A DNA stretch of 64,000 nt. Origin: an uncultured virus (IMG/VR IMGVR_UViG_3300025769_011517). Taxonomy: Duplodnaviria; Heunggongvirae; Uroviricota; Caudoviricetes. This document shows positions 1 to 64,000 of this stretch, piece after piece; position 1 is the first letter of the stretch, and every line of letters starts with the position of its first letter. The translations under genes were made by a program, and so were the position numbers. The notes beneath the pieces are model-generated. The model had not been told where the DNA came from. It worked only from the letters and a program-made list of their open reading frames with translations, and did no database searches. The DNA lies in the IMG/VR virus record IMGVR_UViG_3300025769_011517, one strand, 5' to 3'.

Positions 1-2008
1 AATAGAACCGTCCGTCGGTGAACGGGAAGTGCGTGTTGCCAACGCCAGCCGTAGACGAGATGAGGACTGCTCCTCTTGTCTCCAAAACATGACCAGCAGT
101 CACAGAGGTAGTGTTGATACCCACACGATCATTCGTTGCATCCACAAACAACGTGTCCGTATCAAACGCCACATCACCGTCATCGGTTATGGTGATTTTG
201 GTGCTACCGCTTGAGCCAGTGCCCGAAGCAGCCCAGTTTTCACGGAAAATCCGAAGCGTCCCGTTGTTGTTGTCCAGATTCCAGAGGTTGCTTGAATCCT
301 TCGCACCAATAGTCAAACGGCTAGGGTCAGCGCCATCAATACGAACCTGACCATGAAGGTGAACAGCATCCGCCCCAGTCGCTGCCACATCAAGAGCCGC
401 AGCAGGAGACGTAGTGCCGATACCAACACGATCATTCGTTGCATCCACATGCAACGTGTCCGTATCAACCACAAGATCACCAGTAACCGTCAACTCAACA
501 GCATCACGAGAACCATCAACCAACAAATACTGCGTATGATCATCATCACCCAAACCAGTCAAATTACCATGATCCACCACAGCCGCAGCAGTACTCGTAG
601 CAGACGACAACGCCCTACGATAATCATCAACCTCAACAAAATAAGCGCCCGGAGTGTTCGACCCAGAAGCACGATAAATAACCTTATACAATACCCGCAA
701 CTCAACCACAGGCAAATCGTCAAGATTCATTGAATCCCAAGTCACCGCCTCAGCATCACCCACATTCGTGTAATAATCCTGACCCATAATCGCAATCACA
801 GGATAATTCAACTGGTTAGTTGCCACGATCCAACTGATACCATAATTGTTTGAAGTGATCTCAGGAGTGCTCCACGTGCCACCAGAATTCAAATTATAAG
901 TCGGACTAGGAGTACCACCATACTTCAAAGGGAAGTTAGTTGGAGCATCATAAGTCCACCCAGTCGTGCCGCTCTGATAAAACACAGGAATCTGAGCAGG
1001 CCCCTGCAAATCTTGCTCCCACGTATTCGCCGTGGGAGTATTAGAATGAACAATATCTACCTGCAAGTCCTCATCAAAGAACGTACCATCAGCAATATCA
1101 ATATACGCCTGATCGTCAGTGCTACCATTCTGTGTAGAAACATCAAAATTAGACGCATCAAAGCCATTAGCAATCGCCGCTCCACGGGTTCGATGCAAAT
1201 ACTCATGCGTCTGCCAATCCAAAACAATACCGTGCCGCTCATCAAACAGCATGTACTTAGCAGGCTCACCAGAGTTGTAATGAATGTAAGCAGTAGGGGT
1301 TTCCGAATCCCACTGGTAAAATGTCGTAGTAGCCTGCAACACGCCTTCAGCGTCAAACGAAATGTAGTACAAATCCGAAGAACTACCGATAACTACGCTC
1401 TCAGAATCTGTCTTAACAAACTTCTGACCGGCACACCAAACCACATAACTGTCGCTTACGGGGGCAATCGTAAAAGTTCTCGTGGAATAATCAAAAGAGA
1501 TAACGCTCTCGGATTTGTCTTCATGACCGATAGGCTCGCCGCCGTCACCATTAGCGGTTGTGATCACTTCAGAGATAGGAACGAGCTTAGGTTCGCCGCT
1601 ATCGCTGTCATCACTGATGACTACTTTGTCGTCGTATGCTAATGTCACGGTTGTGAGTTCGCTTGGTTCAAAGTCAATCGTAACCGAACCAGTATCGCCT
1701 CCGCCGCTTAAACCAAGCCCAGCGATCACCTCTGTTATATCAGCCTCTGCGGGATCACCAGAAGTGTTATTAGCGCCAACAAACGCCACAGGCTCAAAAG
1801 AACGACCCTCAATAAACCCAACCCAAATACGGTCACCAACCTGCGGAGTGAAACCAATATACGGCACGTTTTCGTACACGTTGTTTTGACCCAAACGTGG
1901 AATAGTAACGTTAAGAGAGTTGTCGTTTACTGCTTGTACGATGGCACGCCAAAGACCGTTAGCGCCGCCGCCTGTAGAGTATGCTGTGTTTATTGCTCTA
2001 GAAACCAT
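1..2008 (-). CDS. Baseplate spike/tail fibre protein (partial, runs off left edge; not in ORF track)
   Basis: Manual translation from ATG at 2008 (MVSRAINTAYSTGGANGLWRAIVQAVNDNSLNVTIPRLGQ...PQVGDRIWVGFIEG) has no stop to position 1. N-terminus resembles the OB-fold of gp5/gpV-type spikes. Later DHGNLTGLGDDDHTQY and two DTDTLxVDATNDRVGI motifs typical of fibre proteins. Confidence 0.8.
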   Translation of the reverse strand, partial: MVSRAINTAYSTGGGANGLWRAIVQAVNDNSLNVTIPRLGQNNVYENVPYIGFTPQVGDRIWVGFIEGRSFEPVAFVGANNTSGDPAEADITEVIAGLGLSGGGDTGSVTIDFEPSELTTVTLAYDDKVVISDDSDSGEPKLVPISEVITTANGDGGEPIGHEDKSESVISFDYSTRTFTIAPVSDSYVVWCAGQKFVKTDSESVVIGSSSDLYYISFDAEGVLQATTTFYQWDSETPTAYIHYNSGEPAKYMLFDERHGIVLDWQTHEYLHRTRGAAIANGFDASNFDVSTQNGSTDDQAYIDIADGTFFDEDLQVDIVHSNTPTANTWEQDLQGPAQIPVFYQSGTTGWTYDAPTNFPLKYGGTPSPTYNLNSGGTWSTPEITSNNYGISWIVATNQLNYPVIAIMGQDYYTNVGDAEAVTWDSMNLDDLPVVELRVLYKVIYRASGSNTPGAYFVEVDDYRRALSSATSTAAAVVDHGNLTGLGDDDHTQYLLVDGSRDAVELTVTGDLVVDTDTLHVDATNDRVGIGTTSPAAALDVAATGADAVHLHGQVRIDGADPSRLTIGAKDSSNLWNLDNNNGTLRIFRENWAASGTGSSGSTKITITDDGDVAFDTDTLFVDATNDRVGINTTSVTAGHVLETRGAVLISSTAGVGNTHFPFTDGRFY
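123..468. repeat. 43-bp direct repeat (123-165 and 426-468, 41/43 identical) in the fibre gene
   Basis: acacgatcattcgttgcatccaca[aa/tg]caacgtgtccgtatcaa, encoding DTDTL(F/H)VDATNDRV twice. Confidence 0.9.
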
Positions 2009-2021
2009 AATTCAATCTATC

Positions 2022-3485
2022 CTAAGGTAGTATGTTCCCTTTTTCTTTGTGGTGTTCAGCCAAAGCGATACCCTGTGGACTATTCCAAAAGTCAGTTAAT
2101 ACCTCATTCGGTACCGTAGGATTCGTTCGAGGCGGGGACACAATCTCCAAGAAATTGTCCACAATCGCACTAGCAGCCTTCTTTACTCTAAGAACACCCG
2201 CTTCAATTTCAGCGTCCGTAGGAGACAATACTTTTTTAGTTGCTGTAATACCCGGCGAACGTAATCTCCTCTCACGATCTTCCAATTCAGTTTGCCGCCT
2301 TCTAGCAGCTGCCAGCCGTTCCGCTTCTGAAACCCCACCATCATCCGTAGTAGACGTACTAGCTGAGCGACTCGTAATGCCACTACTCGTCTGCAACGGG
2401 AAATCAACCGTAGTGCTCTCAATCTTATCCCACGTCGCAGCATCCACAACACCAGTCTCAGGCAAACCAACATACGCCTGGAACCGCTTCACCGCCGCCT
2501 CCGTAGCCGGACCAAACTTCCCATCAACCTGAGTTTTAACAGCACGCTGAATACGCTTAACACAATCACCAGACGCACCCCTCTCAAATGTTTTCAACTT
2601 ACACTCAAGCTCCTCTAACGAATCAACAGACGAACAAGTAATCCTCACCAACTTATCAACACCAGCCTCCACACTCACACGCTCAACCATCAAACGAGGA
2701 TTACCATACTTTGCAGTCAAATCTGGAAGCTTAACAACCACACCCGGATAAAAAGACCTACTAGTAGCATTCGTCAACAACGACAAAGAACCATTATAAG
2801 GCTTCTCCTCATCCTGCGAAGCTTTAAAATCAAGCGAAGTAGCCTCCAACGGATTCTCACCCGAAATCCTAGAATAATCCAACTCACCATATGTGTTAAT
2901 TTGAAACGGAGGAGTCGAAATAGTAACCTCAGGAGCATGATCCGCAATAAAATCCTGAGACGCAAAGAACAACACCCCTCTAGCCTCAAAACACATAAAC
3001 TCTAACTCTCTAGCCAACCGAACAAGAACATCCCACGTAGACTCTTCTTTATTCTCCGAAGCTTCTCGTTTGATCGCTTTCCGTGGACTATCTTCAGCAA
3101 AAATTTGCAACCCAAACTTTTCAGCCATGTTGGCAGCAAAAATTGAAGGCGAAATGTTACCAAACGACTTTGCGCCTTTATCTTTCCGCATCTGTTCTGT
3201 TGCTCGTGACCTTGCACGAACTGTAATGTTGCGGTTGCGGGCATTGAAGTTTAGCGACGCTTCAGCAATTTCGTACTCTTCATTAAGGAAAGTAACTCTT
3301 CGCCCAATGATAAAGTAGTTGTTGGTAAACATGTTAAAGTTGTTGTCGTAGACTGTGAACTTTAGCTCGCTTACCATTTTGCTTGTGAGATCAATAGATA
3401 GGTTCATGATGCCTTCTTTGATTTCTTTCAGTTCGGTTTCGTCAAGTTCACCGATGAGTAGACTGTCTAGAGGTAAAAAGTTCAT
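2022..3485 (-). CDS. Baseplate hub/late-control-D-like tail protein with peptidoglycan-binding domain
   Basis: ESTWDVLVRLARELEFMCFEARGVLFF hub-like motif; GASGDCVKRIQ..VDGKFGPATEAAVKRFQ..GLPETGVVDAATW PG-binding motif; lies downstream of tape measure. Confidence 0.75.
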   Translation of the reverse strand: MNFLPLDSLLIGELDETELKEIKEGIMNLSIDLTSKMVSELKFTVYDNNFNMFTNNYFIIGRRVTFLNEEYEIAEASLNFNARNRNITVRARSRATEQMRKDKGAKSFGNISPSIFAANMAEKFGLQIFAEDSPRKAIKREASENKEESTWDVLVRLARELEFMCFEARGVLFFASQDFIADHAPEVTISTPPFQINTYGELDYSRISGENPLEATSLDFKASQDEEKPYNGSLSLLTNATSRSFYPGVVVKLPDLTAKYGNPRLMVERVSVEAGVDKLVRITCSSVDSLEELECKLKTFERGASGDCVKRIQRAVKTQVDGKFGPATEAAVKRFQAYVGLPETGVVDAATWDKIESTTVDFPLQTSSGITSRSASTSTTDDGGVSEAERLAAARRRQTELEDRERRLRSPGITATKKVLSPTDAEIEAGVLRVKKAASAIVDNFLEIVSPPRTNPTVPNEVLTDFWNSPQGIALAEHHKEKGNILP

Positions 3486-3493
3486 ATTTAACC

Positions 3494-4366
3494 TTAAAAC
3501 GCTAGTTCGCCAATGCTAGCGAGTGTTTCGTAAGCCTCTGTATCGCTTAAACCGTATTGTGTGGTGGCTGTTACGGAAACATCTATTAAAAATGCCTCCA
3601 TCTCCGCCGCATCTTGACCGTATTTTACAGCAAGATCAGCATAATTTAACGGGTCAGCAGGAGGAGGTGATCCAACCCCCACCGCTTTAGGAGGTCTTTC
3701 AATCAACGGCAACTCCTCCGTCAACGGCCTATACTCCACCCGCTCAGTCAACTGAATACTAGCCTCAATACGTAAAGGCTCACCATCTTTATTACGATAC
3801 TTAACCGTATACGAAAATTGTGTCAAGAACGACAAAAACGGCAAAGCCTGCGTACCGTAAATAAACTCACATGGAAAACCAGAACTAGCAATTTGCTCTA
3901 ACGTGTCAACAACACCCTGTACCGAATCGCCGTCTTCGTTCAGAGGTCCAACCGACATGCCGCCGCTTGGGCGGTGAGCAATGACCGCATTAAACGTGAC
4001 AGTACGCAACTGTGGAGTTGAATAGACGTTTAACGGTTTAAGGTAGGGTCGCTGAATTTGCTGGTAAGTTCCGCCATAGTTTTGGTGCTGTAAGTTTTGT
4101 GGACCAAACGGAAACACTACTTCCAAGAACTCTGGCAGCGGTTCCTCTGCAGGAGCTTCTTCAGCGTCAAGCGTTTCGAACGGAGCCGAAAGACGGTCTC
4201 GTGGTGCTGATACCGCACGGGCCAGTAGCGGCTCCGGGTCCGGCGGTGTACCGCTCGGCCCCCTTGAGGTACTTGCACGCAAAATCGCACGCTTAACATC
4301 AACCGTAGTCCACTCAGGAAACGCAATCGGGTTTCCCGATAAAGCTATAATTGTACTTGCTGCCAT
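3494..4366 (-). CDS. Tail tube initiator/gpU-like baseplate protein
   Basis: FPFGPQNLQHQ..YQQIQRP..KPL..PQLRTVTF..LTQFSYTVKYRNKDGEPLRIEASIQLTE pattern; directly after tape measure. Confidence 0.6.
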   Translation of the reverse strand: MAASTIIALSGNPIAFPEWTTVDVKRAILRASTSRGPSGTPPDPEPLLARAVSAPRDRLSAPFETLDAEEAPAEEPLPEFLEVVFPFGPQNLQHQNYGGTYQQIQRPYLKPLNVYSTPQLRTVTFNAVIAHRPSGGMSVGPLNEDGDSVQGVVDTLEQIASSGFPCEFIYGTQALPFLSFLTQFSYTVKYRNKDGEPLRIEASIQLTERVEYRPLTEELPLIERPPKAVGVGSPPPADPLNYADLAVKYGQDAAEMEAFLIDVSVTATTQYGLSDTEAYETLASIGELAF

Positions 4367-4383
4367 AATCTTTACCCTTTACT

Positions 4384-7300
4384 TTACTCAGTTGAAACTG
4401 GTGCGACGTTTATAGTGAAAGAGTACTCTGAACCATTCTGAGAAACTCGTGTTGCAGGTTCACCATTCAATGAAACCATCGGAGCAACCCCCTCAATTGC
4501 AGTCTCAATCGCCTGCAGCGCTGCAAGGCTCGCATCATTATCGTTGCCCACCTCTGAAAGGTACTGCTGCATAATCGCAGGCAAACTACCTTCCTCAGCT
4601 GCGCTCCGCAAAATCTGCTCATAATCAAGACCGCCCCGCTGCATCATAGCGATATCAGCGTCCTCCATACCAGAGAACATATCATACGAATTCATCAAAA
4701 TCTCACGGAACCTAGAATCCTGAACCAAAGAAGCAGCGTTCTCATCAAGATACGCCTGCTGCTGACCATAAGTTCCCGTACCAAACACGCCCGCACGAGC
4801 AATCTCTCTCGTCCTATCAGTCTCCTCAAGGTAAGCCGTCACGTTATCAACATTACCCGTTTCAATCGCAGCCATTATGTTCTCAACCGGAACACCAAAC
4901 GTCGTGGCCATCTCTAGGGCAGTACTAGCCAACAACTCATCAAGGTTAAACATGGAGGCAAACTCTTCACTCAAACCGCCAGTTTCTACCTGACGCTTCA
5001 ACTCCATAATCGCAGACAAACCAGAAACAGCAGCGTTACCACCAAACGCAACCTCCGTAGAAGTATAGTCACTGATAAACTGCTGCAAATCAGCAGTGTT
5101 ATACTGGCCTAGTTTATCTGCATCAGCCAACGCATTTAACGCAGCGTTTGCACTAGCTTTCGCTTCCATACCATAAGCAGTAGTCGTGGTAAGGTCAGGC
5201 AAGAAACCTTGAGCCAAATCAATCATAGGAGCGTTATACAACTCAAAGAGAGTTTCAACACCCGCCAAGTTTGCTGTATCCAACGCAATACCAAACTCTG
5301 AAACAAACCGTTCAATTTCGCCACGAGAAACCTCTAACGTTTCAGACAAGTCACCAACAGCAATATTGATCTTGCGGAGTCTTTCTTCTTCCTCACGTTG
5401 GCGACGAGCAGTTTCAGATTCAATCGTCTTTGTTAACGAATCCATTACGCCACCAAGTTCATTCTGAATAAAGTCATCTAAATGCATTTGCGTAAAGTCC
5501 ATATTAGCGAACTCTGTGCCCGCTAACAGCCCAGAACTTTGAGCTTGCATAAGGAACGTTCTCATAGCGTTCGTGTCGCCTTCAGTGAAACCTTCTGCGG
5601 TCATGCCTGCCATCATGGCTGCTTCAGCGCTTTGTAACAACGATTGTGCTTCCATGAACTGTGCGTCGGTTCCGCCGTTAGCCGCAATCGATGACAGGTT
5701 TGTTGACATGCCTGCTGCGAAATCTTCGTTTCGTTGTCTTTGCCTATCACCTTTTGTGCCGCCCAAGAAGCCCATCGATTGAAGCACATGCGTGCCGCCA
5801 AACGCAATAGTGCCAGCAATAGCACCCGCACCCGCACCTATTAATGCGCCTACACCGGGAATCGGAATCAGCATTTGCCCTAAACCGGCACCCATAACCG
5901 TGGACCCTGCAATGCCTGTAAGTGTGTTTCCCATAGACGAACCTTGACTCAGGGCTTGCTTACCGGCACCATAAGTAGTCACACCGCCGCCTATCACTGC
6001 AGCCAAAGCCGGATTTGCGCCAAACAAAGCCGCAGTGGCAGCCATACCAGCAGCAGAAAAACCAGCACCAATAGGATCATTCTCCATGTAATTAGAAATA
6101 CCCCTCAGACCATCCATGCTAAGACCACGATCAAGGCCGAAGGCGTTAGAGCTTCGTCCTCCGCCCCCTTCTGCCACACCCGCCTGATATGCGTCATAAA
6201 AGTTTTTAGCACCTAAAGCGCCAGCGAGTGGAGTTAACAATTTTGAAGCAAACGCAGCTTTGCTTGTACCCGCAGAAAACATGCCATTAGGATTTGTGCG
6301 CATATTTAGATAACGGTTAGCGACAGGCCCAGTTCTGTTATACATAGTGTCATCTAAGGCACTAACTCCACGAGAGAAAAAGCTAGGACCACGATTGGCA
6401 CGACGGGCTGCAGCGGCAGGATTTTTTCTAGCATTCAGGGCAGACTTGCCCTTACCAAACGCATACAAGCCGCCAAGACCCAACACCATATCCCCACCCG
6501 GAATAGCGAGAAGAGCAGAAGCCAACAAATCAACAGCCTTAATCAACAACATGATAAGAGGCTCAAGAGCAGACAACACCTTCAACAATCCCTTGAACGC
6601 ATCAGGTAACTTATCAAAAATAGGTTCCATCGCCTCAAAAATACGCACCAACATAGGCCCAAGCGTTTCAGTAATATCACGAATAATCTCAGGGAACCGC
6701 TCAAACAGCGGCGTCATAGCACCAAACACTTCAAACAAGTTAGGCAACACACTCGTAGCCACCACATTCAACGTATCAACCAGCCTCGGAAGAGCATTAA
6801 AGAAACCACTATTTCCTTGCGCAAAGCCCTGCTTAAATGCATTTATCACATTACCTAAGGCATCACCAAAGGCAATAAACGCCTCTCTGTTCTCTTCAAG
6901 CAAATTTGAGAAAGACCGAAACAGCCCACCCTCAGAACTACTAAACATTGCCCTAAGCATGTCCATAACAACATCAGCAGCACCCTCATAACTACGAAGC
7001 CAATCACCAAAACCAGTAAAGAAATCACCAACAGACCTAAAGAAGTTAATAAACTTATCAGCAGCACCCGCAATATCGCTAACATTCTGCACAATGTTAG
7101 AACGAATAAACTCACTTACCGCATCCGTAAAACCAACCAACGCAGGAGCCATCGAATCCGGGCCAAACTCCCGCATAATCTGAGCAATACCCAACACATC
7201 GTTTTTAATAATCTGACTAATCTGCAAAAACGAATCACGGAACGGCTTCAGTAACGGCTCACCAATGTTTGCAAAAATACTTTTAAACGACTCGGCTTCA

Positions 7301-8223
7301 GCCTTCAACGTACCAATAAACGTCCCCGCAAAAGCATCACCCAAACCCTGGAACGCATCAGCCGTGGCACCACCTCTAGAAACAGTACCAATAATACTAC
7401 TTAAAGACGCACCCTCAGCAATAGACTCAGCACGAAAACCCCTAGCACCCTGCAACGCCGTAATAAGGCCAGCCGTATCGCCAGACTTCTGTGCAGACGC
7501 AAAAGCCGCAGCCAACGACTGCACCGCCTTAGCATCACCGCCAGACAAGTTAAACAACTGGTTAGCCAAAACATTACCACGGCGAATGCCCGCCTGCGCA
7601 AACGAACCAGCAACAGCCCCAGTAGACTCACCCAACAACGAACGAGTCTGCGAAGTAAAACTACGACTTAACTGACGGGCACCACGAGCACCTTGCTGAC
7701 CACCACCAAAGAACGGCGTAAGCTGCACTTCCTGAAATTCTCTAATAGCCGCAGCCGCCACCGCCAAACCAGTAGCAACACCAGCAGCCGCCGCTGACAA
7801 ACCTTTAAGGGCTATCTGGTAACCTTTAACAGCAACCCTACCACTAACTAACAAGCCTTTAACAGCTAACAACGCAGCCGAAAAAATAGCAATTTCAGCA
7901 GCAATCGCAATAAACGACAACTTAGAAAAAGTCATCAAAAATTTCTTTAAGACTCCGGTAACCTTCATAAGGCCGTTCTTAAACCCGTCCATTACCTTAC
8001 GGAACCGGTCAAACTTGCGTGTATTTGAATCAGCTGTTTTATTTAGACGACGGTTTGTGCGATCAAAATCTCGGTTAGCGTTAGCAGCGCCACGAGTCGC
8101 ACGACCCAAAGCGTTCTGACGATCCTCTAACGCCTTCAACCTACGCTCAATAGCAGCAAGATCGCCGCTAATATCAGCATCGATCTCAACCTCAATTACA
8201 ACACGTTCTCTAGCTTCAGCCAT
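4384..8223 (-). CDS. Tape measure protein
   Basis: 1279 aa, Ala/Gly-rich, helical, hydrophobic segments; follows tail chaperone and precedes baseplate genes. Confidence 0.85.
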   Translation of the reverse strand: MAEARERVVIEVEIDADISGDLAAIERRLKALEDRQNALGRATRGAANANRDFDRTNRRLNKTADSNTRKFDRFRKVMDGFKNGLMKVTGVLKKFLMTFSKLSFIAIAAEIAIFSAALLAVKGLLVSGRVAVKGYQIALKGLSAAAAGVATGLAVAAAAIREFQEVQLTPFFGGGQQGARGARQLSRSFTSQTRSLLGESTGAVAGSFAQAGIRRGNVLANQLFNLSGGDAKAVQSLAAAFASAQKSGDTAGLITALQGARGFRAESIAEGASLSSIIGTVSRGGATADAFQGLGDAFAGTFIGTLKAEAESFKSIFANIGEPLLKPFRDSFLQISQIIKNDVLGIAQIMREFGPDSMAPALVGFTDAVSEFIRSNIVQNVSDIAGAADKFINFFRSVGDFFTGFGDWLRSYEGAADVVMDMLRAMFSSSEGGLFRSFSNLLEENREAFIAFGDALGNVINAFKQGFAQGNSGFFNALPRLVDTLNVVATSVLPNLFEVFGAMTPLFERFPEIIRDITETLGPMLVRIFEAMEPIFDKLPDAFKGLLKVLSALEPLIMLLIKAVDLLASALLAIPGGDMVLGLGGLYAFGKGKSALNARKNPAAAARRANRGPSFFSRGVSALDDTMYNRTGPVANRYLNMRTNPNGMFSAGTSKAAFASKLLTPLAGALGAKNFYDAYQAGVAEGGGGRSSNAFGLDRGLSMDGLRGISNYMENDPIGAGFSAAGMAATAALFGANPALAAVIGGGVTTYGAGKQALSQGSSMGNTLTGIAGSTVMGAGLGQMLIPIPGVGALIGAGAGAIAGTIAFGGTHVLQSMGFLGGTKGDRQRQRNEDFAAGMSTNLSSIAANGGTDAQFMEAQSLLQSAEAAMMAGMTAEGFTEGDTNAMRTFLMQAQSSGLLAGTEFANMDFTQMHLDDFIQNELGGVMDSLTKTIESETARRQREEEERLRKINIAVGDLSETLEVSRGEIERFVSEFGIALDTANLAGVETLFELYNAPMIDLAQGFLPDLTTTTAYGMEAKASANAALNALADADKLGQYNTADLQQFISDYTSTEVAFGGNAAVSGLSAIMELKRQVETGGLSEEFASMFNLDELLASTALEMATTFGVPVENIMAAIETGNVDNVTAYLEETDRTREIARAGVFGTGTYGQQQAYLDENAASLVQDSRFREILMNSYDMFSGMEDADIAMMQRGGLDYEQILRSAAEEGSLPAIMQQYLSEVGNDNDASLAALQAIETAIEGVAPMVSLNGEPATRVSQNGSEYSFTINVAPVSTE

Positions 8224-8233
8224 AACTGCCCCT

Positions 8234-8282
8234 AAAAAGAAGAACCGGGAATTCCTATAGATATTCTACAGAAATCCCCGGT
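8234..8282 (-). terminator. Long hairpin plus U-tract between chaperone and tape measure genes
   Basis: Minus strand accggggatttctgtag-aatat-ctataggaattcccggt (17 bp incl. G-U) followed by tcttcttttt. Confidence 0.6.
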
Positions 8283-8284
8283 GC

Positions 8285-8509
8285 TTAGTAGCCACCTTGC
8301 ATGGCCTTTCTTTGTCTTTCTCTTTCCGCCTGATCCCTAGCCAATGCCTGCGCACAAGCCATACGAATCAACCACTCATCATTCGTGGAATCTAATAACT
8401 GGATAGGGTCAACGTGGAACGTTTCACCTAGACGGGCCGCTGATTTGATTCGGACATCTTCCGAAAGGCTATCAACTAGCCCTTCGTAGGGTCCTCCATG
8501 TCCACGTCG
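8285..8509 (-). CDS. Frameshift extension of tail assembly chaperone (gpT-like)
   Basis: -1 frame open 8509-8285 (..GLVDSLSEDVRIKSAARLGETFHVDPIQLLDSTNDEWLIRMACAQALARDQAERERQRKAMQGGY*), no usable start, overlaps chaperone 3' end. Confidence 0.7.
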   Translation of the reverse strand, partial: RRGHGGPYEGLVDSLSEDVRIKSAARLGETFHVDPIQLLDSTNDEWLIRMACAQALARDQAERERQRKAMQGGY

Positions 8510-8988
8510 TCACCATAACCAGCATGGTCAAGAATCTTAAGAGCGGTGCTCTCAAGGTGTGGATCAACAGCAAAGAACGCCCTGATAGCATCAGGCAAAG
8601 GACGATCAGTGTCCGTCATCTCCATAACGACCGGCGATGCAAACGTAATCGCATTCCCGTCATCATCCAGAACAAGCTCGTTGTTGAAGAAAATGCCAGT
8701 CACAGTCTGCCCAACCACATAACAAGAGAACTTAATTGAGTCAAGTTCTTCAGTCTTGCGGTTAGTAGAGTTGCGACGCCAAGCCTTCAACTGGTCGTTT
8801 GTAATGTTAGGAGAGTAACGGACAGTAACGCCCTTACGCTCAGGAATAGGAATCTCAATCTCAGGACGGGTAACTTCTTTAGCAATCTCCGTCTTCAACT
8901 GATCCAGCAAAGTAACCTTGCTGGCCTTTTTCTGTGCGGCAGCAGGTGCGGAACCTGCAACCTCAATAATTTCATTTTCTGTGCTCAT
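8476..8988 (-). CDS. Tail assembly chaperone (gpG-like)
   Basis: 170 aa acidic protein upstream of tape measure, ends EDPTKG*, has overlapping -1 ORF. Confidence 0.7.
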   Translation of the reverse strand: MSTENEIIEVAGSAPAAAQKKASKVTLLDQLKTEIAKEVTRPEIEIPIPERKGVTVRYSPNITNDQLKAWRRNSTNRKTEELDSIKFSCYVVGQTVTGIFFNNELVLDDDGNAITFASPVVMEMTDTDRPLPDAIRAFFAVDPHLESTALKILDHAGYGDDVDMEDPTKG

Positions 8989-8994
8989 GTTTAT

Positions 8995-9023
8995 ATACTA
9001 TTCCTTTCCTAGAATCAAGTCAA
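8995..9023 (-). promoter_or_regulatory. Sigma-A-type promoter, probably leaderless
   Basis: TTGACT-17 nt-TAGTAT-6 nt-ATG(8988). Confidence 0.75.
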
Positions 9024-9036
9024 CTAGCAAGACACA

Positions 9037-9774
9037 TTAGTCAGCAAGCGCTGCCCAAGTCTTGGGACCAACAACACCGTCCGCAGCAAGACCCTCATCA
9101 CGCTGGAACTGCTTCACAGCCTTCAACGTCTTAGCACCGAAGTCGCCGTCAACGCCAGAATTCTTACGAGGACGAGAAGTCAGCTTGTAACCGTTCTTAT
9201 CCAGAAGCTTCTGAAGGAACTCAACAACCGGCCCCTTATCGCCACGACGCACAACAGTCTTAAAACACGCCGCAATAAACTCAAGCGCCTGAGCCTGCTC
9301 AGACTTAACCGACGCAGCCTTCGGAACCTTGATATCGCCCTTAACAGGGAACCAATCCATCTTCGAACCGCTCACACGACACGGCTGATGATGCCACCAC
9401 TCCGAAGCCACGGTCTTACGAATACCATACTCTTCAGCAATCTTATTCACCTGCGTGGTAGAGATAGAACCCCGCTTGATGATACGGAAGTCAACCGCAT
9501 AACCGTAACCATCAAACTTCGGCTGGCTCATATGATACGAACCCTGAAACCCGGCGCTGTTTACACGGTCCGGGTTAGCTGCCAGATTGAAACCGGGCTT
9601 ACGGCTCTTATAGCCATCATACAGGTACTTCTGCTGCTGGTAGGTGCGAACACCAGACACAACAGCAACCTTGCCCGCAATACGTGGATCAGCAAAGAAC
9701 GCTTCCAGACGGGCCTTAAACTTAGGGTGCAGGTCTTTAACATTGACCCGACTACTAACTGTTGGAATACTCAT
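9037..9774 (-). CDS. Endolysin-like protein: M15-family peptidase plus PG-binding domain
   Basis: SGVRTYQQQKYLY, SYH..AVDF, EWWH metallopeptidase motifs; C-terminal DGDFGAKTLKAVKQFQ..GLAADGVVGPKTW. Start moved to ATG 9774 (GAGG upstream). Confidence 0.85.
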   Translation of the reverse strand: MSIPTVSSRVNVKDLHPKFKARLEAFFADPRIAGKVAVVSGVRTYQQQKYLYDGYKSRKPGFNLAANPDRVNSAGFQGSYHMSQPKFDGYGYAVDFRIIKRGSISTTQVNKIAEEYGIRKTVASEWWHHQPCRVSGSKMDWFPVKGDIKVPKAASVKSEQAQALEFIAACFKTVVRRGDKGPVVEFLQKLLDKNGYKLTSRPRKNSGVDGDFGAKTLKAVKQFQRDEGLAADGVVGPKTWAALAD

Positions 9775-9844
9775 GATTAACCTCATGTAGACAATACATA
9801 TCAACAATAGCATATAAAAATCTACACTCCCACGCAAGCAATGT

Positions 9845-9876
9845 AAAAAAGAAAAGGCGCTACCGAAGCAGCGCCC
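9845..9876 (-). terminator. Rho-independent terminator after tail tube gene
   Basis: ggcgctgc-ttcg-gtagcgcc followed by ttttctttttt. Confidence 0.9.
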
Positions 9877-9906
9877 AATCTTTATTCAATTATGTTTATG
9901 CGAGGA

Positions 9907-10356
9907 TCAGATAGCGCTTACCCGGCTCACTGAGAACGTGAGCGAGAAAGAAGCAGGAGCACCTGAAGAAGCATCACCATCAGGCTCAGTAAGCCCAACA
10001 AGCAAGCACTTCGGATACACACGCTCAGACCCAGGCTCAGCCAGATCACAATTAAGCGTGTAAATCTTGACATCATAATAGGTTGAACCGACCAACTGAC
10101 GAAGGTTGTTCAATCTATCAGCATCGTCATCAGGATTATAGAACCTGCTGAGAGTGATGTCACCAATTTCTGAAGGAGCACAAAGAACCTCAGGGAACGT
10201 CGATCCCCCGTCATACACCTTCTCTACTGCAGCGCTGATTTCGCCGCCGCTGACTGTAGCAAAGTACGTGGCGAAAGACGGACCCGGAATATGGCCGGGA
10301 ACATCTCTAACCGCTGAAATCTCTGCGACAATCTGCCTCTGAGTTGCTTTAGCCAT
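9907..10356 (-). CDS. Tail tube protein
   Basis: 149 aa directly after sheath; FATVSGGEISA..EIGDITLSR..PDGDASS..FSLTFSV pattern. Confidence 0.75.
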   Translation of the reverse strand: MAKATQRQIVAEISAVRDVPGHIPGPSFATYFATVSGGEISAAVEKVYDGGSTFPEVLCAPSEIGDITLSRFYNPDDDADRLNNLRQLVGSTYYDVKIYTLNCDLAEPGSERVYPKCLLVGLTEPDGDASSGAPASFSLTFSVSRVSAI

Positions 10357-10366
10357 TTATATCTCC

Positions 10367-11875
10367 TTAGATTACGGGAGCCGAAAGATTGCTCTTAGTG
10401 ATTACTATATCAATTAAATCCGCAACCCCGGAAACCCGGACCCCAACCTGGGCCTTAACAAGACCGTTGGCAAGTTGCGTCGCTGGATTAAGAGTGCTGT
10501 CAACCACGACATTGAAGCCGGGGTCAATCATCACGCCATCATCATCAAACGCTTCGTAAAGGCCACCAGCAGCACGGATCGGCTCCAAGAAAGCCTTGAT
10601 TGAGCCACGGATACGACCGAACAAGTTGCCTCGGGCGTCTACCGTCTCAAACACGTACTCTTCCATACGGGCCTCAACACCAGTCACAATGTAGTTCATG
10701 GTGTCACGCATCGTAATGTAGCGCCAGTTAGCCTCATCGTTTGATACTGAGCGGGCACCGTAAACACGGATTCCGTTACCAATTTTGCGAATCACGTTAA
10801 CTCGGGCCGCATCCATTGTTTCGCCGGTCGCAGCAGTAACATCCTTTGACAGGGCACTAACAGTTCGAGCCTGAGAAATCTGTCCAGCACCTGCACGCCA
10901 CGGGCCACCGCTCTGCTGAATTGCTCTAGCACGAGCACCTGCAGCAAACGCCTCAGGTGAAATCGTGACCGTTGCGCCAGCAACCGATGACTGACCTGAA
11001 GCCAGCTCCGCAGCGTTCGGTGACGGAACCTTGATGTGTGGCCAGTAGAACGCCATGTAGCTTGCTTTATCATCAGCGTAGTAGTCTGCTGCTGAGCTTC
11101 GTGCTGAAGCGGCAGCAACGTCATCAAACCCCAAGAGCGCTACACGATTATGCTCAGCCGCATGATCCCGAAGCGCATCCCAAACATCAGAACCATAACG
11201 GCCCGGAGCACAAATAGCGCCCGTGCCAAGGTTGGGTGTAATGTTAGTAGTCGCTACAGCAATTGCTGTCACATAGTCTGAATCCGCAACCGCAAGACCA
11301 TCACTACCACCAGAAAGAGCAGTAGCCGCAGAAGTAGCTGGGTTAGAAGACGACGTATCATCGTCAGTAAGTTCAACAAGATGCGAAACTGCTGAACTGT
11401 TCACCACGTTGATTGCGTCTGTAACTGACGTAAGGTCACGAGTTGAAAGGAGGAGAGCATCATCTAGATACACCTTAACCTTGAAACCCGAAACGTCAGC
11501 AGCAGCAATCTCAATATCTAGATTGTCTGACCAATCACCAGCATTCTTTGCGGTAGCAACCATAGTAGCCGAACCGGAAGAATCGGTAAGAGTGATAGAA
11601 CCAGCCGCACTAGGCGTGTCTGTACTATTGGTTAGGACACGCTGCACATAGCACCGAGAACCGCCCTCATCAAAGAAAGTCTTGACATGGCTGTAAAGTG
11701 ATCCTGATTCATAATTTCCGTAGTAGGTCGTATAGTCGTTAAAAGATCGAAGAAGCGTGGGTTCATCTGTAGGACCCCGCTCAGTCTCACCGACCATAAA
11801 TACTTGACCTGCCACGACATCTGTAGTACCCACAGGACCAGTGCGTACTGCAGTGGTGACGTTAACTCCCGGCAT
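10367..11875 (-). CDS. Tail sheath protein
   Basis: MPGVNVTT..FMVGETERGP..FFDEGGSRCYVQRV..GIRVYGARS..WRYITMR..YVFE sheath motifs; start at 11875 with GGAGG RBS. Confidence 0.92.
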   Translation of the reverse strand: MPGVNVTTAVRTGPVGTTDVVAGQVFMVGETERGPTDEPTLLRSFNDYTTYYGNYESGSLYSHVKTFFDEGGSRCYVQRVLTNSTDTPSAAGSITLTDSSGSATMVATAKNAGDWSDNLDIEIAAADVSGFKVKVYLDDALLLSTRDLTSVTDAINVVNSSAVSHLVELTDDDTSSSNPATSAATALSGGSDGLAVADSDYVTAIAVATTNITPNLGTGAICAPGRYGSDVWDALRDHAAEHNRVALLGFDDVAAASARSSAADYYADDKASYMAFYWPHIKVPSPNAAELASGQSSVAGATVTISPEAFAAGARARAIQQSGGPWRAGAGQISQARTVSALSKDVTAATGETMDAARVNVIRKIGNGIRVYGARSVSNDEANWRYITMRDTMNYIVTGVEARMEEYVFETVDARGNLFGRIRGSIKAFLEPIRAAGGLYEAFDDDGVMIDPGFNVVVDSTLNPATQLANGLVKAQVGVRVSGVADLIDIVITKSNLSAPVI

Positions 11876-11998
11876 CTTTAGCCTCCAATTTCGTTGTCGT
11901 TCAATACCGTATTGACTTGCCCTGAGGGCTAGACTTAGCGTCTGCTCTGTCAAGTATTATATTACCACGCAGCGTCTAGTGGTCAATGTAACTAATCT

Positions 11999-12175
11999 CT
12001 AAGAATAACGTAACCATTCTAAAGCGGCTGCAGCATCTTCTTCAGAAATTTCAGGCCGGTCTTCAGCAGGAGTGTTTACGATGTACTGTGCATATTCCCA
12101 ACGCTCATCGTCATCTTCCAGACTGTCAAAATCAAAACTGCCGTCATCTGTCATGGGGGAATTATTAGGATTCAT
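11999..12175 (-). CDS. Small acidic protein, 58 aa (not in ORF track)
   Basis: MNPNNSPMTDDGSFDFDSLEDDDERWEYAQYIVNTPAEDRPEISEEDAAAALEWLRYS*; preceded by TAGACT-6 nt-ATG. Confidence 0.65.
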   Translation of the reverse strand: MNPNNSPMTDDGSFDFDSLEDDDERWEYAQYIVNTPAEDRPEISEEDAAAALEWLRYS

Positions 12176-12179
12176 AAAT

Positions 12180-15047
12180 CTAGTCTATCAGGTCAATCCA
12201 GGCCCCGTCAACAGGCAACTTACTCAAAGCATCACCCCAAATATCCAGGCCCTCATCAGCGCTCATAGTGCCTCCGCCATAGTGAACCCAAACTAATGCT
12301 TGCATTTCGTGTAATGTCATATCTCCAAAAATTTCTGGGTGAGCCGCTTTAAGCGAAGCTAATGCCCCTCTTGAAATTTTTGTGCTATCACGGAACATTA
12401 AGTCGCCAGAACCAAGCCCATTTGGTTTTGAAGATAAACCACTCTGGAACAAATCCTGTGCTGTAGCCGTGTAAGCCTTCCACGTTCTTACGCCTGTTTC
12501 TTCATCAATTTCCCAATGCCCAAACTTTGCCTCAGTTTTTAGTGTTAGTTCTCGCATGGTACCCGAACCAAGCTTATTTTTATTCGTAAGCGGATTCAAT
12601 ACCGCATTACCGGCCATTACCCTGTAATGCCAAGTATCATTGGTCGAACTATAATCAAGATCAGGGCGCAAAAGATTGGAATAAAAACTAGAATACTTTG
12701 GCCCAGAAATAGCATCACGTACTGTCACATCGCCACGCAAAACAGCAACAGCTTGCTTAACCTGCAGTGTACCCTTAGACGTAAACAACGGATACGGAGA
12801 CTCAACACCCGTATAACCTTTAGGGGTTTTCGTACCAGTATCAGAATCTCGCTTCCAATCCTTAAACGAAGTGTAGCCTCGCATGCTATTAGCGGCATAC
12901 AAAACTTCAACTAACTGTGCAGAGTCTAACTCAGACGGACGAATAGACTGACCCGGCTTTAAATCTTGGTGAAAACCCAAACTGCTTGTCTTCTTAGTTG
13001 CTTTACCCTTACGCCAAGCCAGAAACTCTGCCATAGCTGGAGTAATCTCAATAGGTTCATCAGCTTTCAAAATGTTGATAAGTCGTTCAGTACTCTCATA
13101 ATTGCCGTTAGCAGGACCATCCCATAGACGACCCGCAGACATTACCGTGGCCGCCGCTACTACACGTTCCAAATCCACATCTTGTGCATCAGCCAAAGCA
13201 CGAAGCCGATCACCTTGCTCTGAATACCACCGTGACTTTTCTAAACCCTCTTTAACTTTTTCAGGATCAAACTCACCAGTAACAGGGTCATAACCCATTG
13301 CTATCATGGCGGAATGAGCCAAGTTCAAAGTAAGTTCATCTCGGCTAATACCCAACTCTTCAAAACGGGCATCAAGTTTCTTTTCTAACTCTTCACTAAA
13401 CTCAACAAAAGACCCATCAGCATTCATACCCTCAATTGACAACGTGCCATTAGGGTGAACAACCTTGTCATCCGTCGATCTAACACCATCCTTATCCAAA
13501 GAAGAAAACATCACACCTTTGTCCTGGGGACGCATCTCCTTAGCCTTCGGAACATTAGCTCTCGGACTTTCAGGATCAGACTTACGGCGAGGACGAACAG
13601 TCCACTGCTTAATCGGAGTAGCGTCAGCAAACGCACCCGGCTGAACATACTCATCAACAGAAACAATCTCAAAATCGCCAGCAACCAGCCACTCATCATC
13701 AGACTCTACAGGCGAAATAGTTCTCGCAGGAAACGCATTAGCGCCCTCAACCTTAATCATAACAGATGACGGCCCACCGCCAGTAACCGACAAGCCAGCA
13801 TACTCGCCAGCAGCTCTCTCATTTGAAGACGTGGCACCTAAAGGCATAGAGATAACCCCCGCAGCTTCCATACGCTGCTGCGTCTCAGCATCAATCATCA
13901 TGCCACGCCACAGCGTTTCTTGAGGCGGCGAATCATCAATTAATTCAATTAAGCCACTATACTGCCCCTCACTGATGCCGTCACGGATACTTTCGGTCGC
14001 CCCGTAGTCGCCACGCACCCAAGCGTCTAACACGTCACCAGTTTCTGCACCATACACTTGTCTAATAGATTCCAACCGACGCTCTAAACCTTCAGTCACT
14101 ATTTCAATGTAACTAGACTCATAGTCATAAACGTCAATCTCGCCGTTTTCGTAAGCGTCGATGAGAGCAATACCACGTTCTTCTAGATCGGGGAAATCAG
14201 CCCATGCTTCATCACCTGACCTCCACGACGGAATGATATCGTCATGCAACTCTTTAGCTGCAGGACTCAAGTCACGGTCATCAATTGGTTTTGCCGTAGG
14301 CATCGGATCATAACCAAACTCGTAAATATAGTTACCGTCCGTATGTAAGTCACCGGCACGCACACGCATCTCAATGATACGATACTCGCCACGCATCGGA
14401 CCCTCACCATGTTCAACAGCATACAACCTAGAAGGGGTAACCCAATCACCAGCGTTAATAGTATCCACACCATCCACAGGTACAGCACGATACATAATCA
14501 CTTCAGCGTCAGGGTTACCACGAACACGACTAATAACTTCAGCCATCTCACGATCTTTAGCAGCATCCGCCCGCACACCAGACCCATACAGCCTCATAGC
14601 GTCCGCAGAATAAACATCCGGTGGATAAATCTGATCCAAAGCATGCAACGGTGCACCTTCTCCCCTTCCAGGCGGACGATGCTCAATCCTATAATCACCA
14701 GTAGCAGGAACTTCATCAACAGTCCCCAGCGTTTGCCCAACAGTCCCCAACGACTGACCAATAGTCTCCTGACGTTCACCCAACGCAAGATTTTCGCTCC
14801 GCCACGACTGTCGATACTCAACAGGATTATCGTTAGCATCAACCAGGCGCAATCCGTCCAACTGAGAAACATTAGACCCGTTTAAGAGACTAGAAATTTC
14901 CTCGCCCGCAGCATTCAAATACCGGGTGCCAATAGGCCGCTCAAACGGCGTACCTTCTTGAACAATACCGTCATTATCAGCATCTTTAGGGTTAGGATTA
15001 TACGGCTCTTGACGCAACCCGCCCCATCTACCACTACCAATAGCCAT
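12180..15047 (-). CDS. Multi-domain effector-like protein: two ADP-ribosyltransferase-like domains and a C-terminal DNA-glycosylase-like domain
   Basis: N-terminal DADNDGIVQEGTPFERP; MYRAVP..INAGDWVT..YAVEHG; LWRG..ATSS..DDEWLV (R-S-E ART); RWY..MSAGRLW..GPKYSSFYSN..NDTWHYR..EMQALVW. Confidence 0.6.
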   Translation of the reverse strand: MAIGSGRWGGLRQEPYNPNPKDADNDGIVQEGTPFERPIGTRYLNAAGEEISSLLNGSNVSQLDGLRLVDANDNPVEYRQSWRSENLALGERQETIGQSLGTVGQTLGTVDEVPATGDYRIEHRPPGRGEGAPLHALDQIYPPDVYSADAMRLYGSGVRADAAKDREMAEVISRVRGNPDAEVIMYRAVPVDGVDTINAGDWVTPSRLYAVEHGEGPMRGEYRIIEMRVRAGDLHTDGNYIYEFGYDPMPTAKPIDDRDLSPAAKELHDDIIPSWRSGDEAWADFPDLEERGIALIDAYENGEIDVYDYESSYIEIVTEGLERRLESIRQVYGAETGDVLDAWVRGDYGATESIRDGISEGQYSGLIELIDDSPPQETLWRGMMIDAETQQRMEAAGVISMPLGATSSNERAAGEYAGLSVTGGGPSSVMIKVEGANAFPARTISPVESDDEWLVAGDFEIVSVDEYVQPGAFADATPIKQWTVRPRRKSDPESPRANVPKAKEMRPQDKGVMFSSLDKDGVRSTDDKVVHPNGTLSIEGMNADGSFVEFSEELEKKLDARFEELGISRDELTLNLAHSAMIAMGYDPVTGEFDPEKVKEGLEKSRWYSEQGDRLRALADAQDVDLERVVAAATVMSAGRLWDGPANGNYESTERLINILKADEPIEITPAMAEFLAWRKGKATKKTSSLGFHQDLKPGQSIRPSELDSAQLVEVLYAANSMRGYTSFKDWKRDSDTGTKTPKGYTGVESPYPLFTSKGTLQVKQAVAVLRGDVTVRDAISGPKYSSFYSNLLRPDLDYSSTNDTWHYRVMAGNAVLNPLTNKNKLGSGTMRELTLKTEAKFGHWEIDEETGVRTWKAYTATAQDLFQSGLSSKPNGLGSGDLMFRDSTKISRGALASLKAAHPEIFGDMTLHEMQALVWVHYGGGTMSADEGLDIWGDALSKLPVDGAWIDLID

Positions 15048-15059
15048 AGTATTATCCTA

Positions 15060-15932
15060 TCACGCAGTCGGTGTTTTAGCAAGGCTACTAGCCGAATACG
15101 CTCCCACTCCAGCCTGATTAACAGAAGCAACCCTAAACTGATACGACGTGCCATTAGTCAAACCCGTAACAGTATAAGCCGTATCCAAAGAATCAGTATC
15201 GCTCACAACAGTCGTCCACGTAGAACCAGAATCTGAAGACTGCTGAATGTTATATCCAGTAATATCGTACACGCCGCCGTTCCATGTTGAATCTGTCCAA
15301 GACAAAGTAACTTCAGTATCTCCAGCAACCGCAATAAGATTCGTGGGAGCATTAGCGGTGATCGCCATCTTCTCTACAGTTACCTGCGTAGACTGCATCA
15401 CACCAAGAGGATCATGATCTACACGTTCTTCCAAAGACAGATCATAACCTACAAAAGCGCCAGCTAGCAAACGCTCACCCTTGATCAAAGTCAAATCAGA
15501 AAACTCTTCACGAATTGAAGACTCATCAATCTTCGGATAGCACGGAACAGACGAGTCATACGCAGACAACGAAGGTCCGTCCATAAGCGCTTCACGAACA
15601 ACAGCAACAAGATTATCTCGCTGATCAGTCACAATCTGACCACCGCTATCACGCACCCAAACATAAGTACGCATTTGATACGTCACCCTAAAAATAGGAT
15701 CAGCATCAACAGCATAATCAGTCCGCTCAATATTGCCGGTACTAATAGCCAACGTAATTAACGTCGGCCAAGCATCCAAAGCAAACGGCTCATACGACAA
15801 ATACTTACGTGGCTCAGGAAGCTGAGAAGAACTCAATCCCCAATGATTCCGATACGTAAGCAGCCTACCCGGAATGTCATTAACGAGATAATTCGACACA
15901 TATGATTTTGCTAATCTAGGTCCTGACATCAT
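15060..15932 (-). CDS. Tail completion/terminator-like protein with C-terminal fibronectin type III domain
   Basis: Neck-gene position; APTNLIAVAGDTEVTLSW..YTVTGLTNGTSYQFRVASVN..G FN3 motif. Confidence 0.65.
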   Translation of the reverse strand: MMSGPRLAKSYVSNYLVNDIPGRLLTYRNHWGLSSSQLPEPRKYLSYEPFALDAWPTLITLAISTGNIERTDYAVDADPIFRVTYQMRTYVWVRDSGGQIVTDQRDNLVAVVREALMDGPSLSAYDSSVPCYPKIDESSIREEFSDLTLIKGERLLAGAFVGYDLSLEERVDHDPLGVMQSTQVTVEKMAITANAPTNLIAVAGDTEVTLSWTDSTWNGGVYDITGYNIQQSSDSGSTWTTVVSDTDSLDTAYTVTGLTNGTSYQFRVASVNQAGVGAYSASSLAKTPTA

Positions 15933-15933
15933 T

Positions 15934-16443
15934 TTAGATCGTCACCTTTGCCGCAGCAGCCGCCGCATCAATACCCTTTTGCCCGTCCATAATATATCGG
16001 CCAACTATAAATGCGGTTCTGTCAGAAAACGTTCTCGGAACAAAAAGTGGTCTGCGTTCAGGCATCTTGCGAGTTCCCGTAAAGTGGTAGTCAGCGTAAG
16101 GAATTGACGTACCAAACTGTGCTTTTGAAGCACCAATATCACGAACAACGCCACGCCCTGAATTGATCGCAGTTAAAGACCGGCGCAATGAGCCATCAGC
16201 AACAAGAATACCGTTTGCCCCGTAGTTCTCTAACTTCCACGAGGCATACTCTTCGTTAAGGCGCTCCCACCGCCCACCAGCAGCCGCACCCTCTGTCGCA
16301 AACAACTGCTCGTGGGCATTCGCAAGCTCACGCATAGCCCAACGAAACACAGGCTTAAAGTTATTTGACCTGCGCACCATCGTAGCAAATCGACGCTTTA
16401 GAGGTCCAGTTCGGACTTTTTTGACACGTACTTGAGCAGCCAT
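15934..16443 (-). CDS. Virion morphogenesis/neck protein (Mu gpG-like)
   Basis: FATEG..W..L..ILVADGSLRRSL..FGTSIPYADYHFTGTRKMPERR. Confidence 0.8.
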   Translation of the reverse strand: MAAQVRVKKVRTGPLKRRFATMVRRSNNFKPVFRWAMRELANAHEQLFATEGAAAGGRWERLNEEYASWKLENYGANGILVADGSLRRSLTAINSGRGVVRDIGASKAQFGTSIPYADYHFTGTRKMPERRPLFVPRTFSDRTAFIVGRYIMDGQKGIDAAAAAAKVTI

Positions 16444-16444
16444 G

Positions 16445-17086
16445 TTAGGCCACCCTAACTCTACGGTACTTTTTAATGCTCATAAGCTCACGCTCAGAAA
16501 ACCCAGTCTCCAAAGGTGCAACATTTCTTGTCGTCAAATCCTTCAAACCAACCACATCGTCATGCATGTTCTGCATCTCACGGGCAGCCGCTCTCAACAA
16601 CAGCAACTTAAAAACTTTGATGTTGGCACCATCTAGGCCAGCCGTGTATGTTATCGTAACACGGTCATTAGCAAAAGCATTAAACAACTCAATGCCATAA
16701 TCACGAGTTATGTAATCTCTCTCAGCCACCTGATCAGTCGCTGTAGCAGAAGCAGAAGCAGGAGTAATCGAAACAGAAGAAACCGAAATAACCGGACTAT
16801 TATCCAAATACAACGTATACATCGGAGTATAGATAATACCCGGAGACGTAAGCGTCGTGGAAGGATCAGTAGTGTAGTTGTAATAGTACTGCTGATTCAC
16901 TACTCCACGCCCTACATCAGGGATTCGATAGGTTTCAGTAAAGGACTGCTGCTCAATAGGTCTGCGCAGGTATGCTTCTAACTCTGCTTGTAGGCCGTCA
17001 ATGACAATCTCAGCAGCGTCTTCTTGCACATTACTGAGCGTAATGTCCATATATGTTGTAATATCAGAAACTGTAATAAGAGCCAT
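16445..17086 (-). CDS. Head-tail adaptor
   Basis: LITVSDITTYM..ELEAYLRRPIEQQSFTE..SPVISVSSV..VTITYTAG..IKKYRRVRV. Confidence 0.75.
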   Translation of the reverse strand: MALITVSDITTYMDITLSNVQEDAAEIVIDGLQAELEAYLRRPIEQQSFTETYRIPDVGRGVVNQQYYYNYTTDPSTTLTSPGIIYTPMYTLYLDNSPVISVSSVSITPASASATATDQVAERDYITRDYGIELFNAFANDRVTITYTAGLDGANIKVFKLLLLRAAAREMQNMHDDVVGLKDLTTRNVAPLETGFSERELMSIKKYRRVRVA

Positions 17087-17144
17087 TCACGACCTGCCAA
17101 GAATAATACAAAGCTAAATAGCTAAGTGACGACTAAAAATCCGC

Positions 17145-17285
17145 TTAACCGGCCTGCGGTCTATTATTGGGATTAGGGGGCAACAGACCATCACGTCGGC
17201 CTGCATCAATAGCGTCTAGAACTCGCTCAATAAGCCCTCTAGGTCTAGGCGTTTCAGTGTCTGGCTTATCAGTTGTCGGGGGCAT
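17145..17285 (-). CDS. Small hypothetical protein, 46 aa (not in ORF track)
   Basis: GGAGGAG RBS then MPPTTDKPDTETPRPRGLIERVLDAIDAGRRDGLLPPNPNNRPQAG*. Confidence 0.55.
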   Translation of the reverse strand: MPPTTDKPDTETPRPRGLIERVLDAIDAGRRDGLLPPNPNNRPQAG

Positions 17286-17350
17286 ATGCTTTCTCCTCCA
17301 TCGGAACGTACATTACTACTATAATACCGTACCTAAGCCCTACCCCACGA

Positions 17351-17860
17351 TTACTTCTGCCAGTCCTCCCCCATAGGGTAAAAGAAACTGCCGTCGTCTA
17401 ACATCATACCAATCACAGAATAACCAACAAGGTCTAAATACGTATCGTGCAACGATTCGTTCTCAACAGTCAGGCCATTCCCAATCAAGTTCTCTAACCG
17501 GGCAACCTTGTCATGCATGCGCAGCAAAACCCCCGACGAGCCAAACCTTGCAATGTTATTCGGACCATAGTCATTCTGTTTCGAGCACAAAGTCCGCCAC
17601 ATATCCTCCGGCTCATCCGCCAGACCACTATCAGCCAAAAGGGCATACTTTGCCGTGATAACCCACTCATGCTTTTCAGGGCTTTCGTTTGTACCAAAGT
17701 AAGTATCAATAAGCTCATCTAAATGGCTGCGCAAGTTTACAAGGATATGCTCTAATGAATCTTCACCTTGGAAAACCGTGGCTGCATGAAAAAGCCATAC
17801 ATCTTTAAGTCGCTCTTTGGCCGCAGCATCCCAGGTGGCTACGTCAGAAACTACAGACAT
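17351..17860 (-). CDS. DUF1599/Nmad1-like nucleotide-modification-associated protein
   Basis: KQNDYG..GVLLRMHDKVARLENL..ESLHDTYLDLVGYSVIG. Confidence 0.75.
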   Translation of the reverse strand: MSVVSDVATWDAAAKERLKDVWLFHAATVFQGEDSLEHILVNLRSHLDELIDTYFGTNESPEKHEWVITAKYALLADSGLADEPEDMWRTLCSKQNDYGPNNIARFGSSGVLLRMHDKVARLENLIGNGLTVENESLHDTYLDLVGYSVIGMMLDDGSFFYPMGEDWQK

Positions 17861-18159
17861 TAGCCTTCTCCCTTAGTAATGTTGTTTGCAACCTGCGTCT
17901 TAAAACCAAACCAGATAAACCAGATAGCAAAAATAGCTGCTCCGTGACGATAGCCGATACCGGGACGCAAAACGTCTAGGTTGGGCCACGCACTGTTTAC
18001 GACCATATTTAGCAGCATGATAGCCATACCGCCAAAAGCACTAATCGCTGCTACTGAAATTAAAGCAGAGATCAAGATACCCAGGGTAACCTTAGGTTTT
18101 GGCTGACTGTTTTCAGTCATCTGATTTAGTACTCGTTCCCATTCTTCTGAATTACGCAT
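17860..18159 (-). CDS. Small membrane protein
   Basis: Two hydrophobic segments; translationally coupled to neighbours. Confidence 0.6.
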   Translation of the reverse strand: MRNSEEWERVLNQMTENSQPKPKVTLGILISALISVAAISAFGGMAIMLLNMVVNSAWPNLDVLRPGIGYRHGAAIFAIWFIWFGFKTQVANNITKGEG

Positions 18160-18541
18160 TTGTGTTCTCCTTAATTATTTGATGAATTCTTTGGCGTGAT
18201 AAACCATACTCTCGGGCTAACGTAGACAACGGCACACCGCCCGACATGTGCTTGGATATAATTTCGTTATTTCTTACTAATACAACATCTCTAGATTTTG
18301 GTCCCGGTCGCACCGGCCCCCACTCCCATGAAGGAATAGATTCTAGCAGAGCAACTCGTTGGGCTGGCAATGCGTTTTGTCGATACCGTGTCCGCATGTA
18401 ACTTACCCAGTTCCCTAAATTCAGTTCTTCCCCGGAGTCTAAAAACTCAACGTGGCCGCTCGGAACTAGTGCGTCTCCAAAACGATCATTGTATTGAAGT
18501 AAGGCTTCATAGTGCCTTCGCCATCTCATATCATGATTCAT
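18152..18541 (-). CDS. Helicase-associated domain plus HTH DNA-binding protein
   Basis: W..YEALLQY..GDALVP..LGNWVSYMR..LESIPSWEW; C-terminal LSTLAREYGLSRQRIHQI. Confidence 0.75.
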   Translation of the reverse strand: MNHDMRWRRHYEALLQYNDRFGDALVPSGHVEFLDSGEELNLGNWVSYMRTRYRQNALPAQRVALLESIPSWEWGPVRPGPKSRDVVLVRNNEIISKHMSGGVPLSTLAREYGLSRQRIHQIIKENTNA

Positions 18542-18547
18542 AGAACT

Positions 18548-18576
18548 ATATTAGTGAATAGCGTCTACCATGTCAA
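18548..18576 (-). promoter_or_regulatory. Sigma-A-type promoter, probably leaderless
   Basis: TTGACA-17 nt-TAATAT-6 nt-ATG(18541). Confidence 0.75.
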
Positions 18577-18938
18577 GGGGAAACTTTGAAATGCTCAATT
18601 TCTTTTGCTAAACGACGAATACCTTTAACAGTAGCTACGGTTCCAACATGCTCAGACCAAGACACAATATCGCTACCAAACTCAAACTCTAACGCATCCC
18701 AACAATAAATAAACCTGCGGCGATTAACCGCAGGCACAATCTCCAACAAATGAGCAAAGTCATCTACATGCGGATATGCAGTCGCACCACACAGCATGGC
18801 TATCGCATAAGACAAAGAAACGGCCCCCTCAGCATCGACAGGAACCGTTTGAGAAACTCCAGCAACTTCCACCATATCAGCAAGATACATTAAGTCCACG
18901 TGTAGCTTATGCTCGTGCAGTTCTTGAAGCGAAGTCAT
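18573..18938 (-). CDS. Hypothetical protein
   Basis: 121-aa ORF with TAGAAT-6 nt-ATG. Confidence 0.65.
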   Translation of the reverse strand: MTSLQELHEHKLHVDLMYLADMVEVAGVSQTVPVDAEGAVSLSYAIAMLCGATAYPHVDDFAHLLEIVPAVNRRRFIYCWDALEFEFGSDIVSWSEHVGTVATVKGIRRLAKEIEHFKVSP

Positions 18939-18949
18939 AACAATATTCT

Positions 18950-18987
18950 AAAACAAGAACGGGGTCCGGTGCAATGACCGAACCCCG
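18950..18987 (-). terminator. Probable terminator
   Basis: cggggttcggt-cattgc-accggaccccg then ttcttgtttt. Confidence 0.65.
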
Positions 18988-19135
18988 CTCAGATACTTGA
19001 TCGCATATCGGTTACCGGCGTCTTAACCGATATCCACAATCAACCTCCTTGGGGTTAGTCATTCTTGCCGGTACAAGAAATAATCTATATCCCCAAGTTG
19101 CACAACAGTGCAAGTTTACTGACTATAATAAAAAA

Positions 19136-19648
19136 TCAGCCAACAAACGTGTCGCCGGGAGTCCAAGAACACCCAGTAAGACCGCCCGCACGAATAGCGT
19201 TTAGAGTACGAATAGTCTCATCTACGTTACGGCCAGTGTCCACATCGTTTACAGTAATTGACCTGATGACATTCATAGGGTCAACAATAAACGTGGCACG
19301 CAAAGCGACGCCTTCTGAGTCATCAACCACACCCAAGTACTCAGCCAAATACAGACCTGTATCAGCCACAAGAGTATGCCTGATGTCTCTAATCAGGTCG
19401 TTGGACTTCTTCCAATTCAACTTGCAGAACTCATTGTCGCCACTGAAACCAACAACAACCGCATCCTCATCAAGAACACGATCCATTTCCTTAATCTCAG
19501 TAGGACAGATAAACGTAAAGTCCTTAGGGTAAAAATAGAATACCTTCCAACGACCATCAAAGTCGTCTAGGCTTACATTAGTAAATTCGTTTGACGCCGT
19601 AACACCGACTGCGCCAAAGGGGGGAAACTGTTCATTCAATCCAATCAT
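19136..19648 (-). CDS. ahpC: Peroxiredoxin (AhpC family)
   Basis: FYFYPKDFTFICPTEI peroxidatic motif, ALRATFIVDP, GRNVDETIR, C-terminal GCSW; start placed at second ATG by promoter spacing. Confidence 0.9.
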   Translation of the reverse strand: MIGLNEQFPPFGAVGVTASNEFTNVSLDDFDGRWKVFYFYPKDFTFICPTEIKEMDRVLDEDAVVVGFSGDNEFCKLNWKKSNDLIRDIRHTLVADTGLYLAEYLGVVDDSEGVALRATFIVDPMNVIRSITVNDVDTGRNVDETIRTLNAIRAGGLTGCSWTPGDTFVG

Positions 19649-19654
19649 GAACAT

Positions 19655-19683
19655 ATTATACCCGCCCCTTTGGCGGAAGTCAA
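19655..19683 (-). promoter_or_regulatory. Sigma-A-type promoter, probably leaderless
   Basis: TTGACT-17 nt-TATAAT-6 nt-ATG(19648). Confidence 0.8.
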
Positions 19684-19684
19684 A

Positions 19685-21640
19685 TTATCGGATAGGGCAA
19701 GCTCCAGTGGCGCACTCCGCATCGAACTCGTCGTCCGACATGATAGTTGAACCAGTAAGCTTCTCTCCAAGAGGCGAAGTGGTCTTAAGCACGGTTTCAT
19801 ACTCGTCCTTCGTCAACTCCCCCATAGGGGCCTGATCAAACCCGTGCTCGCTATGCAGCAAGAACGAAACAGACTTCATCTCGCTCCAATGCTCCGCAAG
19901 GTACTCACGGATACCGTCAAGCTCTTCGCTCTTGTAGTAGACAGTCACCGAAATAGCGTTGTCTGCCCAAACCTTCTGCAAACGGCGAACAAGGTCCATC
20001 TGCTCAATAGCAGTCATATCCTCAGCCAACACAGTGCCCTCAGGGAACGCACAAGGGAACTCTACAACCACCGTCCGATGATCTTCTGAACCATCAAAGT
20101 TACGCAGAGGCTCTACATAGAACCCCTTTGACCTGCAGTAGTTTACAAGCACATCCGTAGCAGACATACGCATACGCTTAACGAAGTACTGGCTAAAGCC
20201 GGGGTGAACACCGGGGGTCACACCGGGAAGAAGGCTAAGCGTACCAGAAGGCTTAATCGTGGTAAGACGAACAGACTCAGGCCAGCCACGCTCCTCTGAC
20301 CACGCAGCATCCAACTCACGCAGTTCAGTGTAAGTCTCATCTAGCCAATCAATCTTGTCAAGAGCCTGAGCAACACCAGTAATACCAAGACCCAAACGCA
20401 TGTTCTGAGAAGTGATCTTATCAGACGCAGGATCAAGGTACGACAAAGCGGCAGTAGCCTTCTGGACCTTGTACAGCAACTTGGCAACATCCTTAAGCTG
20501 CTCAGGTGAATCAATCATGGGAAGGAAAATCTCAGACAGATTGCACGACTCACGGTTAGCCAGAGGGATTTCAGCGCAAGGGTTAACGCCAACAATTGAA
20601 GGATCAGGACGCTCTTCGCCCATGCGGCCAAACTGACGTGAAGCTTCTAGGTTAAAGAACCCGTAAGGTTCGCCGTTGCCCTTGTACCCTTCCCAAATCA
20701 AATCAGGCATATCCTTCATTTCTTCAGGAGAAACAAAAACAGTATTGTTCGACATGGCCCGCTCAATAGGAATATCGCCAAGGTCCCAACGCTTCGCCAT
20801 CAGGTAATCTTCATCGTCAAGACGGCCAACCGCAATTTCAGCGCTGCGACGAACGTTACCGGCAACAACAATAGAGCCAATGATGTTCATGCAGTCAAGA
20901 ACCTCAACGGAAGTAAGCGTGCGGCCAACAGCACCGTCTAGCACCTTGCAAATCTTTTCAACACCAGAGATAAGAATTTCAGGTCCTGAAGCAGTTCCAC
21001 CAAACGTCTTAATGGGAACTCCAGCGGGACGAATCAAATGAGTTGCATATGTCATCCAGCGAGGGTTGTCATCATCGCCAAGGTAGCATTCAAACACCTT
21101 ACGGATCAGTTCAGCCCATCCCTCACGAGTATCAGGAACAATGAAATCTGAATCGTTCTCATCCTGATGGGAAACCCACGCACTACGGACGACACCAAGA
21201 CGCTCAGGCTTATCGCATGAGAATCCTACGCCGCCGCCAAGCATAAGGCGCTCAACAGACCACGAAAAATCTGAAGGCTTCTGAACGTCAACAAACCAGC
21301 AGTTCACAAGTGAGTCGCCGCCCAAACGCTGGTTGTTAGGAGTACCTAACTGCCAAAGCATTCGACCAGCAACAGAACCCTTCAAGTTAAACAAGTAATC
21401 ATACAGACGCTCAGCCTCATCCTGTGTCAACTGGGCACCAATGTTCTGTGCACCGTTAACAACTCGCTGAATAGTCTCATGCCATTCCTCAGTGCGTTCA
21501 ATAACGTCAGTGTTGCCTTCAAAAATAGGTCGGGCATAAGTACGCTTATACGTTACATACCCCAGACCGTTGAAACCCCAAGGAGGCATCTTGTCTGCGT
21601 AGTCGTTAGCGTGGTCGTCTGAAATGAAAAAAGGGTTCAC
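19685..21640 (-). CDS. nrdJ: Class II (adenosylcobalamin-dependent) ribonucleotide reductase
   Basis: YKRTYAR, LVNCWF, VVAGNVRRSAEI, GVNPCAEI, ESCNLSE, TTIKPSGTLSL, C-terminal CATGACPIR; GTG start with GGAGG RBS. Confidence 0.92.
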   Translation of the reverse strand: MNPFFISDDHANDYADKMPPWGFNGLGYVTYKRTYARPIFEGNTDVIERTEEWHETIQRVVNGAQNIGAQLTQDEAERLYDYLFNLKGSVAGRMLWQLGTPNNQRLGGDSLVNCWFVDVQKPSDFSWSVERLMLGGGVGFSCDKPERLGVVRSAWVSHQDENDSDFIVPDTREGWAELIRKVFECYLGDDDNPRWMTYATHLIRPAGVPIKTFGGTASGPEILISGVEKICKVLDGAVGRTLTSVEVLDCMNIIGSIVVAGNVRRSAEIAVGRLDDEDYLMAKRWDLGDIPIERAMSNNTVFVSPEEMKDMPDLIWEGYKGNGEPYGFFNLEASRQFGRMGEERPDPSIVGVNPCAEIPLANRESCNLSEIFLPMIDSPEQLKDVAKLLYKVQKATAALSYLDPASDKITSQNMRLGLGITGVAQALDKIDWLDETYTELRELDAAWSEERGWPESVRLTTIKPSGTLSLLPGVTPGVHPGFSQYFVKRMRMSATDVLVNYCRSKGFYVEPLRNFDGSEDHRTVVVEFPCAFPEGTVLAEDMTAIEQMDLVRRLQKVWADNAISVTVYYKSEELDGIREYLAEHWSEMKSVSFLLHSEHGFDQAPMGELTKDEYETVLKTTSPLGEKLTGSTIMSDDEFDAECATGACPIR

Positions 21641-21784
21641 CTTATGTCCTCCTATGGCTGTGAACGTGTGTATAAAAATAATGGTTTTACTATTGTAGCC
21701 ACCCACAATGAACTACAATCGTCAAGTCATTGTGAGAGTTGCAAAAATCTTGCTAGATCATGCTACCATGAACGTGGCAGCATG

Positions 21785-22522
21785 TCAAACTGACAAGCTT
21801 GCTAGTTCTTTCGCTAACTCCACTCTGTTAGAGAAGAGCAAAAACAACCCAGCTGCCTGGGTATTTAAATGAACTGATGCTTCTCCTTGAGATGACTTCG
21901 GCATCTCCAGAGAAAGCAAATTGACAGCACACAACTTTCGGATGTAATCCACAAAGTCAACTTTGCTGTCAACCCCTACATTTAGAGTTTCTATAGCAGA
22001 GTACAGTACAGACATTCTACTACATGTGGCACGCTGCGTCAATATAGAACTAATGATTACAGCAGCAAATTCTTCCCAATGCCCAAACAACGACAAAGAC
22101 GGAAGTACCGCTGACACTTGCATAATTGATCTGCTGCTTTGACTGAGACACACAGCCGCCTCTAACGCATAGTCAGGCTCGTCGTGCATCGCTAAGTACA
22201 GAACAGCATTGTCCAGCAACTCAATACCCGCCAGCACCTGCCGGTCATGAACCGAATCAATCAAACAAAACTCGCTTGCCAACGCCAACAAAATATCTGT
22301 CTGATCAAACGAATACTTATCATTGTGAGCATTAACAACAGAGTGCATGACCAAAGTCAAATCAATTGTCTCATCCAGAACAGCGCCTTCTTCAGCAACC
22401 AAAAACTGAAGCATGTTGATAATACCAGCAGAATAAAACTCATCAATAGACTCAAGCACCACTACTTCATCACGAGTCCACGTAGGTATAGGCAAATCTG
22501 AATCTTCTTCAAAGATAGGCAT
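21785..22522 (-). CDS. Hypothetical protein
   Basis: 245-aa ORF with TATAAT-5 nt-ATG; no recognised motif. Confidence 0.6.
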   Translation of the reverse strand: MPIFEEDSDLPIPTWTRDEVVVLESIDEFYSAGIINMLQFLVAEEGAVLDETIDLTLVMHSVVNAHNDKYSFDQTDILLALASEFCLIDSVHDRQVLAGIELLDNAVLYLAMHDEPDYALEAAVCLSQSSRSIMQVSAVLPSLSLFGHWEEFAAVIISSILTQRATCSRMSVLYSAIETLNVGVDSKVDFVDYIRKLCAVNLLSLEMPKSSQGEASVHLNTQAAGLFLLFSNRVELAKELASLSV

Positions 22523-22535
22523 ACCCTATTATAGC

Positions 22536-22563
22536 AAAAGCCCCCCGACCGAAGCCGGGGGGC
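22536..22563 (-). terminator. Terminator after major capsid gene
   Basis: gccccccggc-ttcg-gtcggggggc then tttt. Confidence 0.9.
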
Positions 22564-22612
22564 CTTTGAACTAGTCGCTAAGTTTTAGCAACTCTTAAGT
22601 TGATCTCTAGGA

Positions 22613-23899
22613 TCAGCTCGGTTCGGCGTCGAAGGTGACCTTCACAAACGCCTCGGGACGCTTGACAGCGAGGGCAAGACGCTCTTCAGCAAGCACCACG
22701 ATGGCGTTGCGGACGAAGAAGTCTGAGTGCTGTTCCGAAATACGGATTGAAGCAGCCTCACGGTCGTACAGCTGAGCGCCAGTACCGAACGCACCGACAA
22801 GAGCGGTACCCTCAGCGATGGCCGGAGTGTCAATGACGGGGATACGCCAGACACGTGACTCAGCGCCACCAGCAACTGACATGGCAAGAAGGTACGTGCC
22901 CTGTGAGTTCTTGGTAAGCTCAATGTCTTCCCAGTCTGACGGGTGGACGATGATGCCGGTCGGCTCGTAGTAGGCAAGGTATGCCAGAGTAGCCGCACGA
23001 CGGAGAGCATCGGCCTTGGTGTCAGCAACAGGTGAAGTTGCGCCATCAGACCATGCGTAGGTCTGGATGTCAGTGGTGTTGAGAATACCAGTAAGGTCCT
23101 CACCAGTGCCAGCACCGGAAAGAATCTGGGCATCCTCGGTCAGACGAAGACCGTAAAGAAGCTCGTTGTCGATGATTGAACGCAGCTGCGGCTCATCGGC
23201 AAGAACGTTACGGTGAGCGGCTTCCCAGTGAGCAATCGTCCGCACCGGAGCCTGCTCACCAACGAAGGTCATCGTTGACTGAGGCTTGGCACCGAAGTTG
23301 CCTGACGAGTACTCAGGAACAACTGAAGCGTTGTTCGTGAAGCCGGTCTGACGGAAGTACTCAACAACCGCTGAGTTGGTGGTACGTGCCGGGAAAAGGT
23401 CACGCACACGGCTACGACGCTGAGCAATCGGGACGATACCGTCACGCTCAATAGCGCCGAAAGCGTCAGGAGTGCCAGTAGGAAGACCTGAGTAAAGGTC
23501 CTTCTGCTGAAGCGACTTGGCCATGAACGGAGAGGTCATGTTTACGCCAGCCTTGCCACCCTGAAGTGACTTGAACTCCTCTGAGTTAAGGAACGCATCA
23601 CCGACTGAACGGTGACGAGAAACCTCTGACTCAACGCCAGCAGCAACCTCAGCAGCAACTGACTTGTACTCGGCCTCTGAAGACCAAGCGGACACGTCAC
23701 GAAGAGTGCTCATGTCCTCAATAAGACCCTTGATCTCACGAATCTGGGTCATGTTATTCTGGAATGCTGACTTCTTTTCGTCATCAGCGATGAGGGTTGT
23801 GCCCTCAAATTGCATCGAATCAGCGATCTGCTTCTGCTCATCCATCTTTTGGGTAAGAGCAGACTTCAGCTCGTTGAGTCGGCTTTCATCAAAACTCAT
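22613..23899 (-). CDS. Major capsid protein (HK97 fold, N-terminal delta domain)
   Basis: RVRDLFP..VEYFRQTGF..AKPQS..VRTIAHW..LADEPQLRSIIDNELLYGL..FVRNAIVVLAEERLALAVKRPEAF; AAGGAG RBS. Confidence 0.95.
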   Translation of the reverse strand: MSFDESRLNELKSALTQKMDEQKQIADSMQFEGTTLIADDEKKSAFQNNMTQIREIKGLIEDMSTLRDVSAWSSEAEYKSVAAEVAAGVESEVSRHRSVGDAFLNSEEFKSLQGGKAGVNMTSPFMAKSLQQKDLYSGLPTGTPDAFGAIERDGIVPIAQRRSRVRDLFPARTTNSAVVEYFRQTGFTNNASVVPEYSSGNFGAKPQSTMTFVGEQAPVRTIAHWEAAHRNVLADEPQLRSIIDNELLYGLRLTEDAQILSGAGTGEDLTGILNTTDIQTYAWSDGATSPVADTKADALRRAATLAYLAYYEPTGIIVHPSDWEDIELTKNSQGTYLLAMSVAGGAESRVWRIPVIDTPAIAEGTALVGAFGTGAQLYDREAASIRISEQHSDFFVRNAIVVLAEERLALAVKRPEAFVKVTFDAEPS

Positions 23900-24087
23900 G
23901 TTTAGTCTCCTTAAGGTTTGAGTTTAACATGTTTACTTTAATGACAGGCGACCCAACAATCTGGTGACACCAGTCAAGTATTATGCTATCACCTACGTAA
24001 AGGGGTTCACGGGAACTTTCCCAAGATTCTCTTGCGGCAAGCAACAGTACTATTCTAATGTATATCGCAAACCTTAATCCAGCGATA

Positions 24088-25602
24088 CTACTTGCGAGTA
24101 GACCGTGGATGACCTTTAGGAAGCAAGTCGTTGTCGGTTGTATACTTCGGATTTGATGGTTTTCCGCTAGACGTTAACTTAAGAAACGCATTGACACGGC
24201 CCATAGCCCATTGCTGCCGCCCCATCTTCGGGCGATGAGTCTGCGAAAACGCTCCAGCGCCTCTTCGCCACACAGCTTTTAACATGCCGAGCGTAACTTT
24301 ACGGCTATCTTTATTCCGTTTCGTCATCTTCTCGTTGTGAGTCTTAACCTTTTCTTTCAAAGACTTTTCAACCGCAGCCGAAAGTTTAATCCCCCCACGA
24401 GTATTTGCAGCAGTACCCGGCTTGTTTCGACGTGAACCGCTAATACGTTCAGACGGTTTAGCAGGAGTCTTCGGATCATTCGGCCCATACTTTCTAGCAG
24501 CCTTCTCACGAACTTTCCAATTATCTGGAATCAACTCAGTCCTACCCAAAGCACGGGCACGTTTCATAATGTGACGCTTAGCGGCCTCTCTATCTTTACC
24601 TAAACCGTAAGCTTGGATAGCGTTCCGCAAATCACCAACATCTCTAATCGGATACGACCCGTCAGGAAGCGCCCAACCCCGCTTAGCGTACTCTTCCCGA
24701 CGCTTCTGCGTATAGAACCGCTTTTCCTCAATAGTGTCAAACGTCGTCTTCTCGCCGCCCTCTACACGACGAACAATAGCCTTCGCCCAAGTATAACCGG
24801 CATCGCCACCCCACAAAGCCCAAGCAATGCGCCCATTAGAAGGAAACCCCTTCTCGCCCGGACGGTAACCCCCAGCTTTTGAATCGCTCTGATGACGATC
24901 AAAATAAGCCTTAACCCGCTTCACAGTACGATACGGCAAGTTCTTCCCGTTCGCAATATCACGAGCACGAGCAACACCAACCATAGTGCCGCCACGACCA
25001 AACTCTTTACGCCACTCCAAACCCTTCTTAGCCTCCGACACCATACCAGCAGTCGGCTTAAAAGAATCCGAAACACCTGCCTTGCCAGAAACAAGCCCGC
25101 CACCGGGAAGAGTTTCAATACCACGTGGGCCACGCTCACGCAGATTCTCCCACCTACGCTCATTAGTTACAGTTCTGCGGGCAGGCCGCTGAGCACGAAT
25201 AACTCTCGCAGACCCATTGCCGCCGTTACCTTGGGCAGCATTACGCTCTTCAGGTGTAGCACAAGGTGCCCACTTGCCTTGAGCAGTTTGATGCGCCCCA
25301 AAACAACCTAACTTGACAGCAGCCTGCTCCGCTTCAGCCCGAGAAGAAAACACGCTCTTTCCTTTAGCGGCTTTCAACCGCAGCATTTCTTTACTGCCAG
25401 TTTTCTTTCCCTGCCGTTCTTTCCATTCACGAAAAGCAGGATTACCTAGCTTGATAAGCTGCTGCAAATCTTCAGCGGACTCGCAAGGACCCCAAGCGTC
25501 ATCACCGACTTTGTGAGCACCCGTACAGCCTAAAATGTCGGATAGGTTTTCCGCCATTTCTTTCGTGGGTACTGTCTGTCCTTCTAAAGGGTCCTTAGCC
25601 AT
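24088..25602 (-). CDS. Basic multi-module head protein (two GCxGxH..PC modules, GRIAWALWGG module, LPDGSYPI module, DUF5824-like C-terminus)
   Basis: Motifs visible in translation; C-terminal LKAVWRRGAGAFSQTHRP..QQWAMGRVNAF; start MAKDP at 25602 overlaps upstream stop. Confidence 0.65.
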   Translation of the reverse strand: MAKDPLEGQTVPTKEMAENLSDILGCTGAHKVGDDAWGPCESAEDLQQLIKLGNPAFREWKERQGKKTGSKEMLRLKAAKGKSVFSSRAEAEQAAVKLGCFGAHQTAQGKWAPCATPEERNAAQGNGGNGSARVIRAQRPARRTVTNERRWENLRERGPRGIETLPGGGLVSGKAGVSDSFKPTAGMVSEAKKGLEWRKEFGRGGTMVGVARARDIANGKNLPYRTVKRVKAYFDRHQSDSKAGGYRPGEKGFPSNGRIAWALWGGDAGYTWAKAIVRRVEGGEKTTFDTIEEKRFYTQKRREEYAKRGWALPDGSYPIRDVGDLRNAIQAYGLGKDREAAKRHIMKRARALGRTELIPDNWKVREKAARKYGPNDPKTPAKPSERISGSRRNKPGTAANTRGGIKLSAAVEKSLKEKVKTHNEKMTKRNKDSRKVTLGMLKAVWRRGAGAFSQTHRPKMGRQQWAMGRVNAFLKLTSSGKPSNPKYTTDNDLLPKGHPRSTRK

Positions 25603-26212
25603 CAGCCTCAGCCTCCGGCTCAATTGCCTCAAAAGTAACACCTATAGCATCAGGAGAAACAAACTTCGCTAATTTCAAAACTTCTTTAATCGAAGAGTTG
25701 TCGTTAGTAATCTCAGCATCTTTCAACAACGTATACAACGCATGAATATCTTCTCTAACTTCTTCGTCTTCTCTGTCCTCTTCATCAATAGCCATAAACC
25801 CTGATTCACTACTAGCATACAACACCTGCCACAACTCGTTAAGTTGCTTATAGTTCACTAGTTTCGGCATTCTAGCAGGAGCCGTGGAGATATAAGTTTT
25901 TAAGTCTTCTAAAGACATAGCTTCAAGCTCAGCAACATTATCATCATAATCAGCGTTAAACTGCTCAACTTTTTTGCGAGCATCTTCAAACTTAGCTGAA
26001 TCTACTTCAATAGCATCTGGAAAACGTCGCTTAATTCTTGTGGGCGTATACATGTCAGTATCAGGCTCACGGGTAGCCCGAATACTCATCTCTAGTTCAA
26101 GTTCGGCTGCCTCTTCTTCAAAGCCACGCTTAACAAAAAACTCTACAGAGTTAAGACTAGAAACGGTAAGCAGCATCGTAGCGTTTTTCGTTAAAATGTA
26201 GTGTTTAATCAT
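25595..26212 (-). CDS. Hypothetical acidic protein
   Basis: 205-aa ORF coupled (ATGA overlap) to upstream gene. Confidence 0.65.
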   Translation of the reverse strand: MIKHYILTKNATMLLTVSSLNSVEFFVKRGFEEEAAELELEMSIRATREPDTDMYTPTRIKRRFPDAIEVDSAKFEDARKKVEQFNADYDDNVAELEAMSLEDLKTYISTAPARMPKLVNYKQLNELWQVLYASSESGFMAIDEEDREDEEVREDIHALYTLLKDAEITNDNSSIKEVLKLAKFVSPDAIGVTFEAIEPEAEADG

Positions 26213-26445
26213 GTTGCTGCACCACCTTTAGGCTTATCTCGAATTTCTCTAATACTTGTGTATGAGAACCCTGATCGTGTGAGTTGTCTTACAGTCCTAG
26301 CTTGCCCGCCATCAGATTCAATTAAAAAATCTATAAACTCTTTAAACTTCGGGTTATCTACATTTTCCGCAACAAGGCCGTCAGGTGTTTCAGTAACAGT
26401 CCCTTCAAGAGTGTTGTCTAAGTCATAAAATCCAAATTTTTTCAT
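26209..26445 (-). CDS. Small hypothetical protein
   Basis: 78-aa ORF with TAGACT-6 nt-ATG. Confidence 0.65.
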   Translation of the reverse strand: MKKFGFYDLDNTLEGTVTETPDGLVAENVDNPKFKEFIDFLIESDGGQARTVRQLTRSGFSYTSIREIRDKPKGGAAT

Positions 26446-26501
26446 GTTGTTAGTCTACCTTAATCTTCTGAAAATAGCAAAACTTCTGTACTCAACAAAC
26501 G

Positions 26502-29500
26502 CTAAAGTCCAACGTTACTCTGGCGTTGAGGCATACCTCTGTAATTGCCAAACAAAACTAGGTCCATAAGTTCTTCTCCGGTATAATCTGTTTCCATTAA
26601 CCAGCCGTACCGTTCTAAGAACATCTCCTGAGATCGCTTCCACCCATCGCTATCAAGGTTACCGTGCGCACCAACAATATCGCCAATTACCTTTTCCATA
26701 TCTTCCGCACTCTGAGCCGCCCGCAATCTTTCAAGGGCACGATCAAACGATGCCGCAACAGCGGCCCGATCAGATGCTGAAGCAGCTGCAAGTTGACTAT
26801 AAAGATCGCCACTTAAACGGGGACCTCTGCTATTAGCGGCACGAGCAGCAAATTGTTCTTCAGGGCTAAGTCTTACGAGGTCACCCGTCCGTGGATCACG
26901 GTACTCAACCCCAAAGAAGTCATTATCAGTCCCATCTTCTCCGTCACGGCCACCCAAAGTCAGGCCCATGTCAATAGGAACAAGTCTAACATTTCCGTCA
27001 CGATCCGTGTACTGAAGCCAGTTGCTACCATGCCTATCACTGTTAAACAACAAAGCGTCACCCAGCATCATGTGAGTTGCATCGTCTAGAGTGTTCTCAT
27101 TAGAGAAATCATACTGTCCCGGGTTCCGTCTACCTATCATAATATCGGTAGCGCCTTCAGGAAGGTAATTCTGCAAAGCCTCACCCATCAAGCCACGAGC
27201 GGGGTTAATAGCAGGATCATCCCACGGGTCTCGGTTAGCAGCGTTTGGATTTGCAGGCCCATCTAACCTCATCTGCCCTTGAACAAAGCCCAGACGAATC
27301 ATCAACGCACGGCCAACTAGTTCGTTACCGTCTTCGTCACGACCATATGAACGCCCATCATTAAACTTAATCATAAATATCTGACCAGTAGCAGTATCTA
27401 CTATAAGCTGCGCACCATTTATTGCATTACCTCTGTTATTGACACCCCCACCGTCATCCATGCCCATCCCAGGAACCAACATTTCAAACCTTGCATTTGG
27501 TTCACGGTCGTCACGTCGCAAGACACGGTTTTGTTCATCACGAATCGCTTGCCCATGTCTATACCCTGAACCGTTCTGACCGTACAAACGATCAACTACT
27601 CCCACAAGCCGCTGTAAGTCATTATCAGACAAACGAGTAACATCAAAAGGCAAATCATCCAAAGACTCTTCAACCAACTCTTCAAGCATCTCATTTGAAT
27701 ACTGACCTAAACGGTCTTCTCCAATATCAGACACCGCCAGAACCACAGGATTAAGGAACTCATCAGGAACACCAGAAACATCATTATTACCATCTCTCAT
27801 CCACTCAGCACCTTGATCAACAGACTCAATACCATTCGCCCCCACAGGAACCGCTGGAAGCGGACGCTGCTCGCCCCTATCAAAGTTCGGGTCTAATTTC
27901 TGATTCGGTCTGGCGTCGCTCTGACGAGGAGGAGGAGTAGGTCCTGAAGGTACCGAAGGAATCGAAGGAATCGACGGCTCTGGAGGACGATCATAAGGAT
28001 CAATCAAATCAGGTGTTACCTGACGTGGATCGCCGTCAGCATCACTCAAAATATCTGTAATATCCCAAGTACCGTCACTGAACGTGGTGCCCCTAAACGG
28101 GTTGGGAAGCGTCAAACCTGCTAGCTCAGGGTCATCAGCAAGCAACTGATCAACCATATCTCCATCTAAAGCACCAATATTGTTAGCGGGGTCGTCACCG
28201 ACGTTTCTACCGATGTAAACTCCACCGCCTCTAAACATCTGGAACGCAACAGAGTTTCTAATACCCTCGCCTTCCAACGCCAACATGAAATCATGCATGT
28301 CTGGCAGTTCATTAATTTCTCTAGCATCCATGGAAGCCAGCACCCGTACTGGGTCATCAACGTTCAATAAAGGCTCAACCATAGCCTCAATACGTTCAGC
28401 CCTCACATCATCCTGAATAAGAGCCTTTGCGGCACGCTGCTTCAACGTAGGTTCAATACCTGTACGTTTCGCTTCTTTATAGCCATTGTAATCTTTCAAA
28501 ACCTCAACCATACCCTCGTTAAGGTTCCTAATATGGTTAGGATTATCATCTCTAAACCCAATGCGAGGCCAAACAACCCGGCCATCATCAACAGCACCAA
28601 CCTTAACTTTGCTAACACCCATATTTCTATAGAACAACAAGTTGTTGTTAAACATCTCTTCAGTGAAACCGCCACCGGCAAACGAAATGTCTTGTCCCTC
28701 AAACTGTATAACACGGCTCGTACCTAACAAATTATGCTTAACCTTACCGTCACCTTGCGCATCCCAAGTGATGGTACGAGACATTCTGCCTAGCCGGAAC
28801 CCTCCATCGTTTTCGGAATAAGTTTCTTCAGCAACAACATTACCATCAGAATCTAATAGTTGGAATTTCATACTAGACTGAACATCAATCTGCAGAATAT
28901 CTCCACGAGGGCCGTCACGAGAAATGAAAACACCATCGCCACGGCCATCAGTCGTGGGAATAATCTGCTTCGTGTACGTCTTACCATTAATCTCTACAGA
29001 CCCAACCTGAACCGGCTGATCCGTATCCAACAAGAACGCATCTCTGATTCGTGATTCAACTTGCGCATCAGTCATCGCACTCAGGCCATCACGCCCGCCA
29101 ATATCCCACGGCTGCGTTTCCCTATCACCATAACGACGCTCAGCAATGTCTTTAATCTTCTGCTCACGCTTCTGCTGACGCTGCCGTCTAGCTTTGAGGA
29201 AGTTCCATCTACCCACCTTACGCCATCTATCAGACAACTGCGGCTTGTTATCAACAGCGTCTCCAAGATTCGCCCGAGCCGACGCAACCGCACGACCATC
29301 AAGAAGCTCCTCACGTAAAGTAAGAAGACCATTTTCGTCTATGATGTTTGGGTCCATGTTGTCAAGACGTTCTTGAACATACTCTAAATGACGATCAATA
29401 GCCTCAACTGACCTTTCATTCAGAGGAAGGTTTCTTTCAAAACTTCTATCTCCTCTGATCCGCATTGCACGGTTCCAAGATCGCATCAGATCATCTTTCT

Positions 29501-32500
29501 GACTGTCAGAAAGATTCGTGCTGTTTAGAATGCGTTCTCTATACCGCAACATTTCATTAGTTGAAGCTTCTGCCAGCATAAGTTCGTTTCTCAGCATAGC
29601 TTTCGCACCGGGTATCTTATCAGCATTCATATTATCTTCAAACATTGCGTCTCTAAGTCTCACCCTTACAGCGGCATCGCCCTGCCGAGGCTGATCCACA
29701 AGGTCAGGAGTAACACTACCCAGGTTCCTAAGTCTTCTAGCTTCTACCTCACTCTGAAGTCTATTAATCAAAGCATCTAATTCATCAACATCTCTACCCA
29801 GCGTGTCAAGACCCCAAGCTTTGCTGTTTTGTAAGTGCTCTATGTGTGCTTCCAAAGCTTCATCGGAACGATCCTGCAAATCTCTGTCCAACTGGAAACG
29901 GTTAATGTTTCCACGCCTAGCACGCTCACGGTCCATAGCGTCACTTAAGTAGTCAAAATACCGTTGAACATCATCTTCAGAAAGGCCATTAGCGTCACGC
30001 TGAGCCGCAAAAGCCAATAACGAACCATACTCACGTTCGAAACGCCCAAACTCTTCAGGAGACATATTTTCTAAGTACCCCTGTAATCTCACGCCCGCAG
30101 GATCAGCATCTGCTGCATCAATAACAGCATCAAACCGCTCACGGCTAGTCATTCCTTCCGTAAACTCGAAAGGACCCCCTGAAGGAATGCCGCCTCTGTC
30201 AGCATCAGCACGACGCTGATCAGCAGCACGCAACCGGTCAGCCTGCTCTGCAGCCGCTCTAGACGGAGGACGGCCCGCATTGCCTGCACGCAAACGGGCT
30301 TGCCGGAGTGCACGATCACGAGGACTCATATCATCCAGCATCGCATCATCCATGTTCGCCATGCGTCGTGCCAGATCATCCACATCGCCGTCGTTAATAT
30401 TTAACAAATCAGCATATCTGGCTTTTAATGCTGCTCTTAAGCTAGGATCAACGACTTCGCCAGCGCCGACTCTAGCGTCAAACATGTCTAACAAGTCTCC
30501 AGCAGAATACAAATCAAGATCAGAAAGGAAGCGATCTGGGTCAGCGTCATACCTATTAAGCGCATCATCATAATCAGGATCAACCCGGTTAAATATAATA
30601 TCAACCTCTGGTTCGTCAACTACCCGATTAGCTGAAGGGGCACCATCAACAAGGAACTCAAAGTCTGGATCAATTCGAGAAAGAGCCGCATCTGGGTTAT
30701 CACGCAAATTCATAATACCTTCACGGCGATTTAGGGCAAGATATGGCAGATACTCTTTCAAAACATCTAAATCACGAGCCGCACGAGCAGCAGTATCATT
30801 TGCATCAAAACTTTCTTCTTCACGAACAAACCGTAGACCATCAACCATTTGGTTCAACTCACGGAACGCTTGAAGTCGTAACGTAAGTAGGCGAGCACCG
30901 GCCTGAGGGAAGTCCTCCTCCTCTATCCTCCTACGAACTGCCGCTTCAAGATCAGCAACATTCCAACCATCCTGAAGAGGACCAACCTCATTGAGAATCA
31001 ATTGCAGAACTTCTTGATGCTCACGAACAGCCGCACCCGCCACGTTATCAATCTGCTCAGGAGTCAGATTATCAAGCTCAGGCATGTTTACAGGGTCTCT
31101 CCGGCCCTGAGTATTAAAGCCTGGGTCATTTCTGTATTCCGGCAGACGCTGCGGCCTGTTAGACGCAGACCCAGGAACATTCACACCTAAACGATTCGGG
31201 TCTCTTGTACCATCCTCAAGAGCATTATACTCGGCTCTGATCGCTCGCCAGTTGCGCAGATTGCCAGCGTTTATGTTTTCTCTCGCCATCTCGCCGGTAA
31301 TATTATCCAGACGAACCAAGTCATCATCAGAAATACGTTGAAGATTGAAAGGAAAATCATCGCCAGCCTCAATCAACGCCCTAAGCTCATCATCACTAAA
31401 CCGATCAAGAACATCAGGATCATTCGGATCAGGCGGCTCCGGCGCACCACCGGCACCAGCATTAGGATCAGTAGGATCACTAGGACGAAGACGACGATTA
31501 ACCTCACGGCCACGATCATTCAAATTGCCATCAGCATCATAGTAACCACCAAAACGCCTATCCAACTCAGCAGCATCAGTACCGTTATAATCATCATCAC
31601 GCCAATAAGCACGACCCGGCAAACCATTACGTGGGAACCTATTATTTACATTCCGCAACGAACGGCTATCAGGGTCAGATCGGGACCCCGGATCAAAAGC
31701 AGCCTGCTGCAGTCTACGACGATCACGCTCCGCCGCAAGACGGCCAATAAGTTCCTCAAGGTCTTCTAACCCCTCACGGCCTTCAGCTGCGTAAAGGTCC
31801 GATAGCCGCAGATGAGCATTAAAGAAAACGTCAAGTTCGTCATCACTCAAAGTCTCTAACATGTTTTGAGTCATGCCGCCGCCAGAAACCTTAAAGTCTG
31901 CAGCCCGCTTCTCGAACTCGGCAATAACCGCAAACAAATCAGCGTTTTCGTCTAGATCAAACTTATCCTTAATGTTGTTTTCTTCCGACTCAATACGAGG
32001 ACGCTTACCTGGGCCTTGGAAACGACGATCAAACTCGTTATCCATACGCTTCAGCAACTCTTGCAAGTTTCCGATTTCATCAGCCGGAACCGCATTAGCA
32101 TCTATAGCATCACGGACAGCACGCCGATACTTAATCAAATCATCATCAGAAATAGCATTAAAGAAGTCAAGAGTCATGCCGCCGCCAGCAACCCTGTAAC
32201 GCTCCATATGCGCTTCCATCTCAGCAAGGACCCGTTGATAATCTTCAGGTTTAATCTCTGAGGCAGGCACCTTGTTTAGGCGGTCACGACGATCTCGTTC
32301 ATCCGCTAAGCGGGCAGCAATCTTCATAAACGCATTATCACGCTGCGCTACCTCAGGGAACTGAATAATCGCTTGATCAAATACGTCTTGGAAGAAAGCG
32401 ACTTCGTCGTCATTAAGAAGTTGAATGAATTCTACAGTCATAGCGTCTCTAGCGTTATATTCCTCAGCTAGATCATAAAAATGCTGAATTGCTTCCGCCA

Positions 32501-35500
32501 TGCCCTCTTCAGTTTCAAGATCAAAACGATCTCGCAAGTTAGCATTAACAAGACTACGGCTTCTGTTGCGGCGATCTCTTTCAGCCCGTAAACGCTCCAA
32601 AGCCGCACGAATATCATCAAACTGTGGGTTGTCAGCCATAGCCTCAGCAGCAGTTTCAAACGCATTGATGTATTTATCTAAATCGTCATCATCTAGTGAC
32701 TCAACAAAATCTAGGGTTCTGCCGCCACCAGAAACTCTGTATTCTTCAGCCCGCTCACGGAACTCTTGAAGAATTCGTGCAAACTCGTCCATTATTTTTT
32801 CAGGATCGTCAGCATCATCAGCAGGGGTATAAGTTATTGTCTGAGGATTATACGGGTCAATATTTCTACGGCGAAGCTCAGCGTTGATTTCACGAAGCCT
32901 ACGTCTATCCATTTCTTCGTCACGCTGACCCGGAATGAGAAGCCCCGGGCTACCATGCCGTAATCTGAAGAATTCTCTAACTAGCTCTCCATCAGTCATC
33001 TCCCCAACAGGTTTGGGCTGAAGCGCCTCTGGAATATCATCAGGATCAGGAGTGCGGCCATCAGGAGTACGACCATCAGGAGCACGACTATCAGGACCAT
33101 CACCCGGCACACCCGGCGCTCTAGGACGACGAGGACCGCCACCACCAGGGCCACCCGGCACACCCTCATCACCCGGAACAACATCCCGATCACGACGACC
33201 AGCACGCTCACGCTCAAAGTCTTCATTCCAAAGACCCAAGAAACGCAAAATCAACTCTCTCAAGAAACCAAGAATACCATCCTGCCGACTCCGCTGCTCA
33301 GGAGTACGAGGAGGATTATCAGACAAGCGACCAGCCTCAGTATTCGCAGCCTTCTCAACAGCCTTATACGCCTTACGAATCTCATCCAAATTAGCGTTAG
33401 CCAAATCCTGATCATTCATAACATCACGAAGATTCTTAAGCGCCGCCTCCAAAGCCTCACCCTCAAGCAACTGACGCTCTTCAGGAGTCAAATCAACATC
33501 ACGCTGAGCCTCACCAAGCGTGCGACCCAACTTACCGCCTTCAACACCCTCAGTCTTCTCAAACACCCTACCCAAATCACCAGTAGCAGCATCAAGAGTA
33601 CGAATAGCATCATCAAGCTTCTCCGCCGTCTCAGGCTTCAAATTGCTTCGACCATCACCCGGACTCGTGTCCAACCGGCGACGACGCCGCCTCTCCATAG
33701 CGTCTTCAAGACGAGTACCCAAATCAACAAGGTTATTAACAATCTGACGTGGAAGAGAATAACCACAGTTGCTAGCAAACTGATTAGAGAACCGACCGCC
33801 ATAACGAGTGCCAGGAGGACAACGATATCTACCCAAGTTACCATCAAACACCGCACGGCTACGGCCACCAACAGCACGACCACCACGCCCGATCCGGCGA
33901 CCCAAACCACGACCTCTAGGAGCCTTAAAATCAATCTCAGTCAAAGACGTAAACGCTTCAATCTTACTATTGACAGACATGTGATAGTACTTTGCATCAA
34001 GCACATCAGTAAAGTCAGTAGCAACCGGTGCTGACTTCTGAGAGAAAGCAAACGGTGAACCACTCTTCTCTTCCGCACCTTCCTCAGCAACAATCTCATA
34101 AATCGGAGCATCTTTTGCACGACGTGGCGCAGAACGAGACAAGAACGTTTCATAAACCCAACGAGGCACTGTTTCAGTCTTGCCGCCAGCCGTAGAGACC
34201 TTAATCAAATCGTTCTTGCCCTCAGCGATCGCAAAGCCGGTCTCGGTCACTTCACCAAACTCAACAGTAAACCGGCCATCAGAACCGTCAGCCCACGCAC
34301 GAACAGCAGCAGAAGGATCAGGCAAATCAGCGCTTCGGCTTATGCCAGTAGCAAACGAACGAAGAAGCCCTGCCCGTTCCGCATCAGAAATTTCTCCCCC
34401 AACACGACTGATTTTAACAGCGCCAGCATCAGGGATAGAAACAAACACGTTACGCAAATTCGTGCTAAACGCAGGAACAGTAGAAGCACCAATCTGACCT
34501 GCCTCATATCTTTCAATAAGGCTACCGTCAGCCATGTCATCAAACTCGTTAAGTTTACCAAGCGCTTCAACTGAAACAACAGGTTCTAAAATGACACCAT
34601 CACGGCGAACAACTTTAGTTGGGAAATCTTCTTGCTCATAACGTGTCAACACCAAATCAATAGATGTTTCTGCCCGGGTCGGGCTACCTTTCTTCGGGGC
34701 AGCCGGAATCTGAGCTGCACGAATAATATCTACAGCACTGTCGTTGTTGCGAAGATCACCAATTTCATTAACTAAACCTGCAGTGTTCGCCAAACGAGAA
34801 AGTCTATTGTTTGCCTCGGGGGTGGGCGAACCCGGACCCGAAGTAGCAATCCCCAAAATCTGGGCACCACACGTCGAAAACTCGGAGTTAGTGAACGTAC
34901 CACCCTTCTCAAAGCCTGGAGGACAACGGAACTTATTACGAGCACCACGACCTCTGCTTCGCAGGATACGACCACCACGAGCATTAGGAATATTCGGAAC
35001 GCCAGGAGTCAGCGTTTCATAAATCTGAGAACGGATAGGGCTACGAATATCAGACAAATCGCCCGGAAGAATAATACTGCCCGCAGCCTGCGCAGCCTGA
35101 CCCAAACGGCTAGAAGAACCAAACACACCAACACGCTTAACCTCGTTACCAGCAAACAAAGGCAGCCGCTCCGAATGCTGCAAGAACATCGCAGCCTTCA
35201 TCTCCACAGCATTCTTACGACCAGCAATAGGCTGAACAAGAATACCACCAAACTCACGAGACTCACGAATCGTCATACGCAACGAAGTAACTTCAGTTAA
35301 CGGTGAAATACCAGTCAAAGACTTCTTGCCCGCAGACCGAACACGACGAGTCACCGAACGACCACGACGCTTCCGCTTACCCTTACCTCTACCACGCTTA
35401 CCCTTGCCCTCGTTGGGCCACTTGCCAGTCAACTCGTGGTGAAGCCAAGCACAAATACGCTGAGGCTTACCACCAAACTGCGGCTTATCCATAAGGATAA

Positions 35501-35657
35501 CAACACAACGACGGAAGCCACCCGGCTTCTTCATAATCGGACGCCAATACTTGAGAAGGTCCTCAAGATTGCCACGACGAGGACCACGCCCTCGTGTAAG
35601 GCTGGTCAAAGCATCGGCGTTTGGCCCAATCTCAGGTGCTTTAAACTCAATCGTCAT
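26502..35657 (-). CDS. Giant (3051 aa) polyvalent head-module protein with GNAT-like and C-terminal HipA/PI3K-like kinase domains
   Basis: Two RCPPG..GG.F....CG motifs; helical repeats; GGGF..YRNMGVSKVKVGAVDDGRVVWPRIGF; IFMIK..ELVG..DALLFNSDRHGSNW..PIDMG. Confidence 0.7.
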   Translation of the reverse strand: MTIEFKAPEIGPNADALTSLTRGRGPRRGNLEDLLKYWRPIMKKPGGFRRCVVILMDKPQFGGKPQRICAWLHHELTGKWPNEGKGKRGRGKGKRKRRGRSVTRRVRSAGKKSLTGISPLTEVTSLRMTIRESREFGGILVQPIAGRKNAVEMKAAMFLQHSERLPLFAGNEVKRVGVFGSSSRLGQAAQAAGSIILPGDLSDIRSPIRSQIYETLTPGVPNIPNARGGRILRSRGRGARNKFRCPPGFEKGGTFTNSEFSTCGAQILGIATSGPGSPTPEANNRLSRLANTAGLVNEIGDLRNNDSAVDIIRAAQIPAAPKKGSPTRAETSIDLVLTRYEQEDFPTKVVRRDGVILEPVVSVEALGKLNEFDDMADGSLIERYEAGQIGASTVPAFSTNLRNVFVSIPDAGAVKISRVGGEISDAERAGLLRSFATGISRSADLPDPSAAVRAWADGSDGRFTVEFGEVTETGFAIAEGKNDLIKVSTAGGKTETVPRWVYETFLSRSAPRRAKDAPIYEIVAEEGAEEKSGSPFAFSQKSAPVATDFTDVLDAKYYHMSVNSKIEAFTSLTEIDFKAPRGRGLGRRIGRGGRAVGGRSRAVFDGNLGRYRCPPGTRYGGRFSNQFASNCGYSLPRQIVNNLVDLGTRLEDAMERRRRRRLDTSPGDGRSNLKPETAEKLDDAIRTLDAATGDLGRVFEKTEGVEGGKLGRTLGEAQRDVDLTPEERQLLEGEALEAALKNLRDVMNDQDLANANLDEIRKAYKAVEKAANTEAGRLSDNPPRTPEQRSRQDGILGFLRELILRFLGLWNEDFERERAGRRDRDVVPGDEGVPGGPGGGGPRRPRAPGVPGDGPDSRAPDGRTPDGRTPDPDDIPEALQPKPVGEMTDGELVREFFRLRHGSPGLLIPGQRDEEMDRRRLREINAELRRRNIDPYNPQTITYTPADDADDPEKIMDEFARILQEFRERAEEYRVSGGGRTLDFVESLDDDDLDKYINAFETAAEAMADNPQFDDIRAALERLRAERDRRNRSRSLVNANLRDRFDLETEEGMAEAIQHFYDLAEEYNARDAMTVEFIQLLNDDEVAFFQDVFDQAIIQFPEVAQRDNAFMKIAARLADERDRRDRLNKVPASEIKPEDYQRVLAEMEAHMERYRVAGGGMTLDFFNAISDDDLIKYRRAVRDAIDANAVPADEIGNLQELLKRMDNEFDRRFQGPGKRPRIESEENNIKDKFDLDENADLFAVIAEFEKRAADFKVSGGGMTQNMLETLSDDELDVFFNAHLRLSDLYAAEGREGLEDLEELIGRLAAERDRRRLQQAAFDPGSRSDPDSRSLRNVNNRFPRNGLPGRAYWRDDDYNGTDAAELDRRFGGYYDADGNLNDRGREVNRRLRPSDPTDPNAGAGGAPEPPDPNDPDVLDRFSDDELRALIEAGDDFPFNLQRISDDDLVRLDNITGEMARENINAGNLRNWRAIRAEYNALEDGTRDPNRLGVNVPGSASNRPQRLPEYRNDPGFNTQGRRDPVNMPELDNLTPEQIDNVAGAAVREHQEVLQLILNEVGPLQDGWNVADLEAAVRRRIEEEDFPQAGARLLTLRLQAFRELNQMVDGLRFVREEESFDANDTAARAARDLDVLKEYLPYLALNRREGIMNLRDNPDAALSRIDPDFEFLVDGAPSANRVVDEPEVDIIFNRVDPDYDDALNRYDADPDRFLSDLDLYSAGDLLDMFDARVGAGEVVDPSLRAALKARYADLLNINDGDVDDLARRMANMDDAMLDDMSPRDRALRQARLRAGNAGRPPSRAAAEQADRLRAADQRRADADRGGIPSGGPFEFTEGMTSRERFDAVIDAADADPAGVRLQGYLENMSPEEFGRFEREYGSLLAFAAQRDANGLSEDDVQRYFDYLSDAMDRERARRGNINRFQLDRDLQDRSDEALEAHIEHLQNSKAWGLDTLGRDVDELDALINRLQSEVEARRLRNLGSVTPDLVDQPRQGDAAVRVRLRDAMFEDNMNADKIPGAKAMLRNELMLAEASTNEMLRYRERILNSTNLSDSQKDDLMRSWNRAMRIRGDRSFERNLPLNERSVEAIDRHLEYVQERLDNMDPNIIDENGLLTLREELLDGRAVASARANLGDAVDNKPQLSDRWRKVGRWNFLKARRQRQQKREQKIKDIAERRYGDRETQPWDIGGRDGLSAMTDAQVESRIRDAFLLDTDQPVQVGSVEINGKTYTKQIIPTTDGRGDGVFISRDGPRGDILQIDVQSSMKFQLLDSDGNVVAEETYSENDGGFRLGRMSRTITWDAQGDGKVKHNLLGTSRVIQFEGQDISFAGGGFTEEMFNNNLLFYRNMGVSKVKVGAVDDGRVVWPRIGFRDDNPNHIRNLNEGMVEVLKDYNGYKEAKRTGIEPTLKQRAAKALIQDDVRAERIEAMVEPLLNVDDPVRVLASMDAREINELPDMHDFMLALEGEGIRNSVAFQMFRGGGVYIGRNVGDDPANNIGALDGDMVDQLLADDPELAGLTLPNPFRGTTFSDGTWDITDILSDADGDPRQVTPDLIDPYDRPPEPSIPSIPSVPSGPTPPPRQSDARPNQKLDPNFDRGEQRPLPAVPVGANGIESVDQGAEWMRDGNNDVSGVPDEFLNPVVLAVSDIGEDRLGQYSNEMLEELVEESLDDLPFDVTRLSDNDLQRLVGVVDRLYGQNGSGYRHGQAIRDEQNRVLRRDDREPNARFEMLVPGMGMDDGGGVNNRGNAINGAQLIVDTATGQIFMIKFNDGRSYGRDEDGNELVGRALMIRLGFVQGQMRLDGPANPNAANRDPWDDPAINPARGLMGEALQNYLPEGATDIMIGRRNPGQYDFSNENTLDDATHMMLGDALLFNSDRHGSNWLQYTDRDGNVRLVPIDMGLTLGGRDGEDGTDNDFFGVEYRDPRTGDLVRLSPEEQFAARAANSRGPRLSGDLYSQLAAASASDRAAVAASFDRALERLRAAQSAEDMEKVIGDIVGAHGNLDSDGWKRSQEMFLERYGWLMETDYTGEELMDLVLFGNYRGMPQRQSNVGL

Positions 35658-35826
35658 CCGAATCCCCAGCGGTTTCTAAGGGACTAAAGACATGCTCTAA
35701 TCCATCTCTGTACAGGTATTCTACCTCGTTATCTCTAACGTGGTCGCCAAGAACAGCATATGCTCCTAATTCTGCTAAAGTTTGATTAGCAGCAGCAATC
35801 CTTTGCGTTACTTGGCTAGGCTGCAT
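35647..35826 (-). CDS. Small hypothetical protein, 59 aa (not in ORF track)
   Basis: GGAGG RBS; MQPSQVTQRIAAANQTLAELGAYAVLGDHVRDNEVEYLYRDGLEHVFSPLETAGDSDDD*; overlaps giant gene start. Confidence 0.65.
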   Translation of the reverse strand: MQPSQVTQRIAAANQTLAELGAYAVLGDHVRDNEVEYLYRDGLEHVFSPLETAGDSDDD

Positions 35827-35847
35827 GATACTATGCCTCCTAGAATA

Positions 35848-37674
35848 TCAGATAGAATCGTCTTCCAACAGGCTGTTGAACTCTTCCATCGCCTTAAGAA
35901 TATCTTCGTCTAGCACCTTCTCTTCAGCATCAGCATCAGGGGCTGCAGGAGCAGGCGAGCCGCCGCTAGCAAAATCAGCCGGAATCATATCTTCCAACTT
36001 CAGTTCCTTAGCACGCTTCATAATGTGCGCCTTAGCAGCTTCTTGATCAGCCGCACGACCCACCGCTTGGATAGCGTTGCTTAGGTCAGCCTCATCAGCA
36101 ATCGGGAACGAACCATCAGGCAGAGCCTCACCGGACTCAGCCATCGCCTCACGCTGCTCACGAGAGTACATCCGCTTGATCTCAAGTTCAGCCTCAATAG
36201 CCTTAATCTCTTCCTCTTCAGAAAGCTCATATGAACCCTCAGCGTCATAATCGTACTCATCATAGCCGAGCACCTTGCCATCAGCAGCAACGAACACGTC
36301 GTAGCTCTTCTCTTCAGCATCAAGCTCAACCACGTACACATCTTCATCTGCGAAGATGTCAACAGTAACGCTCATGACCTCAGCCTTGATTCCCATCTCG
36401 CTAATAGCGTCACGTGCCGTAGCCTCAGCATCAGACTTAGAAACAATCTCAATAGCTTCAGCGGACTTGCCTTCAATAGCGCTCTGATCCAAACGCAGCC
36501 AACCAAGCTCCTCGCCGTCGCCGGTCAGGAACACTTCAATAAAGGAACCGTCAGCCCGCTTGACATCGACAACGAATACGTCGTCACCGGCTGAGTAGCC
36601 TGAGCCAATAATTTCAGAACCCTCGTAGGCTGACTTGACCTGACTTTCAATGTCAGCAAGCCCTGGAAGGCCATCTTCAGGAGCACAGCCGCCTGTGCAG
36701 AACTCGCAAGGCTGCTCAACTGACTTGCGCTGGAAACCACAGAGGAACTCTTCTTCTGACTTCATCATGCCACCAGGGGCAGCAGCCGGAGCAGGAGCAG
36801 GAGCAGGAGCAGGCGCAGCCGGAGCGGGGGCAGGGGCCGGAGTAGGAGCCGGTGCCTCAGCAGGCTTGCTAAGCTTCATCCAATCATCGTGGGTTGCACA
36901 AGGCATGTACTTTTCACCTGCACGATGAACGCCCTGGCAACCTAGCGCCGCCGCACGCTCAAGAGCTTCAGCTTCCGAATCAAACATGTCTTCCATGCCG
37001 TCTTCAGCCTTTTCATCCATACCCTGACCCTTACGCATTGCTGTCAACTCAAGGGGGCTGCGACGACGATAGCGCCGACCATAACCCTTGCCGGTGCCCT
37101 CTTCATAAACATCAACAGCCTCAAATGCTTCTTTAGCGTCTTCGTCTAAAACGTCATAGTCTTCTGATGAAACAAGCTCGCCAGCGTCCATCATTTCCTT
37201 GAAACGACTATCGGTAAGGAACATTGAAGGCTTTTCATCATCAGGGGCACGCATCTGCGACATGAGTGCAGCGGCCTTTTCTGAGATAGGATCAGCATCT
37301 GACTTTTCTTCCACGGATTCTTCAACCGCATCTTCAACGACCTCTTCAACAATGTCTTCAGCATCGTCCTCATCATCTTCATCAGACTTAAAACGGAACA
37401 CCCAGCCCATAGGCTCCTTGCTCTTCTCGTCCATGACCTGAACCATCTCATAGCCCTTCTGCTCATCAGCATCAAGAGACATGAAAGCTTCTTCGCTAAG
37501 CAAATCGCCAACTTCCATTGACTCCTTGAAACGAATGTCAGTCATAAACACAGACGGTGCGTTTTTCTTCATATCATGCATAGCCTTCTCTGCGGCAGAC
37601 ATGCTTTCCCCAGAATCGATGACTTCGCTCAAAGCTTCCATCTTCTGAAGGTCTTCATTAAGGTTATCACTCAT
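35848..37674 (-). CDS. Acidic multi-module head protein (internal repeat, GCxGxH..PC module, Cys cluster, PepSY-like domains, LPDGSFPI module)
   Basis: PSVFMTDIRFKE/PSMFLTDSRFKE repeat; CGFQRK..CEFCTGGC; SKSDAEATA..VYVVEL..YDVFVAADGKVL. Confidence 0.65.
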   Translation of the reverse strand: MSDNLNEDLQKMEALSEVIDSGESMSAAEKAMHDMKKNAPSVFMTDIRFKESMEVGDLLSEEAFMSLDADEQKGYEMVQVMDEKSKEPMGWVFRFKSDEDDEDDAEDIVEEVVEDAVEESVEEKSDADPISEKAAALMSQMRAPDDEKPSMFLTDSRFKEMMDAGELVSSEDYDVLDEDAKEAFEAVDVYEEGTGKGYGRRYRRRSPLELTAMRKGQGMDEKAEDGMEDMFDSEAEALERAAALGCQGVHRAGEKYMPCATHDDWMKLSKPAEAPAPTPAPAPAPAAPAPAPAPAPAAAPGGMMKSEEEFLCGFQRKSVEQPCEFCTGGCAPEDGLPGLADIESQVKSAYEGSEIIGSGYSAGDDVFVVDVKRADGSFIEVFLTGDGEELGWLRLDQSAIEGKSAEAIEIVSKSDAEATARDAISEMGIKAEVMSVTVDIFADEDVYVVELDAEEKSYDVFVAADGKVLGYDEYDYDAEGSYELSEEEEIKAIEAELEIKRMYSREQREAMAESGEALPDGSFPIADEADLSNAIQAVGRAADQEAAKAHIMKRAKELKLEDMIPADFASGGSPAPAAPDADAEEKVLDEDILKAMEEFNSLLEDDSI

Positions 37675-37704
37675 TTTTACTCCTGTATCCTTATAGAGAA
37701 TATC

Positions 37705-39267
37705 TTACTGAACACCCTCGGTGGTGTCAATCGGTCTTGTTACTGTTACCTCAGGCTCAAACGCTAATCCCGCAAGCGACACAGCGACTTTTTCCATCAG
37801 TTCTTCTTCTGCAAGTTCTGTCGTAAAGTGGACATCAACGCCATCTTCTGACTTAAACGAGAACACAGGCAGGCCAGACATAGCGCCGTTAACAGCCAGT
37901 GCTTCTTTCTCTGAACACTTGACATGGACAACAAAGCCTGAAGTCACCTTCTCGCCCTGCTCGCCAGGACGAGACATCGGGGCTTCAGTCAAGAAGTCTT
38001 CGACCGCACCGATCAAAGTCAACGTGGCCTCACGCAACTCACCGGCACCACGAAGCTTCAGCATCTCATTGTAAGCCATAAGTAGCAGAGCCATGGGGTC
38101 CTTAAGATACTCAGGCTTCTTGCTAGGCATCATATGGCCCTTTTCTTCGGTCCCACAAGAACACCCTGCAGCCTTTGCTTCTTCAACCTCAACCCCAGCA
38201 AGGTAGTTGTTATGCGAGTTGATGTTAGCGTTACCATCAAACTTTTTAAGTGCTTCTAAATACTCTTCATGCGTTTCACACGGCATGTAACCGCCGCCAT
38301 GTGAGTGATAACCAGAACAACCAAAGGTCTTAGCCCAAGCAAGAGCAATATCCGGGGTAGCCCACGAACCCTGCTCATCATCAGCATCTCTCACGCCCGC
38401 AGGCTCTTCAGCATTCTTTTCGTCAGTATCTTTAATCATCATTGAAGGGGGTGCCTCCTCCCCTACCGGGGTGTAGCTTGTTGTGGGCTTTACACGTGTA
38501 GGCCGACCAACCTGAACCTGACCATTTTCAACAGAAATCGTGGCGCTCCATGTCATGTCTTCGCCTGTTTGGAATACAACGTTATTTCCATCCATTTCAA
38601 TAATCTGAACGGGCTTACGCAAAGCCTGAGACAGCATTCGCCCCAAACGCTCTGACATTGCATCCATAGTACTAGCAGGGCCGTCTTTATCTTCATCCTC
38701 AACGTAATAGCCTTTGGATGCCTTGCCCTTTTCATCATCTTTAACAGAAATCGTTGCGGTCAACTGATTCGCTCCATGCAGAACAGGAGAAATTTCGTAC
38801 AACTCTACCTCTTTGAGAATGTTAGCTTGCTTAACTGCATCAAAATCTGCAGTAATTGTCTTGTAACCAATTGACCACTCTTGCTCATTGCCGTAAAATG
38901 CAACATTTGCAAACGCTTCACGACCACGTTCAGTATTAAGGTTGAACTGAACCTTAGCAAACAAGCCACCAACTCCAGCCTGCTTCATCTTTTCAGGCAG
39001 GCGTGGATCAGTCTTAGGGACTTCGTAAATCTCTAGAACTTTACCAATTGGCTGATTCCAATCGTGGCCCCAAACAACCCGTGGTTTGCGTCGCTTCAGA
39101 GACCCGTTAAACGCACCTGCGATAACGATGTCGCCAACAGAATCTTTATTTCCAATACCTGACACAAACGCTTCAACGATGCCTTGAGCCTTGTCGATAC
39201 CAATCTGGCCTGAAATAGCCTTGAATTGGGTGTCGTGCTCGGTGTCATTTAGTTCTGCAACAGTCAT
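37705..39267 (-). CDS. HK97-family prohead protease with long C-terminal extension
   Basis: GIVEAFVSGIGNKDSVGD..GAF..WGHDWNQPIG..WSIGY..LKEVELYEISPVLHGAN. Confidence 0.92.
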   Translation of the reverse strand: MTVAELNDTEHDTQFKAISGQIGIDKAQGIVEAFVSGIGNKDSVGDIVIAGAFNGSLKRRKPRVVWGHDWNQPIGKVLEIYEVPKTDPRLPEKMKQAGVGGLFAKVQFNLNTERGREAFANVAFYGNEQEWSIGYKTITADFDAVKQANILKEVELYEISPVLHGANQLTATISVKDDEKGKASKGYYVEDEDKDGPASTMDAMSERLGRMLSQALRKPVQIIEMDGNNVVFQTGEDMTWSATISVENGQVQVGRPTRVKPTTSYTPVGEEAPPSMMIKDTDEKNAEEPAGVRDADDEQGSWATPDIALAWAKTFGCSGYHSHGGGYMPCETHEEYLEALKKFDGNANINSHNNYLAGVEVEEAKAAGCSCGTEEKGHMMPSKKPEYLKDPMALLLMAYNEMLKLRGAGELREATLTLIGAVEDFLTEAPMSRPGEQGEKVTSGFVVHVKCSEKEALAVNGAMSGLPVFSFKSEDGVDVHFTTELAEEELMEKVAVSLAGLAFEPEVTVTRPIDTTEGVQ

Positions 39268-39358
39268 AACTCTCCTCTGAGGACTAGTCTCCTATGTGAT
39301 ATTGTACAGACCCAAGGGGGCGCCCAGCCGCTACTATATATAAATACTTATATATAAA

Positions 39359-40189
39359 CTACCTGCTGAAGCGCAGAATACAACGACAATTGATCGTCAA
39401 ACCGGGCGGAGCCAAAGGGTCTTTCGGGAATCGAATAGATACACCATTCACAAAAAACGGCGTACCAACAGCAACTTTTTCACCATGTAACTGCCTATGA
39501 GCAGACCTAACCCGCTCATCCATTAAAGACACCCACTGTTTTTGTACAATTTGACCCGTTCTTTGCTCTTCCGCAACTGCAGAATCATACAAGCCTTGAT
39601 TGTACGGACCCAAAACAGCAGCGTCAACAATCAACTTTCGACGCTTTGTTCGGAGTTTATTGAAAATAGCTTTTATCAAAGAATAGGCTAAAGCAATCTT
39701 TAAAGCGATATCAACGTCGCCATCATTCTCATCAGTCAATTGTGCAGCAGTAACTAAAGCAGCCGCAACTTCTTCTTGCGTGGTTGTGTTAAAATTATTG
39801 ACTGCTGCTAAATGTTCAGATGTCGCTGCTTCTGACACTTGCTCAGAGACAGGAGCGCCATATCCTTCTTCAATATTGTCTTCAACCGCTTTACGATACG
39901 TGGCTGCCATAGAAGCTAACAACGCAACAGTTGACGGTGTAAGTAACGCCACAGGAATTGCAGACAGAATTAAAGCAACAGAGCCACTAGCAATTGCAGC
40001 TTGTACAGCATCGCTATCTAACTCATCTAGAACAGCCTGCTCTTGATCGTCAAAAACTTTATCAAGTTCTGAGTTTAGTCTGTCTTCTAAAGAGCTGACT
40101 GTGTATAAAGTTTTAGTCTTCCAGTCGGAAGCGTTTAAGAGAGAAGGTCCTCCAGCAGCGCCAGTCTTCGTTCTAAAGGGAGACTCTTC
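39359..40189 (-). CDS. MuF/SPP1-gp7-like minor head protein, probably made as a -1 frameshift fusion to the portal
   Basis: KQWVSLMDERVRSAHRQLHGE..RFPKDP..TINCRC MuF motif; frame open to 40189 with no ATG/GTG/TTG for about 79 codons above 39952. Confidence 0.8.
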   Translation of the reverse strand, partial: EESPFRTKTGAAGGPSLLNASDWKTKTLYTVSSLEDRLNSELDKVFDDQEQAVLDELDSDAVQAAIASGSVALILSAIPVALLTPSTVALLASMAATYRKAVEDNIEEGYGAPVSEQVSEAATSEHLAAVNNFNTTTQEEVAAALVTAAQLTDENDGDVDIALKIALAYSLIKAIFNKLRTKRRKLIVDAAVLGPYNQGLYDSAVAEEQRTGQIVQKQWVSLMDERVRSAHRQLHGEKVAVGTPFFVNGVSIRFPKDPLAPPGLTINCRCILRFSR

Positions 40190-41775
40190 TCACCCTCCTG
40201 GCCCTCCTCGTCCTCCTCATCGTCTAGTTCGCTAGGAACTGCACTTGCGGGGGCTTCAATCTGCTGGGTTCCTTGAACGTCACCCATCGGAACAAAAGCG
40301 CCTTGTTCTGGGCTAAACTCTGTGACCTGCTGCTGTAGAGCGGCGGTAGCTTGCTGCTGAAGAGGAACACCAGCTTCAACAAACCCACCATCAGGAGGAG
40401 CGGGAGCAGCAGGAGCACCACCAGCCATTGGGTCCATACCGCCCATGCCACCCATGCCAGCCATACCAGCATCAGCACCCATGCCAGCCATACCAGCATC
40501 AGCACCCATGCCTTGATCCTGCTGTCCTTCAGGCTGCATAGGCTTTTCAGTATTAGCAACAGGAGTAAGGTTGGGATTAGCCAGCAGTGAATCAGCAAGC
40601 TCAGACTCAACCTTCTTACGGGCTGCCGCCTCTCTATACTCATTAGTACTAATCAGCCCCTGCTGGAACTCTGACAAGTAGTGCTTCTCTCGCTCCTGCT
40701 TCGACAGAATCAAAATCGGAACATCAGACGTATCAAAGTCTACAAAGTATGACTCATCAATAGCGTCAAACGAACGAGCAATAAGATTCAAATGAGGAGT
40801 CATAGTCTCCATCCAGAAGACTTTGCCCTCCTCCATCGCATTAGAAAACGTTCGATTAGCAGAGTTACCAATAATCGACTCTGGTACACCAAATGCCGCT
40901 AAAATTTCTTCCTTCGTAATTGTTCGCATCTGCTGATACGCAGCATCACGAGGACTAGCAGCAGTATCCACGAAATCAGCGCCATCATCTGCAGAAATTA
41001 CACCGACCGCACCAGCTCTACCAATATTCCCACGGAAACGAGACCGCAACTCATCTTTATCTTCGTCAGAAATCTCACTACGCAACACAAGCAATCCACC
41101 GGGGCGCCCATCATTAATCAAGAAGTTTCTATTGTACAGCTTAGCCAAAGTCTCTTGCTCAATCGCAATACCAGAAGCCTCCATCGGAGTCATTGACAAA
41201 TATGGATCAAGCGGATGAGGTCTGCGAATCCAAATCACATCTTTAGGCTTAATGATCCGCTTCTCCATAGCATTGATCTGAACTTCAAACCCCTTAACAA
41301 AGTTCTTTACATCAGGAATTGGAGAAGTATTCTGAGGCGGCAACAAATGCATAGCAATAGGCGTACCATCTCTAGATCGCACAACCTCAACAAACACTCC
41401 TCTCGTGCTCATCATCAACTGCGAACTCATTCTATAACGAAATGCCCAAGCATTCTCACCAACGTTCGCCGTGTTGTTGAAAATCTTCAGAATAGGGTTA
41501 TCGGTTACAATCTCCCCAAAAGGATTATTGTCCTTACGAAGAATCATGGGAAGACTAGCTTGGTTAGACGCAATAACGTCAATTGAGCGATAAACCCAAG
41601 TTACCTTAGCAACAGCTTCTTTATAAGTCTTAACAATATCCCAGCCATCGTGATAGCCACGATTATTGTTCTGAATGGTTGGACTGTACGCAACAGGAGC
41701 GCCCACAGCAATCTGTGCCGCTTTTTCTGTAACCCCTGATTGAAGTGATTTATTTGAACTAGAGTTCCACGCCAT
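40135..41775 (-). CDS. Portal protein (HK97 family)
   Basis: WVYRSIDVIASNQASLP..NFLINDGRPGGLL..KEEILAAFGVPESIIG..TFSN. Confidence 0.92.
   Translation of the reverse strand: MAWNSSSNKSLQSGVTEKAAQIAVGAPVAYSPTIQNNNRGYHDGWDIVKTYKEAVAKVTWVYRSIDVIASNQASLPMILRKDNNPFGEIVTDNPILKIFNNTANVGENAWAFRYRMSSQLMMSTRGVFVEVVRSRDGTPIAMHLLPPQNTSPIPDVKNFVKGFEVQINAMEKRIIKPKDVIWIRRPHPLDPYLSMTPMEASGIAIEQETLAKLYNRNFLINDGRPGGLLVLRSEISDEDKDELRSRFRGNIGRAGAVGVISADDGADFVDTAASPRDAAYQQMRTITKEEILAAFGVPESIIGNSANRTFSNAMEEGKVFWMETMTPHLNLIARSFDAIDESYFVDFDTSDVPILILSKQEREKHYLSEFQQGLISTNEYREAAARKKVESELADSLLANPNLTPVANTEKPMQPEGQQDQGMGADAGMAGMGADAGMAGMGGMGGMDPMAGGAPAAPAPPDGGFVEAGVPLQQQATAALQQQVTEFSPEQGAFVPMGDVQGTQQIEAPASAVPSELDDEEDEEGQEGEKSLPLERRLALLEDLLS
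40174..40180 (-). promoter_or_regulatory. -1 slippery heptamer C CCT TTA
   Basis: In-frame X XXY YYZ in portal codons CTC CCT TTA; GGAGGG lies 12 nt upstream. Confidence 0.7.
40451..40510. repeat. 27-bp tandem repeat in portal C-terminal tail
   Basis: cccatgccagccataccagcatcagca twice, encoding MGADAGMAG repeats. Confidence 0.85.
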
Positions 41776-41933
41776 TATTCAGCCCCTAATAAGTACCCGT
41801 AAATTCCACAAGCAAGGCCAGCACTTGCCAGCCCCCATCCCAAACTTAGTATACTAATACCAAAGCCGATAAAAAGAATGCCAGCGCCCATACAAACATG
41901 AGCAGCTACAGAACGGGACAGAAATTTCTTCAT
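41775..41933 (-). CDS. Small membrane protein upstream of portal, 52 aa (not in ORF track)
   Basis: MKKFLSRSVAAHVCMGAGILFIGFGISILSLGWGLASAGLACGIYGYLLGAE*; TAATG overlap with portal; TAAAGT-6 nt-ATG. Confidence 0.75.
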   Translation of the reverse strand: MKKFLSRSVAAHVCMGAGILFIGFGISILSLGWGLASAGLACGIYGYLLGAE

Positions 41934-41974
41934 AGGTATACTTTACCGTGAAAACCTCTAGGAGACAAGCAGAT

Positions 41975-43291
41975 ATGTCAGTGCAAACTCAGGATTGGGA
42001 AAAAATTAGAGAGTATCTAGAGCCACGGCGTTCAGAATACTGGGTTGAAGAACCCTCACTAACTCAGAAAGTATTCCTAAAATCCGTGGGACAAGAAGTC
42101 ATGTTTGGTGGTGCAGCAGGCGGTGGTAAGTCTTCCGCCCTAATCATGGCTGCCTTACAGTACGTAGATGTCCCAGGTTACAGTGCAATCCTATTCAGGC
42201 GTACATACGCTGACCTTGCACTACCCGGCGCTCTCATGGACCGTTTCCGAGACTGGATTATGCAATACGACGACGTTCATTGGAACGCCAACCAGTACAC
42301 CGCAACATTTCCATCCGGCGCTAGAATCACCTTCGGGTACCTAAACAACGTAAACGACTACCTTAGATACAAAGGTTCGGAATTCCAATTCATTGGCATG
42401 GACGAGGTTACAGAAATTCGAGAGTCTGACTACCGATACATGTTCTCTCGTTTACGTCGTCCCGCCACAGGACCTCTTTCAGAAGTGCCACTACGAATGA
42501 GATGTGCTACAAACCCCGCCCCCAACTGGGTCCGACAACGATTCCTCGTAGAAGGTGAAAAGAGCGGAAGAATCTTTATTCCTTCCATGCTCACCGACAA
42601 CCCCGGAATTGATCCTGACTCTTACCGGGCCATGCTTCAAGAGCTAGACCCTATTGAAAGAAACCGTCTTGAATTTGGTGACTGGTGGGCAACCACACTC
42701 GGCTCAATGTTTGACCGAAACAATTTGGAAGTCATTGAATTTACAGAAATCCCTTCTTTCAGCAAAGAAACAGAGATTGTGCGCTTCTGGGACTTGGCAG
42801 GTACGGAGCCTACTGCAAGCAACCCTGATCCTGACTGGACAGTAGGATGCTTGGCGGCGTTTGAAAACGGTGTGTTTTATATTTTGGATGTTCGAAGAAT
42901 CAGGGCCAAGGGCGACCGTGTAGAGAAATTTGTTCGAGACACCGCAATTGAAGATGGGCCGGAAGTTCCAATTCAAATGGAGCAAGAGCCGGGGTCAGCA
43001 GGCAAAAACCTTATTGATCAGTACGCCCGTTATGTTCTACCCGGATACGACTTCAAAGGTCAAAGAGCAACCGGTGATAAAGTAACTAGAGCCAAACCTT
43101 TTGCCGCAGCAGTAGCTAACGGAAACGTAAGGCTTGTCCGGGCTGACTGGAACAGCGACTTTATTGACGAGCTTTCGTCTTTCCCTGAAGCCCGAGTTCA
43201 CGATGACCAAGTCGATGCCGCAGTTCATGCCTTCAACACCTGTGCCGGATTAGGCATGGGACTACGGCGTAAGATTGAAATAATTATTTAA
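41975..43291 (+). CDS. terL: Terminase large subunit
   Basis: Walker A FGGAAGGGKS, Walker B FIGMDE, ATNP, RFWDLA, HDDQVDA; start MSVQT with GGAG RBS. Confidence 0.95.
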   Translation: MSVQTQDWEKIREYLEPRRSEYWVEEPSLTQKVFLKSVGQEVMFGGAAGGGKSSALIMAALQYVDVPGYSAILFRRTYADLALPGALMDRFRDWIMQYDDVHWNANQYTATFPSGARITFGYLNNVNDYLRYKGSEFQFIGMDEVTEIRESDYRYMFSRLRRPATGPLSEVPLRMRCATNPAPNWVRQRFLVEGEKSGRIFIPSMLTDNPGIDPDSYRAMLQELDPIERNRLEFGDWWATTLGSMFDRNNLEVIEFTEIPSFSKETEIVRFWDLAGTEPTASNPDPDWTVGCLAAFENGVFYILDVRRIRAKGDRVEKFVRDTAIEDGPEVPIQMEQEPGSAGKNLIDQYARYVLPGYDFKGQRATGDKVTRAKPFAAAVANGNVRLVRADWNSDFIDELSSFPEARVHDDQVDAAVHAFNTCAGLGMGLRRKIEIII

Positions 43292-44244
43292 ACGGAACAG
43301 AGCTGGTTGTACAACGACACCTTTAAACGATGACTAAAGTTGTCAATCTCTAAAGAGTGCTGAGCCGCTTCCAAACCAGGGATGTCCCTATGGAAATCAA
43401 TGTACTCACAGATGGAATTGAACGCTGCCCACTTACTATGACCAAACATGCCGAAGTTGTAGTCTGAGCGGTACAAAGAGTTGATCGTGTCAATGACGTT
43501 TTCGGCGTGCTCCCGCTTGTTTTTAGAAGACGCCGTGTTAGGGTTCCACTGAGAATGCAAAACGCTTTCAAACTGAAACTCAGACACGGGCGAAAGCAAC
43601 TTCTGAAGTGTCGCCTTGAAAGACGTACTCCACGCTTGGCGCATCGTCAAAACTTCAGTCACCTCACTATCCCTATCAGCATGATTGGGAGTATGACGTT
43701 TACGGATACAAAAGTCAGCGCTTTCATCAGTAAACCGATAAACCGAATTGTTGCGTCTACGAACATCAAGATTGTAATAACAAACCGGCACAGAACCATC
43801 GTGGGAAGTCATGGCGATAACATAAGTGTCAACTAAGTCTTTATCCCCAGAACCTATAATCTCCAGCGTTCCAGTAAAGATTGCCACAAAGAACTTTCTA
43901 CCATCATCAAGATTGCCGCAACTGTCTAAGCGTGCAGCGCCGTTAAAAGCATCAACAATTGAATGTGCCCGCTCCATAATGTCTGAGTTGGGCACAATAA
44001 CATAACGGTCTTTAACAACTTCCCAGTTTTCCTGACGCACGCCAGAATCTGCTAATGCGTCTGTAACGTGTCTACCAGTACAGAAGCGATCTTCAACTTC
44101 AACATACTTATTCTGAAACTGATCCCAAACATAAATAGGGTTTAGAACGACATTGTAGTTAGACTTGCTGAGACGCAAAGCCTCTTCCGTGGAGTTACTA
44201 TTAATAGGCGTGGAAAGTGAACGCCAAGAATAATTATCTGTCAT
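43288..44244 (-). CDS. DUF932-family protein
   Basis: VVKDRYVIVPN..GNLDDGRKFF..TSHDGS..KRHT..SKWAAFNSICEYIDFHR. Confidence 0.75.
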   Translation of the reverse strand: MTDNYSWRSLSTPINSNSTEEALRLSKSNYNVVLNPIYVWDQFQNKYVEVEDRFCTGRHVTDALADSGVRQENWEVVKDRYVIVPNSDIMERAHSIVDAFNGAARLDSCGNLDDGRKFFVAIFTGTLEIIGSGDKDLVDTYVIAMTSHDGSVPVCYYNLDVRRRNNSVYRFTDESADFCIRKRHTPNHADRDSEVTEVLTMRQAWSTSFKATLQKLLSPVSEFQFESVLHSQWNPNTASSKNKREHAENVIDTINSLYRSDYNFGMFGHSKWAAFNSICEYIDFHRDIPGLEAAQHSLEIDNFSHRLKVSLYNQLCSV

Positions 44245-44569
44245 CTCCAGAGCCACCAATCTTACCACGCTCATACCGGCTAGACAACTTTAAGATATTT
44301 GCTTCAGCAACATCCGTTAAAGTAAAGCCAAGCTCCCAAGCCATACCAGACACATACCAGAGAACATCACCAAGTTCTTTTTTGATCGCTTCTTTAACTT
44401 CATCAGAGAAGTCACCGCCGCTATCACGGATCACTTTCTTAACTTTATCAGCTACTTCGCCTGCTTCGCTAACTAACCCTAGCGTGGTGTACTCTATACC
44501 CTTCTCGGGAGGAAACACAGCGGTTTCTTTAGCAGCAGCTTGGTATGCATTCATGTCCATAGACTTCAC
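44234..44569 (-). CDS. MazG-like nucleotide pyrophosphohydrolase
   Basis: LGLVSEAGEVADKVKK..KELGDVLWY..NILKLSSRYERGKIGGSGDDR. Confidence 0.9.
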   Translation of the reverse strand: MKSMDMNAYQAAAKETAVFPPEKGIEYTTLGLVSEAGEVADKVKKVIRDSGGDFSDEVKEAIKKELGDVLWYVSGMAWELGFTLTDVAEANILKLSSRYERGKIGGSGDDR

Positions 44570-44572
44570 CTT

Positions 44573-45094
44573 TTAGACTTGCTCGGAATGTCCAGTAACA
44601 CGCTCAACCTTGATGTCTTCACCAGTGTTAGACTCAATGGGTACCCAGGCAGGTGAGTAGGTGTGCTGCTTGATCTTACGCATCTTGATCAAAGAGCCTT
44701 CTGCTAAAATATCAAACTCTTCAGAAGTCAAGCTCATGCGGCTACGCAACGAATCATGATCGTAACGGCCAGACTGTAAAATTTCTCCCATCATATTAGA
44801 CAAGTACTTGGCAATAACAATGCTACGATACCTGTTCAGATCAATGTGGAGCAGCATGGCTTCAATATCATCAACGTCAATAACAACGACAGGAACCTTT
44901 ACTATTTCTAATTCGTTAGCGATCTTCCAGCGATGAAAACCATCAATAATAGTACCGTTAGGTTGAATCACAATCGGGCTTAAAATACCATACTGCTTTA
45001 TAGACTTCTCCATTTTCTTGTAATCAGGAGAAACCAAATAACAAGCAGATGTCCACTTGGCTGGCCGAATATCTGTAATGTTAGCTAAATCCAT
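44573..45094 (-). CDS. ParB-like N-terminal-domain protein (IbrB/YbdM-like)
   Basis: SIKQYGILSPIVI..IIDGFHRW..VPVVVI. Confidence 0.8.
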   Translation of the reverse strand: MDLANITDIRPAKWTSACYLVSPDYKKMEKSIKQYGILSPIVIQPNGTIIDGFHRWKIANELEIVKVPVVVIDVDDIEAMLLHIDLNRYRSIVIAKYLSNMMGEILQSGRYDHDSLRSRMSLTSEEFDILAEGSLIKMRKIKQHTYSPAWVPIESNTGEDIKVERVTGHSEQV

Positions 45095-45103
45095 GTAAGT
45101 ACC

Positions 45104-46276
45104 CTACCTTCTATCATCTTGCATGTCAAGGCTGTTCGCATCCATCATAATCTGGTCCTCTTGCTCTAGCAAAGCTTTCCGTTTATTATGTGCTTTTGTT
45201 TTAGGACCGACCGGGCTAGGCGACCCAATAAACTCATTAAGCAGCAGCGTGCGAATTAAATGATCAATCGGATACCCATACGGGTCTTTGACGTGCTTCT
45301 TCTTGAAATCGTTACTATAAACCATTGCGGCTTTGCGCATACCCGGAGTCAAAATGTTGTCCTCAATGCAATACTTCACTCCAGTCCAACTCATTGACTC
45401 ATACATGTCGATAACTTTCTCAATATCAAACTCTGACCACAACTGCCGTTGTGCTTCAATTTGAGGAAAGCACCGATATAGCTCGTCGTAGAATTCAGGT
45501 TCAGTACGCAGAACATCAATCAACCGTCTAGACGCAACAGAGTGAAGAGGAATACCAACTCTTTGATTTGCGCCACTCATAGCAGCATAGTCGTAGTAAG
45601 CACAGTACGGAGCGTTATGTTCTTCTGAGATGAACTTCAAAACATCATCAGAAGTCCAGTCATAAATAATCTTGGCAAACCGCAACGGGATTGATTTTGA
45701 CAATTTGAACGGACGGTTAATATAGTTCTCATGGAGTTTCTGAGTAACTGTACGGTAACGAATCATTGATTCATTTGCACGAACACCTGTAATAAACGCT
45801 GTACGCCCCTTCTTGCCCTGCATCGTGTACTCGTCAATCTTGCGAGGAATAGGCTTACCGGGGTCAATACCAAAGTGCTCCGCCCTAATAGCATTATCAG
45901 GGAAAGGTCTAAACAGTCTTCCTTCAGCTGCTCGCTTCGGAGACCACAATAAGACATACTCCCGTGCGCCAAGCACCCAAACTTCCTGCCCCACAGGAAG
46001 GCAATACCACTCCATGTCCACCCAGTCATACTCGCTGACCCGCTGCACATACTCTGCTACAGCCGGAGAAAGCATTTCTTCATCACGGAAAATGACTTTA
46101 ACCGGACCGAGGCCACGCTCTTCATGAACTTCCTTCGCCAGATAAAGACATGCCGTGGAGTCTTTGCCGCCACTAAACTGAATGCACACAGTATCAAATG
46201 TGTCATACACGTGACGGATACGCTCACGAGCCGCATCGACACAATTTATGTCTAGAAACATTCTGCGTCTAGCCAT
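45104..46276 (-). CDS. PAPS-reductase-family PP-loop protein (IbrA/YbdN-like)
   Basis: FSGGKDS, VIFRDEE, WYCLP, GVRANESMIR, IYDWTSDDV. Confidence 0.85.
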   Translation of the reverse strand: MARRRMFLDINCVDAARERIRHVYDTFDTVCIQFSGGKDSTACLYLAKEVHEERGLGPVKVIFRDEEMLSPAVAEYVQRVSEYDWVDMEWYCLPVGQEVWVLGAREYVLLWSPKRAAEGRLFRPFPDNAIRAEHFGIDPGKPIPRKIDEYTMQGKKGRTAFITGVRANESMIRYRTVTQKLHENYINRPFKLSKSIPLRFAKIIYDWTSDDVLKFISEEHNAPYCAYYDYAAMSGANQRVGIPLHSVASRRLIDVLRTEPEFYDELYRCFPQIEAQRQLWSEFDIEKVIDMYESMSWTGVKYCIEDNILTPGMRKAAMVYSNDFKKKHVKDPYGYPIDHLIRTLLLNEFIGSPSPVGPKTKAHNKRKALLEQEDQIMMDANSLDMQDDRR

Positions 46277-46278
46277 AC

Positions 46279-47055
46279 TTAACCCATCTCTGAATGCTGA
46301 GCAATAAAATCAAACAGTCGTTCTGAAGTCGTTTCGCCATCATAGACCGGGCTTTCTCTAAGCCACTTAATGAACGCATACCACTTTGACTGCTGTTCAG
46401 CACTATCAAACACTAGCGTAAACTGAATTGAAGCATTGTTGACTCCAGAAACACCAGCACTAGTACTACCCTGAGTAACAATCGTGGAAGTGCTTGGTGT
46501 AGGCTGATCTCCAGAGCCAGTTGGCTGAGGTGTTGCTGCAGGAGGAGGTGAGTCTACACCCACATCATTCAAAACGATTTCAGGGGCAGTCCATCCAGCA
46601 TTGCTATCGTTAGCCAACTCGGCTGTAATAACTGTGTTCTCAATTGCGGCCACTGAAAAGTCATCCCAACCTAGCACTTCAAAAAAGCTCTCGTCATCAC
46701 CAATGACATCAGTCAGCAACTCGTACAGAAGTTCATTGTCAGTTGTGCCCAAGTCAGAAATGCGGTTGTCTGCCAATGCAAACGCTAACGCATCATCGTT
46801 GTCTAGATCAACAATAGACACAGCAATCTGCTGCCATCCCAACTGCTTAGCTGCTTCTAGCTGATGGTTACCCGCAATGACTGTCAACGAACCATCAGCA
46901 TCACTTACAGCCACAATGGGCTTAACCTGACCAAACTTGTTATACGACGCCATGATTGCATCAACATTGCCTCGGCGTGCGTTGTTCTCCAGTGGACGCA
47001 ACAACTCAATGTCTACTGCTAGGCTTTGAATATTATCTGCAATGTTGTGAATCAT
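46279..47055 (-). CDS. ParB-like N-terminal-domain protein
   Basis: NARRGNVDAIMASYNKFGQVKPIV..VIAGNHQLEAAKQLGW..ALADNR. Confidence 0.8.
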   Translation of the reverse strand: MIHNIADNIQSLAVDIELLRPLENNARRGNVDAIMASYNKFGQVKPIVAVSDADGSLTVIAGNHQLEAAKQLGWQQIAVSIVDLDNDDALAFALADNRISDLGTTDNELLYELLTDVIGDDESFFEVLGWDDFSVAAIENTVITAELANDSNAGWTAPEIVLNDVGVDSPPPAATPQPTGSGDQPTPSTSTIVTQGSTSAGVSGVNNASIQFTLVFDSAEQQSKWYAFIKWLRESPVYDGETTSERLFDFIAQHSEMG

Positions 47056-47678
47056 TTGTGCACCTTACCTGCGACTGCACACTGCCACCACCAGTAGCCG
47101 GTGACAGGCCACCGCATGTTGTTTCGTGAATCAAACCAATTAACACGGTTACCGGGCAGATCATTTTCAATGTGAGACGAGTACACCTCAACGTCTCCAA
47201 AGTGTGTTTTCATAACTTGCTCTAAACGTGCTTCGTGGCAGTTCCAGTAATGTGCCGCACCATCCCACCATTCAGGTGTAAGAGGGGGAGAAGCGACATA
47301 TGAGCCGTCATCGGCAGTATGGTACAGTTGTGCGTCAATGTCTTGATGCTCCATAACTGACTTCACCATATCCCATGGCTCTTGACCATCCTTCCACCGC
47401 TCAATTGTTCGATACACATCAGGGCCGACTGCTAACACTGGTGCTCCAGGCTTAGCCACACGAACCATTTCCTTTAGGAAGACTCCAATCTTAGTCCACG
47501 ATATGTGTTCTAACACGTGCCCTAAATAAATAGCATCAAAATAGTTATCTTCAAAAGGATACGGTTCATCACGCTTAACAAGCACGTCTGGTTTAGTCTT
47601 TTCATCTTCCCAAACGTCTGTGTTTATCCAGCCTTCAGCATAGTGATGACCACATCCAACATTTAAATAGTTACTCAT
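47052..47678 (-). CDS. Class I SAM-dependent methyltransferase
   Basis: LNVGCG..WINTD..PFEDNYFDAIYLGHVLEH..RVAKPG. Confidence 0.85.
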   Translation of the reverse strand: MSNYLNVGCGHHYAEGWINTDVWEDEKTKPDVLVKRDEPYPFEDNYFDAIYLGHVLEHISWTKIGVFLKEMVRVAKPGAPVLAVGPDVYRTIERWKDGQEPWDMVKSVMEHQDIDAQLYHTADDGSYVASPPLTPEWWDGAAHYWNCHEARLEQVMKTHFGDVEVYSSHIENDLPGNRVNWFDSRNNMRWPVTGYWWWQCAVAGKVHK

Positions 47679-47687
47679 ATTATCTCC

Positions 47688-48038
47688 TTAAAATTTAACT
47701 TGCGATCTTACATTTGCAGCAATAGTCCGCAAAGCGTCACAAGCAGTTCTCAAAGAATGTAACTTTTCTCGCTTGGCTTTAACTAGCGCCTCCGCAACTT
47801 GTGCGTCATAGTACAATTCGCTGGTCTTATACCCGGCCCAGCTTTCTTTTTGCTTTACAGCACCTTCAGCAGCAAGATATTCTTTAAACCACTGCTTCTT
47901 ATACTCAGCTTCTTTTACAGCATGATCTTTTGCCAACGTTTCAAACGCTTCTGTCTCAGACTCAATATCAGCTGTAAGACGAATCAACTCAGATTCAACT
48001 TCAACTGAACTGATAGGTGCCGTGCGGGAATAATTCAT
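47688..48038 (-). CDS. Hypothetical helical protein
   Basis: 116-aa ORF with TAGAAT-6 nt-ATG. Confidence 0.65.
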   Translation of the reverse strand: MNYSRTAPISSVEVESELIRLTADIESETEAFETLAKDHAVKEAEYKKQWFKEYLAAEGAVKQKESWAGYKTSELYYDAQVAEALVKAKREKLHSLRTACDALRTIAANVRSQVKF

Positions 48039-48047
48039 AACTGTATT

Positions 48048-48428
48048 CTACCCATTACTAGCCAAATCGTCAAGGGCAGATTGTAGACGAACAACCTCCA
48101 ATGACCAATCAACTGCAACGCCAGGGACGCCTCGCTCAATCAAATCATCAATATGATCTGAACCTAACTCTTGCTCTATCCACCTAGACCAAAGTATCGG
48201 ATTCTTGCTTTGCTTCCAATGACACGACGCACACAAAGCAACGGCATTACGCTCATCAGTCCTAGTAGCAGACACACTACGAGAAATAATATGTGCACAC
48301 TGAATCTGCTTACCATCTTTCTTAGAGACACCACACCATCGACAAGTGAAATTATCTCTAGTGCGTACTAGCAAACTATGCAGTTTCGTGGCTTTGGCTT
48401 TATCTTGATGGCCGTACTTTGCAGGCAT
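48048..48428 (-). CDS. NinG/Rap-like HNH endonuclease
   Basis: VRTRDNFTCRWCG..QCAHIISR..TRTDERNAVALCASCH; start MPAKY. Confidence 0.75.
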   Translation of the reverse strand: MPAKYGHQDKAKATKLHSLLVRTRDNFTCRWCGVSKKDGKQIQCAHIISRSVSATRTDERNAVALCASCHWKQSKNPILWSRWIEQELGSDHIDDLIERGVPGVAVDWSLEVVRLQSALDDLASNG

Positions 48429-48429
48429 G

Positions 48430-49329
48430 CTAAAGAGGAATATTTTGGTTGATAGGGAAAAACCATCCCCCATCTTCAAACTGGTGAGCGGTAGGCATGT
48501 CGGGTCTATGATTCACACCTGAATAGTGAATGATAGCAGTCTCTCGCCACAAGTCAGGATTATTAGGCAACGAACCTCTGTGCATTAACCTCGCATGCCA
48601 TACTAGAACATCTCCCTTCTTTGCCAAAAACTTTTCAGTCTTCATCTCTCCACGATCAAGTAAATCTTCAAACATGGGTGTGAGAAAGCGTTCAGAATAC
48701 TTAGGCCACATGGGGTCAGTGCGTTCTTTAACTTCTAGCCGAGCCAGCGTTTGGTCTTGCGTAATGATAGGTAACACATGCGAACCACGCACAAACTCAA
48801 ATGGGCCTGAGTCTTCATGGACATCATCCAGCGCTATCCACACCGCCAAATAGTGATCTTTGTTTGAATCCGGGTTTAAGTATCCATCTTGATGCCAGTT
48901 TCTTTGAGTTGACTTCCAGCCGGTAAGATTCAAATGAACTCCCATATCGTCACCGATCAAATGCGAGAGAATATCGTGGAGCGGCTTGTAGGTAGCTAGA
49001 CGCATCAAGCTTTCAACTTGAAAATATGCACACTCTCCAGGGTAACCCATAGGTCGATCATGATTGATCCTATTGTGTTGAATCCAGTCAGACCTATAGG
49101 CTTCAATCATGTCGTCAGGAAAAAACGAATCTAAAATGACAACACCGTCACTGCGCCACTGCTTTTGTAAATCTGATAGAAAATCAGTGTTTACTTCTTC
49201 ACGGTCAAGGTGCGGAAGTTCGTCGTCTTGAAAATTGCCTGATAAAGAATTGATCTCATCAAGCAAATCAGGATGTTCAATTGTTTTGGAACCAAGAAGG
49301 TTCTGTAGGAGTACCTGACGACCATTCAT
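48430..49329 (-). CDS. PhyH-family Fe(II)/2-oxoglutarate dioxygenase
   Basis: WHQD, VWIALDDV..SGPFEFVRGSH, KKGDVLVWHARLMHRG..R; probable start MNGRQ. Confidence 0.88.
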   Translation of the reverse strand: MNGRQVLLQNLLGSKTIEHPDLLDEINSLSGNFQDDELPHLDREEVNTDFLSDLQKQWRSDGVVILDSFFPDDMIEAYRSDWIQHNRINHDRPMGYPGECAYFQVESLMRLATYKPLHDILSHLIGDDMGVHLNLTGWKSTQRNWHQDGYLNPDSNKDHYLAVWIALDDVHEDSGPFEFVRGSHVLPIITQDQTLARLEVKERTDPMWPKYSERFLTPMFEDLLDRGEMKTEKFLAKKGDVLVWHARLMHRGSLPNNPDLWRETAIIHYSGVNHRPDMPTAHQFEDGGWFFPINQNIPL

Positions 49330-49753
49330 GTCTAAGCCTTTCTGCTTCGTTGAACCCTGCACTAGTATTGCACCAGCTTTCTAAATGCAAACCTAAGCGT
49401 TCAGCATCTTTGGGTTCTGTTGTTATTCTATTATGACAAGGGCGGCAAACTGCTAACAAATTTCGCCGCTCTGTAATTGATCCGCCTTGCGATCTGTTTA
49501 CAAGCTCATGTATGTCACGAGTTTTATTGACATTAACAATTATATTTGACTGCTTTCCGTTGTGTAGGTCAAACGCAGCCCACAGTTTACACGCTACACA
49601 ATTTGGTTGCGCCGCAAGCATCTCTTGCACAATCTCTCTGCGTTCAACATATAAGTCTTTTGTTTTCTTAGACCTACGAGCCAACGGGGTGCGCTTTAAC
49701 TGACTACTCCCACGTTTAAGAGGTGTGCGTTTTAAAGGTTTGCCCCGCTTCAT
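49277..49753 (-). CDS. HNH endonuclease
   Basis: Basic KRTPLKR repeats, CVAC..DIHE..RSQGG..NLLAVCRPCHNRI. Confidence 0.8.
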   Translation of the reverse strand: MKRGKPLKRTPLKRGSSQLKRTPLARRSKKTKDLYVERREIVQEMLAAQPNCVACKLWAAFDLHNGKQSNIIVNVNKTRDIHELVNRSQGGSITERRNLLAVCRPCHNRITTEPKDAERLGLHLESWCNTSAGFNEAERLRHEWSSGTPTEPSWFQNN

Positions 49754-50844
49754 TTCGCACGCTCTACTAAAGATTTAATATTGGTGTACAACCGGTCAGC
49801 CCCAATTTTGCTATCAAACTTACGGACATTTTCACGGTTCTTGGCTGCAACTTTTTTACGATAATCGCAATCAGTAAATTTCTTTAACTCTTTAACATAG
49901 TCTGCAGGCTTAGATGCCAACACACCAATATCGTGCTTTTGTGTCAATTCTTCATACTGTGGAGACCACGAGCAAACAAAAGGAACACCAGCAGCAGCAT
50001 ACTCTAGTCCTTTAATATACGACTTAGCATGATTAAAAGCAATGTCAGTTAAAGGTACGATGCCTGCATCAAATTTTATGCCGGTATTAAGTTCATAGGG
50101 AGGTACAAAAGGAGAAGTCGTGGTGTTACCTCCTTCAACCCCAAGTTCTTTAGTAAACCTTGGCCAGCCTGGAGCTTCTATATGCCCTGTGTGGTGCCAA
50201 CTAGCAAACTTCGAGATTTGAGAAGTATATGGCTTTAGAATTTGTAGATCACCGCTGCGATGAGCTGTTGAACCCATCCACCCTACAACAATTTTCAGTT
50301 TAGGCTCGTGCTCGTATGCTTTCGCAAACATACCGGTATCAACATAGTTGGTGTGAAGAACCGTGTTTTCATTCCACTCCCGCATACGGTTAAATAAGAA
50401 CGGAGTAGACGCAATAACGCCATCTGAGTTCTTAATAATGTTTTCATACCATTTGATATTTTCATCAGGGTTCTTCAAAGGATCAGACGCATCATACGCA
50501 TGATTCTTCTTACTTAATCCCCAATACCAGTCATCTACATCTTGAAGAACTATCTGACCAGCCGCTTGCGCTCTCTTCATATCAGGCAAAACCTGCTTAT
50601 GCATGTAACGCTGCATCACAATAACATCACAATCGAAATAGTCGTTACCGTCCCAAGAATGAACACCAAAAGTTCCAGTCCTAGAGTTATGGGCTAAAAT
50701 CCCAACAACAGTCTCAATCCCAGTACCCTTATAATGCTTAATGTACTGACCGATTCTGATATAGCCCGACCCGCCCATAACAGGTCGGCCCAAAGCATCA
50801 AGAGCCGTGCGAGACCAATCGTTAGAAGCAAACCCAATCTTCAT
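49750..50844 (-). CDS. Glycosyltransferase (GT-B fold)
   Basis: YIRIGQY..VIVMQR..DVDDWYW..VGWMGSTAHRSGDL..DAGIVPL..FNHAKSYIKGLEYAAAGVP; start MKIGF. Confidence 0.85.
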   Translation of the reverse strand: MKIGFASNDWSRTALDALGRPVMGGSGYIRIGQYIKHYKGTGIETVVGILAHNSRTGTFGVHSWDGNDYFDCDVIVMQRYMHKQVLPDMKRAQAAGQIVLQDVDDWYWGLSKKNHAYDASDPLKNPDENIKWYENIIKNSDGVIASTPFLFNRMREWNENTVLHTNYVDTGMFAKAYEHEPKLKIVVGWMGSTAHRSGDLQILKPYTSQISKFASWHHTGHIEAPGWPRFTKELGVEGGNTTTSPFVPPYELNTGIKFDAGIVPLTDIAFNHAKSYIKGLEYAAAGVPFVCSWSPQYEELTQKHDIGVLASKPADYVKELKKFTDCDYRKKVAAKNRENVRKFDSKIGADRLYTNIKSLVERAK

Positions 50845-51296
50845 TAGAACTTCCACTCTCCATCCAGCGCAGCATACAAGCAATCGTCGCCTTCCGTGCT
50901 CTCAAGACCTTCTTCTGCATGCCACTGTCGATGCGCCATAATCGCATCTCGCAAAAACGTGGCCAACGAAAGAGACGGATCAGCATCTGCGCCCAACGCT
51001 AACAACCTGTCAGCTTCAGCCAAACGCTTCTCAGCATAAAACCTAAAGCGAACAGCCTTATCTCGCTGCTCGTCCAAACTTGCAGCAGGGTCAACAACGA
51101 AATCCGAATAGGTATTTCTTAAGCGATTGATTTCTTCCTCAAGACCATCTATCTTAGTTGTCACCGTGTCAATAATTGTCAACAAGCAGTCTCGCCACTT
51201 CACCCTGTTCTCGGGCAAACGCAAAAAGTCTTTGTCGTGCTGAGCAAGCTTATTTTTAACATCTTCAGAAACCAAAAGTTCAAACGTCTCACTCAT
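50844..51296 (-). CDS. Hypothetical protein
   Basis: 150-aa coupled ORF. Confidence 0.65.
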   Translation of the reverse strand: MSETFELLVSEDVKNKLAQHDKDFLRLPENRVKWRDCLLTIIDTVTTKIDGLEEEINRLRNTYSDFVVDPAASLDEQRDKAVRFRFYAEKRLAEADRLLALGADADPSLSLATFLRDAIMAHRQWHAEEGLESTEGDDCLYAALDGEWKF

Positions 51297-52087
51297 CGCT
51301 TCGCCCCAAACTCAGGACAGATAGACTGATAATCACACCAGTTGCAAAGAGGGCCAGTCCGGGTTTCAAACTCACCCGACTCACACATGGACTTCACTTG
51401 ATCCCATGTGTTACGAACCTCAACACGAACAGCATTCTCAAGCTCTTCGTCCACGTCATAACGTGCAAACTGGCCAGATTTAACGTAGAGCAGCTCTGCA
51501 CGCTTAACGTCCATACCTGTCATCTCTTTAAGAAGAATGCTATAGATCGTAATCTGCATCTTCTTCTCCCACTCGTACTGCTTGCGAGGCTTCTTACCTG
51601 TCTTGTAATCCGAGATTACTAGCTTACCGTCCTCAATCGTGTAACGGTCAATGATGCCAAAGATGGGTACGCCATCAATGTCGCCGTCCATCTTGGCTTC
51701 AATACCTTCAGCGTCAAACTTCGTGGGGTCTTCCATCCCGAAGTAGTTTTCGATACACCACCAAGCCTTCCACTTAAATGCATTAGGATCATCTTCACGA
51801 TCAGCCAAAGCAAAGTACTCATCAGCCCACTTTGACTCCCACAAGCTCTTCGCTAAACGACTCGCAGCCTTTTCTGTCCGCTCTTCCGCAGGAAGCTTAA
51901 ACAACTCTTCCAACACTTCATGAACAAACGAACCCAGATGCTGCGCTTCAGTAGACTCCGATGGAAGCTTATCTAGTTTTGAAAACTTAAACTTTAACGG
52001 ACACTGCTGAAACGTGCTGATAGAACTAGGCGACATGTACCTCGGATACTCATAAGGCAACGGACCTAAATCCAAACTATCCTGCAT
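51293..52087 (-). CDS. RecB-like PD-(D/E)XK exonuclease
   Basis: SPSSISTFQQCP..GSFVHEVLE..GIIDR..ISDYKTG..QITIY..LCNWCDYQSICP; start MQDSL. Confidence 0.9.
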   Translation of the reverse strand: MQDSLDLGPLPYEYPRYMSPSSISTFQQCPLKFKFSKLDKLPSESTEAQHLGSFVHEVLEELFKLPAEERTEKAASRLAKSLWESKWADEYFALADREDDPNAFKWKAWWCIENYFGMEDPTKFDAEGIEAKMDGDIDGVPIFGIIDRYTIEDGKLVISDYKTGKKPRKQYEWEKKMQITIYSILLKEMTGMDVKRAELLYVKSGQFARYDVDEELENAVRVEVRNTWDQVKSMCESGEFETRTGPLCNWCDYQSICPEFGAKR

Positions 52088-52751
52088 CAGTGTCAGCCCC
52101 TGCCTGCGTTTCGCTGCTCTCAGCATTCATCGACTTAACAAAATCCAACATAGTCTTCAGCAAGTCACGAGTAATATTCTCATTCGCAAACTCAGCATTG
52201 TTAGAAATCTCTGACCAATGCGCACGACAAGCATCCATAACACTCTGCGACTGACTGTTCAGTACTTCTCGCAACTTCTCAAAATGCTCCGCTGAAATAG
52301 GCTGCTCAGCTACCTCTTGAGCATACTCTAAACTCATTGACTCTTCAGAACGAGCAAGATACAAACCGACACCGAAGTGCTGCGCTGCCTTCTTCAAAGC
52401 ATCAGACACCGCTCCCTTCATCTCGTCGCCAAGATCAACAATGTCACCATTCTTCGTGCGCTTAATCTTCTGACCGCCAATACCGTCCTTAACGACAGTT
52501 AGCGCAGGCGCATTATCCGTGGGAACAAAAGTAGCAGTGAGTCGGACATGTGCAACAACATAGTCAGGGTCCAAAGTATCACGGGCACACGAAACAATAT
52601 GGTAAGACCACATGTCCACACCTAGTACCCGATTTAATCTAGTAATCACCTCACTAACAGGAATATACGTAAGGCTTGCCCCGCCCTTCTTTAGCTGCTT
52701 CTCAACCGAAGGGTCAAAAGGCTCTGATAACGCTGATAACATATTACTCAC
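52077..52751 (-). CDS. Rad52/Rad22-family single-strand annealing protein
   Basis: LTYIPVSEVITRLNRVLG..W..KGAVSDALKKAAQHFGVGLYL. Confidence 0.88.
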   Translation of the reverse strand: MSNMLSALSEPFDPSVEKQLKKGGASLTYIPVSEVITRLNRVLGVDMWSYHIVSCARDTLDPDYVVAHVRLTATFVPTDNAPALTVVKDGIGGQKIKRTKNGDIVDLGDEMKGAVSDALKKAAQHFGVGLYLARSEESMSLEYAQEVAEQPISAEHFEKLREVLNSQSQSVMDACRAHWSEISNNAEFANENITRDLLKTMLDFVKSMNAESSETQAGADTDAG

Positions 52752-53266
52752 TTGTCTCTCCTAATAACTAGACTCTTCTTAGCTTCGCCAACTTCACAGT
52801 AATCATCTGCATCCAAATGAAGGTCCTTCAACTTAGAAACCTTCCAATACGAAATACCGGCAAACTCCAACGCCTCACGAATCATATCCGTGGGAGTCTT
52901 CACAATTTCACCGGTACTCATATCGACACTGCTGTCAACAATACGCTTACTTACATCTTCAATCAATGACTTATGATCCCATGTCTTACGAGGTGAACCT
53001 GCCTTAATCTCAACAGTCGCCCCATCAACTTGAACAGGAACAGGAACATTACCAAGCTGCTCCGTAATCATAGACTGAAGCTCATTAAACAACTCAGTCG
53101 TGTACGACTTAACCAAATGCATATCACTCGCCAACTGCATCGTCTCTTCAACAGACGCATAATCCAAATTTGAGGTGTCTTTCATCTCTAGTATGTCACG
53201 CTCAACTGAACGAAGCGCCGTATAAACTGACTTCAAAGATGCAGTCGGATTTTCTAATACTGACAT
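52748..53266 (-). CDS. Hypothetical protein of the recombination module
   Basis: 172-aa ORF, AAGGAG RBS, coupled to the SSAP gene. Confidence 0.65.
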   Translation of the reverse strand: MSVLENPTASLKSVYTALRSVERDILEMKDTSNLDYASVEETMQLASDMHLVKSYTTELFNELQSMITEQLGNVPVPVQVDGATVEIKAGSPRKTWDHKSLIEDVSKRIVDSSVDMSTGEIVKTPTDMIREALEFAGISYWKVSKLKDLHLDADDYCEVGEAKKSLVIRRDK

Positions 53267-53296
53267 TATGTCTCCTTAATAAATAGTATCAACCAT

Positions 53297-53325
53297 AGAC
53301 TACCCAAAACAACTGCAGTAGTCAA
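53297..53325 (-). promoter_or_regulatory. Sigma-A-type promoter
   Basis: TTGACT-17 nt-TAGTCT. Confidence 0.7.
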
Positions 53326-53714
53326 GCCTCATCATCTAGTAAACGCTTCAACGCAGACTCAAAACTGACCTCATCAGGATCATTTGAGTACACAAATATA
53401 ACATCATTCAATATTGCATCAAGCTCCTTAGCCAACAACTTGATCGCCATCTCCCGCACATCCGCAGGCTCATCAGAATCATAACGTTCTCTTACCGTGG
53501 ATGCTATCTCAGAAGCAATCGCTTCATCCACATAGTCATCTAAATACTCTTGCGCCACAACAATCTGCATCTCTTTCTTTTTCCACATTACCAGATCGTA
53601 GTCTTTATCATTAATAGCACCACGTGGAGCAGTCAAGAACGTGACCTCAATCTGCCCACGTTTAACAACTGCTAACACATCACTGTCAAACTCATCAGCC
53701 CAATCATAAATCAT
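53322..53714 (-). CDS. Hypothetical acidic protein
   Basis: 130-aa ORF coupled to whiB. Confidence 0.6.
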   Translation of the reverse strand: MIYDWADEFDSDVLAVVKRGQIEVTFLTAPRGAINDKDYDLVMWKKKEMQIVVAQEYLDDYVDEAIASEIASTVRERYDSDEPADVREMAIKLLAKELDAILNDVIFVYSNDPDEVSFESALKRLLDDEA

Positions 53715-53935
53715 GAATTAACTAACCTGTCCAACTCTGGCCCGGTCTTACCACCCCACACACCAATCGTGATTTTATTCGTGACTGCAAAATCTAAGCA
53801 CTTAGCAGAAGCGGTACAACCTGCACAAACCTTAACGGCGCTCTTGCGTTGCGACGGCTTGCTCGAAAAAAACGTTCGGTCATTACCCCGACACGGCGCA
53901 CTCTCAAACCACTCAGGGCTAGAAAGTTTAATCAT
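53711..53935 (-). CDS. whiB: WhiB-family transcription factor
   Basis: W..APC..FF..AVKVCAGCTASAKCLDFA..GVWGG: four Cys plus GVWGG. Confidence 0.92.
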   Translation of the reverse strand: MIKLSSPEWFESAPCRGNDRTFFSSKPSQRKSAVKVCAGCTASAKCLDFAVTNKITIGVWGGKTGPELDRLVNS

Positions 53936-54013
53936 AAATCTCCTTAATTATAAACAACATACGTGTAATATCATACCTGTCACCCGTCAAGGAGACAAGC
54001 CAAAACCTACCCC

Positions 54014-54042
54014 TTGACCTGCGCCGTCGAAGCCAGTAGCAT
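54014..54042 (+). promoter_or_regulatory. Sigma-A-type promoter upstream of the structured non-coding region
   Basis: TTGACC-17 nt-TAGCAT. Confidence 0.7.
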
Positions 54043-54083
54043 ACTCACAAACTACTACACAAGGAGCACACTGCCACAAGACT

Positions 54084-54481
54084 GCAGCCGGGTAATCCCG
54101 ATGACATAAACGTTCACTGAAGGACCGGTGGGTTACACTCGTTACGCAACTGGTACTAACACTTAAGAAACAAGAGGGCACGCCTGCCCAAAGAGGAACG
54201 ATCTGAATCGCACGATAAACTGGACACACATCCTTGACGAGATGCCAGTCACTGCACGGAGAACATCAAGCCTTGAGGAACAGGTTCGGAACAAGCAAAC
54301 GCCCATGCGGTTCCGGCACACGGGCTACTAGAGCCATATCTAGGGAGAGTGGGCATCGCTGAAAAAGATAGGCGGTGCTTGGGGTCCATGAAGTGAACAG
54401 CCTTGAATAAACCAATTGGGTTCGTCCCAGCCTCTCGTGCGTTAGCGTCAACTACCACACGAAAGGGAGGGAAAACGCTGC
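54084..54481 (+). ncRNA. Candidate large structured non-coding RNA (about 400 nt)
   Basis: No credible ORF; terminal pairing gcagc/gctgc; long-range gttcact/agtgaac and ggacc/ggtcc; at least 8 local stems; own promoter. Confidence 0.5.
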
Positions 54482-54503
54482 CAAAAACGAGTAGGATAAA
54501 CGC

Positions 54504-55037
54504 ATGTATGAAAACATCAAACTAGAATGGCAACAACACACTTTACAGCCCCTAAAGGGCAAGCCAGTCATGGAAGTTTTGCTTCGTGGACTTGAGTTTT
54601 TAGATGACTACTGGCTGTCTGCAGGAACGTTGCTGGGGCTAGAAAGAGACAACGAGTTCATTCCCCATGACACCGATCTAGACATTGCTGTTATGGGTTA
54701 CTGGGATAAAGCACGACTACCAGAAGAAGAGTTCTTTGCAGGAAGAGTTGTCAGTGATGGCGACAGGCCGATGCAAGCAGCGTATGTACATAAGGACACA
54801 AACATAGTTTTTGACGTGCTTCATTGGTGGCCGCACCCAACAGATACTGAACTTTTAATAAATATTAAAGAAGACGGTCATCTAATCAGACCAAAGCACC
54901 TAGTCTCTCCCCTATCAACCAAAAATTATTTAGGTCACGAATTTAGCGTGCCTAACGATATTGATGGTTATTTAACTGATTGGTATGACACGTGGCGCAT
55001 CCCTCAAAGAGGAGGCAAGACTAAATGGCTAAAGTAG
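54504..55037 (+). CDS. LicD-family nucleotidyl/phosphotransferase
   Basis: YWLSAGTLLGLERDNEFIPHDTDLDIAV..FSVPNDIDGYLTDWYDTWRIP. Confidence 0.88.
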   Translation: MYENIKLEWQQHTLQPLKGKPVMEVLLRGLEFLDDYWLSAGTLLGLERDNEFIPHDTDLDIAVMGYWDKARLPEEEFFAGRVVSDGDRPMQAAYVHKDTNIVFDVLHWWPHPTDTELLINIKEDGHLIRPKHLVSPLSTKNYLGHEFSVPNDIDGYLTDWYDTWRIPQRGGKTKWLK

Positions 55038-55444
55038 CACTCACTGCAGCAATAATGGACTTGTGTCATGAGGGACACATCAAACTTTTAAAGCACATGA
55101 AAGCTAGTGCTGATGTTGTAGTTGTAGTTTTACACTCCGACGAATCTTGTTGGAGCATTAAAGGCAAAATACCAATCCAAACACTAGATCACAGAAAGAA
55201 CAACCTAAAAATAACGGGTTTGGTTGACAATGTACTTGTCACCTACACAGATGACCCAAGCGCATCTTTCAAAGAAGCTTTTGATGCCTATCCAGACCAC
55301 GAGTTTATTTTCATTCGAGGGAATGACAACTATGATTTCCCAGGAAAAGAAACAATTCTTGAACTAGGAATACCTATTGAATTTACGGAGTACACAGCAG
55401 GAATTAGCAGCACTCAGATAAGAAATGAACTACTATGCGACTAA
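55025..55444 (+). CDS. Cytidylyltransferase (TagD-like)
   Basis: DLCHEGHIKLL (HxGH), VVLHSDE, RGND, YTAGISSTQIR. Confidence 0.88.
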   Translation: MAKVALTAAIMDLCHEGHIKLLKHMKASADVVVVVLHSDESCWSIKGKIPIQTLDHRKNNLKITGLVDNVLVTYTDDPSASFKEAFDAYPDHEFIFIRGNDNYDFPGKETILELGIPIEFTEYTAGISSTQIRNELLCD

Positions 55445-55767
55445 TATGGTTACTAGCGGCACATCATTTTGCCGATGTTGCGCTTCAACCAGACTGGTTG
55501 ATAAAGTTAAAGTCAAAGCGACTGTTTGCAATTTTTGAACACGTTATGGTATACACAGGAGTTGTATGCGCTACCCTGTATTGGTTGGGAGATACAGTCA
55601 CGCCTTGGATATTTGCGTACTTTGCTGTAGGGCACTGGCTAACAGACGCATTCTTCTACCAGTTTCTTCCGTGGAAAACTGGAAAGCCCAAACCTTACTG
55701 GCATGTTTACCCTGACCAAGCACTCCACTATTTACAAATAGTGCTTTATCTTCTGCTAATAGCCTAG
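55435..55767 (+). CDS. DUF3307-like membrane protein
   Basis: AHHFADVALQ..EHVMVY..GHWLTD..DQALHYLQ. Confidence 0.8.
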   Translation: MRLIWLLAAHHFADVALQPDWLIKLKSKRLFAIFEHVMVYTGVVCATLYWLGDTVTPWIFAYFAVGHWLTDAFFYQFLPWKTGKPKPYWHVYPDQALHYLQIVLYLLLIA

Positions 55768-55776
55768 ATTTATTTT

Positions 55777-56499
55777 TTAAGGTACGTCTATAACAAACCC
55801 ACGACGAACGTCAGACAGGTGACCGTGGGCCGAGTACTTCTCTAGGTCTTCGTGTAGGTTCGGCATGAAAACACCGCCTGCAGGAATGTCCATGTCTTGC
55901 CAAACGGGCGTAATGCGTGTACCGACAGGAAGGTCCTCAAATGGATCATTACCGTGACGTAAATGAATTTCAGTAATAAACCCTGACCGAGTTTCGATGT
56001 TGATACCGTTGACAGGTAAGTCAACAAGGTTGATAAAATGGGAGCACTCATGAATATCAGAAACATCTGTTTCAGGTAGTCTTTCCCAATGACTAAACCT
56101 AGTCAAGTTCTCGTCGCTTGAATGAAACCCTTCCCATGCTGATACGGTATGCCAGCCACCTTCAGAATCTTTTTGAAAGTCAATAGAAAGGTGTGGGCCA
56201 TCTAGCCACTCGCACCAAAAACTACCGGGAGGGACCACGGCATTGTTTAAAAAGTCTTCTTCCATTTGGGAAAGATACAAAAACTTCGTTGCACCAATGC
56301 CCATACCAAAAAGGTTGTAGACGGGTCGGTGAATGTAAAAGCCTTCATATTGTGGAGCGCAGCCAGCGGGTCCTGCTTCTAATCCTTGATGTAACGCAAC
56401 TTCTAACTTATTGAACACCCAACGAACTTCAGGTGCATCTCTGAAACGCTCCCAAGTTGCAAAGTCTTCGTCTTCTTCAACTGTCAAAAAATCCGTCAT
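55777..56499 (-). CDS. Conserved phage protein, possibly ATP-grasp-like
   Basis: WVFNKL..AGPAG..RPVYNLFGMG..FWCEWLDGPHLSIDF..INIE..ITEIHLR. Confidence 0.55.
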   Translation of the reverse strand: MTDFLTVEEDEDFATWERFRDAPEVRWVFNKLEVALHQGLEAGPAGCAPQYEGFYIHRPVYNLFGMGIGATKFLYLSQMEEDFLNNAVVPPGSFWCEWLDGPHLSIDFQKDSEGGWHTVSAWEGFHSSDENLTRFSHWERLPETDVSDIHECSHFINLVDLPVNGINIETRSGFITEIHLRHGNDPFEDLPVGTRITPVWQDMDIPAGGVFMPNLHEDLEKYSAHGHLSDVRRGFVIDVP

Positions 56500-56849
56500 G
56501 TTGAAATATTCCTTAGTTGTTGTGCATCAAGAAACACTGTCGCTGTACCGTTTACAAGTTCAACTTGGTCTAGCGGGACCCCAACCTTAGAAGCCAAAGT
56601 TGCTTTAATCTTCAGCTCATCCATCGGATCATAATCAACCCAAGGCGCTACATCCGCAAATGGGTCCACGACAGCAGGGGGTGGCGGAGCAACACAAACT
56701 TTACAGCAAAGTCTATCTTCATTAACTTTAGGCTTGCGCTTAGTCTCTACTGTGTGAGAGCACTCAAGCTCAACATGCCAAATAGTATTACCGTATTCGC
56801 CAAATTTCACGGCGTTAGTGACAGTACGCTTAGGGCCTCGTTTACTCAT
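56496..56849 (-). CDS. Hypothetical zinc-finger protein
   Basis: LECSH..CCKVC; TAGAAT-6 nt-ATG. Confidence 0.6.
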   Translation of the reverse strand: MSKRGPKRTVTNAVKFGEYGNTIWHVELECSHTVETKRKPKVNEDRLCCKVCVAPPPPAVVDPFADVAPWVDYDPMDELKIKATLASKVGVPLDQVELVNGTATVFLDAQQLRNIST

Positions 56850-56870
56850 AGGTTTATTCTATCCGCTCAC

Positions 56871-56899
56871 TTGACTTCGTTCCACCTAAACCGTAGAAT
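56871..56899 (+). promoter_or_regulatory. Sigma-A-type promoter of recA, probably leaderless
   Basis: TTGACT-17 nt-TAGAAT-6 nt-ATG(56906). Confidence 0.8.
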
Positions 56900-56905
56900 A
56901 CAAAC

Positions 56906-57880
56906 ATGGATAAAGATAAACTTCTCGAAGATGCTCTAGGACAAATTGAAAAGCAGTTTGGCGCTGGAAGCATCATGCGTCTAGGCGACGCTGCTTCAAT
57001 GCAAATTGAAACGATTTCAACCGGCTCTATCGCTCTTGACTTGGCGCTAGGGGTTGGAGGTGTTCCTCGTGGACGAGTCACCGAAATCTACGGACCTGAG
57101 TCTTCTGGCAAGACAACCATTGCCCTGCATGTGATTGCAGAAGCCCAAAAGAAAGGTGGCAAGTGTGCATTCATTGATGCGGAGCACGCCCTAGACCCTG
57201 TGTATGCTAAAGCAATCGGATGCGACATTGACAATCTTTTGGTTGCACAGCCAGACACAGGTGAGCAAGCCCTGACCATTACTAACAAGCTGATTGAATC
57301 AGGCGCTCTAGACGTAGTAGTTGTAGACTCAGTTGCTGCGCTCACTCCTCGTGCCGAGATTGAAGGCGAAATGGGAGACAGCCACGTTGGCCTGCACGCT
57401 CGTCTGATGTCGCAGGCGATGCGAAAGATTGTAGCTAACCTTAATCACTCTAAGACAACCCTTATCATGATTAACCAGTTGCGTGAAAAAATTGGTGTCA
57501 TGTTCGGTTCTCCTGAAGTAACCACTGGCGGCAAGGCACTCAAGTTCTATGCGTCAGTTCGGATGGACATTCGTCGTATCGAAACGCTGAAGGACGGTGG
57601 CGAAGCATCTGGCAATAAGACACGAGTCAAGGTTGTCAAGAACAAGTGTGCTCCTCCTTTCCGTCAGGCAGAGTTTGAAATTGCATACGGTGAAGGAATC
57701 AGCCGTACCGGAGACATCGTGGACATTGCTGCTGAGATGGGTATCCTTGACAAGAAGGGCGCATGGTACGCCTACAAAGGCGAGAACATTGGACAGGGCC
57801 GTGCCAATACCAAAGCTTTCTTGGATGAAAACGAGCAAATCCGAGAGACAATCGCAGATACCATCTACGCAACAATTTGA
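56906..57880 (+). CDS. recA: Recombinase RecA
   Basis: [66 protein letters not shown]. Confidence 0.98.
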
Positions 57881-57905
57881 CAAACGCTACCATATGTAGT
57901 ATCCT
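57877..57905 (+). promoter_or_regulatory. Sigma-A-type promoter
   Basis: TTGACA-17 nt-TATCCT. Confidence 0.65.
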
Positions 57906-57929
57906 TGCTGAGCAAAGAAGGAGAAGCAT

Positions 57930-58235
57930 ATGGCTTTGAAAAAAAGTAAACAACCTGTCGGCCCTCCTCAAGGATGGGTCATTAGCGAAGAGTATCAAAT
58001 CTCTAGTCAGATCACACTTGGCAAGGGCGATGTGTGCAAGATCAAAGGCGAGCGTGGAACGTTTGTTTTCAAACGCCACGTTGTAAACACTAACCTAACG
58101 CCTGCTAGTGAATGGATTGACCTGTGGGGTGGCTCACATGGCCACGGCCAGTGGAGATCGATTACTCCTGATAGACTGAAGCACATTCCTACTAAGCGTC
58201 GTAGGGCAAAGAAAAACCCCCAGTCACAATCGTGA
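57930..58235 (+). CDS. Hypothetical basic protein
   Basis: AAGGAG RBS; KIKGERGTFVFKRHV..EWIDLWGG. Confidence 0.7.
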   Translation: MALKKSKQPVGPPQGWVISEEYQISSQITLGKGDVCKIKGERGTFVFKRHVVNTNLTPASEWIDLWGGSHGHGQWRSITPDRLKHIPTKRRRAKKNPQSQS

Positions 58236-58252
58236 CCGGGGGTCTTCTTGTT
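58208..58252. terminator. Bidirectional terminator between convergent genes
   Basis: A-tract, acccccagtcac-aatc-gtgaccgggggt, T-rich tail. Confidence 0.7.
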
Positions 58253-58345
58253 AGTGGGTTGACACAAAAGGAGCAAAAGGCCATCCCCCAACAGTCTTAG
58301 TTTACAGTATCGCTTGTAGTTGGATCAAGCGATGCTTAACACAAC

Positions 58346-58543
58346 TTAGACGAGTGAAGCGGATGACTTGTCGCCAACTTTGGTGGCGGCAAATGACTTC
58401 AGTACTGAAAGGGCAGCAGCTAGGCCAGCGGCAGCAGCACCCTTGGCTGATGACATATCCGTAACAACAAACATCGCAGCGAAAGCCTGAATGAATGTCA
58501 TAGCAGCACGTTCAGCAACCTGCTTGTACATGTTCATATCCAT
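58346..58543 (-). CDS. Holin (r1t-like)
   Basis: AERAAMTFIQAF..AAALSVLKS, two hydrophobic helices. Confidence 0.75.
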   Translation of the reverse strand: MDMNMYKQVAERAAMTFIQAFAAMFVVTDMSSAKGAAAAGLAAALSVLKSFAATKVGDKSSASLV

Positions 58544-58646
58544 TTACAATTCTCCTTGTTAGGGGATACTTAAAAGGCTATTTGCCTCTTAAATATTGTA
58601 CCATACAGTCGTCATGCCCCCAAAAGAACCTTTATAGAAACTTTAG

Positions 58647-58901
58647 TTAACTTTTCTTGGGCTGGGTCATGCTAAATGCAGCGTCAATCTCATCGGCAGT
58701 GATCTTTCCGTCATCAGCATACGCTGCGGCGAGCTTCTGAATAACAGTCGCAGCAGAGGTAGCACCTGCCAAAACGGCAGCCTTCCACGGATCAATACCA
58801 CCAATAAGACTAGAGCTACCAACAATAGCCATAGCATTCATTGCAAACACCGCCGCAATGCGGCCCAAGGTGTTCCACACAAGTTGATTAGTTGCTTTCA
58901 T
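58647..58901 (-). CDS. Holin-like membrane protein
   Basis: Two hydrophobic segments, C-terminal DDGKITADEIDAAF; start MKATN. Confidence 0.6.
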   Translation of the reverse strand: MKATNQLVWNTLGRIAAVFAMNAMAIVGSSSLIGGIDPWKAAVLAGATSAATVIQKLAAAYADDGKITADEIDAAFSMTQPKKS

Positions 58902-59109
58902 TTTCTCTCTCATCATCTACATAGTCTAATACAGTACCCATTAGATGCAGTGCAAGACCCGCAAGAGAAATATATATTCCCTGACGTAACGTGGTCGATG
59001 ACAAGGTGATCAACACCAACCCTGTACCTGCTAATGTCCATCCGAGGTAAAGCATTTCTCTACCCATACGACGGACGGCCCCTACTGCTAGTTTGATTAT
59101 TTTTTTCAT
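58888..59109 (-). CDS. Small membrane protein
   Basis: AAGGAGG RBS, MKKIIK start, two hydrophobic segments. Confidence 0.7.
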   Translation of the reverse strand: MKKIIKLAVGAVRRMGREMLYLGWTLAGTGLVLITLSSTTLRQGIYISLAGLALHLMGTVLDYVDDERENESN

Positions 59110-59120
59110 GGTGCCTCCTT

Positions 59121-61196
59121 TCACCGAGACCTTCTTCTAGAATTACCCTTTTTACCTTTACCTCCACCGGAGTCGCCTCCGGGGCCTCCTCCTCCGCCAC
59201 CACCGGAAGGACCGCCACCGCCGCCACCGGCAGGACCAGCAGATGTCGCAGCAGTGGCTACAGTCACGGCTGCGGCGGCAGCAACAACAGTACGACGAGT
59301 TTCTGTATCAACCACAGAACCCTCAGCGATGTATTCATTGAAAGCCTCGTCGTCAAAGATATCTACAGTCTCTTCAAACTCTGCCTTAACTTCGTCGTCC
59401 GCTTCGTTAACGGCAGCGACGAGAACAACTTTGGCATCGTCAGAGATGTTGTCAAAGTTTTCGTCAGTCACAAGGCTTTTGATTTCTTCCGTGGTGATTT
59501 CACCGTCAACGACATTCAAGAAATCTTCCGCAAGTTCCTCATCAAGCTCGTCTAGTTGTTCCACAACTTTGACTTCTGCTTCATCAACCTCAAGCAATTC
59601 AACGCCTTGAGTATCAATACCGAGTTCCTCAAACTCCACTTTAGTTTCAGCGGCTTTTTCTTCTTCAGGTGTCGGTGGAATGGTCGTTATTACCGGCAGC
59701 GTCGTCGTTGTCGTCGTTGGCGGCAGCGTTGTTGTCGTGCTTGTTGTAGTTGTAGTACTTGTTGTTGAAGAAGTAGTCGTAGTTGGGGTTACCGTAGTCG
59801 TCGTAGGCGGTAGGGTTGTAGTCGTTGATGTTGTCGTCGTAGTGGTAGATGGCGGTGCCTCCGTCGTTGTAGTTGTAGGCGCTACCGTCGTCGTAGTTGT
59901 AGGCGGCAACGTCGTTGTTGTCGTTACAGGTATTGTAGTGGTTGTGGTCGTGGTTGGAGGCAAGGTCGTAGTAGTTGTTGTCGTCGTGGTCGTCGTTGTG
60001 GTCGGGGGAACGGTGGTTGTCGTCGTGGTAGTCGGAGGAGTACCTTCTGAAACTTGAATTTCCATCGTCTCTCCAACATGACAATCGTTCTCAGAACCGC
60101 AAGCAAGAATGTTAAAGAACCACGTCGCACTACCTAGGTCATCATAAGCAACCGTGTGAGAAGTCGAAGAAATGGTTTGAGTATAAGTAATGTTAGACTC
60201 ATCTATTTCCCACGGATTACCAAGTTGGTTCCAAGCGATCTTGTAATGCGCAGGATCGACAAAACCGTCACTAGAAGCATCCCAACTAAATGTGATGTCG
60301 CCAGTAGCGTCATCCCGTTCGTAAGTCTGGTTGTCAACTATGTCGGGCATATTCATGATGGAGATGGAGGCAACAGATGTCCAATTAGAGTACAAAGCGT
60401 TAGTGTCGTTATCCGAGCGAACATTAACGTTGAACAAACCGTGTGCTTCGTTGAACAACTGCTCTATGTAAGAAGCGTTGAACGTATACTCGGTAACGAG
60501 AGCGTTCTCATCTCCAACGTTACCAGTAGCAACGCCATACGGTCCAGCGTTCCCGTCGTCATTCAGACCAAACCCAATAGCGTAACGTTCTGGATCAACG
60601 TTTCCGTCAGTTGGTGCATCCCAATCAGCCTTCACCGTACCGTTGTAGTAGTCAACGGTTAAAGTCAAATTGGTAGGATCGCCTATAGTTTGAGGAATTG
60701 TCGTCGTGGTCGTTGTGGTGGTTGTAGTGGTTGTGGTCGTGGTTGTGGGTATACTGTCTGAAGTTAAAGACAGATCAGCAACTATTTCATAGTCATAACC
60801 AGACGGGTTCGAACCCAAGCCACGCAAACTGCAGCAATAGCCAGCCCTAATTCTGTAATCTCCAGCATTTAGGGTGGTATAAATCTTTGACGAAACACAC
60901 TGATCAGCGAAGTTGTGGTTACCGTCGTCGTTTTGCGCAACTAACGCTCCAGTAGATTCGGGACCGTCTTCGTATACCCATAAATAGGGGTCTGCGCCGG
61001 GTTCTGAGCATGACCTGTTTGAATTACCATAGATAATGACTTGAGTCCCGTCATTATCAATTGAAAAGTACCAGTCAGATTCTTCGGTGACTGTGTATGT
61101 GGCGGCGGCTGCAGGTACAGGAGAAAACCACGCTAAAGCAAAAACCCACACAAGAGAAGCTTTAGCTGCACGCCTAAAATGTCTACCTCGACTCAT
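59121..61196 (-). CDS. Exported Thr-rich (mucin-like) surface protein with FN3-like domains
   Basis: Signal-peptide-like N-terminus ending PAAAA; DPYLWVY..QNDDG domain; two FN3-like domains; poly-Thr tracts; C-terminal Ala/Val segment, Gly run and basic tail. Confidence 0.75.
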   Translation of the reverse strand: MSRGRHFRRAAKASLVWVFALAWFSPVPAAAATYTVTEESDWYFSIDNDGTQVIIYGNSNRSCSEPGADPYLWVYEDGPESTGALVAQNDDGNHNFADQCVSSKIYTTLNAGDYRIRAGYCCSLRGLGSNPSGYDYEIVADLSLTSDSIPTTTTTTTTTTTTTTTTIPQTIGDPTNLTLTVDYYNGTVKADWDAPTDGNVDPERYAIGFGLNDDGNAGPYGVATGNVGDENALVTEYTFNASYIEQLFNEAHGLFNVNVRSDNDTNALYSNWTSVASISIMNMPDIVDNQTYERDDATGDITFSWDASSDGFVDPAHYKIAWNQLGNPWEIDESNITYTQTISSTSHTVAYDDLGSATWFFNILACGSENDCHVGETMEIQVSEGTPPTTTTTTTVPPTTTTTTTTTTTTTLPPTTTTTTTIPVTTTTTLPPTTTTTVAPTTTTTEAPPSTTTTTTSTTTTLPPTTTTVTPTTTTSSTTSTTTTTSTTTTLPPTTTTTTLPVITTIPPTPEEEKAAETKVEFEELGIDTQGVELLEVDEAEVKVVEQLDELDEELAEDFLNVVDGEITTEEIKSLVTDENFDNISDDAKVVLVAAVNEADDEVKAEFEETVDIFDDEAFNEYIAEGSVVDTETRRTVVAAAAAVTVATAATSAGPAGGGGGGPSGGGGGGGPGGDSGGGKGKKGNSRRRSR

Positions 61197-61279
61197 AATA
61201 TCTCCACAAAACAGCACTTAACATTTATTGTACAAGGAAAGCCCTTGCTTGATTTGCGGAAAGTGGTATAATACCAAGT

Positions 61280-61498
61280 ATGCCGAACTATACTTACTCG
61301 TGCCCCACTTGCGGCACCTTTGAAATATTCCAGAAAATGTCTGATGACAGCCTGACCGAGTGCCCAACTTGTTCAAGTTCGGTCAAAAAGATTTACAGCG
61401 CCCCAGGCTTTGTAGGCATGCCAAACGGACCAAAAGATACTGCTCCTGCCTACAACTCGGAGAGATCAGCTCTTTGGAATTCAGCACAGGCAGAGTAA
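61280..61498 (+). CDS. FmdB-family zinc ribbon protein
   Basis: MPNYTYSCPTCGTFEIFQKMSDDSLTECPTC..KKIYSAPG. Confidence 0.85.
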   Translation: MPNYTYSCPTCGTFEIFQKMSDDSLTECPTCSSSVKKIYSAPGFVGMPNGPKDTAPAYNSERSALWNSAQAE

Positions 61499-61499
61499 C

Positions 61500-62129
61500 A
61501 TGGCCAGAATCACTTTTCTCACAGGAACAATGGCCTCTGGTAAAACCACCCACCTGCTACAAACGCATTTCAACATTGAAGCAGCATTTCCAACACAAGT
61601 GCTATTAGTAAATCGAAACGACCGCATGGGTTCATCTATCTGTTCTAGCAGAATGGGTGGAATGACAGTCTGCGAAACAATAAACACAGACGACTCTTTA
61701 GTCTCTTTGATAGATAACCACAACCATAATAACCAAACATCTATCAAGTACCTATTCGTAGATGAAGCACAGTTTTTAACTAGTCAACAAGTTGACGATC
61801 TGGTTGAACTAGCTGATCTTAAAGATATTGAAATCTACGCTTACGGTCTACTAACAAACTTTAAAGGACGCCTGTTCTCTGCGTCGCAACGGCTGATTGA
61901 AGTTTGTGACAGATTAATTCAACTAGATAATGGGGTACGGTGTTGGTGCGGTAATCCCGCCACGCACAATGCACTATTTATTTCGGGCGAGCCGCACGTA
62001 GAAGGAGCAGACGAAGTAGTTGACGCTAGCGACATGGTTGAATATCGGGTCATGTGCAGAAAGCACTTTACCTCACACCGGAACCATCAATCAAAGGTTA
62101 GCAGTAAAGTGAATCGTACCATCGTCTAA
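61500..62129 (+). CDS. tdk: Thymidine kinase
   Basis: GTMASGKTT, SSRMG, FVDEAQFL, YGLLTNF, CWCG, YRVMCRKH. Confidence 0.92.
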   Translation: MARITFLTGTMASGKTTHLLQTHFNIEAAFPTQVLLVNRNDRMGSSICSSRMGGMTVCETINTDDSLVSLIDNHNHNNQTSIKYLFVDEAQFLTSQQVDDLVELADLKDIEIYAYGLLTNFKGRLFSASQRLIEVCDRLIQLDNGVRCWCGNPATHNALFISGEPHVEGADEVVDASDMVEYRVMCRKHFTSHRNHQSKVSSKVNRTIV

Positions 62130-62297
62130 CTGTTGAGCTTCAATAGACAAGCCTTCAAATAGTACGCTAACCACGTTGAGCATGTCGTCACGAGTCTCTT
62201 GTTCTTCCCCTTCTTCAGGGTCGTATAAATCAACAAGAGTGTCTACAAAATAGTCGTAAAGGGCTTGCATAGCCTCATCAGAGTTTCTAATCACCAT
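62091..62297 (-). CDS. Small acidic hypothetical protein
   Basis: TAAACT-6 nt-ATG; acidic composition like other genes here. Confidence 0.6.
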   Translation of the reverse strand: MVIRNSDEAMQALYDYFVDTLVDLYDPEEGEEQETRDDMLNVVSVLFEGLSIEAQQLDDGTIHFTANL

Positions 62298-62351
62298 CAT
62301 TTTAGTTTATTGTTATCTTCTTTCAGAATCAAGCAATCCGACAATTTGGTC

Positions 62352-62380
62352 TTGACAGACATGTGAGTACAGAGTAGTAT
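62352..62380 (+). promoter_or_regulatory. Sigma-A-type promoter of ssb
   Basis: TTGACA-17 nt-TAGTAT. Confidence 0.75.
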
Positions 62381-62419
62381 ATGGACATCTGTACATAGTC
62401 AACATGATAGGAGAAGATA

Positions 62420-62851
62420 ATGAGCAATGCAGATATTACAGTAACCGGTAACGTTACCGCCGACCCCGAACTGAAGTTTGCCTCCAACGGCAACGCACGT
62501 TTGTCGTTTTCAATTGCGTCAAACAAGCGCTTTCAGGTCAACGGCGAGTGGCAGGAAGAAACGAGTTTCTTCAACGTAGTGGCGTGGCGAGGAATCGCAG
62601 AAATGGCCGCTAACGTGCTAGAGAAGGGCACGCCCGTAGTTATCAAGGGCCGACTGGAACAGCGCTCGTGGGAGAACGCAGAAGGCGAAAAGCGTTCAAC
62701 TGTCGAAATCGTTGCTGACACCGTTGCTGTCAATACCATCGGAATTGAAAGCCTGGAGCGCCGCCGTGGCGGTGGAGGTGGCGGCTCAAGCCGTCCTGCG
62801 CCTCGCCAGAAGGCGACAGTTCCTAGCAGCGATCCCTTTGAGGATTTCTGA
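62420..62851 (+). CDS. ssb: Single-stranded DNA-binding protein
   Basis: GNVTADPELKF..FFNVVAW..VVIKGRLEQRSWE..KRSTVEIVAD, acidic tail DPFEDF. Confidence 0.95.
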   Translation: MSNADITVTGNVTADPELKFASNGNARLSFSIASNKRFQVNGEWQEETSFFNVVAWRGIAEMAANVLEKGTPVVIKGRLEQRSWENAEGEKRSTVEIVADTVAVNTIGIESLERRRGGGGGGSSRPAPRQKATVPSSDPFEDF

Positions 62852-62875
62852 TAGCCACCTAGCAGAAAGGAGTAC

Positions 62876-62903
62876 AGCCCCCCGAAAGGGGGGCTTCTTC
62901 TTT
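62876..62903 (+). terminator. Terminator after ssb
   Basis: agcccccc-gaaa-ggggggct then tcttcttt. Confidence 0.88.
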
Positions 62904-62907
62904 GGTA

Positions 62908-62936
62908 TTGACATTTACTAAAAAGGAGTGTAGTCT
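62908..62936 (+). promoter_or_regulatory. Sigma-A-type promoter, probably leaderless
   Basis: TTGACA-17 nt-TAGTCT-6 nt-ATG(62943). Confidence 0.75.
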
Positions 62937-62942
62937 GTAAGC

Positions 62943-63410
62943 ATGGACAAGAATGAATGCAAAAGCGCAGTTGAGCTACTGAGCGTGACATGGAACCAGT
63001 CACTAGACAATGCCTCGTTAACCATCAGAATGAAAGGCTACTGGGAATACATTAGCGACCTAGACTACGAGGCAGTAAGAGACACTATCAAAGAGATGGG
63101 TATCTCAGGCAAGAAGTGGCTACCCCGGCCCGGAGAACTTCGAACTATTGTTTTGGCAAAGATTAACGGAGAAGAACTTCCTCCTGAACCTGAAGAAGCG
63201 TGGACAGTACTTCAAGCTATTGGGCAAAAGATTTATAGCGGCACGTATGATTACAACAAGCCCCATCCCGTTCTGGCAGAAACCATCAAACGGTTGGGCA
63301 CAAACGCTACCGCATTGACAACCAACGCAGATCGTGCTATGTTTATCTCTTTGTACGAGAAGACACGAGAAGCGTGGATACTAGAAAGGTACGGTTATGG
63401 AACCGATTGA
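62943..63410 (+). CDS. Helicase loader/inhibitor (G39P-like)
   Basis: YWEYISDLDYEAV..WLPRPGELR..EEAW..RAMFISLYE; directly upstream of primase. Confidence 0.6.
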   Translation: MDKNECKSAVELLSVTWNQSLDNASLTIRMKGYWEYISDLDYEAVRDTIKEMGISGKKWLPRPGELRTIVLAKINGEELPPEPEEAWTVLQAIGQKIYSGTYDYNKPHPVLAETIKRLGTNATALTTNADRAMFISLYEKTREAWILERYGYGTD

Positions 63411-64000
63411 TAACGTATTAGCACGGCTAAACAGTAAAAAGTCAGGCAACAATCAGTGGGATGCAACGTGCCCTTGCCGTTCTGACGATGACAATCCTTC
63501 TCTTCGTGTATCTGTAGGCCGTCAGGGACAAGTCCTGATGAAGTGCCTACGGGGCGGAGGGTGCGACCTTAACGAGATTTGTGAATCTATTGACCTTACC
63601 ACGTCGGACCTTTTCCCTAAAGACACTGAAGCCCCCAAGAAGCCTAAGCTAAACCTAGTAGACACCTACCCTTACTACGATGAGGAAGGCTCACTAGTGA
63701 TGGAAGTTCTTAGGTTTGTGGACGAGCGAGGCAAGAAGACTTTTAGGCAGCGTCAGCCTGATGCCAACGGCGGCTGGAACTGGTCAACATCAGACTTGCA
63801 GAAGCCTCTCTATAGGCTTCCTCAGGTGCTCGCCGCTAAAGAAGAAGGCCGACCTATCTATGTTGTTGAAGGTGAGAAAGACGTACACTCACTTGAAGAC
63901 TTAGGGAAGACTGCTACAACAAACCCTGGCGGTGCAGGTGCTGAGGGGCAAAACAAATGGATGGCTCACCACACCGCAGCGCTGGCCGGAGCTAACGTTA
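63397..64000 (+). CDS. DNA primase (zinc-binding plus TOPRIM), partial; not in ORF track
   Basis: Manual translation MEPIDNVLARL..CPCRSDDDNPSL..KC..GC..KTFRQR..LYRLP..YVVEGEKDV..ATTNPGGAG, open to window end. Confidence 0.88.
   Translation, partial: MEPIDNVLARLNSKKSGNNQWDATCPCRSDDDNPSLRVSVGRQGQVLMKCLRGGGCDLNEICESIDLTTSDLFPKDTEAPKKPKLNLVDTYPYYDEEGSLVMEVLRFVDERGKKTFRQRQPDANGGWNWSTSDLQKPLYRLPQVLAAKEEGRPIYVVEGEKDVHSLEDLGKTATTNPGGAGAEGQNKWMAHHTAALAGANV

Follow-up and report, generated by a model that had tools for sequence, protein, structure and literature searches.

Polyvalent proteins, as portrayed in the excerpts of Iyer et al. 2017 (PMC5512222) used here, exceed 2000 aa, are encoded among packaging genes, are presumed to be injected, and place unrelated protein-modifying enzymes such as a GNAT and a kinase on a single chain; the same excerpts describe a kinase clade that has lost the C-terminal subdomain and has an insert between His and Asp. 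MuF polymorphic toxins, in the excerpted account of Jamet et al. 2017 (PMC5576092), combine a head-module gene, a variable C-terminal enzyme, and a small ORF directly downstream, and the internal proteins and Alt of phage T4 (PMC9026906, likewise in excerpt) have a short conserved leader with a prohead-protease site before diverse payloads. Outside MuF fusions, the uptake of large internal cargo by HK97-type heads is poorly known. Here we describe a giant head-operon protein that resembles all of these systems in the respects listed, the kinase clade aside and with its own protease site a candidate one. It is encoded in a window of 64,000 nucleotides (the whole stretch of DNA that was analyzed) from the uncultured virus IMGVR_UViG_3300025769_011517 (Table 1).

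Table 1. Features of the giant gene and the surrounding head genes (window positions).
Feature	Position	Strand	Remarks
HK97-type major capsid protein	22613..23899	-	
Basic head-operon protein	24088..25641	-	DUF3721 x2, phrog_2859, DUF5824
205-aa ORF	25595..26212	-	present in GNAT+kinase loci; absent from NUDIX lineage and L011
Exchanged cassette (kinase + 78-aa gene)	26190..27925	.	versus L003
78-aa ORF, candidate kinase partner or inhibitor	26209..26445	-	replaced together with kinase
Giant head-operon protein, probable cargo	26502..35657	-	3051 aa, 340 kDa, pI 4.9
Atypical kinase domain (aa 2585-3040)	26538..27905	-	K2764, E2779, D2874-R-H-x-x-N2879, D2896
GNAT-family domain + helical extension (aa 2170-2527)	28077..29150	-	motif A 28650-28676
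Four ~80-aa acidic repeats (aa 956-1320) + mobile 'RFPR' module (aa 1320-1395)	31473..32792	-	local HMMs
N3 helical bundle (aa 640-813)	33219..33740	-	generic helical-bundle matches only
RCPxG module 2 (aa 606-637), start of unit II	33747..33842	-	
K578, candidate protease site DFK|A ahead of unit II (putative cleavage)	33924..33926	-	family motif
N2 alpha/beta domain (aa 270-544)	34026..34850	-	most conserved folded domain; without named family
RCPxG module 1 (aa 238-269)	34851..34946	-	C245, C263 invariant in 29 rows
Unit I leader, K154 + K174 (candidate protease site EVK|R; putative cleavage)	35136..35198	-	
N1 helical module (aa 20-102)	35352..35600	-	C51, C69, H73, H74; phrog_6439, E 4e-8
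59-aa ORF, immediately upstream of giant	35647..35826	-	kept in most loci
608-aa acidic head-operon protein	35848..37674	-	DUF3721
S78 prohead protease	37705..39267	-	DUF3721 extension
Short stand-alone MuF protein	39359..39952	-	197 aa
Portal	40135..41775	-	

A first-pass annotation, made from the sequence alone, had reported the 3051-aa ORF and a series of motifs, and both are confirmed: the ORF was recovered, the motifs lie at 35513 (RRC), 35459 (RICAWLHH), 34928 and 33824 (RCPPG), 28673 (GGFTE), 28571 (WPRIGF), 27038 (DRHGSN), and 26978 (PIDMG), and the ORF also occurs in the independent contigs L001, L004, and G001, with one substitution relative to the L001 copy. The assignment to a head operon also holds, with a protease gene upstream in 45 of 47 loci and a capsid gene downstream in 22 (a figure bounded by the extent of DNA at each locus). 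The gene lies between the prohead protease and major capsid genes, as had been stated, but adjoins neither: the 608-aa and 59-aa genes separate it from the former, and ORFs of 78, 205, 517, and 51 aa from the latter. Promoters and terminators were about as numerous as chance would predict. All six cysteines of the protein fall within three N-terminal modules (N1 and the two RCPxG modules), and its lysine content is 1.9%, compared to mostly 1.6 to 3% in GNAT+kinase relatives; lysine avoidance in the payload was rejected as a general trait (6.4 to 7.9% in the NUDIX lineage).

The protein belongs to an uncultured myophage family whose hosts are probably Acidimicrobiia. Among 62 long homologues, 31 carry GNAT and kinase, 17 only the kinase, 13 only the GNAT, and 1 neither; other homologues add NUDIX, HTH, poly(A) polymerase, or 2H domains. 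No cultured phage matches the N terminus or the kinase, no relative was found in genome_contigs, and a literature search (RCPxG motif not among the terms) found no paper on the family. NCBIfam gave no match to any part of the protein, and Pfam gave a weak kinase match and no MPTase, ART, MuF, or other family.

The N-terminal ∼800 aa are conserved across the family and the payload is variable, bearing out the first-pass suggestion that homologues might keep the N terminus while swapping C-terminal domains. Three features escaped that annotation: the tandem arrangement of two units, the lysine motif that precedes each module, and the kinase/78-aa cassette. Other phages (L053 to L055) have N1 joined to the S78 protease in a single protein, and the N1-type module matches GMA2 orf11 (E 2e-5). 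The N2 model has pLDDT mostly of 79 to 91 over aa 321 to 520 and no clear fold or family match in structure and profile searches; because N2 was modeled as part of the 815-aa N terminus and not by itself, this absence is no evidence for a new fold. Foldseek with these 815 aa returned nothing at E ≤0.001 and, within aa 667 to 815, no more than generic helical bundles, a PDB sequence search with the N-terminal profile gave nothing significant, and Atlas scores were at most 0.80 for N2 and 0.89 for the GNAT region. The RCPxG profile matched 541 of 8000 proteins scored. Among stand-alone carriers, a sample biased by the way it was collected, 109 of 109 have the module in their N-terminal 250 aa, and 85 of these carry GNAT and/or kinase; in L054 and L055, several individual head genes likewise start with it. 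The two units are separate genes in L013 (568 and at least 3393 aa), whereas L011 carries unit I alone, so the payload is dispensable there. An Arg/Gly-rich stretch (aa 579 to 660, pI 11.9) lies at RCPxG module 2.

Each RCPxG module is preceded by conserved lysines: K154 is kept in 26 of 26 aligned rows, K174 in 23 of 26, and K578 in 17 of 19. Across the family, a conserved E-x-K precedes RCPxG at 58 of 78 sites, compared to an expectation of about 6.5. After de-replication, the lysine motif occurs upstream at 33 of 48 sites and 25 of 30 sites, compared to 3.5 and 3.0 by shuffling; the motif was derived from the same sequences, and these counts may mirror common descent. Across the window, head genes show only a modest enrichment of the motif (23 of 269 lysines versus 18 of 378), and capsid QQK|D134 corresponds to the first virion peptide of the GMA6 capsid. 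By analogy, E-x-K plus RCPxG resembles a capsid-targeting propeptide, and we infer that the conserved N terminus is probably a tag that loads the protein into the virus head.

The C-terminal kinase proposed earlier is supported by its fold, although its start lies near 27905 rather than 27480, the structural match beginning at model residue ∼419. As modeled, it is an atypical-kinase fold with a helical C-lobe, aligned to model residue ∼870, and a contiguous DRHxxN. Its closest structural matches are CotH (Z 14.0), PI4K-IIa (13.2 to 13.4), CtkA (12.6), and actin-fragmin kinase (AFK; 11.9), with HipA seventh (11.4) and MavQ at 10.8; the kinase is therefore not specifically HipA, and the first-pass label "HipA-like" is not supported as a specific one. 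The profile searches gave AFK as the best match (E 3e-5), PI3_PI4_kinase in Pfam (E = 0.0013, weak and below cutoff), HipA at E 0.9, HipA_2 in seven relatives (E 0.002 to 0.04, below cutoff), and, in PADLOC, only weak matches to PDC-M03A kinases (E 0.001 to 0.04). No HipB-type HTH antitoxin was found beside the giant gene: the 59-, 78-, and 205-aa neighbors have no match in NCBIfam, PADLOC, or PHROGs, and the 205-aa ORF, the one of the three scanned in Pfam, has no HTH there. The catalytic pattern is intact in 50 of 53 kinase domains, while lineage L030 to L044 has a kinase without catalytic motifs and still has the 78-aa gene beside it. Relatives of the kinase fold occur fused to portal, MuF, and ART domains.

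Kinship of the earlier GNAT-like segment is supported via relatives, with its span corrected to that in Table 1. G2359 and W2363 are invariant in 199 of 199 GNAT rows, and the GNAT profile matches P0169 (prob 92, E 7e-7) over the stretch where P0169 has an above-cutoff Acetyltransf_1 match; at the level of sequence, such relatives support GNAT identity. The direct Pfam scan of the giant protein gave no GNAT match, PDB GNAT matches were weak (E 0.03 to 0.4) with nothing significant in the PDB sequence search, and the match lists of the two-domain (GNAT + kinase) model were filled by kinases. The modeled secondary structure is consistent with motifs A and B on a GNAT strand-helix core. Fusions to MuF and minor capsid domains are seen in GNAT relatives; among cultured phages the GNAT core matches only those of Aeromonas (E of at least 0.06).

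Comparison with L003, a phage that shares about 95% identity in other regions, shows that a block of 1.7 kb has been swapped: identity per 50 bp is 34 to 76% inside and 92 to 100% immediately flanking, and by gene it is 48% for the kinase, 37% for the 78-aa protein, 91% for the GNAT, and 97% for the next gene. Similarly, 11 of 21 pairs with N2 at least 97% identical (pairs not independent) have GNAT and kinase at 36% or less. The 78-aa family comprises six proteins whose genes come after kinase genes, and a PDB sequence search with its profile gave nothing significant; its replacement together with the kinase and its position make it a candidate kinase partner or inhibitor. When all pairs are considered, the kinase correlates with the 205-aa gene no less closely than with the 78-aa gene (Spearman 0.85 versus 0.77). 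Adjacent genes co-transfer anyway, and kinase/78-aa covariation is not separable from linkage. A GNAT/205-aa gene pairing, suggested by presence/absence, was dropped because GNAT diverges in the L031 lineage (39 to 65% identity) while the 205-aa protein stays similar (88 to 96%).

We favor, with a probability of about 65%, a reading of the giant protein as internal phage-head cargo, polyvalent and polymorphic, built from two fused units and with a new loading tag. Each unit opens with a short leader whose last residues are E/D-x-K, followed by basic sequence and then the RCPxG module, with unit I (N1, RCPxG, N2) as the constant part and unit II (RCPxG, N3, acidic repeats) bearing the enzymes. 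Leader and RCPxG module would carry the protein into the prohead, where the S78 protease may cleave after K174 and K578 to leave a unit II of ∼277 kDa; its basic new N terminus could bind DNA, and the cargo would enter the host alongside the DNA. There the GNAT would acetylate and the kinase phosphorylate host targets, most likely proteins, favoring takeover or blunting defense. Recombination between phages swaps payloads, and the 78-aa product, traveling with the kinase, would probably bind and restrain it during late synthesis. Passage through the tail would require a protein of 277 to 340 kDa to unfold, which speaks against cargo; GMA6 virions, in a shallow list of three proteins that also misses the portal, include no head-region cargo. 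More tentatively, and with the odds somewhat against it, leader-E-x-K plus RCPxG might be an undescribed portable HK97-capsid loading tag, with which a widespread family of aquatic actinophages packages proteins of up to ∼4800 aa, with the kinase part of an exchangeable enzyme-inhibitor cassette in a MuF-less polymorphic effector-immunity system delivered from the virion.

The occurrence of unit I without payload in L011 and the fusion of N1 to the protease in other phages would also suit a head-assembly protein, with the conserved N-terminal unit serving as scaffold or internal structural component and the enzymes either modifying virion proteins of the phage itself or working late in the infected cell without injection. 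The best fold match points the same way, CotH being a spore-coat kinase that modifies structural proteins. We nevertheless consider this unlikely: conservation is 91 to 99% in structural neighbors, while enzyme domains have been replaced or share about 30% identity, a divergence not expected from fixed self-substrates. Slightly less probable again is polymorphic toxin-immunity for competition, in which the injected kinase would arrest cells or exclude rival phages unless a matching 78-aa immunity protein is present. A variable C-terminal enzyme followed by a co-exchanged ORF of under 150 aa is the MuF toxin layout as excerpted (PMC5576092), and the PDC-M03A matches are in keeping with it. Such a system needs lysogens, however, and the Pfam scan found no integrase among the 55 window ORFs (G001 is 61% complete).

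The fold matches to PI4K-IIa and MavQ and the top Pfam match could instead indicate a phosphatidylinositol (lipid) kinase, whose target would be the actinobacterial membrane or a protist that grazes on infected cells. Phosphatidylinositol is present in Actinobacteria. A "Trojan horse" role has been proposed for ARTs of freshwater phages (PMC6802176). We regard a lipid kinase as improbable, since protein kinases score equally (CotH, CtkA, and AFK, the last also by profile), a lipid substrate does not explain the fast exchange, and no translocation domain was detected. The speed at which GNAT and kinase alleles are exchanged suggests new host targets among the uncultured Actinomycetota of aquatic habitats. 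A short transferable tag, if true, is directly testable with reporters, and natural allele pairs (window versus L003) offer a clean cognate/noncognate comparison for the small partner gene.

The nearest cultured capsids (45 to 47%) are those of Gordonia phages Chidiebere and GMA6 and Brevibacterium phage Cantare, whose head regions encode ART, 2H, or HNH proteins and N1-type modules; in Gordonia phage GMA2, orf10, a 2H-bearing head-region protein, is found in virions, with listed peptides starting near residue 140. Cargo of the Gordonia and Brevibacterium phages starts, by eye, with another basic module, and the RCPxG, N2, GNAT, and kinase profiles had no match in that of Chidiebere, GMA6, GMA2, and Cantare. 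Compared to T4 as excerpted (PMC9026906), the locus has an HK97-type capsid and S78 protease, its candidate site lies after Lys rather than Glu, and its conserved folded module would stay on the mature side. Compared to MuF toxins as excerpted (PMC5576092), the giant protein lacks a MuF domain, which is a separate gene here, and has at least two enzymes per chain. Its kinase, a full atypical PI3K/CotH/CtkA-like domain with the C-terminal subdomain, also departs from the kinase clade in the excerpts of Iyer et al. 2017 (PMC5512222), which further say that polyvalent proteins do not follow the constant-N/variable-C layout seen here. CotH, PI4K-II, CtkA, actin-fragmin kinase, Fam20, and HipA share the modeled fold (Z 10 to 14 over 224 to 251 residues, rmsd 4 to 5 Å) and the DRHxxN and PxD motifs, at 10 to 15% identity, and none stands clear of the rest; HipA toxins likewise have the catalytic Lys, Asp, and Mg-binding Asp (K2764, D2874, N2879, and D2896 here) but differ in their adjacent HipB-type antitoxin, absent among the neighbors scanned. 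Taken together, the giant protein has the disparate domains in one chain, large size, and place among late genes of a polyvalent protein, along with the constant N terminus and exchangeable C-terminal enzyme of a polymorphic toxin.

The 3051-aa ORF (hereafter the giant) and the first-pass observation of it are real: independent contigs carry the same ORF, and each motif described in it is present at its position. Gene order in the head operon is portal, short MuF, S78 protease, 608-aa, 59-aa, giant, 78-aa, 205-aa and 517-aa genes and major capsid protein; the proposed order of protease, giant and capsid thus holds, with other genes intervening on both sides. DUF3721 occurs in three proteins of this operon, the protease included; an additional short module is common to the 608- and 517-aa proteins and, by eye, recurs at the end of the protease of the cultured Gordonia phage GMA6. 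The presence of a tail sheath gene indicates a myovirus. Its host is probably an aquatic actinobacterium: Gordonia and Brevibacterium phages have the closest cultured capsids (45 to 47%), and among the cellular matches listed for the phage RecA, Acidimicrobiia, to which we take Aquihabitans to belong, make up 10 of the best 11.

Features of the window, of the giant (aa) and of compared viral loci
Feature	Position	Remark
Giant	26502-35657 (-)	3051 aa
N1	aa 20-102	phrog_6439
RCPxG-1	aa 238-269	local profile
N2	aa 270-544	local profile
RCPxG-2	aa 606-637	local profile
N3	aa 640-813	local profile
Four acidic repeats	aa 956-1320	then RFPR module, then ~750 acidic residues without assignment
GNAT-containing domain	aa 2170-2527	local profile
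Kinase	aa 2585-3040	local profile
955-aa multi-domain protein	12180-15047 (-)	among neck and tail genes; phrog_2579, E 4e-36; C-terminus weak DUF7178
B12-type ribonucleotide reductase, peroxiredoxin-like gene	19136-21706 (-)	between capsid and neck genes
DUF3721 proteins	24088-25641, 35848-37674, 37705-39267	head operon
Terminase large subunit	41948-43291 (+)	opposite strand, divergent from portal gene
ParB_N, PAPS-reductase-like and methyltransferase cluster; PhyH, glycosyltransferase genes; LicD and cytidylyltransferase pair	44573-50883, 54504-55444	possible DNA or surface modification
RecA, full length	56906-57880 (+)	66-71% identity with Acidimicrobiia RecA
545-aa form, unit I alone	L011:10001-11638	DUF3721 gene directly next
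Separate gene, kinase without catalytic motifs plus C-terminal domain	L031:14760-17333, L040:14706-17768
Head-region ART, HNH and 2H proteins	L058:7731-11734, L059:8660-12801, L060:7662-10784, L250:7981-14263	cultured Gordonia/Brevibacterium phages

Module boundaries in the giant were drawn with local profiles. It comprises two units, N1-RCPxG-N2 (unit I) and RCPxG-N3 with repeats and enzymes (unit II), which loci L013 to L016 encode as separate genes; in the L011 head operon, where unit I stands alone, no payload was seen. N1 is common to head-region proteins of cultured actinophages and is fused to the protease in L053 to L055. N2 has a confidently predicted fold, for which a search as part of a longer stretch found no clear match.

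Two elements are new, a portable RCPxG module that has no name in Pfam or PHROG and an exchangeable cassette of kinase and small gene. The RCPxG profile matched 541 of 8000 proteins scored (120 of them listed), and L054 and L055 each carry the module at the start of several head-operon genes. Among 301 proteins, RCPxG occurs without N1 or N2 in 109, and in every one of these it falls within the first 250 aa; payload shares among carriers are biased because the sample was partly gathered through a GNAT search. Upstream of RCPxG lies a two-lysine leader ending in [YI]-E-V-K, followed by R-x-R-A. This lysine motif, itself derived from these data, occurs at 33/48 and 25/30 de-replicated sites against 3.5 and 3.0 expected from the same windows shuffled, with 8 sites too close to the protein start left out; across head genes overall its enrichment is only modest. 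The giant's lysines are retained at K6 (26/26 rows), K154 (26/26), K174 (23/26), K531 (26/28) and K578 (17/19), and other N1 lysines are equally conserved.

The giant's first 640 aa retrieved 55 viral loci and the kinase alone retrieved 2. Payloads of 62 long homologues (1763 to 4807 aa) were GNAT plus kinase in 31, kinase only in 17, GNAT only in 13 and neither in 1, some with NUDIX, HTH, poly(A) polymerase or 2H domains in addition. The expectation that the N-terminus is kept while C-terminal domains swap was borne out: in 11 of 21 pairs (not independent) with N2 at least 97% identical, both enzymes were at most 36% identical. From protease to 517-aa gene, the window and its relative L003 match at 83 to 99% per 300 bp outside two stretches, a Pro/Gly linker (68 to 78%) and a block at ~27925-26190 (53 to 66%) comprising the kinase and the 78-aa gene. 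One further lineage (L024 to L029, L033) has a Lys-rich payload of NUDIX, kinase and an unassigned ~600-aa C-terminal domain, with a different set of three small genes downstream. Lysine avoidance is therefore doubtful as a general trait of the payload.

The C-terminal domain is a predicted atypical kinase, its catalytic pattern complete in 50/53 such domains. A 22-row profile matched actin-fragmin kinase (AFK; E 3e-5), Fam20, CtkA and PI4K-II; its match to HipA reached no better than E 0.9. The model, at a mean pLDDT of 78, gave Z scores of 14.0 for CotH, 13.4 for PI4K-IIa, 12.6 for CtkA, 11.9 for AFK and 11.4 for HipA. The HipA-like kinase of the first-pass annotation thus stands as a kinase fold but not as HipA specifically. 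The putative GNAT segment, which has no direct Pfam match, finds support through relatives: a 15-row profile matched 429 representatives, Pfam GNAT models hit 8 of 53 scanned (E ≤0.01), and alignment to one above-cut-off GNAT had a probability of 92. Fusions to MuF, minor capsid or PemK domains occur in some of these relatives. Structure-match lists of the model were filled by kinases, with no GNAT fold among the matches listed. By eye, the C-terminal domain that the motif-less kinase gene of L031 and L040 encodes resembles that of the 955-aa protein, whose middle stretch looks ART-like and has no Pfam match.

At roughly 65%, we favor a joint reading in which the leader would direct the giant into the prohead, the S78 protease would trim it once loaded, the trimmed giant would enter the host along with the DNA, its enzymes would modify host targets, and the 78-aa protein would hold the kinase in check during synthesis. 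The protease lies upstream of the giant homologue in 45/47 loci. An assembly role or self-modification by this head-operon protein is unlikely, and a competition toxin with its immunity slightly more so. Kinase and 78-aa gene fit an enzyme-partner cassette as far as sequence goes; linkage alone could give the same pattern, since correlations in an all-pairs comparison are not specific to the 78-aa gene and it is kept beside a degenerate kinase in the L030 to L044 lineage. A lipid kinase, with PI4K-II among the matches, is the least probable of these alternatives.

Cultured phages offer parallels to the favored reading of loading and trimming. In HK97, cleavage occurs after Lys. The window capsid reads QQK|D134 at the site equivalent to that in GMA6, where 12 listed virion capsid peptides begin at D151, directly after E-Q-K, and none lies upstream (PMC4524720, supplement S5); because these peptides look tryptic, Lys is not proven as the GMA6 cleavage site. 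For D3, the available part of the source confirms cleavage and does not specify the residue (PMC12749128). Head-region protein orf10 of Gordonia phage GMA2, a weak 2H match, is present in virions (18 peptides, starting near residue 140) and parallels the giant, although its N-terminal module differs; GMA6's own cargo genes are absent from the 3 proteins listed for its virions (PMC4524720). By eye, the ART, HNH and 2H proteins of L058, L059, L060 and L250 all start with another basic module, possibly a second loading tag.

Our literature search found no description of the giant's family, and the supplements of Iyer 2017 could contain the module. A HipA toxin identity was not supported, and that of a MuF toxin was rejected: MuF toxins, as portrayed in the available text of Jamet 2017 (PMC5576092), have the same layout, but the giant lacks a MuF domain. 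Its leader recalls T4 capsid-targeting sequences as covered in part of a review (PMC9026906), and effectors packaged in myoviruses are an established theme in the sections available (PMC9503650, PMC7824862). In the accessible portion of Iyer 2017 (PMC5512222), polyvalent proteins combine disparate enzymes in one chain and are large and encoded among packaging or late genes; the giant shows both features and would work alike.

Follow-up and report, generated by a model that had tools for sequence, protein, structure and literature searches.

What does the gene-free gap beside whiB in this phage genome encode? The window (the whole stretch of DNA analysed here, 64,000 nucleotides) derives from a contractile-tailed phage, as sheath, major head protein, portal and terminase genes were found, and the gap is its largest ORF-free stretch, 486 nt versus 252 nt for the next one, when short internal ORFs are set aside. 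The original prediction, made from the letters alone, had placed here a large, independently promoted, uncatalogued phage non-coding RNA (ncRNA). Its reading of the gap as the largest was correct, all the strings that it quoted lie where it had put them, and its central proposal is supported by covariation, strand asymmetry and changing neighbours. By comparison of homologues, the gap is a separately promoted gene for a predicted structured ncRNA, whose transcription we infer; that a structured RNA exists at this locus is, in our judgement, very nearly certain.

The locus and its homologues

A sigma-70-type promoter, TTGACC-17-TAGCAT, was matched by scan at 54014..54042 on the plus strand, as originally read, with a putative start site near 54049. 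The TTG-17-TAnnnT type is kept in 49 of the 53 homologues with a full 5′ flank, the remaining four having a spacer of 18 nt as read from alignments, and the same promoter type is repeated along three related phage records. The predicted ncRNA, ∼440 nt, would extend from 54049 to 54486 on the plus strand, both ends being putative; the limit first proposed for the 3′ end fell ∼5 nt short, as a conserved tail reaches ∼54486. Short ORFs inside the gap are not conserved among homologues, and core lengths are spread 18/19/18 over the three frames, which argues that the locus is non-coding.

The usual upstream neighbour is the divergent whiB (53711..53935, minus strand, PF02467). In the lineage L015, L016 and L117, whiB is not adjacent (∼1.2 kb away in L015), and the RNA and its promoter are intact. 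Downstream lies a lineage-specific LicD-family gene (54504..55037, plus strand, PF04991), probably leaderless, although most homologues have a different gene at this position. Besides LicD, the RNA may be followed by recA, a methyltransferase gene, a tRNA or a gene in convergent orientation, and we counted the convergent arrangement in 15 of 57 cores. Because the downstream neighbours change and are sometimes convergent, the RNA appears to be independent of them rather than a leader. One lineage carries a tRNA-Arg(UCU) gene directly 3′ of the RNA (L035:5760-5833); no tRNA was found in the window by ARAGORN.

Homologues were collected by protein-anchored and motif scans, which gave 148 loci with a profile match and 57 distinct cores, all belonging to one myovirus clade; a 58th distinct core turned up in a later motif search. 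The alignment comprised 55 cores, after removal of a truncated core and of another that contains a duplicated stretch, and had a median identity of 75% (minimum 63%), with 143 of 385 core positions invariant, many of them in junctions. Of 39 loci with a RecA identity of 83% or more, 34 contain the RNA and the other five stop short of whiB; the RNA was found in none of the 41 loci with RecA 56–68% identical. Over 22 loci, DNA identity was 75.1% for the RNA, versus 74.5% for recA and 57.7% for whiB. Pairwise identities of the RNA follow those of recA (rho 0.72), although the two trees have only some well-supported splits in common. As judged from this distribution, the predicted RNA is a core gene of the whole phage clade.

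Wider searches kept to the same limits. Two further motifs brought in only the same clade (43/43 and 47/87 loci, the other 40 being without model support), and matches of one motif in gut phages were dismissed as chance, lying antisense within a coding gene. A pattern scan of genome contigs for the RNA gave no match, cultured phages gave nothing beyond chance 23-nt matches, and neither a paralogue nor a remote match was found in the 52 sequence sources searched. Two domain models found none in 151 genomes sampled from the presumed host class (the class of an Ilumatobacteraceae genome), under stricter filters and with no positive control among those genomes. Across the whole window, Rfam cmscan gave no match that reached gathering level, and around the locus it gave one chance match (E 5). 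The putative RNA family is uncatalogued and confined to one phage clade.

The phage host is probably an Acidimicrobiia bacterium, because the best cellular RecA matches among the matches listed (68–71% identical) are mostly from Acidimicrobiales and because genes for a sigma-70 factor and a second WhiB occur in a related record. These two genes lie in one cluster with genes for an Fe-S biosynthesis protein and Hsp20 (L373:8825-12592), the sigma-70 factor having regions 1.2, 2 and 4. Several contigs with matching loci bear TARA-prefixed names, which suggests a sea-water habitat.

Several other features of these genomes were recorded. Many phage genes, with recA among them, have their ATG 6–7 nt past TAnnnT and so look leaderless; this was seen at 56906-57880 of the window and at many sites in three related records (G001, G003 and G004). 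The terminase large subunit gene (41948-43291) stands on the plus strand, alone inside a minus-strand block of head genes, and the same arrangement is seen in G003. That block contains a 3051-aa ORF (26502-35657) whose sole family match is one short PHROG hit, and the 698-aa protein encoded at 59121-61217 contains long repeats rich in Thr and Pro and matches no PHROG. In two related phage records, at L371:10130-10250 (plus strand) and in L377 near 3960 (minus strand), a promoter is followed by the same 13-nt word with hairpin-forming sequence behind it; this may represent another conserved small RNA or a leader, and the word is absent from the window and from G001.

Covariation and the fold of the RNA

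Folding energy, one of the checks proposed with the original prediction, did not single out the locus. The window sequence has an MFE of −124.1 (z −0.46), 32 of 100 shuffles fold as well, and z ranged from +0.22 to −2.04 for 14 homologues folded against shuffles. As single-sequence folding is no better than chance, the case stands on the comparison of homologues, and here the covariation check among the 57 distinct homologues gave a positive answer. A fold model of 77 pairs scored on 45 sequences has 97.6% of its cells paired and 45 of 77 pairs changed on both sides, figures that lean in favour of the model since it was built from the same sequences. None of 500 shuffles reaches these values, and slid controls are 32–42% paired.

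In a tree-aware count, 25 of 68,265 column pairs showed at least two independent compensatory events together with at least 90% pairing; 20 of these 25 fall in the model, including all nine with at least three events. RNAalifold yielded 72 pairs, 38 with two-sided change, and its result is in agreement with mutual information and the tree-aware count. G·U cells are commoner than A·C cells (285 versus 21), a strand asymmetry that points to a plus-strand RNA. The aligned homologues show a conserved, knotted fold of the predicted RNA on the plus strand.

All elements described below are given on that strand. The P1 hairpin (54089..54100) is 100% paired, with two-sided change in 3/4 pairs, and is followed by an invariant AUGACAUA linker (54101..54108) that reads Met-Thr-stop in 54/55. 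The core is closed by the long-range helix P2 (54112-17/54393-98 and 54123-26/54383-86), where 8/10 pairs show two-sided change. A second long-range helix, P3 (54136-40/54347-51), is new; it is 100% paired, exchanges U-A, A-U and G-C, and was obtained independently by RNAalifold. A linker of variable length (54156..54175, from the alignment of homologues) contains an extra duplicated stretch of ∼38 nt in one otherwise intact homologue (L024:6046-6585).

Within the core, a pseudoknot joins 54176-79 with 54301-04 in the P8 loop (54176..54304). It is 100% paired, changes from G-C to A-U in 10/45 with two independent events, and replaced an earlier candidate partner, 54322-25, on tree-aware covariation. 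The P5–P7 arm (54182..54285), whose closing helix 54182-86/54281-85 is also new, is supported by covariation and RNAalifold and comprises the helices 54182-86/54281-85, 54188-89/54277-78, 54193-96/54271-74 and 54200-02/54265-67. The internal loop between the 54188-89 and 54193-96 helices is kink-turn-like; its strands are found in 55/55, and the arm ends in an apical hairpin (54219-49). The P8 hairpin (54287..54315) is 100% paired, with two-sided change in 3/8 pairs. The P9 hairpin (54328..54343) shows four independent U-A/C-G swaps, with an invariant AGAGCCA run across its stem and loop. The P10 hairpin (54352..54379), supported by covariation, has a conserved UGAA-A-rich loop.

A kissing loop pairs 54235-38 with 54447-50; all four pairs change on both sides, 93% of cells are paired and eight compensatory events were counted on the tree. 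Its 3′ strand is borne by a long imperfect hairpin (54420..54476), the inner part of which covaries and the outer part of which is present in the MFE fold of 44/45 distinct sequences; an arm-swap control of this hairpin was weak (own versus foreign arms, −9.6 versus −9.2). This long hairpin took the place of a T-arm-like one considered earlier at 54418-28. The 3′ tail (54479-85) is conserved in 55/56, and a third knot is predicted between 54152-55 and 54479-82, 94–100% paired in 53 sequences with mostly one-sided changes; 54152-55 is the best predicted partner, not a certain one, 54379-82 and 54416-19 being other possible partners. A conserved downstream ‘MPK' mini-ORF probably results from the tail pairing. 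Four CACG motifs (54211, 54255, 54319 and 54458; 54211..54461) are invariant in the alignment. CACG is the sole 4-mer invariant four times, and only this invariance is unusual, as cores contain 5–7 copies and 0.6–6% of other 385-nt windows reach that number.

The original prediction had thus drawn part of this structure. Its long helix (54112-26/54383-98) and five of its local stems (54089-100, 54219-49, 54328-43, 54351-80 and 54431-70) covary. Four of its pairings are not supported: gggca/tgccc (54176-89) and cgat/atcg (54199-210) are each 79% paired with no two-sided change, tggg/ccca (54417-29) is 77% paired with one two-sided pair, and the end helix gcagc/gctgc is possible in 6/54. The long-range knots had been missed.

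The leader, a possible mechanism and rival readings

Upstream of P1 lies a Shine-Dalgarno (SD) element with no start codon, AAGGAG (54061..54066, plus strand). AGGAG is present in 53/53 homologues, placed 13–19 nt behind the −10 element in the 49 with a matched promoter, while the flanking sequence is only 45–47% identical. A start codon (ATG, GTG or TTG) 3–11 nt past AGGAG is found in one of the 53, compared with a start codon behind 88 of the 172 AAGGAG sites that three related phage records contain. In two Acidimicrobiales genomes the 3′ end of the 16S rRNA is complementary to AGGAG, for which no conserved internal pairing partner was found in the RNA. AGGAG is followed by an unstructured A/C-rich spacer (54067..54087, plus strand; 78% A+C) that measures 16–21 nt in all homologues and folds below −0.5 kcal/mol in 5/54. 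This is about the length covered by the mRNA channel of a 30S subunit.

A model that joins these features can be outlined. RNA polymerase would transcribe ∼440 nt from the sigma-70-type promoter, and the RNA would fold into a compact multi-junction core locked by the pseudoknot, the kissing loop and probably the third knot with the 3′ tail. A 30S subunit would dock on the start-less AGGAG, with the 16–21-nt A/C spacer in its mRNA channel, and would shield the 5′ end from RNase J, so that the RNA accumulates during infection. TIGR00649, the RNase J family, matches 5/5 host-like genomes, four of them above cut-off. The 30S step is modelled on the STAB-SD stabilizer of cry3A mRNA, in which, according to the part of PMC4113751 consulted, an SD-like sequence near the 5′ end directs no initiation and the bound 30S blocks RNase J1. 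The leader described here likewise has an SD-like site near its 5′ end without a start codon; STAB-SD shields an mRNA, whereas here the element heads a putative ncRNA and 30S docking is conjectural.

Acting in trans, the folded body would serve as a decoy or scaffold, a role that has been proposed for ROOL and GOLLD. This step is suggested because of the analogy to the intermolecular kissing loop of ROOL; the kissing loop may join neighbouring copies of the RNA, and the motifs that are both single-stranded and invariant (the CACG motif at its four sites, AUGACAUA and AGAGCCA) may be contact surfaces for the RNA itself or for a host factor. A family scan of one related record, which took in 98 of ∼129 predicted proteins, identified no partner protein or target. 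Taken as a whole, this chain of a transcribed knotted RNA, stabilized by 30S through a start-less SD and acting as a scaffold or decoy in trans, is one that we hold tentatively, at somewhat less than an even chance. A bolder version, in which an RNA machine docks on the ribosome through the start-less SD and its triple-knotted core is catalytic or an RNA-only modulator of translation, we consider unlikely.

Other readings of the same evidence were weighed. The invariance of 143 of 385 core positions would also suit a new ribozyme class, in which invariant junction residues are brought together by the nested knots to form an active site that processes some RNA in trans. RNase P type A (RF00010) shares size and high invariance with the RNA, and the helix order (tail knot, a 4-bp loop knot before a long arm, a hairpin between closing helix and tail) echoes it, the order of the two long-range knots resembling the type A topology. 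Unlike RNase P, the RNA has no end-joining helix, has the extra P3 and P10, and conserves neither the catalytic signature, with its P4 regions, nor the GAGGAAAGUC-type element of host-like RNase P RNAs. RF00010 missed 12/12 phage records at E≤10 while 11/14 controls were positive, the RNA profile did not match five host-like RNase P RNAs, the group I intron model (RF00028) matched 0/12 records, the flanks of the RNA being separate genes, and no substrate is evident. We judge a ribozyme to be quite improbable. The Met-Thr-stop linker raises the thought of a ribosome trap, in which the 5′ SD loads 30S, the invariant AUG-ACA-UAA behind P1 serves as a two-codon minigene or stalls initiation, and contacts of the folded body with the ribosome redirect translation. 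In its favour, the SD-to-AUG spacing is held at 30–35 nt in 53/53, and GOLLD pulled down ribosomes, as cited in the part of PMC12286853 consulted. Against it, looping out P1 still leaves this spacing too long, one of 55 homologues has lost the stop, synonymous or stop-to-stop changes are lacking, and no invariant run of at least 6 nt is complementary to host-like 16S rRNA. We give this trap little credence.

At the 3′ end, a triplet one base or less from AUG stands at a fixed place in 54/56, and the purine run before it pairs with the anti-SD at −8 to −13 kcal/mol in 50/53, as a riboswitch-like cis leader would have it if the kissing loop and tail pairing hid a purine-rich site and start-like triplet (54466-54480). 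The ORFs behind the triplet are short (mostly 4–30 codons) and bear no relation to one another, different real genes come next and many of them are convergent, and tail pairing and the 3′ hairpin account for the same letters, which makes such a leader very unlikely. About as unlikely is a replication-origin element, as a primer or R-loop RNA or as a DNA site. The divergent transcription switch at which the RNA lies is close to recA, Rad52-like and PD-(D/E)XK genes, and in one record the cumulative AT skew reaches its minimum at the locus. Against this, cumulative GC-skew extremes lie at or near contig ends and not at the locus in 3/3 records, the alignment shows no iteron array, and the long-range knots and G·U bias point to selection at the RNA level. 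A remodelled tmRNA minus its tRNA-like end was suggested by eye, from the similar size and a long closing helix followed by words like the pk1 region of Acidimicrobiales tmRNA. ARAGORN made no call, RF00023 was off the locus in 5/5 records, the RNA profile did not match host-like tmRNA, the would-be pk1 strand covaries instead with 54347-51, and the pk1 P3 pair is 69% paired at its variable pair. Unlike tmRNA, the RNA has no acceptor stem, T-arm or tag frame, and its knots are nested rather than serial. Covariation and models together largely refute this derivation, which we regard as extremely improbable. The original prediction had recognized no hallmarks of tmRNA, RNase P or group I/II introns, and the models of tmRNA, RNase P and group I introns all miss the locus. 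The preferred reading is still the knotted RNA with a 30S-stabilized leader.

Known large RNAs and the meaning of the find

The closest likenesses are to ROOL and GOLLD. ROOL (RF03087) is likewise large, phage-borne and stand-alone, with multiple pseudoknots, a linker of variable length and a kissing loop that covaries; its model has 574 positions versus ∼440 nt here, and unlike ROOL the RNA is not in a tRNA island, belongs to one phage clade only and has a start-less SD at its 5′ end. GOLLD (RF02032), which also occurs in marine samples, is likewise an ornate RNA of phages, with a different helix order; the RNA lacks a tRNA array. ROOL and GOLLD often lie by tRNA islands, and a single tRNA adjoins the RNA in 2/34 RecA loci. 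No similarity to either was found by sequence or by model: the ROOL model matched 0/5 records at E≤10, a search in which the positive controls were silent too, and the model of the conserved 3′ domain of GOLLD matched 0/5 at the same threshold. The raiA model (RF03072) found nothing at the locus and one weak match (E 0.14) elsewhere in 1/12 records; Ms1 and 6S RNAs gave no Rfam match and are rod-like, versus a branched and knotted fold here. As far as the consulted part of the cryo-EM study PMC12286853 goes, the ROOL kissing loop was found first by covariation and proved intermolecular, and GOLLD is cited there as binding ribosomes in pull-downs. ROOL and GOLLD form RNA-only oligomeric cages through intermolecular kissing loops; the present RNA has a covarying kissing loop, which may act within or between molecules. 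It may act like ROOL or GOLLD, yet it is a member of neither.

Among titles and abstract openings, with few subscription journals covered, searches directed at this RNA or its phages found no description of the RNA, and the accessible portion of 10.64898/2026.09.22.753630 does not mention whiB. The Fremin 2023 candidates are at most 151 nt in the portion of PMC10690425 available; five motifs of the RNA are absent from its readable tables, and its alignments may hold fragments of the RNA. One of its candidates, DNAVirus_8169 (47 nt, mostly freshwater, ≤25 bp from whiB), is a misfit by size and position, as compared by description only. What is new here, at the level of prediction, is the kissing loop, the pseudoknot, two long-range helices, the tail, the four CACG motifs and the start-less SD.

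Only a small number of large, highly structured RNAs are known from bacteria and phages, some of them without an assigned function. The RNA adds a compact example of ∼440 nt, whose fold, backed by covariation, can now be taken to probing and cryo-EM. Its leader gives the predicted RNA a testable link to the ribosome: toeprinting and half-life measurements would be a direct and cheap test of whether ornate phage RNAs engage the ribosome. A ribosome-docked RNA machine, if true, would represent a new functional class of large ncRNA, not another cage-former.
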